From assembly GCF_036588685.1 (NCBI RefSeq), contig NC_086380.1, positions 39,308,001-39,372,000 of the forward strand: DNA of 64,000 bases. Direction: 5' to 3'. The position numbers and the translations under genes were made by a program. Source of the stretch: Mytilus trossulus (Eukaryota). Positions 1-64,000 of this stretch are shown in pieces (within the stretch, counting starts at the first letter, position 1; each line of letters opens with the position of its first letter). The notes beneath the pieces were generated by a model, which saw only the letters and a program-made list of their open reading frames with translations, had not been told where the DNA came from and did no database searches.

Positions 1-691
1 CGACTCTCACAGACGAACTTAATGTCGCATTAGAGTATGAATAACAACACATCCCCGCAAAAAAGTCCGAAACCCTCTTCAGTCGATGAAAACAAAGTAT
101 TATTAGAAGCTGCCCTACTGGTCAGATTAGAAGACTGTCAGTGTGAACCACAGTACCTTAACACGTCATATTACTTAATTGGTTTCAAAATTGACAGAAC
201 TTTTTGTCTGTTACGATATAAGATTGATTAAATATTTGAATCTGTCATGAATTTGTGTTTTTGTATTGAATAACATCCGATTATGAAGATGTTGAGTTTC
301 TTTGGTCCGTCAACATACAATGATGATGCACATTATTTGTCTGAATTGGTTAGTTCTATTTGAAGCTAAAAATACAATCTGTGTTTATTACTCTTAATAA
401 TAGATCGGGCAAGAGTATCAAGATATACGCTCTTTTTTATAACACAATACTATTTTTCAACCATGCACATACACAGAATATGGTTTCCAAGTTTTCCGTC
501 GAATTTTAATCTTAGTTCTTTTGTGTTACTGCAGTGTTAGTGTGGTATATACATGTATGTAGAACATTTTGAACAAATTGTTTATGGTAGGTTGGAATAT
601 TCAAGACCTATAATTAAGAGAATCTACATCTTTTTCAATTTTACACAAGTTATAAATATTGATAATATCGTCATTTCTCTTTTCGTTTTAG

Positions 692-1260
692 ATATATCCT
701 CAGAATCAACGTCAACTATTGAACGTAGCAGCTTGACATCAATGATTGCACCAACTTCAACACTGACAACATCTCACTTTACTTCTCTTAAATCTACATC
801 AACTGGATCAGAAAACTCAGACACAACTACATTAATGAATATAGAAACTTCTATCTCGCTGACAGATGAACCTGCTGCTTCAACAATTACAGAAACTTCT
901 GCTTTATTTATCACTAACACTTCTTCTCATGTTTCCAAAGAGACTACAAATCATGTGTTATTAACAACCAATGGTTGGATTCCCACTTACAATAGTTGCA
1001 ATTGTCTCTGCTATAATGTGAGTTCTCCCGCTTTCAAAGAAAAACTTGAAGACCTTACCAAGGAAGTTGCAATTAACAAAAAGTTAACATCCTCATATAT
1101 TAATTCAAAAATCAGTATGCGCGATCAGAGAATGTCGAGTAAATTAATAGGAACTGTAGGTGCTTTGTGCATGTGCGTTCCTCTGGTAATGATAGTTATT
1201 TTTGATATAAGTAATTGCTTTGGGACAGAAAGAAAATACATATGCCCACAATATAGATGA
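692..1260 (+). CDS. Terminal coding exon of a Ser/Thr-rich (mucin-like stalk) single-pass membrane protein
   Basis: Acceptor tttcgttttag ends at 691. The exon encodes an S/T-rich stalk, CNCLC, then SKISMRDQRMSS followed by hydrophobic IGTVGALCMCVPLVMIVIF, a juxtamembrane pattern common in bivalve receptors. The ORF start at 553 is probably intronic. Confidence 0.75.
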
Positions 1261-1607
1261 ATTCTTCAAAGAAATATTTCATCGTGAACAACGAAAACAA
1301 ATGTTATTAGCTATGACTTTTTTCAACCTTTTTTGAGTTGTGCGTGACTTGTTGCTTCGCAAAATGCTGATAAGATATTTCATATATGATTTCGAACAAA
1401 GTATACGCTTTTGAAAATTTTTAAAACCGAAGAAATCTGAAACTTCCATCATGAGCGTTATTTTGTCTTTTTGTATTCGACGAACTTTTTTTACAATAAG
1501 GGTCGGTTGAAGTTTTACTAGAAAAGAGATGATTTCAGATTCGAACTTTCCATTTCTATGTAGCATCATTCCAGCAGCACACAGAGTACATATCTGCCAA
1601 TTGATAT

Positions 1608-1642
1608 AGTTTGACTACCTCTGGTATCTTGCGTCTCTCTTT
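1608..1642 (+). repeat. Short 3' tip of the Penelope-like element family
   Basis: agtttgactacctctggtatcttgcgtctctcttt resembles the family 3' end agtttgactgtccctttggtatctttcgtccctctttt. Confidence 0.5.
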
Positions 1643-2677
1643 GATATGTAAGTCAATGGCAAATGTTAATTAGATGTGCTGGATTTTGACCTTTTCTGTA
1701 AATCATATTGCAGCATGGTAAAGCCATTGGATTTATTGTTTTGCGTTGTTAAACATTTGAACTTGAAAATATCAGCCAAAAGTGACATTATGTTAACTGC
1801 AAGTAGCCATGTGTTTTCATTTATAAGTTCATATAACAAAACAAATTTGTGAAAGTACCTATCATTATTATGACATTGGAAGTAATTTTATAAACTGGAG
1901 GAAGCAAAACTTGTCCCTTCTTTCAAGCATAAGTATATGTGTATGCAAACCATATATATATTTGATTAAAGTGTTTTAATAGTAAGCTATTTAAACCCTG
2001 TTTCTGTAAAATGATTTTATTAAATGTTATTATATTACTGTTTGGTTGCAATATATCATGTTTGCATTATTGAAAACTAATCGTAAAAGAGAAGTTTCAA
2101 CTCCTGAAAAAGTTTGCCAACGTTTATTAATTATAAAAGCATTTAAGCAAAAACAACCATTCACTGAACAAACAAGATCCATCCACCTTTTAATTCAATA
2201 TTCGTAATTTCGTTTTTTTTACAATCTAACATGAAACTTGGAACTATTTTTCGGCCAGTTATCGTTTTATTAACTCTTCAATGAAGTGCTCAATGATAAA
2301 ACCAAAACTGCAGAAGGCATAAGTCCAAGGATCAAAAATAAATATTGTGTACGGCCAGTTGGCTATTAAAACCAAAATAGGTCTCAACCATCATTTAAAG
2401 TGGCATAAGCTACGAGATATAATAGATATGTTTATAAAAAAAGGTTTTACTGTAAACCTTTACAAATATATTGATTTGTGCTTATTATTCTTTATCTGTG
2501 CCTCCTGCACTTTATTTTGCATACTTTACTTTTAACTTTGATATGGTATCTTAGTATGCACTGTGTGCTTAAAGTGTGTTATTGTCATGTCTTGTGTATG
2601 TGTGTATATATTTTGTTATTTGGTCGATTAAAAAAGCTCACAAGAGAAAGTGTGTATTTAATTTATTGAAAAACAAC

Positions 2678-3095
2678 TTTTTTAATTACGGGACTTTGCA
2701 ACGAAAACAGGGAGTGTTTTTTCACATGTCGCTCCGTACATATCTATTGCTTTAATCTTTAAGCACTTCTAAAATTCATTAATCTAAAGCTTGTATACTT
2801 TTTGGTGATGATTCAAAATTTTTAAAAAAGGGGGGGGGAGTCACATGCATATGTCGCACCGTACAAACAATAAATGAGTATTGCTTAAAACTTTTCACAC
2901 TTATAATGTTATATTGGTTTAAAGATTTGATATTTTTGGTGATTATTAAAATTTCATTTTAGAATTATTGAGTTTTTTTTGTAAAATAAAGGGGGTTAGT
3001 TTTCACACGTCGCTTAGAAACTATTTATAATCATTGCATAAAACTTCACACAAAACAACGGGCGTATCATGCGCTCGTGGCGCAGCTGTTTATTG
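2678..3095 (+). mobile_element. Non-autonomous Helentron/HINE-like repeat
   Basis: Degenerate ~140-bp internal repeats (cacatgtcgc.ccgtac at ~2723, 2850, 3004). The 3' end has the short hairpin tgcgc-tcgtg-gcgca followed by a T-rich tail. Confidence 0.5.
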
Positions 3096-4537
3096 CTTAA
3101 TTTACATAACATACTCTTTTTTCAATACAAAATTAAGGTTAGGCTTCGGTCAGCAAAAATACACATATTTTTAATGAAATATTCTAAAATATGTTTATCC
3201 TTGATAATATAGGCACATTACAAATATTAGAAATGTTTGAATACAACCACCTTAGGAAATCCACTTTAATTAAACATTTTAACGTATTTCCTTTTTTTTT
3301 TTCCTCTTCTTTATAAGATTTGCCAATAACAGTAATATTTAATTAATCAGACCACAAAAATATACTGGGTTCTCATGCCCAGTACTTTTTAATAAAGTCT
3401 CCACTAAACTCTATATTGTATGTTAAAATTCGGCGTAACACAATATTATTTTTATTTCGTACCACGCTACTTTACAAAAGTCTCTACTAAAGTGTCGAAG
3501 ATTTTTATTATTTTTTTATTATCGGCATTAATCATGATATTGATTTTAATGCAACTTAACCGAGCCGTTGTGTGCTTGACAAAAATGTAAAAGTCACTTT
3601 ACTATTATGACTGTTTATTAACATGACTACAGTGGAACCAGATGACTTTTATTCCTTGCCAAAAACTCACATACGAGCAAAGTGGTGTTGCCAATGTAAA
3701 TGCTTTTTTGTTCCGACGTTGGAAAGTTCCGAGCGGAAAGAACTAACTAGTCAAAAAGTTCGGTAGCAACTTATTAACTAGTTACTTTGTTATTCCTCTG
3801 ATTTAAAAGTTCTACCGGAACAAAGTGACTAGTTGAAAAAGTCCTTTATACAAAATTAGTCGAAAGCGCAACTAACAAACTAGCATGAAAGTTCCAACGG
3901 AACTTATCAACCAGGCAGAATTTCATTTGGAGAATTGATGCAAAGTAAAAGCGCAACATATTATCTTTGAACCTTTCAAAGGGAAACCAAGATACTGATT
4001 ACAACTAGCCACAAAGTTCCACTTTGGCAAATAAGTCAAAACCGGAACTAACAAACTAGCCCAAAAGTTCCAACTGACGTTGATTGTGATGCAAATGTTG
4101 ATGACGACGATGAGGATGACGATAATGATGATCATGATGTTGAGGATGATATTGATTATATGGATGCACATGACAAAGATGAGGAAGATGGTGTTTCAAA
4201 ACTCAGGACACGTTTCAATTCCAAGAAGATGATGAAAGTCAAACAGATCTAGAATTGAACGAAGTTGCGCAATTTTTGCTTGAGTTGCAACCTGGTCCAT
4301 CTAGACCAAAATGAAAAAGAAATGTTAGAAAGAACAGCATGCATGAATATTTCTGAAAATGTTTTGACTTGTTTACTTGTGTTGAATCTGATATTAATTC
4401 AACCTTTTCAAAAATTTCGAAATTTGGGTATAAAATTGTGTGAAGAAATGTTGGCATAGGTTGAATAATTTGTTACAGCTTAAAGTGTTATAAAACGTAA
4501 ATTAATTAGGGGCTAATCAATCTACAACCAGTATAAT

Positions 4538-4661
4538 CATAGGCGGATCCAGGGGGTGATTGGTTGATTATATAGGGAATCACTGAAGCATGACTGGAGT
4601 GCCCAACCTTTCTAGATCAGTCAGCGAGCTCCCCTTAGGAAAAGTTCTGGATCCGCCATTG
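4538..4661. mobile_element. Small MITE with GGCGGATCCAG terminal inverted repeats
   Basis: ggcggatccag at 4542-4552 and ctggatccgcc at 4647-4657. No clear TSD. Confidence 0.65.
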
Positions 4662-4692
4662 ATAAACCTAGCGTTAAAGTAAACTCAAGTCA

Positions 4693-4942
4693 GAAGCCTC
4701 TAGCCTTTGATAGTCTTGTATTATTTTAATTTTAGTTTCTTGTGTACAATTTGGAAATTAGTATGGCGTTTATTATCACTGAACTAGTATATATTTGTTT
4801 AGGGGCCAGCTGAGGGACGACTGCGGGTGCGGAAATTTCTCGCTACATTGAAGACCTGTTAGTGACCTTCTGCTGCTGTTTTTTTCAACGGTCGGGTTGT
4901 TGTCTCTTTGACACATTCCCCATTTCCATTCTCAATTTCACT
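4693..4942 (+). repeat. Interspersed repeat; inverted, longer copy at 48630-49310
   Basis: The reverse complement matches 48630-48860 closely (e.g. ctacattgaagacctg, gttgttgtctctttgacacattcc). Confidence 0.8.
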
Positions 4943-5198
4943 ATACAATTTCTTTTAAAAGCAAGACTAAGTGAAAATGTAGGTAATTTTGTGTGTTCAG
5001 GATCTCTATTTCAGAGAGGAAATAGTTAAAAATTGATATAATGAAATAATGAGGAGAAAAGGATTTGACGAATTTTTTTTAAGGAACACTCATCTAGTCA
5101 TATTAAATACCTTTCAGTGACATTCTCGTGAATAAAATAGAATTATCTATTCTAAACACATACAGAGATAAGTACAAATTTCACTGATATGATTGTCT

Positions 5199-5850
5199 TA
5201 AAAGAGGGACGAAAGATACCAAAGGGACAGTCAAACACATAAATCTAAAACAAACTGACAACGCCATGGCTAAAAATGAAAAAGACAAACAGAAAAACAA
5301 TAGTACACATGACACAACATAGAAAACTAAAGAATAAACACGAACCCCACCAAAAACTAGGGGTGATCTCAGGTGCTCCGGAAGGGTAAGCAGATCCTGA
5401 TCCACATCGGCACCCGTCGTGTTGCTTATGTGATTACAAATCCGGTAAATAGTCTAATTCGGTAGGTCAAATTCATGAAAGGGAAGGGGATTGTAGTTAC
5501 GACGTAAGGAACATATCCGATATCATTTGTGAAACGGTTATGCCATAACGGTCAACCAACTCGTGATGGCGTCCGTAAAATTTACGAAGGGATGATTTCA
5601 ACTTCACCATTTGGAACTCTTGGTTTAATAGCTTCCTTGTGAGTAGTAACCCTCTATCAAGAAAATCATGATAGGAAATGCAAGCACGGGAATATCGTAT
5701 CAATTGGGAGATATATACCCCGTATGCAGGTGCTGCTTGAATGTTGCTACTTAGAAATGGAAAGTTCACAATTGGAAAGCTGAAATCATCTCTTTTGTCG
5801 TAAAGTTTTGTCTTCAACCGACCCTCATTGTCAATTTCTAGATGTAAGTC
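5199..5850 (-). mobile_element. 5'-truncated Penelope-like retroelement (RT C-terminus plus 3' UTR; Naiad/Hydra-type)
   Basis: KTKLYDKRDDFSFPIVNFPFLSSNI..PAYGVYISQLIRYSRAC is a PLE RT C-terminal motif. A stop follows with no C-terminal GIY-YIG domain. Flanking direct repeat gtcttaaaag at 5195-5204 and 5848-5857. Confidence 0.8.
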
Positions 5851-5999
5851 TTAAAAGTCACACTATAAGATATGATGCTGCATCTGCACAATTAATTGGT
5901 GTCATGCTATCCTTGGGTCTCTTGTGTCAGATTCTCACAAAACTATCTCAGGAGTAAGACATGTCTTAGGACGGTTTTAAGGCATTTTCTAGTCCTTAA

Positions 6000-6736
6000 G
6001 TTTGTGTACCCTTCTGTAGCCATTTTTGTACGAATTTTTCAAACCTCAATTGTATCAAAACTGCAGATATAATGAATAGTATAGATAGGCCATTTATTAC
6101 ATATTCCAAGAGGAAACTTGATGCAAAGCATTATTTTTTAACTGTTTCATTGCATTTTACAGAAAAAGAGGACTTTGTGCGAAGTAAATCAAGATTTTTG
6201 TAGAAAATCCACAGCCTTAAATACAGAGATTTTTGTTTTAAATTTTGAAACATAAATTACTCACTTGATTTTCTATGATGTGCTAGTGTTTATTTTTTAC
6301 AAAAAGTTCTAAGCAACCTGTAAATTCCAAAATACCTCGTGCTGAGTCACTAAAGTCGAGCGCATCCTAAAAGGTGTACTTGATTTTGACCATATTTATA
6401 TTTGTTTTAGCCAATAACTAGATTTATAAACTTGTTTTAAGGAAATCAATGCTAGCACTGCATACAATAATCCTATATCTATCAGTCATCAAATTGCCAA
6501 ATATGAGAGTACAAGGATAAAGGCTGTGGATTTTCTATAACAATCTTGATTTATTTGCCACTAAGTCCTCTTTTCTATTAAATGCAATGGAACAGTAAAA
6601 ATAATTCTTTCCAACAAGTTTCCGCTTGGAATATGTACAAAATGGTCTATCTCTATTATTCATTATATCTGTAGTTTTGATACAATTGAAGTTTGAAAAG
6701 TTCGTACAAAAATGGCTATAGAAAGGCTCATAAACC
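6000..6736. mobile_element. MITE with ~220-bp imperfect TIRs and TTAA TSD (Kolobok/piggyBac-type)
   Basis: TTAA at 5996-5999 and 6737-6740. 6000-6220 is the reverse complement of ~6520-6736 (tagccattt..tgtacgaa, caattgtatcaaaact, aaaatccacagcctt). Confidence 0.8.
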
Positions 6737-7514
6737 TTAATGGTTTTCACAAAATGGTCCTTAATTTGGATATCTTTAAAAGGTGGATACAAAGTAATGA
6801 CTAGATTAAAGTTTGTTAAAATCAATTTCACTCATTTTCTATTTCAATTTTGCAAATTATTTTATTATTATCTAATTATCAATGGAGTTTCAAATTAGAG
6901 GCACACAACGTTAACCATTAATCTTGATTGTAATTAAATATATGACACAATATAAGTTTCTGACACAGCATAACTGAAGTCAAAGAACTTAGAATTTGTT
7001 ATATGATTTGAATTTATATTTATTTTATTGCTATTGTGCAATACGCCATGCCGTTGCCTTTGTTGTTTCCTCCCTTTGATGTCCTTAATTCCTCAGCAAT
7101 TTGATTCTTAACCCCCAACGCCAATCTTAACTATCCCTTTCTGATATGGAACATTATGGTAAAATGTCAGAGCCATACATGCACTGTTCTACATCTGTGG
7201 TCAGTTTATTGGGAAAAGTGACATATAAATTACAAGGACTTTAAACTGTAAAGCTTATCAATGTTTTGGTTTTTTTATGTTTTGTTTTTGCGATTGTTTA
7301 ATAAATGGTGCAGTGTCACACTGGAAAGTTGCTGCCTTTAAATATGAACCAAAAAAAACATATTTGATTTTTTTATATTTATATAATTTTTTTTATTGTT
7401 GAAGTATGTTATATTTCAATATTTCGTTGCACGGTTTTCTTCATATTAAATACAACAAAATAATGGAAAAAAATATTATTAAACAATTTATAAATTTCCT
7501 GTTTACAAAAACAT

Positions 7515-7737
7515 TGAATTTTACGAAAAACTAAGGATTTACTTATCACAGGCATAGATTTCCTTCGGCGTATTTGGCTCAACTTTTTGGAATTTTAGAT
7601 CCTCAATACTCTTTAACTTTTTACTTGTTTGGCTTTATAAATATTTTGATATGAGCGTCACTGATAGGTCTTACATGTATGTAGACGAAACGCGCGTCTG
7701 GCGTACTAAATTAGAATTAGGTACCTTTGATAACTAT
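7515..7737 (+). mobile_element. Retrozyme-like repeat with a mutated type I hammerhead ribozyme at 7655-7704
   Basis: gcgtca-CTGATAG-gtct..agac-GAAA-cgcgcg-TC-tggcgt. The CUGAUGA core is altered to CUGAUAG. Confidence 0.8.
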
Positions 7738-7939
7738 ATTATTTTCATGATCTAGGTTAGGGTAATCTTTAAATAATTGCTCGTACCAAATGTTTTGATA
7801 TTTTCCTTTAAGTAATTGATAGATTAATTTTTTATTAGGTGTTGTCTTATTAATTGTTTTACTAGCAGTGATGCTAAACAAACTGAATAAAACATGAATG
7901 CAGCCAATCCAGGAAGATTTATGGTTTTGGTGGAGACTA

Positions 7940-8255
7940 CTAATTATGGATTTCTCTAAAGCATTCGACAAGGCAAATCACAGTCTTCTCAATCATAGGT
8001 CAATAGGTAGGTAGCTATCTTCCTATTCCATCGGACACAAGCAGAAGTAGTGGATGGAAAGAGCTCATCGCATATTGATTTATAATATGGGGTACCCCAA
8101 GGCTCAGTCATTGAACCTTCGCTATTCTTGTTTTACATCAACGACATGCCTGATGGAGTAAAATTCATTATCCACCTATTTGCTGATGACACAATAGCAT
8201 ACTTACAATATCTAACGACAAAGATTCGAACTGCAACTTAATCTAGAAAACAGCT
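7940..8255 (+). pseudogene. Degraded non-LTR (CR1/L2-like) reverse transcriptase fragment
   Basis: MDFSKAFDK, GVPQGSVIEPSLFLFYINDMP and LFADDT motifs, with frameshifts. Confidence 0.85.
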
Positions 8256-8624
8256 AATTTTTGGATATTCATATTTATTTTGACAAGTTTCAAGAATGTG
8301 TTTGCTATGTTATAAGTCGAGCGGGGATATTGGGTGGTCCTTCAAAACGACGGGTGAATAAAATAGCATAACTACTAGTACCCTTTTGATCTCCCCTCTT
8401 AATCGTGTTGTATGTATTAACAATACATGTTTAAATAATCTTTATTGCAAAAATTACACCCATAAGAGTCAAGCAATACAAACAAGCAATTAAACATTTT
8501 AAATACAATATAATAGACCATATTTTAAGAGTTCAAATTATAAATTGATGTATAAAACACAATCATGAGCTTGTCTGACATGGTCCTGACTCCCTCAGTT
8601 CCAAAGACTGCTTAATAAAGACTC

Positions 8625-9125
8625 CAATATTCTGAGAATGAAGGAATTCAAAAGGCAAAGACGACACGCAAAGCTAGTGTACGATAAACTCCTGGTAGAT
8701 GGTGAAGTATACAACCCTGATGCCCATCGTGACCCCCCGCCTACAATTCCAGGTCAACCGTTACCCAATAATGATGGAGATTATTAGGACAACGCATCAG
8801 ATATTGATTACGGTCATTTAACTGACATTCATAATACCTTTAAAAAAAATACATTTTTAAATGTATGTGGTATCAAATCAAAACTTTTAAATCCAGATTT
8901 TGATGTATTGGTTTAAAATTATGATGTTCTGATATTTGTTAAAAGTAAAATTGATGAGTTTGACGAGTTAAAATTATCAGATGGTTACAGCTACTTTGAA
9001 AAAAAATCAAAAAAAATTGTGAAAAAAATCAGGGGGTAAAGTCGTTGTATTTAAAAAATCACTTTCTGACTGCCTGAAACTTTTGAAGTCAGACTCAGAA
9101 TTTGTTCAGTGGGTGGAATTGTCAT
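8625..9125 (+). pseudogene. LINE fragment: ORF1 C-terminus plus start of the APE endonuclease
   Basis: KLVYDKLLVDGEVY (ORF1 tail), then FLNVCGIKSKL..YDVLIFVKSK..KKSGG..FVQWVEL, with stops and frameshifts. Confidence 0.65.
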
Positions 9126-9259
9126 TAAATTGTACTAAAAATTTGCAAGTAAAAGAAAAGATAACCCACATGTACAGGGGCCGGTAACAAGAAACAAACT
9201 TATCGACTTAGGGCTGTACCAAGAACAATTCGCAATAGCTTCTCTTGATATTTTGTGTA

Positions 9260-9430
9260 AGAGTGTTCCGGACTACTCTGGATTTTATGACAGACCAACA
9301 AATAATAATTTTTTATCGTCTTGACAGACAGAGTATAAACGCTTTATGTGGGGAGCTTCAACTTGTTTTAGAAAAAACCAACAAGAAGGTCGCAATCTCT
9401 ACCGGTGTCTCTTCAAGTTATGATAGCGTT
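9260..9430 (+). pseudogene. PIF/Harbinger (HARBI1-like) transposase N-terminal fragment
   Basis: RVFRTTLDFMTDQQ..YRLDRQSINALCGELQLVLE, then after a frameshift PTRRSQSLPVSLQVMIA. Confidence 0.7.
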
Positions 9431-9739
9431 TACACGCCTGGTAAACCATCTAATCTCAACCAAATGGGTGAGACGAAAATCAGTATTCTTGCACTTCCTG
9501 TTGAGCCTTTCTAGTTCAAAATATCCAAAATAAACACAGGGTAGGTCGACTTTTCGTCAATAAACTGAAAATCGACGAGTTTTTTTGTAAAATAGTAGAA
9601 TGTCATGCTATAGATAATTGAATTAGGATTTGTTTCGTGTATAACACAGACCAATATGATTTAAAATGACATCGGAATGACTTTTCTCCTGCAGGTAAAT
9701 GTGGCCAATGCACAGGGGTCGAATAGTTGTTCACTGTTC

Positions 9740-10720
9740 CTGTTATAGGCTCTAGTGGCGAGAGTCAATACTCTTTCCGACCACTCCTCCAAGGTATCCC
9801 TTTCTCTTTGGGCAATGGTCTAGAACTGAACCTGTGAGGTTTCTGGCAGTTCTTGATGACCAAATCTCTTATTCATATTGGATATGATATCAGAAAAACT
9901 TGCTGTTTTATTTTTTTCTAAGAGTAAGGTGTAATACTCACTGGCTGCATCATCTAAACACCAGCAGAGCTGTTCTCCCTTTTGTTCATCTGTCCACTCA
10001 GCGATTTTAGCATAACCAGAAAACTTGGTATAAAAGGCTTTCCAGTTGCCCTTCCCACTATAGCGGAGCATTTTCGGGATCGAGGACAGAAATTGTCTTT
10101 TCTCTATTTTGAACTTTTTTTACTTTCCTGACTGCTTTCAGAACTTTTCCCATCTGTGTTAGATTCTGTTTGAGAGTCACTAGACCCTCTAGGACTTGAA
10201 CGACTAGGGTGTAATAGAAAACTCCTTACACTTCTTAACAGTGAGAAATCACGCTGTTGATTCTCACGAGGTCTGTTGTACTCAGGTTCTGACCTTCGCT
10301 TTATTCTGGTCTGGCGGTATGCTGAAACATATGACGTGTCAGAATCACCTGTATATTTATGTCTATGATAACTTCTTTGTTGTCTTCCATAGTGATCACT
10401 ATTATATTCCTTCTGTCTTGCTGAAGGTTGAGTATAATGTAGCTGAGATGCTCCTGATGGTGGAGGTTGCTGCTGTGTGCCAGGTATAGGTAACTGAGGC
10501 ACATGTAATGTTTGTGACTGACCCACACTTGGGTACGTTAAACCAGTTAGTATTAGTGGTTGTAAGGTGATACATTTGTTGGTGCTTGTGGCGGTGGTTC
10601 ACCTCTAGAAGGTTGAAACATAGAAGTTGGTTGACCAATCATCTTATGTTGTTGAATTCTTGTTACAAAATTTGGTGGTTGAAACCTAGGTTCTGGATAC
10701 TTAGGTTGTTTAACAATGGC
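9740..10720 (-). pseudogene. Ty3/Gypsy-like gag remnant
   Basis: PKMLRYSGKGNWKAFYTKF..W..LCWCLDDAASEYY..KRFG..PETSQVQF*TIAQRE..LEEWSERVLTLATRAY. It is preceded by a low-complexity P/Q/S-rich region and contains stops and frameshifts. Confidence 0.7.
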
Positions 10721-10854
10721 ACAAACCTGTTGATATGAATAAAATTCCAAGATGCACATCTGCATTGATCACATATATCATATATATGCATTGTAAACAC
10801 ATGACACATTCCATTTAGATTTTTTTAAATAATTATTTTTAGTGTACATGTATG

Positions 10855-11313
10855 TCATTTGAATGAAACCAAACATGGAATGAATGTTCCTTATGAGATG
10901 CTGACTACATGTTGTTACTTTGTATCCGCTCCATCATTCACAATGGCAACCAGCTGGGCAGCAGGGGCCTTAGTTTAACATATGACCCTCAGGGAAAAAC
11001 ATAAAAAAAGTTGTCTTTTAGAGAACCACTGAATGGAATTAGACTTAACATAGCATGAATGAGATGGTGACTAAGTGTTGTTACTTTGTTGCCGATCGAT
11101 CATCCAATATGGAAGTCGGTGGGGGGCTTAGTTCAACATAAGACACTATGAGAAATACATGCAAATGTTTTCTTTTCCAGAACCACTGAATTGAAAGAAA
11201 TTTTAAACTAGATCTCAATCATTATTTAAGTGTCTGCTATATTTTTTTTTATATGATTTCAAAAACACAAATATAGTCAGGTGAGCGACACAGGCTCTTG
11301 AGAGCCTCTAGTT
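10855..11313 (+). mobile_element. Helentron/HINE-like non-autonomous element (3' part)
   Basis: Two to three degenerate ~175-bp core repeats. The end is caggtgagcg, then the hairpin aggctc-ttga-gagcct, then ctagtt. Confidence 0.7.
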
Positions 11314-11350
11314 AGTTTTCCTTTTTTTTAGTTTTCCTTTTTATTTTTAG

Positions 11351-14300
11351 GTGTGCCTTCCGTAACTGTAATATGTGATGGCGGTTGGAGTAAGCGCTCT
11401 CATAAACACTCCTATAATGCTTTAGGTGGAGTAGGTGTCATAATAGGTGCTGAAACTAAAAACAAAATTACATTTAGGGGTGAGAAACAAATATTGTTAT
11501 ATTTGTAATAGAGCAAGCAATTTGAAAGTTGATGCCAAAGAACATGAGTTTCTTCCAAATTGGGACAAATCCAGTCAGACTATGGAGGCAGATATAATTG
11601 TAGAGGGATTTTTGAAAGCTGATGATCATGGTGTTCGATATAGGCATCTGATTGGTGATGGTGATTCCAGCGTATATGCCCAGATTATGCAAAATGTACC
11701 TGTTAGGGGGGAAATATGTAAAAAAAAATTAGAATGTTCAAATCATGTTTGTAAATGTATGCGCTCTAATCTTGAGAAACTTGTTAATGAAAACCCAGTA
11801 CAAAGTACAAAGGCAATGGGAAATTAACGAAACAAATACGAGTAAGAATCGTTAGCTCAATCAGATGTGCTATTCGAATGAGATCTTTGGCGAGTGATAA
11901 ATGAATGAATGAATACTTTATTTGCAAGAAGCATATACATGCTATGGCAACCGAAAATATATACAAAATATGACAAACAAAAGACAGCAGAGAACAGTAG
12001 TTACAGAGTATACAGAGTATACAATAATATTATGACAATATATATGATCTAATTTTCCAAGCTGCATTAGTTTTACTGTCAAGAGATTTAGAATGAGCTT
12101 GTAATAAATTATCTAACTGCCGATTTGGCCAAGAACAGTAGAATAAAGGTAAAAATTCTATACGCACAGATCTATACGCTGGACATGATAAAACAAAATG
12201 ATACTCGTCCTCTAAAACATTCATATTACAACACATACAAATTCTGGTTTCTCTTTGAGTATTAAGATAACGACCAATTTTACATTTAATCTAAGTGTGC
12301 CGCTACGTAGTTTTGTTAATATAGATACAAGTATTTTTCAAACCCAAATTCTAGTTTATATCGTTTATAAATACACAGTTTATTACATTCTTCTAAAGCT
12401 GTATTCCAGCTTTGTAAAAACTGATCTTTAATACGTGTTTTTATACAACCAAATGATAATTTACTAGTATCTTGTGAAATCCATACATCATAAAAGCCAA
12501 GGTTACATAACAATTTTTTAACGTTAGACGCCCAATTAATTTTACCATTATTTGCATCTTTGTACAAAAGTGTATAAACTTCATATACAATATGAGGTTT
12601 ATTAGTTACAATATGAATCCAATATTTCAGGATTTTATATTTTCTCAAAATATGCAATGGCAAGTGCCCAAGTTCACCATATAAAAAATTTGTAGGGACT
12701 TTTTTACCAAGTTCAAAATAAATCTACAAAATCTAGTATATATAACCTCTATATCACCAGTACGATGAAAACCCCATATTTCAGACCCATAACTTAAAAC
12801 GGATCCAACCAAATACTATCGGATAGAAAAAACTGTTGTTCAGTAGTCACATATATTTGTTTCAATGAATTTATTAGTGAAGGTAAAGCTCTCGATCCTT
12901 GTTGAGATAAACGCTTTTGAGTTTGTAAAAAAAAAAATCCATTAAAGTGGAGCAATACACCGAGGTATACATAGGAGTTCACAATTTCTTATTCTCTGTC
13001 GTTGTAATAAAAACGGTTTACCACAGGCTTCCATCCATTTCGACAAACAACAACTTTTGTCTTCTCCGTGTTTACTTCTATGTTCCATTTATTACAATAT
13101 AGTAGTAATTTATTCAGTAAATGTTGAAACATATTCGTTGATTTTCCAAAAAGCACAGTATCATCACCAAATAAGATCAAATATATATTAAAAATCCATT
13201 TAGAGACACGATGTCTTTATCTGTTTCAACGGAAATATCTTGAATAATGTCGTTAATAAAAAAAAAACAGTAAAGGCGATAAAGGTTCCCCTTGTTTCAC
13301 ACCAAGAAAATTGTCAAACGCATCTCACAGCACTCCTCCAGCTCGTACACGAAGACGCACTGATGAATATAAAGTTTTAATAATAGAAACAAATTTTTTA
13401 CTTATGCCATTATTTAGCAGTTTGTATATCAAAATTCTTCTGTGTAGCTTATCAAAAGCCTTGCGAAAGTCCACGAAGGCACAAAAAAAGCTGAAGCTTT
13501 TGTACTAAAACATGCGATATAATGCCATGCAGTGTGAAAATGGCATCAACAGTTGAACGACCAGGACGAAATCCAAACTGATTGTCTATTAAATTCTCTT
13601 CGTCTTCCGACCACGACAGCAAACGTTCCGTTAATATGCTAGTAAATATCTTAGAAAGAATGCTCAACAATACAATCGGCCTGAAATTGTTAGGGTCCGA
13701 CAAATCACCGCTTTTGTGTACAGGGATAACTATACATTTGGTCCAATTATCTGGATATATTCCATTGTCAAACATAGAGTTGAAAAGAATTTTAAAAATA
13801 GGCGCAAAGAATAGAGGATTCGCAGCTAACATTTCACCAATTATATCATCGTTTCCTGAACTTTTGCCAGTTTTAAGTTTCTGTATAGCTTTTATTATTT
13901 CATCTCCTGTAATTTCTGAATCGAGAATATCAATACTTATTTCACCAAAGTCGGTATAAAAGAAAAGCTATAAAAAATTTAGAGCATGACATTACCAATT
14001 GTATCAACCATATTTATGGAGACCATTCGAGATGTTCAGATTTCTTCAAGGCCAATTTAAAAGATAAAAGTTCAGCACAAGCTATTGATGAAAATGATGA
14101 TACCGAAAATATTTTTGATGAACAATGTTGTTTTCGGAATGAAGTTACTAGTAATGATGCATTGGAAGGGTCGCGTTTATCCTCACATTTATCCATAACT
14201 GATTTGATGTCATGTATGAGACAAGATTTATCATTAATTTTAAGTCGTGTTGCAAAGAAAAGCGCAAGTTTGCTTGGAAATTTCACATCTAATTTAGCGG

Positions 14301-15426
14301 AAATGGGGATGCATGTTCGCACCAAGTATGATGGGGGTAAGATCTATAATCATTGTAATCGTGGGTCTTGGCATAACAGATGCTATGCTGCAAGTTTGCG
14401 CTTTAATAAAGGTATTCAGTGGTCACCACAAACCTGGGAAGAGACAACTTCGTCTGTCTCTGGACATTACTATACTACTTTATATAGTAAGAGATTACAA
14501 TATCTGAAAAACAACACAAAAAACAAAAGAAAAGAAGGAAATCAAAAGTAGGCGGTATAAGAGAAAAATAAAATCTGCCAAAGAATCAACAGCTGCTTGT
14601 TCAAAAAAACATTATGGTCCAGAAGCTATTCAGGTTGAGGCAGACATTTCCTCAGAGGAACTAGACAAGAGAAAACAACAGTACCTTAAGAAACATATTG
14701 AAATTACTCATAGTGAAATTGATGATATTGAAATAATTACCCGTTTACAAGGTTCTTGCAAAAGGTGGCGTGACGAAAGAGCAACACGATTAACAGCATC
14801 AAACTTTGGCTTAATTTTTAAAAGAAATCCAAACATTCCTACAACACCATTACTTAACCAATTAAAAAAGTTTTATGGAAACAGTGCAACAAGGCATGGA
14901 TTGAGTGAAGAAACTAATCACAATTAAAAAATACATTCAATATAAATTAAAATAAAATGTTCCTGTAAAAGTAAAAAGAATGGGTTAAGTTATATATAAA
15001 ACACATAAATTTCTAGCTGGAAGTCCGGACGGAAAGGTTACCGAGGAGGAAATAGGAACACCACCCAGTGTTGTGTTAATAGAAATAAAAAATGTTCTGT
15101 ATAGGAAAGACACATATTTTACAGATGCTGTTAAACAAGTTAAAAACTTCTGTTTGGAATTAAAAGAAAAAAAGTTACAAGTTAAAAGATCACATAATTA
15201 TTACTACCAATGCCAAGGCCTTCTCAATGTATGCAACAAACCCTGGATTGATTTAATTGTAAGGACAACGAATCCATATGAACTGCACGTTGAAAGGATT
15301 TTTAAGGAATCAGTTTTTTGGACACATCAAATGCAACCCAAACTCTCTTCATTCTTTTTTAAAGCGATTTTGCCCGAACTATCAGCACCTAGGATTTCAA
15401 AGTATACAGGAATAAGAGAACCTTGA
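11351..15426 (+). mobile_element. Degraded DNA transposon gene: Kolobok-related ('Mutator-like') DDE transposase fused to a YqaJ/lambda-exonuclease PD-(D/E)xK domain, interrupted by a LINE
   Basis: Transposase motifs CDGGWSKRS, NKYCYIC, IGDGDSS, KLECSNH, HIYGDHSRC and TSNLAE. Nuclease motifs W..ER..RLTASNFG, LAGSPDG, IEIK and HNYYYQCQG. Splice acceptor at 11350. Several frameshifts and stops. Confidence 0.85.
11902..13955 (-). mobile_element. 5'-truncated non-LTR retrotransposon (RT plus C-terminal CCHC; RTEX/CR1-like) with an (ATTC)n tail
   Basis: NFRPIVLLS, QFGFRPGRST, FVDFRKAFD, GVKQGEPLSP, LFGDD, YLG and CMCC..EDEYHFVLSC. AATAAA then (attc)3 at the 3' end. TSD ATAAA at 11897-11901 and 13956-13960. 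Confidence 0.9.
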
Positions 15427-17094
15427 ATTCGGTTATGAAAACAGCTGTTATTTTAGATAAAGAATAAATTTGTATTTAAACTCTATCTACATTTGTTTTA
15501 TAGAATAAAAATCAGAAGGAGTAGTCAAACTCTTAGATATTAGATTAAAAGATGTAAATAGGTACTTGATTATGGAAAAAACTATATATTTGAGTCACAT
15601 TGACAACCATTTTAATATAGACATAAATAAATAGTTAAAGATATGTATATTTGACTGATGGTGTTTATTTTTTTTTAAATTAATTTTAAATCAATATGGA
15701 AGCACTGAATAGTGATTTAATAATATAATTTGCAGATATTGACATGACGTCCACCGACAGCCATATCATAGTTCTTAAAGACAATTAGAAGTTAAAGAAT
15801 ATATGAATCTTAACATACAACTCGTAATTTAAAACTTCATGTAGGTTACAGTACATGTATATAGTGTACTTTTCCATAAATTTATTGACATAATAGTTTT
15901 TCAAACAGCAAGAAAGAATGCCAATATATTAATTTGGATTTATGTTTATGGATATCCTTAAATATACAATTATTGTATTTTTCATTTTCAGTTTGTGAGT
16001 AGGTCGTCACCTAGCTTGGGAAACCAGCCTTCAACTAGTACTTCACACACTAAATCTAGGAAAAGAAAATCAAACCAAATCTTGGATAGCTGCCTTTCTT
16101 ATATTCAAATACACCCATCATTTTTTGTCATTTCAATTGACCCATATCTTTATTCTTGTCCAATTATGAATTTCAAAAACTTCCAAAACAAATTTAGCAT
16201 GAAAATATTAAAATAACGAATTCCGAAGCGAGACTATTGCCTTTTTATTGTTTTTTTTTTACAAGTTTTAACATTTAAAGTAGATTCCAACACACCCGGT
16301 GTATGTAAAAGGTGTACTCGACTATTTATAAAAATAATCTATAATTTAATTGAAGATTATTTGATGTGGGAAGCAATTCATATTTTAGATATTTGTCAAT
16401 AGTACTGTTTGGTCTTTACCTATGCTAAGTAATGTATGGAACGAGGTTTTTGTACATGTATATCTAAACGTGCTTTCGAGGCTACAGGGGTAGAGGGCGT
16501 ACTCCCCCTTACATCGCTAAGAAAATCTTATGTTTTCCACAATATCTATACAATTTTTAGCGTATAGTCGTCCACATTATCTTTTGCATCGCTCCGCTTG
16601 TCAGTATAAATTCAATTATCGACAACTACAACATCTTTTAAATATCTTGGATTCGGCCATAATAACAAAGTATATGCACGAAAAAAACTTAAACGATTGT
16701 CGTTCGACTTTATTAAATACTTTTTAAAAACAACAATGTCTGAACATTAGGCATCTCGCATGAGATTTCAAAATTTAAGACTACATCCTGAATTGGATTT
16801 TTCTGTGATTTAGTAGCCCACTGAACACAGAAAAAAGTAAAATCACAAAAATACTGAACTTAGGGGAAAATCAATTCGGAAAGTCCATAATCACATGGCA
16901 AAATCAAATAAGATAGAAATGTGAAACTGACGTGTAATCTAATGGACACATGGAAACTACATATAATCTGCTTTACAGATATCCCCTTTATAATGGTCAT
17001 ACAGACACTCTGTGCTTTTGACAATTACAAAAGGTCTATTTTCTAGACTATTTATGATATATCTTATACTAAATTTATGATATGCATACAAAAC

Positions 17095-17185
17095 AAGATG
17101 ATTGCCAATGACACATCTCTTCAGAAAAGACCAAATGACACAGAAATTATAACAACTGCAGGCCACCGTACGGCTTTCAACAATC
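17095..17185 (+). repeat. Fragment of the abundant aagatgtggtatgattgccaatgagacaac repeat family
   Basis: Same family at ~22530-22635(-), 25399-25590, 29015-29270, 40565-41200, 50010-50430, 57745-58250, 58415-58560, 60195-60380(-) and 60440-60560. Confidence 0.7.
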
Positions 17186-17468
17186 AGATCGGTACATGGA
17201 GTTTATTTGGAAATACTATATAAAATTGCTGTTTTTATGCTTGGTTTCAGTATCATGAGTCAATCCCTTTCTGACTGTTTTAATTGCGACATGATTATTT
17301 GATAAACATACTTCTATGATATCTATTGGCTTTAACTTTGATATTTCTAAAAGAAACTATGTAGCTTAGAGATGTATGCGTAAAATAAGTTCTCGACATA
17401 AATTGGCTAAAATATCAGATTAGAATTAAGCCTCAAGTTATATAAGCTTTGCATTTCCAATACTTTAA

Positions 17469-17508
17469 ATCATTGAAGAGACATGTATTGTCGAAATGCG
17501 CTTCTGTT
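17469..17508 (+). ncRNA. Degenerate type I hammerhead motif of a second repeat family
   Basis: ca-TTGAAGA-gaca-tgtat-tgtc-GAAA-tgcgct-TC-tg. Stem II is intact; core position C3 and stem III are mutated. Confidence 0.5.
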
Positions 17509-18058
17509 GCAGGAAAATTGGTACTGTTAATGTTATAATAATACTGACGACGAAGAAGCCTAAAGCTTTATAATACACGTACTTACGACGGAGATTTAGC
17601 CTCAAGCTATAATACTTATGATGATGATGATACTTATATATGTCTTAATTGTATATCCAGCGACACATATTACATACTAGTATATATTAAGGATGATGAA
17701 ATAATAATGTTAAATCATATATCTTTTTATACATGCCCAAAACTTAGAGACGCATTTTCATATGCTTAGGTAACAAAAGAGCGTAACCAGTATAAAGACA
17801 AACTTGGCGTTCTACGAGTAAACCGATACCAGCTCTTATTCATGAATGCATCATGCTTGTTCGAGAAGCCGAACAATACAGTCTTAAAGTCATTCGATCG
17901 TTCGATAGTTGAACCCGTATTCGAAGCTAGCCTGTCGCAGTCAATCCCAATGGTATATACATTGTACTAGTACACATTTTTGTTTCACTCGTGTATCACC
18001 TTCACTGGTGATCCTGTCCATGCATGGATCTGCCGCAGAGTTGTCACTTTTATATATA

Positions 18059-18592
18059 CTAGAACACACCCGTGATATCGCGGGTCCGTGAATGAATTAA
18101 AGTATACAACTATGCGTATGCCTTATTTAGTATTGGTATTGTCATCTGCTTAAGTCATGCCGATTATAAGATGCACAGTTTTCTCTGCTTTCAAAATCTG
18201 TCTATTTGAACCCGTCGACCTGGAACCTAAGAATTATTGGTAATATTATTAATTTGCAAAACAAAAGGGCCTGAAACGGAGTATTTTTTGCTCAACAGTA
18301 TCAGCAAAATTTTAAATACACCGTTTGGTGGTGAGCTTGTCAGATGCGGAACGTACAGATAAGATAATAGGTAACAGTTGAATATAATATTGGTATCGGT
18401 GTCGGACTTGATCCGGAACTTCTTAATTATTGGCAATATTAATTACGTGGAAAACAAATGGACCTGGAGTGGTGTAATTTTTAATCAACACCATTGTACT
18501 ATATTAGTTATATTTATAATTGAATTCTTTGATTCATCGTTTTTACGTGATGACGGCTGACAAATTGGACCTCGTAATTTTAGTATTATAGA
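18059..18592 (-). mobile_element. Complete non-autonomous Helitron (534 bp)
   Basis: The minus strand begins TCTATAATACTAA and ends with the hairpin acccgcgatatcacgggt followed by CTAG. It sits between A and T with no TSD, and has an internal ~190-bp degenerate duplication. Confidence 0.9.
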
Positions 18593-19578
18593 TGTTCCGG
18601 ACCATATTAGTATTTGGACCATATGTGTATATACGCATATGGTCCGACCGTACGCGTATGGTGGGGTAATTAACTTCTTAACTCTTCATATGGTTTGACC
18701 GTTGCTTAAAAAAGACGCTATTATATAGGTGATTTTATTATTATATTATAATTAAAGGATTAGCTAAATAAAAATTTGAATTTTAACATATTTTTAATTA
18801 CTTGTCGAAACTACATGTATATTAACACTATAAATAAAATTATTCCATTGGTCATTACCGATGGTTATTACCGATTTGTTATTACGCGTGAATAGCAATA
18901 TGTTGACTTAAAAAATTTTTTTTTTTAAATTCTAAATGAACTGTTACACAAGACTAGCGAAGAAGTCATTGGAAAGTAACATAGTTTATTTAAGTTGTCT
19001 TGTGAATATGGTGTATTGCAGTCATGTGACGATATTTGAGACCTAGAGCTTCTTAAAAACACCGTAGACATATCGGAATGAACAAAGACCTCGATATCAC
19101 TATACACAGCTACATAAAGGCTAGCTTTTCACTCGCAAACTAAAGGTGTAAATGAAAAGGATCGTGCACAACCTAGACTTGCAAATGCAAAAAAGATATG
19201 GTACCGTGTGGAAGTAATGTCATCACAAGCCTTCATGTAAGAATGTAATTAGCGATGAAAATTAACTATGGCATGAATATTTAAATTGTACGTAGTATTT
19301 TAATCGTAAAATAATAGATTGTCATGTAACCATCATTGTTTTTTAGTTAAAGTTTTTGTATTCTTAAAACTTTTATAATGTAATTTAAAAAAAAAATATA
19401 CCTAAATGGTCCAAATACCCATATGGTCCAGCCCGTTAATAACCAAACGAGTATTATGCTCATATGGTCCGACCATACGCGTACGGTCGCACCATACGCG
19501 TTTGGTCAGACCATATGAGTATACGCATATGGTCATGACCATACGCGTATGGTCCAAATACTCATATGGTCAGGAACA
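18593..19578. mobile_element. MITE with ~30-bp TIRs, TA TSD and subterminal palindromic repeats
   Basis: tgttccggaccatattagtatttggaccata versus tatggtccaaatactcatatggtcaggaaca. Repeated gaccatacgcgtatggtc palindromes. TA lies on both sides once the Helitron is removed. Confidence 0.85.
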
Positions 19579-22500
19579 TATGAATATAACGCCATAGCGA
19601 GACCTAAATATTTTCGATAACTTAATCAATATATGTGATAGCTGTAGAATCCACTTCTAATTGCATAAGTAAGAGTAAAAGTATCAATTACAATTTTCTC
19701 TTCTTTTTTTTTTAATGTTCGTTGACTTTCATTCGAAAGAAAAGTGTACGTCAACTATTAAAATTTAAAGAATACACTTCCCGTTGACGTACGTTTTCCC
19801 TGTTGAAATTTTTTTTAAAAGAAGCGAACGTTTGAAATGATGGTTAATAAAGTATGATGTCATCCCAGTAATCAACTTTATCAGAGACACATTCTGATTA
19901 ACACTTTGGGTTCATTTTTTCTGAAATTGCTAAAATAAAATCGATCTAGTAGTAAATACCCACGGTAATTAAATATCATAAAACATTAAAAAAAAAAAAG
20001 AAGAAGAGACATTAATCGAGACTGACAAACAAAGGCAATACAAATATCAAATAATGACAGGTTCATTAAATTTTGCAAAAGTATATCGGAAAAACAAAGT
20101 TATTGTCAAAACCATGAAAGACAACTCAAATGAATCGTATGATGGGTAAAGATACGTATATACGTGGTCTTATGAAAGTGAAGTTTAGGCGGGAATCTTA
20201 ATTATCACGTGATACAAATAGAATAATAGGTAGTTTCGTTTTTGATACTGACTATATCATGTGGAATATCTAGACGAGCCCGTTGTTCTGTTTATCGGTA
20301 ATTATGACGTCACACAATGTAATATAAGAATTACCGATAAATAAAAATCATGATTTCTTTCGTTTTTTTTATCATCTTAGAAATATTTGATATTGATTAA
20401 ATTTATTATGAATGGGTATCATAGTAAAGGAAGACTAAGTTAAAACCTGAGTAACGCATTTAAGAAAATTACGTGCGTGCGTCGTATGTCATTTTATTGG
20501 AATTCTCTAATATTACCACCAAATCATGATTCGTCACTTTCAAAAATACATTTTTAGGTCGACAAAAAATATTCCCTTGCATTTGGCATTTGTAGGTAAT
20601 TAATTCTACATTTTATTGCAGTATAACATTTCTGTGTCATAAACATATGTCTGGGGTATTTCAAAGCACCATTTTTTTTATTTGGGGTTTCTATAGAATA
20701 CTTTGTAAACTTTAGGTTACATGGTTACTAAATCTTGTACACAGGTTAGATAAGGGGGGGGGAATTTAATTGGTTAACTTCCAGTGATGGTTATTTTCTT
20801 ATATGCAATGAAATGTTAAAATTTGGATTTGTTTTCTATAGTACTGGACATGATCACACTTTAAAAACTTCCCTCATGCCAAGTATTTCTTTATTTAAAA
20901 CAAAGATAAACTCTGCACAATTGTTTAAAAATTGCAAATTTAACAAAGACTAATAGGGGAAAGCAATGGTGGTATTACACCTTATACTAACGACATATTA
21001 GATTTAAAAAAAATAAGTCCCCATCTCCAGAAAAAAAACGAGTAACATACAAGACAATTATTCCATTGAAATACAGGTGATTTCGTTAGAATGGTAACTT
21101 TCAAAATAATAAAACAAAAAATAGGGATGTTGGCTCTGTGAGTAGGATAATGCGTTTTTTCTCCTGGTTACCTAAGAAATAACATTGTCAATTATTTTCT
21201 AAAACTTGAGAATAACGAAGTCAGCATAATCATGTTTTCACTAACTAATGGTTTGTTTTGTTGCCATGTTTCATAGCGGTAACAGATTTAATAGATATCA
21301 GAAAGATTTAAATCTTAACGAGTTCAAATAGTATATGCATAGCATTACAAAAACACTTATCAAGGAGTATTTCATCCATATAATTAATATAAAGCGCCAA
21401 AACTATCCCAGCGAAGGAAAATAATCTTGCTAATTACTAGTAGTTAATCTAAGAGTGGATGTTTTTTTTCAAACAGCAAACTACTTTGCAAGCAACTCTC
21501 TTGCAAAAAGATAGTAATTTGAAATAATTAAAGAATTTTCTATTTAGGCCTTTATTCTATCTCGTATTTATTCACAACAGGTTAAACTGGTTGATACATG
21601 TAGTAACTAACCTTTGTTGTGTAGTGCTACATATAACTGATGGGTAACTGTGTAAATATGAAATTTTAAATATAGTAAATCAACCTGTGTAAATTTAAAT
21701 CAGTTTCGTTTCAAAGATTTAATTATTTTAAAGGTGTGATATATATGATATATCAACATGAAATCTTTTTGCGAATATATAATATATAAACAAATTGTAA
21801 ATATTTCATCCAAATAAGATGTAATTCTTATGTCAATACAAATGTACCCTAACGTTGAAAATGTAAATAATGGTCTTCCGTTCTTTTAAATTTTTGTGAA
21901 AAAGAGAAAATTCAAAGTAAACTTAAGAATATAAACCTGACCTGGTTGTTATGTCTTTTTACTTTCAACATTCGCCTAATGACTTTGAAGAAACAGTTAC
22001 TACTTGCTTTGACAACCGAAGAATCTGTAAAAGACTGAAAAGGTATGAATTTATTTTCATTTAACTTTTTTATATATATTATACATATACATGTATATCT
22101 TTTTAAGGGAATATTCTTACGTATGGCGCTAGATAAAACTGAGAAGTAAATTGTATATTTCCTTTTATTTTGTAAAATATTGTTATACAAACATTTTAAA
22201 TTCGTCTCATTCCGATCTTTGTTTTCAGTCAAACTTAATAGTTTAAACAGAAATTGTAACTGGGTTGAACCCCATTGATGTCCTTGTGCTTTTCTGCTCT
22301 TCGGTCGTTCTGTTATCAATTAGTCGCATTCCCTATTTCCATTATTAATTGCTGAATCACGCACTGTAGAGAGAACCAAACATGATTTACTGTTATTATC
22401 ATAACTTCCAGTGACAAATATTTCAAGTATATTTGGGACGAAAACAATATGTTAGATCTGCTAGTTGACACGCTAAACGATCCGCTGGTCAAGCAGTAGT

Positions 22501-23309
22501 GTCAAGAGTACTGTAACTTGCAAGGCTTCGTGTTGCAGGCCGTACATTAACCTATAATGGTTTACCTTTTTTTTTAAATTATATTGTGGATGGAGAGTTG
22601 TCTCATTGGCACTCACACCACATCTTCCTATATCTAATAACTTGCATTTAGATATATAATTATCTTAAAAGGTTTATATATTCGCAAACCATGCAAAGGA
22701 ACCGATATCAAAATTCATGTGACAAATAAGCATCTTTTACACAAAACAAGACCGGATCACACAACGCTTCATTAATAAGTTCGATAAATTTACAATTTTA
22801 AAAGTATCGATGTTGATTTTAGAAATCACCAGATTATTCGTTTTTTTTTGTGTATATGAAAAAGAAAAATATTCAAGGAAGAATTTATAACATTTCGTGT
22901 AATAGTATTAGAAAATCTTCGTCGTGTAATTGCGTTATGACTTTTTTTAAATCGAACAATTAGTAACCTTTTATTTTGTGGATAGTTAAGATAAGATTCG
23001 ACAAGATTATGTTTTTCCAAAAAATTGCAGAATTGGATAATTTCTTTGGTATAAAAGTATAGTAGAATATATTTCAACTTCAAGTTTTTAGGGAGCAATC
23101 ATATAACTTCAAGGAGGAGTTATGTTTTTGTGTCGGAGTTTTTTCGCCGAAAGCGCGATCATCAATATTGATCACTATAAGGTATAGGGATAATCTGGAT
23201 TTTGCTTTTTTTTTCTTCAGAAAACCGGGGATCAAAATCTTTTTTTATATTTTTCGGGTTAAATGGTCGTTCCCTTATACAAATTAGATGTGATATAATT
23301 GGCCTTAAA

Positions 23310-23700
23310 TAGTCGGTCCGTCCGTAACAAATTGTCCGCTGTATATCTAGAGAACCTTTATAATTTCATGCTTTGTACTTTACATGTATATTGACCAATA
23401 CAAGAGGGTGTATCGTAGTGTTTGTACAACTTCCTATGTCAAAGTTCAAGGTCTAAAACTATGGGTTTTCAGTTGACAACTCCATGTCGTATGATAAATA
23501 TCGTGTCCGCTCTATATCTTTGGAACCGTTAAGATTTCAAAGTTTATACTTGACATGTATTTTATCCAGAACCAGATTGAATATCCTAATACATGTATGA
23601 CTTCCTAGATCAAAGGTCAAGGTCACACACTCGGGTTCCAGCTGACAAACCCATGTCCTCTGATACAAATTATGTCCGCTCTATATCTTGGTCAACATAC
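23310..23700 (+). mobile_element. Helentron/HINE-like repeat with ~170-bp tandem cores
   Basis: A gtcc microsatellite, then tgtccgct.tatatct at ~23333, 23503 and 23673, with caaggtca motifs. Confidence 0.6.
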
Positions 23701-24043
23701 ATGTAGTAGCAAAAATGTACCTCGGGTCAATTTTATCGGAGAGATTTGGATTTTTATTTTTAAATAATTCCTTTATTAGTGAACTACATGTAGTATGTCA
23801 TAAATTAGAAATACAAAGTATCAAACCATGAAACTGACAAAGGATATTAAAAAGACAAAGAACAGTTACCAAACACTAAATGAAAAAAAATGTATCTTTG
23901 TTTGTCTTTCCATCTTTCTCCTTCTTTTTTTCCTTTATCATTTTCGTTTCAATTTCTGAGTTAGGGTTCAAAGTTTGGTACATTCTGTCTCTATTTTATA
24001 CAAGTAAACTCCTTTTTTTTGAAATTTCAGGTAAGCTGCAAAC

Positions 24044-24745
24044 ATGGCGTTACCAGTAAATAAACATGACAATGACAATTTCTTTAAGACAGAAATTTCC
24101 CATTCCTCGACAGATCAAAATAATGTCAATACTAAATCTAAAGGGCTCCCAACGGAAAAGGAGTCTGAACAGATCAATCACCATAATCAAGATCTTCGAC
24201 AGAAAACGCCAGAAAAATACAAACCGGAAATAGGGTTGGTCCACATGAGGCGAACTCCAACACCATCTGAGGGAACCAGAAAGCCGCCATTGAATGAGCA
24301 ACCAGATGGACATTTCTTCAAATTTATGAACATGCGCAAAATTGCTAAACAAGTTCGAAAAGTGCAAATCAATCGACAGCGCCGATTAGATTATACCGGA
24401 AATGAAACTATAGAACATAAAGTAAGAAAATTTAAGCCGGAAGATATAGAACCGATCATTTACGGATTCCTTAAAGACAATTTAGAATTTTGTACGTACG
24501 ATTCTGAAGAATGTAAACATCTTTCTATGGAACTAAGTGAAGAACTAAAAGATGTTGTTAAAGCTATGAAGTTCCCGCGTTACAAATTCGTCACCATGGT
24601 TACAATAGGACAGAAGAATAAACAATGTGTAAGCATTGGAAGCCGGTCAATTTGGGATAAAGATATGGATACATACGCAAGTGTACATTACTCAAACGAA
24701 TCAATATTTGCAGTTGCAATTGTTTTTGCAACATTTTTTGAATGA
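24044..24745 (+). CDS. Tctex1-domain dynein light chain (TCTEX1D/DYNLT family)
   Basis: Intact 233-aa ORF. The C-terminal Tctex-1 domain reads KFKPEDIE..YDSEECKHLSMELSEELKDVVK..PRYKFVTMVTIGQ..SRSIWD..DTYAS..N.SIFAVAIVFATFFE. Acceptor at 24030. Confidence 0.93.
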   Translation: MALPVNKHDNDNFFKTEISHSSTDQNNVNTKSKGLPTEKESEQINHHNQDLRQKTPEKYKPEIGLVHMRRTPTPSEGTRKPPLNEQPDGHFFKFMNMRKIAKQVRKVQINRQRRLDYTGNETIEHKVRKFKPEDIEPIIYGFLKDNLEFCTYDSEECKHLSMELSEELKDVVKAMKFPRYKFVTMVTIGQKNKQCVSIGSRSIWDKDMDTYASVHYSNESIFAVAIVFATFFE

Positions 24746-25100
24746 TTAGTTATATCATATGTATACATTTATTTAGAGCGTTTCACTATTATATCTTTTT
24801 GTATTGTATGTTTTCTCATATTTTATGCCATCATGTCCTTTGTCAGTTTGCTATATTTTTCTGTTTGAACGGCCGGGTTGAAGTCACTTTAACCGTTCTA
24901 GAGATGTGTCCTTTTACAAACAAAAAAAACTGATGAATATTTTTGTTTCTGTTTCTTTAGTGTGCCTCAACTGAAACTTATACACAATGCTTAATACCAC
25001 AAACTATAGATTAAGTTTGAATTTTGCTCAAGAGTTATTCTTCTTTACAAATAGAAAAAAGGCTAAATTTTCCGTTTCCGTTCTCTAACTTAATATAAAA

Positions 25101-25440
25101 AAGAAGATGTGGTATGATTGCCAATGAGACAAATATCCACAACAGAAGTTTGCATAAACCAAATTTTATGAAACTTATACACAATACTAGATACCACAAA
25201 ATTCAGATCAAGTACTTTTGGTAGGATCACTTTTTCTGTACAAATAAAAAAGAAGATGCGATATGATTGCCAATGAGACAACTATCCACAACAGAAGCTT
25301 GCATAAACCAAATTTTATGAAACTTATACACAATACTAGATACCACAAAATTCAGATCAAGTACTTTTGGTAGGATCACTTTTTCTGTACAAATAAAAAA
25401 GAAGATGCGATATGATTGCCAATGAGACAACTCTCCACAA
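25101..25440 (+). repeat. 149-bp tandem duplication (2.3 units) of a chimeric repeat junction
   Basis: aagaagatg.g.tatgattgccaatgagacaa starts at 25101, 25250 and 25399. The units are nearly identical. Confidence 0.9.
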
Positions 25441-26519
25441 GAGACTAACATGACACAGAAATTAACAACCATTATAGTTCGCCGTACGGCCACCAACATT
25501 GAGCAGAGCACATACCGCATAGTCAGCTATAAAAGGCCCCGAAATGACAATGTAAAACATTTCAAAGAGAAAACTAACGGCCTTATTTCGTAAGATAAAT
25601 TCGTTACACGGTGTGCTTCGCTCTCACTCCATTATGGAATTTACTGACCCCATGTATATCGTATTAGGTCACTATCACACCATGTAACTAATAACTATCT
25701 GCATTTTTACATAATTTAACGGTATAAATTATATATATATTAGACGATATTTTCTTATAAATTTCCTTCCTTTACTTGATTAAAAAATGAATATAAGATT
25801 AATTTAAAAGTTTAAACATGAGGTGTGTGAAAACCTTTTAAAGCATACCAAAATCCTACTACATTTTGTATTTTTGTTTATCATTGTTAAAATTATTGCA
25901 CTAGTAAACGGCAATGAGAAATAATGTATGTTATGACATCTTATTAAGATAAGTTAATAATACCTTCGAGGTAGTTTGATATTTATCATAAGATACTCCT
26001 AAGAATGTCCTTTAATTTGATCTAATAAAATATCTTAATGAGACAAATCTTACGACGACACAATCGGAAATCGACAGAATATAAAGGCGGATAGTTTGGG
26101 GTAGGTGAAGCCGCTGCATATTCATTTGAATTTCTATCCTGAATAATATCATTATTTTGATACAATCAAATTTACATTAGCATCCTCTGCTTTCATATAA
26201 CTATTTGATGTCTAAATATAATATATAAAAATAATATTATAGTTTTTTTTATCGATTCTAGGTCAAATGCATTGATTTTCATAATATTTAGTTTGCAATA
26301 AACACAACATATACTTTCATTTATTGGGTTTCTTTTTATTTTAATTATACTGAGTGCCAATGAAAACGCAACACTTGGTTTTTCAAAAACAAAATTTATA
26401 CTAGAAATGATAATCTTTAAAAATAAACTAATCTTGAAAATTAGCTATTCTAACAATAGATCGATATCAAACAAAAACTGTTTCCTTGTCATCTTTCGTG
26501 AGCAATAAGTAAACGAAAC

Positions 26520-27561
26520 ATCCTATGTCGAATCATCAACTCACAGTCCTAGCACAAAATGTTACAGCCCCGTGGTGCAGTGCAATCCCCACAGCGCCGT
26601 GGAGTTGATTATTCCACTTGTCCCGCCAAGCAAACTCAAACTGACTTTATGATATTGGTGATGGTTTTCATCGTCTAAACCATGTTAAATCTGATGCAAA
26701 ATTTGCTCGATTGAACCATAATCCGGCGAAAAGAAGGACTTTTGAACATGGCGCGTGCCAAATGTCTATTTAACCAAAACTGATGTTTTTTTAGTACATA
26801 AAGAACGATTTTTGGTCTACAAAATTCGATGTTCACGCCAGATGGCCGATTAGATGTCACTAAGGAAAGACTGTGATGCTCTATAACAATTTCTGCGCAA
26901 ATGGTGCTTTACTGAAATTGCTCAAAAGGTTCTACCGTGACCACAGAGCCGTGGTGTAGTGGTTAGTGCATCGGACTACTAACACAAAGGTTCCTGGTTC
27001 GATTCCCGTTCGGGATGAAAATTTCAGGCACTAAATTTTCGGCTCTCCCTTGACACCATTTGCGAGTATGTTATTAAGGAAACGATGATAGTCCGTCGGA
27101 AGGGGACGATAAATGGTTGACCCGTGTTAAGAGAGAGCCATATCTCTTGCACGTTAAAGACACCATTGTAGATTTCGAAAAAGAGTAGGCTAATGCCGCT
27201 ACAAGGCAGCACTCGCACCCGCAAAGTGGAAAGGGATTAATATAAGTTGCAAAACTTGTTTCCCAATCCACTCTAAATAAATATGTTTAACTTAAACTAC
27301 CGTGACCACCATTGAACTCTCGTGACCTTTGAACAGCCATCAGAGTCGATGTCGGATATGTTAAAGACCAAATGTATCGATCTTGCTGAGCGTTTCTTGC
27401 TTTTTGTATCCCGGAATTTGGTTTATCATTAAATGATTCATTTTGATTGAATTTGTGGATGATTTGGGTGATTGTAGAGGCTACAAATTCAATCTTCTCG
27501 TAATTGTATACTGTAAAAGGCCCAAAACTGCATGTCGCTGGTTGTCAGAAAGTCCTGGCAT
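26520..27561 (-). pseudogene. Tc1 transposase pseudogene (internally deleted, SINE-interrupted)
   Basis: MPGLSDNQRHAVLGLLQ..STITQIIHKFNQNESFNDKPNSG..QQDRYI (HTH region) and SPDYGSIEQI (compare Tc1 SPDLNPIE). Confidence 0.75.
26945..27296 (+). mobile_element. Full-length tRNA-derived SINE with a Deu/Nin-like central domain
   Basis: A box tggtgtagtgg and B box ggttcgattcc. Central gtccgtcggaaggggacgataaa..gcacgttaaagac..tttcgaaaaagagtagg. 13-bp TSD ctaccgtgaccac at 26932-26944 and 27297-27309. Confidence 0.9.
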
Positions 27562-29393
27562 TTACTCAGATGATTATTGCTGTTTGTTAACAATAAGGGC
27601 GGGAAAATTCATGACATTAGCCAACTTGAAGCTTTAAATGGATGTCTACGAGAAAACCATGCAAAATCAAAAAAAAATTATGAAAGGGGTTGTGGAGTTT
27701 TCGGCTGATTTTGGGTTCTTAGTAAAGTATTAAGTACATCTAATAGTTCTATGTATAAAAATTGACAATTTATTTCAAAATATGTGAATACAGGGCAATT
27801 CTATTAAAGTACCAAATTTGCTGAAAAATGTTGTTGAAAATGGACATTTTTGGTTTTTTTTTATTGAATAGTTCAAAGTATTATATGACAAAAAAAAACA
27901 GTTTTACCTTAAAATTCAGACTTTCTACTAAAATAAACTGTAATTTTGATCTTATTTCAACCTTTATTTTTGTTTTTATTTTTATTGACATAAATGTGTT
28001 TTTCTAGAATTTGAATCCAGCCTGTACTGAAAATGTCCATAAAACCTCAAAAGTCACTCAAATTGAAACAATATTTTGTTAAACGTTATGGTTCACTACA
28101 AACTACTATTCCTTAACGGGATTTTCGTTGCAAATTGATATAAGCTTATTCAAATAAATGATGAAAAACTGAAAAATATACCTAAAATTATCTCCCTTTG
28201 TAAAACTCTTCACAATAAAAGGTAGATTTATTGTCAATAACAGAAGGAGGGAAATCAACAAATGTGCAAAAGGATAGAAAATAATGGTATTTTTGATGAA
28301 CATAGTGTGGCCAAAAACTTATTTTCATCGAAAGAGAACAAAAACATAGTAAACCATGTGGCCAAGACTTTCCAACTGCCATTTGGATAAGTCTGATCCT
28401 GATCAGATAGTCTAGACATGACATGAGGCTAGACTCACTATCATGTCTAGGTTTCAGACTCACATAACATAATTTTAAATGCATATGCTGCAAACATGGA
28501 CAGGAGTTGGATTGCAGTGGACAAGAAGACAAAATGAGTTGCTGCCATCCTTTCATGACCCTTGCAAATCTAGCAATGAAAATTCGTAGGCAAAACTTTC
28601 AGTTTCATTTGGTTCTGGTAAGTTTGTTATTTATTTCTTTTGGTTAGAAAAATCAATTTGACACCATACAAAGACCTACTTTAGAAACATCACATCAACT
28701 CATAAATATAGGAAGAAGAGCATTGACCATTTGTCTTTGGGAGAAAAAGGGGGGGGGGTGTATTTACATAATTTTCTGGAAGCAAACACTGATTTAATTT
28801 TCATTGACATACATTTATAATGATTTAGAATTCTTCTGAAATTTATAATAATCATGATAAAAGATATTCGATTACAAAGTTCGCCCTGAGTTTGTTTTCA
28901 AAATTGTCAATAAGAGTCCGTTGACTCAGGTTATTTTCTCCTAATTCAAAATTGATGGTTGCTTCAAATCCCTGTTTTTAAATATAACCCATTGAAATAG
29001 TAATCATTCAGTAGATAGATATAGGAAGATGTGGTATGAGTGCCTACGTGTATTCATCCAAATAACAATTTATAAAAGTAAACCATTATAGGTCAATGTA
29101 CGGCCTTCAATACAGAGCCTTGCCTCACACGGAACAACAAGCTATAAAAATGATAAAGGACCCCAAAATTACTAGTGTAAAACCCTTTGAACAGGAAAAC
29201 CAATGGTCTAAAAAGGAATAACAAGAAACACGTAAAAATTAATGTACATAAACATAACGAAACTACTGTACATTTAGGCCAACTAAAAAGTATGTGTGTT
29301 AACCGCACTACCCTTACCTACCATTATTTTTATCCCTTACCTAAAGATTTTTGTAAGGTTAGGTTTTGATAAAACACTGTTCAAGTCACAATA

Positions 29394-29521
29394 TAGCTGC
29401 GGTATCGTAGCTCTTTAGGTCCTTTTGTTATTTTTTGACTTTTTGCGGACCATATAGATCTATGGTCAGCAAAAAGTCAAAAAATAACAAAAGGACCTAA
29501 AGAGCTACGATACCGCAGCTA
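29394..29521. mobile_element. 128-bp fold-back MITE with a 9-bp TSD
   Basis: 61-bp arms with one mismatch and a 6-nt centre. gtcacaata at 29385-29393 and 29522-29530. Termini TAG..CTA. Confidence 0.9.
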
Positions 29522-31263
29522 GTCACAATATAGCTCCCGAAGAGTTGTGAATTTCCTGTCTTTATTCATTCCTTTACCGATACTACATTGTACAATGCAA
29601 CTAGATTGATTCAATATATGGTTCTCAAACTCAAAAACATGTTTTATAGACTATGAGCTTGTTTTTTTCTCTCTAAATATTTGTTACTGTGAATCTTTTT
29701 CTTTATATTTCCGAAGTGAAGGTCATGTATCTCAGTTATAAACATGGGAAAAGAACTTGTACATGTAATTACTTCTATCAGTTAATAAAATAGAATCAGA
29801 ATAGAATATGCTTACAAACTAATCCAAATTAAAGGGCACAGAACAGGCAACATGAGATTATAACATTACAGATTACTCAGATAAAACAAATTCTAAATGA
29901 CAATACTGAAGAAATGAATTACTTGATAGTGTGATTGATATCGTAGCATTTATGACATTTACACAGATTAATTATCATATCTACCAAACTTTTTTTTTCA
30001 ATGATCCAATGCATTATTTTATAAAGCCAACTCAATTTACAATGTACATATACATGTAGATGTAACTCACTGTACTGATCATGCAAATGCACAAATATAC
30101 AATATTTTATTTCTTATCAACAGGTTAATGTTGAAGATGGAAAAGCACAAAAAAAATATAAAAATGAAAGCAGATACATGTATGATAGGAGATCATATAG
30201 GTAAATATATGATATAATTGATAAAAAAATGAATCAAACAAGTCATAACAAGAGACTACTAAATAGACAGCAAATATGACCTGTGTTATGGCATTATTTG
30301 TGAAATATAATCATATATAGAAATTGGAAATTGACCAGTTACATTTATTATTGTAAAAACATGATAAATGTTCAGAAATTAGATTAATCCTTCAATTTTA
30401 AAAGTTGAATCTGGTAAACAAAAAGTAAAAATAACACACAGAACACTCAAATTCTTATTTTATGATCAATTAAGGCATGTAAGGGCCATATCAGTACAAT
30501 TTACTCAACAAAATTTTCATTACTCATCATATTGAAATTGTTTTCTTTATTAGAATTAAACCTAGAAAAAAATATATATGTTCTTGTCAGCTTGACAGAT
30601 CCTCATTGATAATATACATGCATACATTTGTATATTGTAAACTTGAAGACTACATTTGCATTTTTCATTTTTGAAAAAGCACTTTAAGCATTATTACAGC
30701 TATTTTCCTACTGCATGTAGAGTAAAACTTTGGAAGGTTTGCTTGCTCCGTTGTATATATATTAATTCAAGCTTTGTAATTAATGTTGATATCTTCTTGT
30801 AGAGTACTTTTAAATTTGATTAGACGTTATGCCAATTGTAATTGTACAATATACAAACAAACCATGCAAGCTAACCAAAGTCTTAGATTTACATGCCTTT
30901 GGAATTTAGCTGTAAAATTAATTATATATTTGTTTTCAATGCTTATTGTTTTACAAATTTCAAATGTTTTGGCTTGTTTTTAAATGATCCATATCAGCTA
31001 TAGGGTCAAAAGCGTCTAAAGTTAAACTTTAAGTATGTTTTACTTGTGTCTGATGCTTTTTTGCTTTGAGCAAATAAAATATGTTTAAATCTAAATAAAG
31101 TTAAACTTGATTTGGTAAAAGAATGGAATAATTGGTGTTCTTTGATATTATGCAAAATTAAACAGTGCATTGTAGTCATATTTTTCTAATTTCGGGCATG
31201 TCTTAAAAGCTTTAAATTGAACCACATCAAGGTATAAGGGATTCAGAACTAAACTTAGTTTGA

Positions 31264-31990
31264 TTTTTTTGTCGAGCCTGCACCTTTTGTTGCAGAAAGC
31301 TTGACATAGGGAAAGTGATCCGTCGTCAGCGTTAGCTAACTTCTTAAAAGCTTTATATTTTAGAAGGTAGAAGACCTGGATGCTTCATACTTTGTATATA
31401 AATGCCTCATGTTACGAACTTTCCATCGGTCACATGTCCAATGTCCTTGACCTCATTTTCATGGTTCAGAGACCACTTGAAAAAAAAGTTAAGAATTTTT
31501 GTAATGTTTACTTCTCTCTTATCATAAGTAATTGGATAACTATATTTGGTATGTGCGTACCTTGCAAGGTACTCATGCCCATCATACAGTTTTCACTTGA
31601 CCTCAACCTCATTTCATGGTCAGTGAACAAGGTTAAGTTTTGGTGGTCAAGTCCATATCTGAGATACTATAAGCAATAGGGCTAGTATATTCAGTGTATG
31701 GAAGGACTGTAAGGTGTATATGTCCAACTGGCAGGTGTCATCTGACCTTGACCTTATTTTCATGGTTTAGTGGTTATAGTTAAGTTTTTGTGTTTTGGTC
31801 TGTTTTTCTTATACTATATGCAATAGGTCTACTATATTTGTTGTATGGAATGATTGTAAGGTGTACATGTCTAGCTGACAGGTGTCATCTGACCTTGACC
31901 TCATTTTTATGATTCAGTGGTCAAAGTTAAGTTTGTGAGTTATGGTCTATTTTGGCTAATACTTTATGCATTAGTCAACTATATTTGGTA
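31264..31990 (+). mobile_element. Helentron/HINE-like element (5' part) with ~145-bp tandem cores
   Basis: T-rich start and a gtcgagc..gcttgac inverted pair. Repeated (tga)ccttgacctcattttcatgg at ~31445, 31597, 31745 and 31892. Confidence 0.75.
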
Positions 31991-34900
31991 TACAAACACC
32001 ACCAACCTCATTAAGGTGCAATCTCTGCGTTGTAATAGAATGTACTTGAGCTGTTTAAATCTCATTGTTGAAGGTTGTACAGGGGACTTACATTCATTTC
32101 ATTTGATCTTTTGTGGATATTTGTCTCATTTGTAATCAATACTCATCTCCCTATTTTTGTGTTTTCATAATGTCATTAATTAAATACAAGATGAAATCTG
32201 CAAATTTAACTTCATTAAAATTAAGTTTGCTGCAGCTTTTTAGCTAGTTTACTTTATTTCTTATTCTATGTACTGGAATGTCAGAGTTGTGATAATCGAA
32301 ACACATTTACACTAATATAAGACCAACATGACCAAGTTAATAATTAATTTCTTTTTTAGGAAATTTCAATCATTTAATGGATAACAATTGTTTTCTTATT
32401 TTTTTCTACAGACATTTGGTGATCCAAAAATAACTGGAGTTCATGAAACAAGACTGATTGCTGGGACACATTTTTGTTGATAAACATGTTAATGATGAAG
32501 AAACACTTGGATAGTATTACGGATACTTGAATAAGGCTCTGATCTGTCTTTGATTTTTCCTGTTGGTGTTAAAAAATTGCAAGCTCAAATAAAAATAAAT
32601 TGAAATGGAACTCATGGATATGCTTTGAAAAAAGAAATAAACAGCAATGTGAATCTCGCCGAAGTCTTACCAACAACCAAGTCAACACACAGTTGCAACA
32701 CAAATGAGAAGAGAGAGACATTTGCAAGGACTTAGAGTGTTCTCACTGTCTCACCATTAGAATGGCTTTCTCATCAGCAAAGAAGAAGTCTAAAAATTAC
32801 TTCTGCATTAAAAGGTCATCAATATTGAAGACAATCAAGAAGATTACGGTTGTACTTGGCCATTTGATAAACATTATAAAATTTTCATTTGTCAGAAATT
32901 GTTACTTAGATTGACTAACTAGTTTTATTGATTGAATTGTTAGTAAATTACCTTTCGTAGTTCATGTAGTTACATGTATGTAAATCTTTATCAGATAGTA
33001 TGGAAATAATTTAATACGTCCCTAAATTCCATACCTAATGCAACAATTGTCTTGTGCTGCTAAGTCAATTTGAATTAACTTTTATGTATGTTTATAGTAA
33101 TCTTATTCTTGCATTTAAGCATCATTTTGTGTTATTGTATCATCTACATTGATTGTTAAATATAATACTAATGCTATAAATAAAATAACATTTCTGATCA
33201 TTTAAACAGATTGAAATATTTATAAATGTATCAATGCTAAAATGAATTCAGACATTTTTCGAGGAGAATTTAAGACAGTACTACAACAAAAGCAAACGAA
33301 TAGTATATGCTCAACTGCAATATTAACTTTCTCACCAGATAACCTAATAGAGATATATTTGTATTTTATTAAATTGATGAAGCGTATGTTAGTTTAAATA
33401 AATATGTACATGCAATTTTAAGGTTTTTAAAAAACGACATTTTTATTGGATTATCTCCCTTTGTACAATAGAAATTCAGATTTTATCATCACTGTCTCAG
33501 GTACTCATGATCAAAATGACTTATATTGTTACCAGCATGCAAGTAAAAGGTTGCAACTGTCTTATCTTTGTTTACCTGTAGAACACATATTCTGAATGTC
33601 AATACTTAAGATTTTTCAATATGATGAACTTGACATTAAATTTCATATCATTTTTGAGTAACCAGAATAAAACTTTAGTAATTAGCAAGCTGCAATAACC
33701 AAAATAGGATTACTTGAAAGAAATGAAAGGATTTTACTCTTTAAAGTAATAAGGACAAGTGTACTGAAGGAATTTGGAATAAAAAAAATACCAAAAAAAA
33801 TTTGTCTTTGGCAGCTCCCCCCGTTTTTAAGCCTGATGCTTACTATTGTTTGTGACACAAAAATCCATTTCACTTTGAATTTTCTATTTGAATTACCTAT
33901 TTTGCATAATACAATCAGTATAATTCAAGTATTTATTTTTGAATGCTTGGTTTAATTGAAATATGAGACTTTCCTCAATTTATTGCGAAAATACCCAAAA
34001 AAAAGGGGGGAGGCCATCTAAATGATCAATAAAATCTATAAAATTAATTTGCAACCGAAATCCCTTCAAAATATTTTGAACCAAAGAAAATGCAATGTAT
34101 GTCTGAAATTTAGGGTAAATTAAAGCGACTTTTGGGCTGTAGTGTCTATTTTAGTGTAATTTGATGAAAAGGCCATATTTTTTATCACTTTATGTGTTTT
34201 GCCACGCCCTTATTTTCTATATATATCATTATGTTTAATAAAATTATGTGATTTATACTTCATACACATCCTATCTGTGCTATTAAAGTATTTAAACACT
34301 CAGAAGTATTATAGTATTTATTTCTATTTGAGAAATCTATGAAATCTATGCATTTCAGTAAATGCATCTATAAATAAACTGGGAAATATCCTAAATCCCT
34401 ATCGTAACCATGGTTACCAGCAGTGTAAGGGCTTCAAACTTGCATGACTTTCATATAAGGTCAATCTGAACATGTTAGCAAAGTATTATCAAAATCAAAC
34501 AACTTTGCATGGAGCACCATCTGCATGGTTTTCTCATAGATGTCCATTTAAATGACAAAATCGTGAAAATGGTGGGTATGTTGAAAAGCGGTGAACTCGG
34601 TGTATGACCGTTTAAAATAACCCTTACCTTGCATTTGTTCCAAAAATCACCCAACCGTAAAATTGTCGACAATTGTCTTAAAAGTCTTTTTCAACCAACT
34701 ATACAAAGTTCTGATATAGATAAAATAGAAATTATAAGATTTTTTTGAAAAACAAAAGTGTTGCGTTTTCATTGGCACTCAGTATATTTATTCATTTAAA
34801 TAATTTCCATATTTCTAATGTACTTGAGGAGTCTGTTTATAGATTATGTCAGGTAAAAACAAACGGTGAACTTAGTCTATGCCAACATTTAAAAATTTAA

Positions 34901-35365
34901 AGTTTGAAATATTTATTATTAATAATACAAAGTAGTAACTATGTTGACATATATTTGATGTCTATGCAAATATTCAAAGTTGTATATAAACATCACTTTA
35001 TTATTAAAACAAAATTCAGTCTGTTTAATATTCAAATGTATTGGAATAAGCGTTGAATAAAATTTGATTTAACACTTTGATAACTAGCCATAGTCCCTTT
35101 CTTCTTTTAGCAATAAGTGATAAGGTACACTCATATTGTCATGCATTTTTACCGATTTGTCAATTATTGAAACGAAAGGAGTAATATCTGTATTTATATA
35201 CTACAATTTCATATACTTAACATACATGTATATGTAAACAGAAAGCATAACTTTTAACACTGTGCAGGACAAATTTGCAATTCCTGAAGTAGCAAATCTG
35301 ACTTTGTCGGTTTACAAGATATCAAAAATATTTTTTGCTCAAGTGATAGATAATAACAGATTATT

Positions 35366-35490
35366 ACATGGCATTTTTCATATCGCATGTATTATCAGCC
35401 CTATGTTCAATATCAGCCCAAGAGCCGCATGGCTCTTGTGCTGATATTGACCGAGGGATGATAATACATGCGATATGAAAAATGACATGT
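35366..35490. repeat. Long imperfect palindrome heading a nested ~660-bp element (to ~36012)
   Basis: ~60-bp arms around caagagcc-gcat-ggctcttg. Confidence 0.85.
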
Positions 35491-36304
35491 TATGATCTTT
35501 TTATCATATGCTTCAACAATGGAGAAAAATCAGAGATTCATATATAGATCCTTTTATGTGGTTCCCAAATAGAAGTTTAAAGATTAAAAAGTTCGCAGAT
35601 TTCGGACCCCAAATTTGGTACATTCGGTATGAAACCTTTTTTTTTATCATATGCTTCAACAGAAAAGAAAAACATTTTAATATGGACGAATTTGATTGGG
35701 GTTTTTTTTCTTCATTATTTTACAAAATATACTTTCAAGTATCCTAATGATTGTATTGAACCCTTCTTTGTAAAGGTTTTTCAATGAAAACGTAGCATTG
35801 TGGTGTATTTTCCGGAATTTGCCGAGTATTACCGGAATGCCATGCGATAACGTTACGGAAAGGCATGTGATACATGTAACACTCGAAGCATGTGATAAAC
35901 TTTTCATATCAGCCCGCTAAGCACCAATTCGAAAAATATGTAATTTACGTTAACTCAATGCTATCATCATACAGTAAAAATCATATGTTATTTAGTCTAA
36001 GTATATGATAATAAAAAAAAATCCCAATGAAATGTCCCAACATGTCACCGTTATCACTGTTGTCACCACAGCTGATTAAAAGTACATTTCTCATATGAAT
36101 TTTCGAAGTTCCTATGGGGGAAAGAAAACGAAAAACACGTATAAATTACATCAACAAACAACCTTAAAAGTTTATTTAATCCCTTAACTTGACGATCAGC
36201 ATGGTTAAAGAAATTATTGCCAGAAGCAGTGAGTTGACACATCCGGGTATTCAAGCTATTTCCTGTCGAGCTTAAGAACTCTTACTACTACACACAATGC
36301 AGGT

Positions 36305-36840
36305 TGAATGTAGGACAGAAAGTCACAGGACAAAATGTCACAGACAAAAAGTCACGGACAAAAAGTCACGGACAAAAAGTCACAGGACAAAAAGTCACAA
36401 TTCAGTTTTTAGAGTATTTTTCTTTAAACAAGAAAAAAATAATTTTAAAAACAAAGTATTTGTTTTTTTTCTTGAACTCCTATATATAAAGCAACTTTGT
36501 AATTAAAATTTATTCAATAAATTTCAATGATGAACAAATAATTGTTCTGAAAACAAAATGTCAAAGTGACTTTGTACTTAAAAGGCTTCATGGTGCCAAG
36601 AAATGTCCCCTTTGCGTGATTAAAATTTGATAACTTTTCATTTAACAAAGCTTATGAACAATGTCCTACACTTAAAAATGAATAAATGTTATAAAAAGAA
36701 AATATTTCAAGATCTTTCTCTTATATATTCAAACAATTGTCAAAAAAAATAATTGTGACTTTTTGTCCTGTGACTTTTTGTCCTATCAAATTTGTGACTT
36801 TATGTCCTGTGACTTTTTGTCCTGTTACTTTCTGTTCGTT
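36305..36840. mobile_element. MITE with inverted arrays of GGACAAAAAGTCAC(A)
   Basis: Six direct copies at 36313-36399 and five inverted copies at 36755-36837. Confidence 0.85.
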
Positions 36841-38040
36841 TATCTGCAGGAATGTGCAGGTTTACGCACCGCAACGCTTGCTGAACAGTGTACGATCGGA
36901 CGGTAATTTGGATCTTTATTAAAAAAAATATCTGTTATAATGTACATCATGTGTTCTTTGATATACCATATATTACTAAACTCATACGTGTAGTCAATTT
37001 TATATACATCCTGTTGTTTATAAAATACATTTCTGATTTTTTTGATTTTTTTTTTAAACAAAAACCGCCAGAACAGATCTGATTTTATCCCAGTATCCGT
37101 ACATTTTTTGTATATGCATAATGGTACCTAAGTTATGATTTGATCCAAACAGACGGATTTTCATACAGTAACTTTATACAACAATGGGATATTGTTTTAT
37201 GCATACATGTCCAGATCTAGAATGGGGTGACAATAGTGACAACGGTGACATTTCTGGACATATGGGGAAATTTCATTTCTTTTTTATAATCTATCGCTTG
37301 GGCTAACAAATATTTTTGATATCTTGTAAACCGGCAAAGTCCGATTTGCCAATTCTGGAATTGCAAATTTTTCCTGCACAGTGTTTTTTTTATCTACTAA
37401 GTCCGTCCAAGGATTTGTATCCTTGGTCCGTCACAGTACAAATGTACTTAACATTAGATACTATCAAGTCCAATTAGTTTTTACCGGGGTAGTTTAAACT
37501 CAGTGAAATATGGTCCAAACATGCATATTATCAATAATTGATCATTGAAATGCATGGGTCATAAAACCTTATGGTAATAATAAAATTATAGGTGTTGGCT
37601 ATTAAATACTTAACGTCAAATCTTATCTTTATTTATATTAATTGGATGTCCCTCAACTATTCAACTTAAGTTAAAGGTTATACATTTGTTCTTCACAATA
37701 AAATGTGCGCCGGTTGTACATGTATCAACCGGATGAAGGAAAAAGTAGTTGGAATAGGAATTATGTGCTTCATTATTTGTTCACTTTTTCTGTACCGAAA
37801 TGAATTCCAAGGTAACAGAAAATTAACAACACACACATAAAGTGTAAAAGAATTAATATACACAATTAATTTCATAGCACTAGTTTAGATATTTAAGGTT
37901 AAAGTTTACTAGATTTTAAATTGCTTGACATTATTTTTTCGAATTTATATATTTAAACATGCGTAAACATTTTCAAAATTTTACATATATATTACTTTTT
38001 AATCACATGTAATTAGAAAGATATCTAAAGTTTTGCTTTA

Positions 38041-38407
38041 GGTGTCATGGGGTATAAAATAAAAATTATAGAATTTGATCATACTTTGCCGAAAACGTAG
38101 TATATATTGTGATATGTTCAAAAATATAATACATTTTCTATAGCTACAGGTTGTGACAAAATGACAGTAGGCTTCTTCGAGTGCTAATTTATAAATAGAA
38201 ACGAAAAAAAAAAAAAAAAATCAAGTTAAAAATAGAATGATACTTTTAAAAAAATTTCATATATATTTCATAAATTAAAATCTTAAAATTGTATTCTTTT
38301 AATAGTAATTCACATTAGTTGTTTGCATTCCCTATACAATTTTGCAAATTTCACCTAAGGTTCTCTCTTATTTACCATCCAAGATGGCGAAAGACACCCA
38401 TACTACC
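38041..38407. mobile_element. Degenerate TTAA-type MITE
   Basis: ggtgtcatgggg versus acccatactacc|ttaa. The TIR is imperfect and the left flank reads ttta. Confidence 0.45.
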
Positions 38408-38411
38408 TTAA

Positions 38412-38764
38412 GGATGTACTTTAGTCAGGTTTACAGTCAGGATTTTTTGTTAAATGTTCGGATTCTACTTTTCATTTTTCTTTCAAATAACCATGACTTA
38501 AATAGATCATGAAAGTCATCTACTAAAATTTAAGCAGATTCTAGATTACTTTTTTTTTCAAATCCAAATTTAGAACAAAATAACACCAATGCAAATATGG
38601 CGTATAAGTCCGAGTCAGCCTTTTCCTATCTTTAAAAAAAAATATCTTGGAAATGGAGCCACAATATTTCTAGCTAATTTTGTTCCTTAATTAACTCTCT
38701 TCTGATAACAGTTTCAATGTTTAATTTAAGATCTCCAAGATTACTATCAAGTTAAAGTACATCC
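38412..38764. mobile_element. Kolobok-type MITE with TTAA TSD
   Basis: TTAA|ggatgtacttta ... taaagtacatcc|TTAA. Confidence 0.85.
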
Positions 38765-39167
38765 TTAAAAGAGGGACGAAAGATACCAAAGGGACAGTCA
38801 AACTCGTAAATCTAAAACAAACTGACAACGCCATGGCTAAAAATGAAAAAGACAAACAGAAAAACAATAGTACACATGACACAACATAGAAAACTAAAGA
38901 ATAAACAACACGAACCCCACCAAAAACTAGGGGTGATCTCAGGTGCTCCGGAAGGGTAAGCAGATCCTGCTCCACATGCGGCACCCGTCGTGTTGCTTAT
39001 GTGATTACAAATCCGGTAAATAGTCTAATTCGGTAGGTCAAATTCATGAAAGGGAAGGGGATTGTAGTTACGACGTAAGGAACATATCCGATATTATTTG
39101 TGAAACGGTTATTCCATAATGGTCAACCAACTCGTGATGGTGTCCGTAAAATTTACGAAGGGATGAT
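38765..39167 (-). mobile_element. Penelope-like element 3' fragment
   Basis: Nearly identical to 5199-5596. Confidence 0.85.
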
Positions 39168-41549
39168 GTTAACGAAATCTGCAAAGTACTATTTTGTCTA
39201 GGGGAAGATAAATTCAACAGATGGCACGGTTAGCATGTTTTTCCCACTTTGGAACAGCTAGAATAATGTATTTTTTCTTCGTTTAAATGATCAAATTAAA
39301 AAATTTGTCAAACTACGCGTCCGTTCCAGTTTCAATGCGCATACTGCTATACACTATTAATCAATACTTTCACGCTTAATGAACATAAATAAATGAGTTA
39401 TGATTTCTAACAAGACAGCTGTCCTGTAGATGTCAAAAGGTGTTGATGTCAGCAACCATTGATTACAAAAGGTCCTACAAAATCATCAAAACCCATATCA
39501 TACAGAAATCTTTTATTATATGGCCCCGTCATGACAATCCAAAAAGAGAAAACCAACGACATTCTCTGTGCTATAATTTGATATGAAGCAACTAAATGTA
39601 ATCAGTCTTTGGACGGGAGCATAAAGCATGTCGCAAAGTTAAATACATTTGAAAGTTATCAACCCTCTTTATTAGGTGGGATAGTGGTTTAACAGCACAA
39701 CATAACACCAGATATACAAAAACAAACCGTGAAGGACTAGACTCATCTGTTTGGCACAAAACTGCATATGTTTCACCGAGGACTAAAACATCATTCAAAA
39801 CACCACCAACTGATTTAGTATTAGACGTCATAAGCATTCAAAGAAACAAATGACCATTTCGTCGCTGGGCTTCCAAAATGTCGTATATGAATTTTTTTTA
39901 ACTAAAATATACTTTGTATTATTAAGATAAAAACAAACAAAAAAAACCAAAAAAACACAGATGCTACTGAACTTTATTAATAAAGTTATAAAAAGGATTT
40001 ATGAAAAATGTTAGTAAAGATTTTAAGAACTTTTTTCGCGCATTTTCATAAACTAAATTAAATTATTCTAAAAGACAGATTACTGAAACGTAAAGAAACA
40101 ATTATTTGAAAACCCTATACCACAATGCAAATTAGTTTTTGTAAAATAATACTTCACTTTGACGCAGACGACAAATTTAACTTTTTTTTACTTCAGGAAA
40201 ACCAATATTTATGTTACCGAATGGTTCTTATGCAGCAATACTTTTGGATGAGGTAAAACTTATTACAGTTTGGCCATTTTTTTTAGTCTTTATACATTTT
40301 GTAGATCACAGCGAATATGTTAAAATTTAAAATTGATTACCGTGGACATATTCTTTTTTTCAAATTATCGACGAAAGCTAGCATTTGGTCTACGAAGGCA
40401 TTTGTAACCCTATTAACTGTGAGCAATGTACCAAATATAAAAAGCCGCATAAACACAAAAACGCATACTACATTGTACGACTTTGTGTTACCTTATATTT
40501 ACTAACCATAGGAGAGACACTAAAAAAAGAAGCCTTGTATCACTCTATAAAAAAATATATACGTGGTAAAATTGCCAATGAGACTACTCTCCTGAAAAGA
40601 ACAAGATGAAACACAAATTAACAACTATAGGTCAGTATACGCTCTTCAACAATGAGCAAAGCCCAAACCAAAGTCAGCTATAAAAGGACTTAAAATGTCA
40701 AATGATAAACAATGCACACGGGAAAACAAATTATATAGTACAGCAATAAACGGCTACCACAGAAAATATAGTCTCCTGACTTGTTACAGGCACAAACAGA
40801 AGTTGACAGGTTAAACATGTTAGCGGGTACCCAATTTTTCCCCAACTTCAGAAAGATGTTTAACAGTACAACCACTGAAGCAACATAACAACAAACTATA
40901 AAATCAGTCGAAAAAGGCTTAACTTTTCATACGAGCATAAATAGAAATACACCTTACATACACACATAGTGGACATGAGCTTTACTTTTTCACCCAACAA
41001 CAAACAGACGCGAAGTTAAGATCTTAGAGTTATCGCAGTAACTGACAGCTAGTTCAAAGTCACTAACAATGAATACAAAAATCTTGCATCTAAGACTACT
41101 AGTATATTTATTGTCAACCAACAGCAAATAAAGTATCAGTAATGGATACGTTGAAACAGAAATTAATAATACACAGCAGACATATAGGTATACTGACCGA
41201 CTTGAGAAACGCAACACTAGATTATTGTATTGTTATTGTTGAATGAATGTGTCACCGTCAAAAGCGATGACTGCCTGTTACAAACGCCAAAATGATTGTC
41301 AGAATGGTCAACAAATTCTGTCTCACATGATTTTGGTTCTGTTTAACACCTTCTGATTTTGCATTTGTTCAACCCATTAATTGGTTTTGGCAAGTATGCG
41401 ATTGGAATTTAAGGGGATTAAAAATATTTCTTCAGTCGAATTTAAGGCGATGCAGTTGATGGGAAACATTTATGGAATGCATCTGTACGCAATGGGATTC
41501 GGCAATTTGATAAGCAGTTGACGTTGCGGCCGAAAACATGTCTGGCAAT

Positions 41550-41790
41550 ATTTATCAAAGGTACCAGGTTTATATAATTTAGTACGCCAGACGCGCGTTT
41601 CGTTTACATAAGACTCATCAGTGACGCTCATATCAAAATATTTATAAAGCCAAACAGGTTCAAAGTTGAAGAGCATTGAGGATCCAAAATTTCCCAAAAA
41701 TTGTGCCAAATACGGCTAAGGGAATCTTTGCCTGGGATAAGAAAATCCTTAGTTTTTTTTTCGATAATTCAAAGTTTTGTAAACCGGAAT
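41550..41790 (-). mobile_element. Retrozyme-like repeat
   Basis: The reverse complement matches 7515-7737. Confidence 0.8.
41584..41627 (-). ncRNA. Minimal type I hammerhead ribozyme
   Basis: gcguca-CUGAUGA-gucu-uaugu-aaac-GAAA-cgcgcG-UC-uggcgu. The core and GUC site are intact, stem III is a short palindrome, and stem II has one mismatch. Confidence 0.85.
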
Positions 41791-42593
41791 GACGTTACGT
41801 TACCAAATTATGTTGGCGTTTCATTGTCACTACACGTTGGTCTGTTCATTGATGGCCAGCAACAAATCTTGTCTACTTGTATCGTTGTCGGAAGAACAGT
41901 AAGACGAGTTTTTGAAGTCATACAGTATGGTTGCATTCTTAAGGGCTGATTCAGTTTTTTTTAATTTCTCAGTATTGACAATATTGATATACAACATTTT
42001 TTAACTGATTTCAGTGTGGCAAAGGATTGAAAAAACTGTTTCACAAAGCAGAAAAACTGAAACAATCTTTCATGGGTCCAAAATTCGCTTTAAAAATTCG
42101 TGCGACTTCAAAAATTCGGTATGTTCAATAACCAATGGTTATTCAGATTTTGATTGTTTTGCAAAGAGAAAGAAGTGTTGTAAGCATGAAAAGCATTTGT
42201 AAGAGAATAAATTGAAACACCATTTGGTAAAACAAATCAACACAATGAGTGTTGCGTTTTTAAAGTCGTTCAGTATAACATACATTTTTCAATCCCGATG
42301 AATAACATAGAACTATTGTCATCCTCGACCTTTCTTATACTTGTCACTGGGCATTAGGCTAAACACCAATTTATTGAACATTATGGCTAAAATATAAAAA
42401 TTGAATACTTGGAAATGGTACTGTTAGTGTATTTAAATTTTATCTGTCTTGTATTATAAAATTATCAAATACTTTTTGTAACAGTTAGTCCATTCTCGGT
42501 TGTGAGTGTCGATTGCCAATTATTTTTTAAAATCTTTATTTAAAAAAAATGACGAATACATAAATGACCTGATTACAATTTCATTTTACTCAG

Positions 42594-43706
42594 AACCCTG
42601 ACGATGAGCAACACAACTCTATGCTACAGGAACGGATCACCAATTTAAAACAGTTTTGCAAATATCATCCCAATTTATATCCCAACAGAAAGCTTGTACA
42701 CCAACCTCTTGTTGACGAAATATTGCGTGTAAAATGCTGTTGGATAGAAAAAGTCGGTTCATCATTCATGAAAAGTTTCTTTAGGCATTTCCAAAATTAT
42801 ACGTTAGCAAGAAAAACAAAACTTAACCACCAAACAAAGCATGGAAGTACTGACCAACACATAAATCGACAACGACAAAAGGGAGATAACTATACAAGGA
42901 TAATGATAGTGCGAGATCCTTTCGAAAGACTTTTATCTGGTTACATAGATAAGTTTTTCTTGCCAAGTCCAATATTTTGGAAAAAGAGAGGAAGGTATAT
43001 TATAAAACATTTTAGACCCAATTCGTCAGTAAAAGAACAATCATGTGGACACAATGTTACGTTCTTGGAGTTTATTCAGTACGTCGTCCATGTTACAACT
43101 CGAGAAAAAAACATGGAGGAACCACACTTTACGCCAATGCACACACACTGTAAACCTTGTTTGATCCATTATGATTTCGTATGGAAACTCGAGACAATAA
43201 AATGGGATTTTAAACATACCATCAAACATCTTCCGAATAGAAAAGAACTCCATATCGATGGTTTTGATTTCCGAATGGACAAAGAACATTTATCATCCGA
43301 TGTTATCTCTAGAATTGCGTTTATGTTCGAACGGAGATATGACATTGAAAAGTGTATAACATTTTATGAAGCTTGTCAAAGAACTTGGCGAGGATTTCAA
43401 ATGAGAGGGGTAATTGATAAAAACCATAAATTCCCTCTTATTTCACTTCCGGAAGATTTCAATGTTACGATGTACAAAGACCTTGTTATGAAAGCATCAA
43501 ATTCGATAATATCCAAGTCTAAAGTCAAAAGTCAGAAAAAAGAAGTTTTTCTAGAGTCGTACAGTCTTCTACCAGTTAATCTTTTAGAACAGCTAGAAGG
43601 AGCAGTTACTAAGATAGATAGTGAAATGTTCAACTATAGAAAAAGTCTTAGGCTACTGTTGCAGGAATACAAAAGAAATAATTTTAGTTATTTTGACTTT
43701 TTATAG
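42594..43706 (+). CDS. Carbohydrate sulfotransferase (Sulfotransfer_2; CHST8-14/CHST11-like), main coding exon
   Basis: 5'-PSB CWIEKVGSSFMK, 3'-PB IVRDPFERLLSGYIDKF, TFLEFIQY and HFTPM..CKPCLIHYDFVWKLET. Phase-0 acceptor ttttactcag at 42593. Confidence 0.92.
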   Translation, partial: NPDDEQHNSMLQERITNLKQFCKYHPNLYPNRKLVHQPLVDEILRVKCCWIEKVGSSFMKSFFRHFQNYTLARKTKLNHQTKHGSTDQHINRQRQKGDNYTRIMIVRDPFERLLSGYIDKFFLPSPIFWKKRGRYIIKHFRPNSSVKEQSCGHNVTFLEFIQYVVHVTTREKNMEEPHFTPMHTHCKPCLIHYDFVWKLETIKWDFKHTIKHLPNRKELHIDGFDFRMDKEHLSSDVISRIAFMFERRYDIEKCITFYEACQRTWRGFQMRGVIDKNHKFPLISLPEDFNVTMYKDLVMKASNSIISKSKVKSQKKEVFLESYSLLPVNLLEQLEGAVTKIDSEMFNYRKSLRLLLQEYKRNNFSYFDFL

Positions 43707-44129
43707 CTTGATATTTGAAAAAAAATGGTAAAATCCAAAATATTAGTTAATTTAAGAGAGATAAATTTAGTTAACATACTTCAGTTAGGTTTATATAACA
43801 TCATTTATTACAACATTTTTTTTCTAACAACTTGGACATAGCCACATTGTAAATCATTGTGTCAAGACTGCTTTGACTACATGTAAAATCATTTATCTAG
43901 TACAATCCACTCAGCGGTTGCTATTCTAATATTTCAATCGACTTAAAATATATATTTTTTTTACATATTAAGTTACATGTTATTAAAAATTTGACAATCT
44001 TTTTATTCTGATTTTTTATTGTATTTTTTGTTCCATTAGAACCATAGAGGAAAAAAACTACACTTTGACAGGTCCAAGTCGAAAAACTTGTATCTCCTTG
44101 TAAAATAAAACAAAATAATAGGCTACATA

Positions 44130-44903
44130 GGACGCATTGCATTTGCGCCAAGTTTTGAAAATTACAATCTTTCATTTGCACCACGAGGTTATATTTCATT
44201 TGCGCCATAAAATAAAAACTTCATTTGCGCCATTTAACAGGTAATTCAGGTAAGATATAACGGAAATGATATAGTATTCAATGCTCTAAAAGGTTTGCCT
44301 CTACAGTATTCCCCCTGGATATTTGAGTGAGTAAAATGCCATACTCATTTCTGAAGCTGAGAGTCACTAACTAAAGGTTTATAAGGTTTATAATAATATA
44401 TTATAATAATAGTGTTCACATGTTCGAGGTGTCCATATGGACATTTTCAATTAGATATAAACCATGCACATTTAGATTATCATTAGATCATATTTTCTGA
44501 AAAATGAGGACAAGTGGTTTAGTAGTACCCCAAATAAAATAAAACCTTACAAAGCCAGTATAACAACTGACATGGACTGCAGAACTATCTTTTGGATCAA
44601 AATGGTATGCACATGAGAGGGGGGATTTTCCAGACAGGAATATATCAGGATCGTCGCTTACAAGTTTTTTGCCAGGATAGACATATTACTTTACTATTGT
44701 GCATCATGCTTAAAACTGTCCAAATGTATTACTCAAGTATTTATTATCAAAAGTCTCTGTTTTGTACTATTTACCTGTATTTACTTTTGACATTGGCGCA
44801 AATGAAAGGTTTTTATTTTGGCGCAAATGAAGTATGGTTTGTGGCGCAAATGAAAGATTTTTTTGGCGCAAACGAAATGCCAATTGGCGCCAATGCAAAG
44901 CAC
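44130..44903. mobile_element. MITE with subterminal TTTCATTTGCGCCA arrays
   Basis: Four direct copies at 44139-44233 and about five inverted tggcgcaaatgaa copies at 44794-44896. Confidence 0.8.
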
Positions 44904-45009
44904 CGGCTACATAGTATGCACTTGAAACAGTTGCCAAATGTGTGACATACATATGTATAATGTCATTAATTGCTATATATTGTTCACAGAATGGATATGT
45001 CGGTGTTAC

Positions 45010-45210
45010 AGAATGCCCATATATGTTGTGGTAAAAGAACGCACATGTAGGTGTAGCAGAACGCACGCGTTGTTGTAAAAGAACGCACATATTTTAAAAG
45101 AACGCACATGTTTTAAAAGAACGCACATGTTGGTGTCACAGCACGCACATGTTGGTTTCAAAGAACGCCCATGTTCTTGTCACAGAACGCACATATTGTT
45201 GAAACAGAAC
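45010..45210 (+). repeat. Minisatellite, ~20-22-bp unit AGAACGCACATGT
   Basis: About 8-9 copies are visible. Confidence 0.85.
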
Positions 45211-48200
45211 AAATATGTTTCGTATATTCTGTAGACTTAATTGGAGTTGCTTTAAAAAATTGCAAAAGAAGCGGGATTAAATTGATCCCTTATAAAAAAA
45301 ACACATTATTTTATCGTTTTGATGAGAACGAAATTGAATTACGAAACTACATATTAGAATGTCTTGAAAGTAAATGCTGTTGACATTGAAATAATTCGAT
45401 CTATGCTTTATTATTAAAAGTCTTAGAAGTAATCGGCACTTTTTTATTCTCAAATATTTTGGCCATTTTACTCTGTTCTTTTGTTTATTTTTCCTGTATT
45501 TTTTTTTTAAAGATAAATGTGTTATTTGTGACGTTATTACTACAAATAAAATCAGCTACCGAACATTGTGGTAATGAAAAAGCTTTTCCATAATAAGATT
45601 GATTTGAGTTTTGCCTTTTTTTTTTTTTTTATTCAATCCCTTCCTTTCATTTATAGAACCCAAATAAATGATATATATTCTGTCTTAAGAGACTCGTCTT
45701 ATACCCACGTCTTGTTGATCACAATGTTGATGGGCAAAGGAACATTGTTCAAATTGAATTAGCTCCCCTTTGCCATAATAAATCACAATTTTAAAGCAGC
45801 TAAACTTTATATGTATGCAAGGTAGCATCTCTTTCCATATACAATCTTACTGCTAAGTAGTAAACTGAAAATTTGTGAAAAATGATTCCTATGGTAAGAT
45901 AACTCATTATATTCTTCTGTATTTGTTATAGAATATTCATGAAATATTTGCGACTGTACCAATTTAAATAGGACGTACTCGGTCAAATATATTTATTTTT
46001 GAAAACTCGTATCGTACTTTAGCTTCTTCAATATTCCATTGTGAATCATATACAGTGATCATATATAAAGACAACATAATAAATAAACAAACTTGTAGAT
46101 GATACTTTACCAATAAATTAACGAGACGGATTTAAAATTTGTCAAAGAAACTACATGCTAGATCGATTGACTTTTGCAGCTTATGAGTAGGTTATTCAGT
46201 TTTTTCAACTTCGCTCTTCGAGCAAGAGTAGAGATTAATGATTCAACATCACTATAAAGGTTAAAAGAAGTACATAAAGATGATTGGAGCCACCTAGATC
46301 TTGCATCCAAGATAGTAGTTAGAAGAAAATTTATTTTCTGCTGCCCTAGTAATTAGAAATCAAAATTGAAATAGTGAGAAATAAATGAGTGTTGGCCAAT
46401 GTTGTAGAAATAGCGAGAAATTAAGAGAAAACTCTCTGGGGCGTTAAATATTTTCTATACCAAATTTAGCAAGGGGTGTTCTTCATTTATACTATTTCGA
46501 AAATTCCGGAACTGTTGAGTACCCATAACAAATGTCATTTTTCTATATAAAAAAAAAAAAAAACAACCTGCTGCACCAAATGTGTTTTGCAGTGTCAATT
46601 ACACCCAAAGGTGTTGATAATTCAGATTCCGATTTTTTTTCAATGGATTTTTGATAGAAAAAAAAGCAGGACAAAAAGGAATACCATCATGGTATTAATT
46701 ACTTTCGTGTAACCTAAAAACAAAAGCAGAAGTAATGCTTTGACATCGATTAGGCAACAATTTAGAAAATCATAGGCTAATTCTTAAATGCAATCTAAAT
46801 TTTAATGTGGTACAATTTAACTGTGAAGACTTCGATCAGGTTATGTTTCTTCTTTCTCATTTTAAAGATCACATGTTGAGCCTGAAATAACAAAAAAAAA
46901 AAGATTAAACATTAATTTTCTATGTTGACAAATGTACTATAAAGCCGATATTAACTGCGCTTGCTATATTTTATTGTGGCACATACTTTTTTGTTTGTTG
47001 TTTTTCGTTTCTAAACCCAGACTCAGAGTAAAATTCAAATCCCGTACTTTATTTTTCCATTATATACATGTAGCAATTCATGTTCGAATGCAGCATATTT
47101 GTAATTATAATAACATGTTCTATAAATCAGTGTAATTTCAAATAGTTAGTTGCTAATAAACAACCTATTAAAAGTAGGCACAGCATTTCTTTATATAGCG
47201 GCCATGACATAGTCCATATCCTCTGATAACTTTCCCGTCACAAGGACTGTCGACCTCTATACACACTCCGCTATGAGATCTGCATCGCCTTTCTACCCCT
47301 GTAGCATATAATTACTGTATTTAATATTATACATATAAGTGTTTTAGAAAATATAAGACAATAACAGATAATAACCATATCTCGAAAAAACGGATTAGTA
47401 TCAAGTATCTTATTTAGGCAAATATGATGAAGAAAGTATATGAACAACACAAAGCTGAGAGGGTGATAGAGGAGATTTGTACCCGAGAAAACATTGTAAA
47501 CCGCGGCGAACCGTGGTTGTTTTTGCCCGAGCGATAGTGAACGAAATGCATCATATACTTATTTAAACGGTTCAGTTATAAACCGAAAGACACTGTCTTT
47601 CAATGTTTTAAAATTCCGTAATTAAGTAGTTTAATTATCTTGAGTAAACTTAAAGACAAATATCAACGGACCAAGATGACAAGTAGCCTACGTGTTACTA
47701 AGTGTAACTTGAGTTCATGTTAAAGTATATTATTAACTACAAATGTATATTATAAGGTGCCTAGAAAATCAACATAACGATGTTAGAGTAGATTTGATTC
47801 GTAACTTCCTCCCCGGCGCCGGGGCTTAAAACTGTACCTTTTTTCTAACTTCCACGACAACGCCGCCTAGCATTGTGCAGATACCTTATTACCTCCTCCA
47901 ACTCTAGCTTATAAAAATAAGCCCTCGTTTCGGGAGGTGTTACCTGCTTGTAGGAATTAAACACGAATCTCTGATTCAATACACGAAGTATTTATTTTTA
48001 GTGTACAGAAATGATCATCTACTATAAACTATATAAGGTAAGATACATATATATAATGACTATAATAAACACTTTTATACATAAAATAGAACTAAAAACA
48101 CCGAAACTTAATGTTATTATACAAGTTCGAGGAAGAAGATTGAACTGGGAAGCACTTTTTCACAATTGGAGAATATCTCATTGAAATAGCTCTTGTAAAG

Positions 48201-48629
48201 AGTGGTTTCAAGAATAAAAAGAAAACAAATAGAGTGAACCCACCCTACTATAACTAATATAAGATTTTTAAAAAATCTTTCATTAAGATAAAAAGTATCA
48301 CAAATGAAATATATTTTTGTATTTCATTGGCCCATTAAAACATGTAAATAAATAGAGATAGACAGATCATTTGCAACTACATTTGTACTTGCGGTAAAAA
48401 TTACTTTAGTCCCAAGTTTTATTAAATTATACTTACAATAACCCCGGTCCATTGGACCACCGAGGAAAGTGGATTTTCCTTTAAAAAAAAGAAAAAAATA
48501 AAGTTACAAAAATAAAGAAAAATAAAATATTATATTTGCACCACAAACATCTACAACAGGTTCTTTCCTGACAATAGACTAGATAAAGCAGTTATTATTT
48601 ACCATTATTATTTAACTATGATGACATAT

Positions 48630-49310
48630 AAAATTGAAAATGGAACAGCGGAATGTGTCAAAGAGACAACAACCCGACCAAATAAAAAAACAACAGCAGA
48701 AGGTCACTAACAGGTCTTCAATGTAGCGAGAAATTCCCGCACCCGGAGGTGTCCTTCAGCTGGGACCCTAAACACATATATACTAGTTCAGTGATAATGA
48801 ACGCCATACTAATTTCCAAATTGTACTTAAAATAATACAAGACTAACAAAGGTCAGAGGCTCCTAACTTGGGACAGGCGCAAAAATGCGGCGGGGTTAAA
48901 CATGTTTGTGAGATCTCAACCCTTCCCCTGTACCTCTAACCAATGTGGAAAAGTAAACGCATAACAATACGCACATGAAAATTCAGTTCATGAGAAGTCC
49001 GAGTCTGATTTCAGAAGATGTAACCAAAGAAAATAAACAAAATGACAATAATACATAAATAACAACAGACTACTAGCAGTTAACTGACATGCCAGCTCCA
49101 GACTTCAATTAAACTGACTGAAAGATTATGATTTCTTCATATGAACATTAGGCACAATCCTTCCCGTTAGGGGTTTAGTATCATACCATCATAACATATA
49201 TGAGAAGAACATAACCCGTGTCATGCCAACAACTGTTTTTAGAATAAATGTGTTTAGTTCCGATGCAAAGACCTTATTAGTGACTCAATATTAACGCCAA
49301 AATATGCAAT
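48630..49310 (-). repeat. Long copy of the interspersed repeat seen at 4693-4942
   Basis: Direct sequence match in inverted orientation. Confidence 0.8.
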
Positions 49311-51107
49311 CTTTTGTTAGTTTCTGACGATTTACTTAAGTAAAGAATGTATACTATAAGAATACTTGTAAATATATAAATGATATAGGGGGTAATACTT
49401 GTATGTGGGATAACAAAAGTCAAATATTCCAGAACTTGAAACAACTTCAATATAGTTATCAAGTTTGGGCCACTCTCTCTTTTTTCAGATTACACGATCA
49501 TATAATCGAAAAACACGTGCATTTAATTACCTTAACATACTGTAAGTTTCTTGAGATCTCTTAATGTGCAAAAAAAAATATGTTTAATTATACTATACGC
49601 AAGACAAATTGGATGTTCTTCAATCATATAATCTATTGATTTTAAAATAAAACAAAGAGCAACAATAAAATACAATTTTATAAACTGACTAAGCAATAAT
49701 TTGCTTTTAGCTTTATGTCCAGTGGCAGATATTTCTTGCAACACAATACTTAACGATAAATCGAAATGCCGTTTCTACTGAGTCGATCGTATTAAATAAC
49801 AAGAGCGTGCATTTAGACTTCCAGTGGGGTATTTTGGATAGGGTATGACATTATCCCTTGTAACAGGTCACCTATGGATCCTCAACAGATTTGATGGTAT
49901 CGTTTTATAACGTTCAACTTGTGATTGACATTCATCTTTAACGACCCATTTATGGGTCATTGCTGCGTATTTACACATCTTGCGCAATGATTATGTATAA
50001 CTATATAAAAAAAAAGAAGACGTGGTATGATTGCAAATGAGACAACTCTCCACAAGAGACCAAAATGACACAGAAACTAACAACTATAGGTTACCGTACG
50101 GCCTTCAACAATGATCAAAGTTAAGCTATAAAAGGCCCGAAATAACAATGTAAAACATTTCAAACGAGAAAACTAACGGCCTTATTTGTGTTCAAAAATA
50201 AAACAAAAAACAAATATGGAACAGATAAACAAACAACAACCACCGAATTACAGGCTCCTGGCTTGAGACAACCACATACAAAAAGAATCCGGTGGATGGA
50301 AACATGTTAGCGGGATCCCAACCCTCCCCTATATGGGACAGTGGTATTACAGTACATGCATAACATAAAGAACGAACTATAAACATCAGTTGGAAAAGGC
50401 TTAACGCATCAGAATGATAACAATACAAGTGGACATGGATTTTTGTCTATCTTTACGTGCAGTATGGTTTTACTGTCAGATTCGAGAAATTCACGTACGA
50501 CAATACACAATTCGAATGCATCCGAGTACAGGTACACAATTATTTCTATTTGTTAAAAAATCATTTGCGTTTAAGGACATCCGATACTTATATAACAAAA
50601 ATTTTCAAACAAGGAAACATACATTTTTTAATATAGCATTACAAGATTAAGCTCTCAGCGTCATTATTATTTCCATATAGTAATCCAATACGGAATACGG
50701 GATTTTGAGTGTCCAAGCATTGTCAGTGTACACTATAATTTAGTAATAGAGTAAGTGACATGTTGTTCTTAAAATATCTTCAGATTCACATTTGATATAT
50801 AACCATTTTCAATACAAACGTACACTGCATATATCTTATAAGTAAATAATTGATTTCCAAATTGAAATAAACAAACTTACTGATAACTGTATTCAAACAT
50901 AACCCAAGATTACAAGCCAATAGGAACCAAACAAACATATTCATTTTGCACTACTTTGAAACAACAGTAAAGAATAAAACACTCATGCCGATTTTTGTAT
51001 TGATTTTGTTTCGTATGTCTTTAGTCTGTAACATTTGGAGACAGATACATTACGTTTTTATCAAAAACATTAAATATTTCCAAGAAAAGTTAAAAAGAAA
51101 AATCAAT

Positions 51108-51181
51108 ATTGTCCTACATTTATAAGTCTAATTTATTTTTTAAAATTGTCCTACATTTATAAGTCTAATTTGATTTTTAAA
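51108..51181 (+). repeat. 37-bp tandem duplication
   Basis: attgtcctacatttataagtctaattt..tttttaaa occurs twice. Confidence 0.9.
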
Positions 51182-52454
51182 ATTAGTAAATCACAACAAT
51201 ATGAATTGCATATAAATTGTTTATGATTTTTTCAAATAAATGGAAAGGTATCATGGTTTACGTGAAATATGATCAGGAATTTTTATGCTGTAATTAAAAC
51301 TATGGAGTTCTAATGTTGAATTGAGAATAATTAGCGGCATTGAACAATAAATAAAACAGACGTTAAATTGTTTTATTCATAATTAGACAAATATGAGGTT
51401 CAACATATTATATAACAAATATGCAATTGGTGTTATTTAATATGTCTTAAGTTAGTACACATGCATTGATCTAATCCAATGCTAAACAAGAAGTGAATTA
51501 TATGACAAGCCGTTTTCATATCCATTCTAACTCAAAGATCTATAATGAACTTTGTAAGATATCTCATATAGTTTGTAAAGTATGATTTTCTTCATGAGAT
51601 ATATAATAAACTTTACATGTATATTGTGACTTATATAGTTAATAAGATATCTCGCATAATTTGCTTTATAGTATATCTCATATAATTTTCTTTACACGAT
51701 ATATATAAATCGTATGAGATATCTTTAAATCATATGAGATATCTTTATGAACTATGTGAGATAGCTTACAAACTATATAGTTTATAAGATATCTTCTCTT
51801 ATGGTTGTGGCCTGTTAGCTATTTCTTACATGGAGTGGTGTATCTCGTATCACACAACACGAAGTACATCATTAATTCTTGGCCCCTTGCTTTCTATGTT
51901 TAATTCCTCAATTTCAAGCAGACAGCTCTTTCAGTTGTGGTGTTTTGTACTGCAAAAATCAACTCATCTTTAATGGCATATAAGAAAGAACTTGGATTAG
52001 AAGACGCAAATTTGCGTACAAAGTCACAAGCTTGGTGGTGTTAGTGAGTTTTAACCACCATTTGCTGCATAACACTGATATACATTTGTACGTTTCCCAT
52101 CACAAGTTAAATAGTTAGGAATTATATACTGCCATCAAAGCTAATGCGGTCGTTATGTTCTGAACATGGTCTGTGCATTTAAGGATCGGAAATAATTAGT
52201 CTCGTTCGATATATCGAGGTTTTTTATTTAAAGGTTAGAATGGTCTTTTGTAATTTAAGTCCTGAATGTTTTTAACTTTTAGAGATGTTTAGGCCTTACA
52301 CATTGAGTTGAATTCTAGTGTCGATGATCAGTTTTAAATAAGACATACAGATAAACAGTAAGGTATATTGATAAATATCTATCAGATCCTTAAAAGTATT
52401 TAACTGAGTAATCAAATCTTAAATGTTCGACATATTAGGAAATACTCTAATTTG

Positions 52455-52932
52455 TTATCAAAGGTACCATGATTATGATTTAATACGCCAGACGCACGTT
52501 TCATCTAAATAAGACTCAGATCGAATTAATTATTTTGGGGCCAAACAAGTACAAAGTTGAAGAGCAAAGAGAACCCTAGTTTCAAAATAGTTGTTCCAAA
52601 TACGTCTAAGGTTATCGATGACTTGGAATAAGAAAATCCTTAGTATTTCGAAACAGTCATACTTTTTTTTTTATTATTGAAAAAGGAAATGACCACATAA
52701 TTGATATTCATGTCAACACCGATGTGCTGACTACTGGGTTGGTGATACCGTCGGAGACGAAACGTCCATAAGGAGTGACATCGCCAAGTGGTGTGAATAG
52801 ATATCAAAGGTACCAGGATTGTAATTTAATACACCAGACTCATCAGTGACGCTCAGATCAAAAAAATTATCAAACCAAACAAGTAAAAAGTTTAAGAGCA
52901 TTGAGGACCCATATTTCCAAAATGTTGTGCCA
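52455..52932 (-). mobile_element. Retrozyme-like tandem repeat (1.4 units, 346-bp spacing) with two deleted hammerheads
   Basis: tatcaaaggtacc at 52456 and 52802. Hammerhead remnants at 52485-52518 and 52831-52852. Confidence 0.8.
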
Positions 52933-52959
52933 AAATTTCAGACAATTCAAATTGTTTAA

Positions 52960-53850
52960 TGACCCGTACTCTTCTTAGTATTTATCAACGACTTACCAGA
53001 AACAGTTCAAAATTCAACTGTCAAACTATTCGCTGACGACTGCCTCACATTCCACTATACAAAGAATTCCCAGGATGAAGCCAAACTACAACAAGACCTT
53101 TCAGCACTAGAAGACTGGGAAACCAAATGGCTGATGAAATTCCACCCAGAAAAATGCACCGTCATCCTCATTAGCACCAGTAGTAAATACTACGAATTAC
53201 ATGGCCACACTGTCGAAACTGTACCAACCAGCAAATATCTAGGAGTAAATTTCAGTCAGGACCTACAATGGAAACATCATGTTGACGTTACTGCCAAACA
53301 CAGCATCCAAATCCATCGGATTCCTTAGGCGTAACCTTTGAGAATGCAACAAGAATCTTTCTGGTCAGACAAACACTAGATTATGCTAAACCGTTTAGAA
53401 CAAGTGCAAAGGAGGTCCGCCAGGTTTGTAACAAACAACTACACTGTTACAACACCTGGATGTGTGAAAACTTTGAACAAGACACTAGCTAAAACGAAGT
53501 AACCATCGACTCGTCATACTTTACAAGATCCAGCATTAGCTAGTAGACATTGATGCCAGTTCCATCTTACGTCCAAACAATTGGCGCACTAGAAACAAAC
53601 AACGCCTATATCAACCACCAGCAAACCAGAGAGTATTTAATAACTCATACTTTCCGCGGACTATACAAGAGTGAAAACACCTTCCAACAGCTACAACTGA
53701 AGCTGAAGGGGTTTCAGAGTGCACTAGCCAACTAAAATGCGACCCAGACAAAAACACCATAGACAGCAGCCAAGTATACATAGTTTTAAATTGTAAATAT
53801 TCGGAACGTTTTATTTGTAAATTATTAGAGGAGAATTGCTGTCACATTCT
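52960..53850 (+). pseudogene. Degraded CR1/L2-like LINE 3' half
   Basis: FLVFINDLP, KLFADDC, LQQDLSALEDWETKWLMKFHPEKC, KYLGV and LEQVQRRSARFV. Confidence 0.9.
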
Positions 53851-53851
53851 C

Positions 53852-54042
53852 NNNNNNNNNNNNNNNNNNNNNNNNNNNNNNNNNNNNNNNNNNNNNNNNN
53901 NNNNNNNNNNNNNNNNNNNNNNNNNNNNNNNNNNNNNNNNNNNNNNNNNNNNNNNNNNNNNNNNNNNNNNNNNNNNNNNNNNNNNNNNNNNNNNNNNNNN
54001 NNNNNNNNNNNNNNNNNNNNNNNNNNNNNNNNNNNNNNNNNN
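53852..54042. other. Assembly gap (191 N)
   Basis: Run of N. Confidence 1.
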
Positions 54043-54380
54043 CTTGATATCTAATAAACATTCACATGATTAAAAACACATATGTTTTGTCAAATGCAAT
54101 CTAGTAGATTTTTTTAATTTCCAATCTACAAATGAACTTTAATTGTTGAAGTATACAATGTCACGTGGTAGCCTAGCTAGCTATCCACAGAGGGACTGTA
54201 TCAAAGACATAGATAACTACATGTATAAATAATCGAAATTGGTCGAGACGTTCGGTGAATCTTGATGCCGAGGTATATCCAGTGGCCTAAAGACACGTCC
54301 AAAAACTCGCCAATATAAAAGCGTGGACCCCATGAGGTTCACTCAAAAAACAAATTCGTACCCAAAAAAGCAAGGTTCCA

Positions 54381-56062
54381 ATTTATCATTATTTGTGATA
54401 TCGTCTTGATCAAATTCTTCATGCTCATATAAGAATGAATTTAATTTAATCGAATTTCTACCTATTCCTGCAGAATTTAGTAGACTCAGTTCTTCCTGTC
54501 AAAGTTGACACACACATTTTTGTTTTAGGATTCGCGGTACTCTCAGATGAGCACACTACTAGTAGTCATTTATTTAGTTTGGATTTTGGTGCAGAAATAT
54601 CATAAAAAAACAAACATTTTAAGCTATGATGTTATTGCTTCGTTTTCTTTTGTATTTTCAATCTTTTTCATATTTATATAATTATTTAATACATATAGCG
54701 TGCCGGTATTTATATTTATGTATTGTTTGTGTAATAACATATTTATCATTATTTGTGATATCGTCTTGATCAAATTCTTCATTCTCATTAAAGAATGAAT
54801 TTAACTTAATCGAATTTCTACCTATTCCTGCAGAATTTAGTAGACTCTCCAAATTGTCGTTTTGGTGATGTAGCAAAAAATTCTCGCTTCCCGTTATATT
54901 GTTCCATATACATTGATTTCATACATAAACTGAATATTAAGTTATGTTTCAGTTCTTCCTGTCGAAGTTGACACACACATTTTTGTTTTAGGATTAGCGG
55001 TACTCTTAGATGAGCACAATAGTCATTTATTTAGTTTGGACTTTGGTTCAGAAATATATCATAAAAACAAATATTTTAAGCTAGAATATTATTGCTTCGT
55101 TAAACAACAGGAACCCAAGCATTTCACACTGTATACATTACAAACATTCATGTTTATTTTTGTATTTTTTTCTTTTCTTTTGTATTTTCCATCTTTTTCA
55201 TATTTATATAATTATTTAATACATATAGCGTGCCGGTATTTATATTTATGTATTATTTGTGTAATAACATATTTATCATTGTTTGTGACATCATCTTGAT
55301 CAAATTAGTCATGCTACTTTAAAAATGAATTTAATTTAATCGAATTTCTACCTATTCCTGCAGAATTAAGTAGACTCTCCAAACTGTCGTTTTGGTGATG
55401 TAGCAACAAATTCTCGCTTCCCGTTATAATGTTCCATATACACTGATTTCAGAAATAAACTAAATTAAGTTATGTTTCAGTTCTTCCTGTTCAAGTTGAC
55501 ACACACATTTTTGTTTAAGGATTCGCGGTACTCTCATATGAGCACAATAGTCATTTATTTAGTTTGGACTTTAATGCAGAAATATATCATAAAAACAAAC
55601 ATTTTAAGCTATGATATTATTGCTACGTTAAACAACAGGAACCCAAGCATTTCACACTGTATACATTACACAAATTCATGTTTATTTTTGTAATTATTTC
55701 TTCTCTTTCGTAATTTCCATATTTTTCATATTCAAATAATTATTTAATCACATAAGCAACACGACGGGTGCCGCATATGGAGCAGGATCTGCTTACCCTT
55801 CCGGAGCATCTGAGATCACCCCTAGTTTTTGGTGGGGTTCGTGTTGTTTATTCTTTAGTTTTCTATGTTGTGTCATGTGTACTATTGTTTTTCTGTTTGT
55901 CTTTTTCATTTTTAGCCATGGCGTTGTCAGTTTGTTTTAGATTTACGAGTTTGACTGTCCCTTTGGTATCTTTGGTCCCTCTTTTAATGCATATAGCGTG
56001 CCGGTATTTATATTTATGTATTGTTCAAAAGGTGTATTATTTGTGTAATAGCATATTTATCA
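54381..56062 (+). repeat. Local tandem repeat, ~530-bp unit, three copies
   Basis: atttatcatt.tttgtga.atc.tcttgatcaaatt at 54381, 54741 and 55271. The first unit is shortened by deletions and the third carries a PLE insert. Confidence 0.9.
55749..55987 (+). mobile_element. Penelope-like element 3' UTR fragment inserted in a tandem repeat unit
   Basis: Matches the reverse complement of 38765-39003. tttaat lies on both sides. Confidence 0.85.
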
Positions 56063-56305
56063 TATATTCTAGGTATCGCAATTGTATCATATCGGTTTGT
56101 GGTGATTTATCTGAATAATTATTGTTTACTGAGATCCTTTTTTTATTCTAATTTCATAACATATTGAAAACAATTGATAATAAATAGCAATGAAATGACA
56201 GGACTGACAAAGACTTAATTTAACAATCTCATCAACATATTTACAGACGAATATAAAAATAAAAATCATAACACACTTGATCAATTTCATGTTGTTTGTG
56301 TTTAT

Positions 56306-56529
56306 TTATCCTAGTGTCGGATAACCGAAAACTTTCACCTCTGCTAACTGTAAATACTCTTCTGGACCTTTGATAATAGTCATTTTGACATAACGACTTT
56401 CTATATACCACCCTTTGCACTGAAATACCAGATGTTCTCCATTAGTTCCGGGTCCGGTGAAATGCGCACACATCGACATATCATCGTCGCGTGGTCCAAC
56501 TGTTATATCAAGATCACGTAGTCTTTTGC
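56306..56529 (-). CDS. PAN-EGF-F-type lectin gene, exon 4 (F-type lectin C-terminal half)
   Basis: Acceptor tttcgacag, phase 1. GKRLRDLDITVG..CAHFTGPG..FQC..SRYVKMTI..LQLAEVKVFG..stop. AATAAA overlaps the stop codon. Confidence 0.9.
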
Positions 56530-57458
56530 CTGTCGAAAAAAAATATAAATGTTCTTAAACTTTACTCCCATCATTCAATTTGAAAATTTTCAACACATGT
56601 ATTAAGAACTACACTATCAGAAAAATCATATAAACGATGGAAACTTATTAATGCCTTAAGAAATTTAAGATTAGAAAATTGTGGAAAAATTTAGACGCAA
56701 AAGCATGTACAAAAAATCCCATAATTGACTCAAATCAGGAATTAGTTAGTTGACTACTAACTCGATAATTTTGAATGTATACAGCATTAAACATCTGAAA
56801 AAAATAGTTTATATGATAAAATGTTTGTCTGATATACGTCAAGAAGACTTGAGTGAAATTGATTGTCTTATTGTTTTAAATCTACTGGATCTTTGGAATT
56901 CTAAAAAACAACATCGTATGCCTCTGTATATATCATATTGTTTTTTTGTTTATTATTTTGTATATCAATTAGGTTGTTGTTTTTCTCCATTGAAATGCAT
57001 TAAAACTAAAGGCATGGATTCAATCTATTATTGGGTATGGAACCAATTTTCAAATAAACATCAGTATACATTGGTCACAACATTATATAAAGTCGTTTTC
57101 AAATTATAAGCAATTATCCTTACTTAGTACAGACATTTTCTTATGTAGAAAATGATGGACTAAACCTGGTTTCATACATGTAGCTAGTTCGACATCTAAC
57201 TTGTAGTTCGTCTTCTAAATATGAGCACCAGGCTTAACCAATTTGAAAGATATATATAATCATATATGAAAGCATCGATTATTACTTTAGATGAACATCT
57301 TGTTAGGTTATAGTTGATGCGCATATCAAAATATAAACTTACTTTAAGTATTGGAGGGGAATTCTTCTTAAAAAAAAGTCACTAGTGCATTCCGACAAAA
57401 ATGTTTTAGCATTGCATCAAGTCGTCACTTACAATTTGACAAAACAAAGTAAAATAAT

Positions 57459-57742
57459 AACAAGCACATGTCCAGTGCACACTGATGCCCAATTCACACT
57501 ATAATTTTATATGTTACGTGGACCGTGAAAATGGGCGAAATCTCTAATTTGGCATTAAAATTAGAAATAACATATCATAGGAAACATGTGTACATAGTTT
57601 CAAGTTGATTGGACTTCAACTTCATCAAAAAAGAACCTCGAACCAAAATCTTTAACCTGAAGCGGGACAGACGAACGGACGAATGGATGCACAGACGGAC
57701 AGACAAACGCACGAACGAACGTATGCATAGACTAAAAGAAAA
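57459..57742 (-). mobile_element. Helentron/HINE-like element with a (GACA/GACG) microsatellite
   Basis: gacagacgaacggacg.. tract at 57666-57720 and an aacaag terminus at ~57459. Confidence 0.55.
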
Positions 57743-59339
57743 ATAGATATAGGAAGATGTGGTGTGAGTGCCAATCAAACAACTCTCCATCCAAATAACA
57801 ATTTATTAAAGTAAACCATTATAGGTCAGTGTACAGCATTTAACACGCAGCCTTGTCTCACACCGAACAAAAAAGCTATTAAGGCACCAAAATTACTAGT
57901 GTAAAACCATTCAAACGGGAAAACCAACGGTCTAATCTATTCAAAAAAGGAGAAAAAGAAACACATATAAATTACGTAAACAATCGACAACTACTGTACA
58001 CCAGATTCCTGTCTTAGGACAGGTGCAAACATTTGCAGCCGGATTTAACGTTTTAATGGTACCAAATCTTCTCCCTTTTTCTGAAACAACAGCATAATAT
58101 CACAACATAGAAAAACATACGATAAAATATCAATTGGAAGGCTTAACTCAATCATAATCCCCATAAATTGGGCATTAATAAACAGAACTTCGATGGAAAT
58201 TTCAAACACATCAAAATGAATAGATACATGTAACAACTGTAATATTCTTGATTTGGTACAGGCATTTTCTTATGTAGTGAATTTACTCCTATTCTGACCC
58301 AGTTTATCATCTTTATTTAAAGTTATCACATCGTTAGCATACCTTTGGAAAACGAAGTTTGTGAGTGATTTACTAAATGTTTTTATCCGTCTGTCATGGT
58401 CACTGTGAAATAAGAAGTTGTGAGAAAATTGTCAATGAGACAACTACAAATGTACATGTATCCACGAGTTAAAATAAAGTCGATGTAAACGTACGGCATT
58501 TAATGGCTATAAAAGGCCCAAACATGACAAATATGAAACTATTCAATTAAGAAAAATTACGGTTTAGGTATGCGTTTTGATGTCAAGATCGGAATAAACT
58601 GCAAATAAAAGAGAAACGATTTACTTTTAGTGCGCATATCTTGAATAGTAAATAATGTAAATTAAAGAAGTGGGTCACATCAACCTTCTTAAATTATGGT
58701 TAAAAATTGCATTAAACAAAATCTGATCACATATAAGTCATAAAAGAATGATATCTCTTAGATCGCAGTATTACGCACTTTCCGTTTTGAGATTTCATCT
58801 GAACTTCTTCACATACTTTACTGTGTCCTTTCACATGTTTGGATCGAGCGTCATATTTTTGTTGTTGACAATAATCTGACATACAAATTTTAAGGCTGAT
58901 GTATATGATGACTTGATTATCGTATATCAAGCATATACACATATGCTCAATATGTTATGCGTCTTGATCTTACAGTGCTGTTTTCAACTTTTCTTCTGTT
59001 ATTTATCTGAAAAGTGTTTATCATCTTGCGTGTAAGATGTACATTACATCCATCATGTCCATATCAGATCAGATTTTTTTTTGTAAAAGTAACGAATTTG
59101 AAAAGGTTTCCTTATTTTAATAACACATTATTTATCAGTTTAATGCAATTTTGAAGGGGCCGATTTTTTGTAACACTGTACAAATTGTAAATTTGATATT
59201 TTTTGGAGTAAAACAAATACAAAACCACACAGTCATCCTAGTTTGCAATAAACTGTTTGTCAAATGCACAGTTTTCGTATGTACCACTAAGCGGTAAAAC
59301 GGCACTTAGACTTGTATTTTAATAACAGTCAAAACGTAC

Positions 59340-59555
59340 CACTTGAGTCTCTGTTGATAATTTCAATCCGAATGATGTTGTAAATGGTTCCAAGATCAAC
59401 ACTCCAAAATGGTGATAAAATTTTGTCTGTATGTGAAAACGTGGTTGTCAAGCCATCAACAGCTTTATATGCAGAATAGCTGTCCAGTGTTGTGTATTGT
59501 CGAGCTAGCTTTCCTAGCGCCACATTTTCTGGATTTTTGTTAGGTAAAATAACAT
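59340..59555 (-). CDS. PAN-EGF-F-type lectin gene, exon 3 (F-type lectin N-terminal half)
   Basis: ENVALGKLARQ..AYKAVDG..FSHT..PFWSVDLG..IEIINR. Acceptor ttttcag and donor gtacgt, phase 1 to 1. Confidence 0.9.
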
Positions 59556-61159
59556 CTGAAAATACAATTGAATCTATGATACATTTGTGGATACTTGCTA
59601 CAACTGAAAAAAATGAAATTGTAAGAAATCTATTAAAACGGACTATATGTTTATAATATATACAATTTGATTACAAATAAATTTAAAAAGTGCTCATCGC
59701 AAATATTGTAAATCAATCACCGTGTAAAACATTCTTCCCTGGCTCATGTTTAACATTTAGAACATAACAATTACACTAGAAATGTGCGTTTTGTATATCC
59801 CTAAAATACCCTATATCACAACTTTATAAATCAGTTCCAGAGTACACGTGAAACTTTCAAACTATCTCTAAGGCAGAAGTGTCGAGAATAGATTAAAATA
59901 GAACTGTAAACATGTCAGAATGTTTTCTAGTATAGAAGTGAAAGAAGCACAGATCTAAATTATTTTAAATTGGAGCACCTTGCTGGGTACAAGGTCGAAC
60001 AGTTCAAATTGGTGGATAAGTCAAGAACTGTTTACCTTGTATGGTCATTGCTAAACCATAAGATCAGATAACTAATACTGAAAGAAAAAGTAGAAAAACG
60101 TAGAGCCAACAGGTTCATCATGCGCCTTGTGATTCAGTCATATCGTGACGATCATGACTTGTTTCAATCGTTTAACATACAGATTAACTACATAAATAAG
60201 GCCGAAAGTTTGCTCGTTTGAATTGTTTAACATTTGTCATTTCAGGGCCTTTCATAGCTGACTATGTTGTATATTGCTTTGCGCATTGTTGATTGCCATA
60301 CGGTGACCTATTTGTGTTAATTTCTGTGTCATTTGGTCTCTTGTGAAGAGTTGTCTCATTGGCAATCATACCACATCTTTTTATACTATTATAGTGTCGA
60401 AGTAGGTAACTCGTAAAACATAATGTCAATGATTAGAAATAAGAAGATGTGGTATGAGTGCCAATAAGTCAACTCTTTATCCAAGTCACAATGTGTGAAA
60501 CGTAATACTCATAGATTAAAGTTCGGCACGAAACATTGGCTCGAACAGAACAACAGTTGAGTGTAGACATAACTACGTGTGCAATGTATATGTTTCATAC
60601 ATAGTTTTGAATTATTATTGTGTAAATGATGCTATACGCTAATAACAATCGTCCATACAATTGATAAAATAATGTGATTTAAATTAGATAAGATAAAAGG
60701 AAAGGAAAGAATTATAACTGTATTGAACAACCAACTTATTCAATTTTTTATGTTTGTTGTTTTGGCGAACTTACTAAACATTTGTATAGTGGGAATAAGT
60801 TTTAATACGGGATTTTCGATTCTTTGCTCGTTTTGATATTTTCAAATAATTTTGATTCGACACGGTATATCTGTTGCGTTATTGTAGTCCCTTATAGCCT
60901 AAGTCAGAGGACATTTTATAACTCTAACTTTTAGAAAAAAAACCACTGAAGATATTTTAAAAATGTGTTTTAACCTTCTGATACAAAATGTATGTTGAAA
61001 GTGAAACTGCATTTAGGTCATCCAAACGTTTCTGATGGATGCAAACAAAAGGACGTATTCAATTTATTAAATATTATTTTCAAAGATGCACTATGGGGAA
61101 ATTAGCATATTTAGATGAACTATCAATACTGCTATATATGTAAATGGTTTGATACGTAC

Positions 61160-61253
61160 CATCCTTTATACAAATAATCTCCTTATTCTTCAGTCTTACA
61201 CAAATCTCATTTTTGCTGCATGGGTTTCCGATACACGGGTTAAAACTGGTATT
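61160..61253 (-). CDS. PAN-EGF-F-type lectin gene, exon 2 (4-Cys EGF-like module)
   Basis: NTSFNPCIGNPCSKNEICVRLKNKEIICIKD. Acceptor atttcag and donor gtacgt, phase 0 to 1. Confidence 0.85.
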
Positions 61254-62168
61254 CTGAAATTTAAATACAATTTCAAAAAAGGTAAGACGATTGTCAACTT
61301 ATTATCCGATTGATATGGGTTTGAGAATGTTAAATATATTATCCACTTTTATGACAAGGTTAATATACAATTGAAATTGGATCTCTGATATATTAAACTG
61401 GTATGACTTATTACTAATTGATTGAAAAATGAAACAAATACTTGTTTTACATGCAAATTTTTAATAAAAAAAGAGTAAACTAGATATATATTATGTTCAT
61501 TTTAACATTGAATTATAATGTGATTCATGTGATTGGTATCCATCAATATAGAACTAGACATACATCGAATTAATTACACTACAAACCAATAAAAGTCTGA
61601 ACTGGCCTATATATGTACTCCTTTGTACTGATTTTACCAGTCTGAATTCGTCTAAATTTTACTTGACATTACGTATACTCAACCCCAGTCTTAACCATAC
61701 TCGACTCTACTGATTAGTATGTAACCCATATCTTTGCCATTGAATATAATCTAAACTATTAATCGAACAGTCGTGAAAAAATTCTCGACCTACTTTTTTA
61801 GTCGAAAACATACATAACATTTATAAAAAATGGATGAATAAAATTGTCTTAAGATAAGTTGTAAAATATTACGTTATACCTCATGCATGAGGCGTTAAAG
61901 TAGTGTTAACGTTTGACGCGTAAGTTAAACTGTCTCGAAATCGCCGACATTAATATTTCAATGTATTTACAATGTATGATAAGTTTTATACACAACCACT
62001 GGTTTAATGCCAATGCATGTAGATTTTTTCTTCCTGAGGATATCACTTGCCCAGTAGTCAGTACCTCTGTACTGACATGATTTATCATTGATATGTTACA
62101 AAATTAAAGTTTAAATGCGGTTTTACAGTGAACTGCATTTTGCCTGATATCCTTTTTTTTTTATTCGA

Positions 62169-62212
62169 ACGTCACTGATGAGTCGTTTGTTGACGAAACG
62201 CGCATCTGGCGT
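62169..62212 (+). ncRNA. Minimal type I hammerhead motif within a diverged retrozyme-like repeat (~62020-62250)
   Basis: acguca-CUGAUGA-guc-guuuguu-gac-GAAA-cgcgca-UC-uggcgu. The core is intact; stem III has a C-A mismatch. Confidence 0.75.
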
Positions 62213-62651
62213 ACACAATTTCAATCCTGGTGTTTACGATGAGTTTATTCAATACCCCTAGTAAATAAATCTTATTTTATTTTACGACAACCTTGGTTGC
62301 TAAAGATATGCAACACACATCTTTTTTTTATTTACAGCATCTGATAAAATAATCTTGGAAAAAAAAGAGTGCATATTAAGAAGCATATCACTTATAAGTT
62401 AAAAACGCTATTTATTTATTGAAACAAGTCAGGAAAATAGTGTTTCTGTTGTGTCGTTGTTTTCCTCTTTTATTTGATGTGTTTCCCTCAGTTGTAGTTT
62501 GTAACCTGGATTTGATTTTTTTTCTCAATCAATTTATAAATTTCGAACAGTGGTATACTATTGTTGCATTTATTTATTGTACATGTCGTGACAAAATGAT
62601 TTTTGAAAGTTTGTTTTTGCATTCAATTAAATTAATCTAACGTAAACTTAC

Positions 62652-62993
62652 CCCTCTGTAATGTTGAATCTCAATGTAGATATAACCTTTGTCATGTTGA
62701 AAGTAAACTTCCGAAAGAGTCTCTGGCGTCATATTAAGTTCGCATGTAAGATGGGCCATGTTATAGTTGTATGAGTGGCATAGTGGTCGTTGGATACATT
62801 TTGATAAACATCCTCTTGGTGTGGTTTGATCAAATGAACAATAGGTGAATCCATGTAATTTTACATCTCTTTTATCGGGATTAATCGTAAAGATTTCGGT
62901 TTTACACTGCTCAGAAGATACTTTTAGTATTATAAGAAGTAGGAATAGTAAGTGTATAATGCAGATCAGCTTTAACGAAATATTAAGATGCAT
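62652..62993 (-). CDS. PAN-EGF-F-type lectin gene, exon 1 (signal peptide plus PAN/Apple domain)
   Basis: Hydrophobic leader, then CLSKCIQRPLCHSYNYN..CELN. Donor gtaagt, phase 0. Confidence 0.9.
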
Positions 62994-64000
62994 TTTCTGC
63001 AATAGCGATTGTTATTTTATCCTGCAACTTCCGAAAATATTTGAACCTTTTTAGGTCAAAATTACCCTTCATATGTTAGTCCATTGAAATCACGTTTTAC
63101 ACGCAGTGAAAAATATAAATCGTTGCTTTAAGGGTGTACGGATAACTAAATGTATGAAAAATATTATACTAGTAAACAAAAATGCAACTATTATGTAACA
63201 TTATCCTCAACAGTTAAAAAAGCACACCATCTTTCATAACGTCTGTTGTTAAAAAGTTTCGGAATTTTCTTTACTAGTAACTTTAAATCTACATCGTTGC
63301 AGATAATACGAAAATAATATTAGTTAACCAATGCAAAATTTAAGGTTATGCTTCAAATTAACTACTGTTTAGTTTTTTTTTGGAGACAAAACCCAATAAA
63401 ATTCCGTAATATATAGGAAATTATTGTGCTTTATTTGTGTTGCTGAGCATATATATCAATCAAAACATAAAAGTAACATATAACATGATATTACATATTA
63501 TATTATAGAAATGGGTTAGTATCAATAATCTGTCAGATGAAAGTTATTTAAACCAATACAAAGTTGATTGTTTATTTGATATCATATTGACAAAAGTGAG
63601 AAATACCAAGAATTAAATACGATCAAGCTGAACTCTTGGAAAAGAATATATGTTATGATAGTTATGTGTTATACTTTTTGATTGGTTATTCAGTAGACAA
63701 TATGGATCAGATAAATAAGGATGGTACACAAGCAAATGATGTGTTTTTACGGCTGACACATTGTGACATATTCAATACGACAAATTTTGTATGATCGCTT
63801 TTACATATATAGATAGGTTGAACTTCCTGCTCAGTATATTCAACCAAATTTCTTTTTAATAATGTATTCTTTATTTGAAATAAATATAATAGTATAACAT
63901 ATTTTATATGAATAATAGATAATGTATCAAGTCTTATAAGGATTAGTATACTACAATTTACATACTGTGCAAAAGATATACAACGATTTAACAGACAACC

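What the first reader, a model, noticed from the sequence alone, without database searches (positions are those of the whole stretch)
41584..41627. Dispersed hammerhead-ribozyme (retrozyme-like) repeat family, with five related loci in 64 kb
Seen: the type I hammerhead core (CUGAUGA..GAAA..UC, 6-bp stem I, tiny palindromic CGCGCG stem III) occurs at 41584(-) and 62169(+). Damaged versions sit at 7655(+) and twice at 52485-52852(-), and a second family is at 17469(+). Known: minimal type I hammerheads in ~350-bp tandem repeats make self-cleaving circular RNAs in mussels and other metazoans and are linked to Penelope-like elements. Inference: the PLE family in this window may be the mobilising partner. 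The ORF track shows none of this.
Basis: partly seen in the sequence, partly recalled or inferred. Interest (0 to 1): 0.7.

Follow-up and report, generated by a model that had tools for sequence, protein, structure and literature searches.

The report
Mussel retrozyme copies share Naiad hairpin
These five spots are damaged, stranded copies of a known kind of mussel repeat that carries a self-cutting RNA motif; most copies in the genome end at one point just before a predicted RNA hairpin that also opens Naiad retrotransposons, so Naiad enzymes likely copy them, which would name the helper this repeat family was missing.

Summary
The five loci hold six hammerhead remnants from three related families (F1, F2, F3) of 350-365-bp non-LTR retrozymes, a kind published for Mytilus. 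Intact tandem arrays lie elsewhere in the genome. Every window copy is truncated and damaged, and five loci in 64 kb is ordinary (100 insertions in 864 kb).

In the survey 73 of 100 insertions end in a 13-14-nt window just before a ~60-nt hairpin; only 3 start there. That hairpin is 81-86% identical to the 5' end of the window's PLE family, which is a ribozyme-less Naiad ending at the same offset. A second Naiad family keeps the fold through compensatory changes. A 548-bp repeat (F4) has nearly the same hammerhead but no hairpin, and ends elsewhere, so the ribozyme does not set the end.

Likely mechanism: Naiad reverse transcriptase binds the hairpin, starts internally and copies around the circle. 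No biochemistry was done. Four literature searches found no report of the Naiad link.

The parts
41547..41789 (-). F1 retrozyme copy, 5'-truncated at about monomer position 160, ending 41 nt past the predicted cleavage site
41584..41627 (-). Type I hammerhead: core intact, C.A mismatch in stem II; predicted cleavage between 41590 and 41589
7487..7737 (+). F1 copy, 5'-truncated, ends at +40; hammerhead at 7655-7704 has a broken core (CUGAUAG)
52448..52934 (-). F1 insertion of about 1.3 units; both hammerheads carry internal deletions
52731..52791 (-). Degraded copy of the Naiad-type hairpin inside the 1.3-unit insertion
   Evidence: (read from the sequence)
61972..62117 (+). F2 fragment with a degraded Naiad-type hairpin (about 61996-62057); probably one deleted insertion together with the next part (inferred)
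62156..62249 (+). F2 copy; hammerhead at 62169-62212 has an intact core and a C.A mismatch in stem III; ends at +47
17437..17536 (+). F3 copy, 5'-truncated; hammerhead has U for C3 and broken stems I and III; ends at +32
5200..5850 (-). Naiad-1 3' end (last 116 codons and 3' UTR), 97.9% identical to a full-length copy; 5'-truncated, so no hairpin
38767..39173 (-). Naiad-1 3' end, 5'-truncated
55745..55985 (+). Naiad-1 3' end, 5'-truncated

Best explanation
The window holds truncated, damaged copies of three related hammerhead-bearing repeats whose insertions mostly end about 5 nt before a predicted 60-nt hairpin shared with the 5' end of Naiad retrotransposons, so Naiad protein likely binds that hairpin and starts reverse transcription there on a probably circular RNA. 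Steps: (1) tandem arrays are transcribed (family reads seen; source loci unknown). (2) The hammerheads cut out monomers, which a host ligase closes into circles (published for mussel retrozymes, not tested here). (3) Naiad protein likely binds the hairpin, nicks AT-rich DNA and primes internally just 5' of the hairpin (inferred; internal priming is published for an anole PLE). (4) The enzyme copies backwards through the cleavage junction and stops at variable points, giving a fixed 3' end, a variable 5' end and one to several laps (end pattern shown, mechanism inferred). The ribozyme and the hairpin are likely separable modules.
For: Fixed 3' ends in 73 of 100 survey insertions, 5' ends in the same window in 3 of 100; mode -5 from the hairpin motif. 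Naiad-1 ends at the same offset: 19 of 36 hits reach its 3' end, 16 of them on one base. Monomer nt 45-115 is 86% (F1), 81% (F2) and 86% (F3) identical to the Naiad-1 5' end. F1, F3 and Naiad-1 give the same dot-bracket, z -3.5 to -5.0; 95.7% of cells paired and 3 pairs changed on both sides. Naiad-3 keeps the fold with three compensatory changes in the basal stem (read by eye). All 26 non-satellite Naiad-1 starts among 30 loci follow their own 3' end. Two chimeras join a Naiad-1 3' end to a retrozyme hairpin (L131; L155). 37 of 47 F1 tails read through the cleavage site. Units within an insertion are closer than units between loci in 15 of 15 cases. F4 shares the hammerhead, lacks the hairpin, and ends at +373-375 in 8 of 15 closed ends.
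Against: No binding, cleavage or transposition was tested. The covariation rests on 4 lineages, and the counts of pair types did not beat shuffles (109/500 and 207/500). Circle and uncut multimer cannot be told apart: homogeneous arrays exist (L142, 0.1% within), and the nearest unit at another locus is often as close as a neighbouring unit. For the anole PLE, unprocessed RNA was the main substrate (PMC11167929). Insertion lengths differ modestly from Naiad-1 (medians 191 and 216; Mann-Whitney p 0.03, KS p 0.01). Naiad-1's 5' body had depth of 15 or less without clear strand bias in the one raw-read run. No read ends piled up at the cleavage site. 27 of 100 insertions end elsewhere. The PLE survey was a sample (30 GIY-YIG loci, 16 longer regions), so a closer helper is not excluded.
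Confidence: 0.75

Rival explanations
1. Same Naiad helper and start site, but the template is an uncut multimeric transcript; circles are a by-product or a store.
For: PMC11167929 found unprocessed RNA the dominant substrate for an anole PLE. Homogeneous arrays would also give similar units (L142). L043 shows alternating unit variants.
Against: PMC7229834 reports circles as the large majority of mussel retrozyme RNA. Within-insertion differences fall less often on recurrent sites (28% against 47% between loci).
Confidence: 0.3
2. The hairpin is an inherited promoter or a DNA target for the Naiad endonuclease rather than an RNA signal for the reverse transcriptase.
For: It forms most of the Naiad 5' UTR. 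A 47-nt Naiad end sits exactly at a retrozyme junction in L131, as targeting of the junction DNA would give. Many unpaired bases are invariant.
Against: Paired changes keep a single-strand fold. A promoter does not explain 3' ends fixed just upstream in unrelated flanks. No reads start at the junction (random-fragment library, so a weak test).
Confidence: 0.12
3. A canonical hammerhead-bearing PLE (C-terminal endonuclease, Neptune-like) mobilises F1-F3, as proposed for Xenopus retrozymes.
For: Such PLEs exist in this genome. bioRxiv 10.64898/2026.07.22.740005 links vertebrate retrozymes to pLTRs.
Against: In 16 longer regions covering these families, matches to F1-F3 looked like separate retrozyme or F4 insertions, not parts of the PLEs (by inspection). 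The sampled C-terminal-EN PLE ends in (TA)n runs; F1-F3 mostly do not.
Confidence: 0.08
4. A rolling-circle DNA transposon derivative or plain satellite with one fixed end; the hammerhead is incidental.
For: One fixed end, tandem arrays and mostly no target-site duplication also fit rolling-circle DNA elements (recalled). Long arrays show higher-order repeats (L016).
Against: The hammerhead covaries across four families. The hairpin and end offset are shared with an RT-encoding element. Terminal sequences differ between families. Later tandem expansion at DNA level probably does explain the long arrays.
Confidence: 0.04

Closest known systems
Mytilus galloprovincialis non-LTR retrozymes (Cervera and de la Pena 2020, PMC7229834; parts 1-4 of 6 read, supplement could not be read)
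   Same: Type I hammerhead in repeats of about 350-390 bp, low GC, thousands of copies, related ribozyme families.
   Different: The paper reports two families and about 5,000 motifs; here three families share the hairpin and there are 16,264 exact cores. In the text read it names no fixed end, hairpin or specific helper. Sequence identity to its clones was not tested.
Naiad PLEs (Craig et al. 2021, PMC8557442; passages, section 6 and a search of supplementary File S1)
   Same: The window's PLE has an N-terminal GIY-YIG, CxC, DKA, a partial tandem and no hammerhead core in its body. Naiad-3 matches the Naiad_Mgal protein passage by eye.
   Different: No 5' hairpin or non-autonomous ribozyme-bearing partner is described in the parts read. 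Naiad-1 is about 58% identical to Naiad-3, so it is another family.
Internal initiation by the anole Poseidon PLE (Frangieh et al. 2024, PMC11167929; parts 1-2 of 4 read)
   Same: RT starts inside the RNA, needs sequence 3' of the start, cuts AT-rich DNA, and genomic ends match the start sites.
   Different: There the hammerhead and binding region lie in an autonomous C-terminal-EN element. Here the signal is shared in trans with a non-coding element.
Vertebrate retrozymes as PLE derivatives (Li, Clavereau and Pollet 2026, bioRxiv 10.64898/2026.07.22.740005; parts 1-3 of 5 read, supplements closed)
   Same: Retrozymes as non-autonomous partners of PLEs, with sequence homology.
   Different: The homology there is to pLTRs in Xenopus, and no mollusc was sampled. 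Here it is limited to about 70 nt at the 5' start of a ribozyme-less Naiad, and the hammerhead does not come from that Naiad.

Membership tests
Metazoan non-LTR retrozyme | Type I hammerhead with conserved core and three stems | tested here: met
   Family level: 97.4% of cells paired, 4 of 12 pairs changed on both sides. Window copies are each damaged.
Metazoan non-LTR retrozyme | Tandem repeats of 150-450 bp | tested here: met
   F1 spacing 352-361 bp; F2 359-370, F3 349-360. In the window only 52448-52934 exceeds one unit.
Metazoan non-LTR retrozyme | GC below 50%, no coding capacity | tested here: met
   37.7% GC for one F1 unit; no ORF of 100 aa or more over the five loci.
Metazoan non-LTR retrozyme | Self-cleavage in vitro | not testable with these tools
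   Published for a mussel copy (about 0.1/min, PMC7229834). No read-end pile-up at the site.
Metazoan non-LTR retrozyme | Expressed as circular RNA | tested here: inconclusive
   6,068 reads of 8.7 million, strand-biased; 509 reads at the main end-to-start joint, which arrays also give.
Metazoan non-LTR retrozyme | Target-site duplications longer than 4 bp when present | tested here: inconclusive
   One 17-bp match among 100 survey insertions and about 21 bp at L131; the rest were 8 nt or less.
Rfam Hammerhead_1 (RF00163) | Gathering score of 34 bits | tested here: not met
   30.6 bits at 41584; best array copies 33 bits.
Minimal PLE-type hammerhead | Helix III lacking | tested here: not met
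   Intact copies have a 2-bp helix III with a tetraloop and a covarying pair.
Naiad PLE (the window's PLE family) | GIY-YIG N-terminal to RT, no C-terminal EN | tested here: met
   1000-aa frame: EN motif at aa 99-151, YIDD at 844, stop after the thumb. Pfam GIY-YIG is weak (E 0.039, below cut-off).
Naiad PLE (the window's PLE family) | CxC and DKA motifs, CCHH | tested here: met
   DCTC at 430, ADKA at 557, H..H at 163-184.
Naiad PLE (the window's PLE family) | 5' truncation and partial tandems, body 3.4-4.4 kb | tested here: met
   Unit about 3,370 bp; upstream partial copy from about 30 bp to over 1.5 kb.
Naiad PLE (the window's PLE family) | No canonical hammerhead | tested here: met
   No core pattern inside the element in six long loci.
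Naiad PLE (the window's PLE family) | (TA)n target preference and optional 30-40-bp tail | tested here: not met
   Flanks are AT-rich but mostly not (TA)n; 16 of 19 ends on one base, no tail seen. The paper calls both features frequent, not universal.
Naiad PLE (the window's PLE family) | Placement in the Naiad clade by phylogeny | not tested
   No tree built; 58% identity to Naiad-3, which matches Naiad_Mgal by eye.

The most novel reading that the evidence does not exclude
Animal retrozymes are modular RNA parasites: a hammerhead makes the circle and a separate, exchangeable signal picks the reverse transcriptase. F1-F3 carry the start hairpin of ribozyme-less Naiads and are copied round the circle from a fixed internal site. 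F4 carries nearly the same hammerhead on another body, with another end and (TA)n targets, and so uses another PLE. The hairpin alone could then turn any small RNA circle into a template for genome insertion, and Naiads themselves may use a circular or tandem RNA.
Probability: 0.4. Interest if true: 0.8.

Novelty: new variant of a known kind. Interest (0 to 1): 0.6.

Why it matters
The 2020 review (PMC7761336, passage read) states that metazoan retrozymes show no conserved motif from which to deduce the helper element. Here a named 60-nt hairpin, a start site placed to within a few bases, and young full-length Naiad frames make that question directly testable. It would also give a first cis-signal for Naiad reverse transcription and support the idea that hammerheads parasitise PLEs. 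The window's own copies are ordinary decayed insertions.

Tried and rejected
(1) The window as a special cluster: rejected, density is average. (2) 41584 as a working ribozyme in a host transcript: unsupported; stem II is mismatched and the hammerhead fold is 9.7 kcal/mol above the minimum, against 3.5 for an intact copy; it lies on the strand opposite the neighbouring sulfotransferase frame. (3) The hairpin as a known RNA family: no such Rfam match in five array loci. (4) The hairpin as an anti-ribozyme strand pairing with the core: its apical stem covaries locally and the complementarity is lost in F3. (5) Folding energy as evidence for the hammerhead: none of 7 folds beat shuffles (z -1.2 to +0.6). 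(6) Equating the 32-47 nt after the cleavage site with the PLE 'tail': dropped; that tail is optional and lies between two start sites. (7) A universal Naiad motif: selenoprotein Naiad-2 lacks the sequence within 2 mismatches; its junction fold is not significant (z -1.1). (8) Systematic target-site duplications: not found. (9) F4's helper: no significant match of F4 to the one C-terminal-EN PLE or three Naiads compared. (10) A Pfam family wanted for canonical PLEs was not in the library. (11) The first pair count had one pair misplaced; one search replaces it.

Full report
OBSERVATION. The motif at 41584-41627(-) is a type I hammerhead: 6-bp stem I, CUGAUGA, stem II, GAAA, 2-bp stem III with a tetraloop, GUC. 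Rfam Hammerhead_1 scores it 30.6 bits (E 0.0014, gathering score 34) and 7655(+) 21.5 bits. The other loci named are present. Each copy is damaged: 41584 has a C.A mismatch in stem II; 62169 has one in stem III; 7655 has a changed core; both 52.5-kb remnants carry deletions; 17469 has U for C3 and broken stems. The strict core pattern occurs twice in the window against 0.06 in shuffles.

CONTEXT. The window lies in a 1.3-Gb animal genome. A mussel is inferred from the fit to the published description and from a Naiad family that matches Naiad_Mgal by eye. Searches with the three kinds of locus gave 5,085, 3,281 and 1,318 candidates. They define three homologous families: F1 (41584, 7655, 52.5 kb), F2 (62169) and F3 (17469), with units of 349-370 bp. 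An exact core pattern matches 16,264 times, reversed control 0. Across F1-F4 the hammerhead keeps 97.4% of cells paired, with two-sided changes in all three stems (13 distinct rows). This fits the mussel retrozymes of PMC7229834, which were shown there to self-cleave and accumulate as circles.

SURVEY. I scanned the window plus four 200-kb blocks chosen without regard to the repeat (864 kb), dropping hits under 50 bits. There were 100 insertions, one per 8.6 kb, so the window is ordinary. 3' ends fell in a 13-14-nt window in 40 of 49 F1, 21 of 29 F2 and 12 of 22 F3 rows; at least three of the F3 rows are really F4 hits. 5' ends fell there in 3 of 100. The windows were set. The commonest end is 5 nt before the motif CCACTGGG. 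In public runs, loose read ends also pile at +40 to +43 with mixed AT-rich continuations.

THE HAIRPIN. Just after the fixed end all three families share about 60 nt; its first 14 bases occur 15,440 times, control 0. It folds as a bulged stem-loop (z -3.7 to -5.0) and matches no Rfam family.

THE PARTNER. The window's PLE fragments (5200-5850, 38767-39173, 55745-55985) belong to a young family with 43,423 candidates and open frames of up to 1000 aa. The protein has an N-terminal GIY-YIG, CxC, DKA and YIDD, and ends after the thumb: a Naiad as defined in PMC8557442, with no hammerhead core in its body. Its 5' end is 81-86% identical to retrozyme nt 45-115 and gives the same fold as F1 and F3. 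Over 16 distinct rows 95.7% of cells pair and three pairs change on both sides; counts of pair types did not beat shuffles. Naiad-1 insertions end 4-5 nt before the same motif: 19 of 36 survey hits reach the 3' end, 16 on one base. The junction of 3' end and hairpin occurs 97 times exactly, and all 26 non-satellite starts among 30 loci follow a partial upstream copy. Naiad-3 has a homologous hairpin with a changed but paired basal stem and an extra stem-loop. Selenoprotein Naiad-2 lacks the sequence. Naiad-1 is the closest of the three families seen. In two loci a Naiad-1 end joins a retrozyme hairpin at this point.

NATURAL CONTROL. A 548-bp repeat, F4 (L211:912-1459), shares 28 of 30 hammerhead bases with F3 but nothing else with F1-F3 or the Naiads. 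It ends at +373-375 in 8 of 15 closed ends (one open end and one duplicate left out), and 4 of those 8 run into (AT)n. The hammerhead therefore does not set the end.

TEMPLATE. A start at +41 on a cut linear monomer could copy only 41 nt. Instead 37 of 47 F1 tails continue into the hammerhead within 7 edits, and 14 of the 73 fixed-end insertions exceed 356 nt. The template is thus continuous across the cleavage site: a circle or an uncut multimer. Units within an insertion differ by 2.9% against 6.4% between loci (15 of 15 short insertions, chosen from loci fetched earlier). This fits a circle but does not exclude homogeneous source arrays.

RNA. In the one raw-read run, 6,068 of 8.7 million records lay on F1, about 5:1 to one strand over the body, with no end pile-up at the cleavage site. 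Naiad-1's 5' body was barely covered. The reads differ from this assembly at many places, and none can be assigned to the window.

MECHANISM. Shown: sequence homology, end positions, read-through of the cleavage site, paired changes. Published: cleavage, circles and host ligation for mussel retrozymes (PMC7229834); internal priming and AT-rich cutting for an anole PLE (PMC11167929). Inferred: Naiad protein binds the hairpin in trans and copies round the circle. Rivals are weighed in their own section; the open points are circle against multimer, and which Naiad family acts.

NOVELTY. The family is known. Four searches found no paper naming a Naiad helper or this hairpin; only two works hold both terms. 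The review PMC7761336 says no such motif was known. The 2026 preprint links Xenopus retrozymes to pLTRs. The supplement of PMC7229834 and those of the preprint could not be seen and may bear on family counts and insertion ends; subscription journals and Repbase were not searched. Earlier agents of this scan reached the same Naiad reading on other DNA. I reached it, before looking, and count their notes as no support. Verdict: new variant of a known kind, interest 0.6.

Noticed in passing
L211:912-1459 (G000:C2 near 28.37 Mb); also L202, L213, L218, L219 and the survey blocks: F4, a 548-bp tandem repeat with an F3-like intact hammerhead, no Naiad hairpin, a fixed end near +374 and frequent (TA)n flanks; often beside a C-terminal-EN PLE that also ends in (TA)n. 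Helper unknown.
   Followed up: partly
window 48628-49314(-), 4686-4938(+); L123: 3' UTR of a second Naiad family whose 1008-codon frame holds four in-frame TGA. The weak Rfam SECIS_1 hit at 49138-49202 (23.7 bits, E 4) lies in it, fitting the selenoprotein Naiads of PMC8557442.
   Followed up: partly
L318-L321 (G000:C5 near 60.42 Mb): A 78-bp tandem array made only of the Naiad-1 hairpin and start site, without hammerhead or ORF. L302 also joins the hairpin directly to a Naiad 3' end.
   Followed up: no
L131:3539-4086; L155:1510-1938: Chimeras with a Naiad-1 3' end placed at the retrozyme start site; L131 is flanked by a duplication of about 21 bp.
   Followed up: partly
L211:2169-4842 and 7868-8317: Another repeat with a hammerhead-like core followed by a tRNA-like stretch (by eye, not scanned), between (TA)n runs.
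   Followed up: no
window 52831-52852(-); survey block C5 near 182157: The same 22-nt deletion between two GTC triplets removes stems II and III at two unlinked loci.
   Followed up: no
window 42573-43706(+), 24035-24745(+), 59329-59670(-), 62637-63011(-): Host-gene-like frames: sulfotransferase, Tctex-1, F5/8 type C and PAN domain hits.
   Followed up: no
window 11447-15426(+); 12316-13967(-); 52963-53328(+): Broken Mutator-like transposase region (Pfam hit at 11447-11824) with a LINE-like RT fragment inside on the other strand; a second RT fragment next to the 52.5-kb retrozyme.
   Followed up: no
window 25097-25433, 40551, 50010, 57747, 58408, 60437: A very common dispersed repeat family (D3, D4, D8, D9, D12) with shared ends; not classified.
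   Followed up: no
window 29394-29521, 60341-60484, 19454-19524: Inverted repeats that give microRNA-model hits far below the gathering scores.
   Followed up: no
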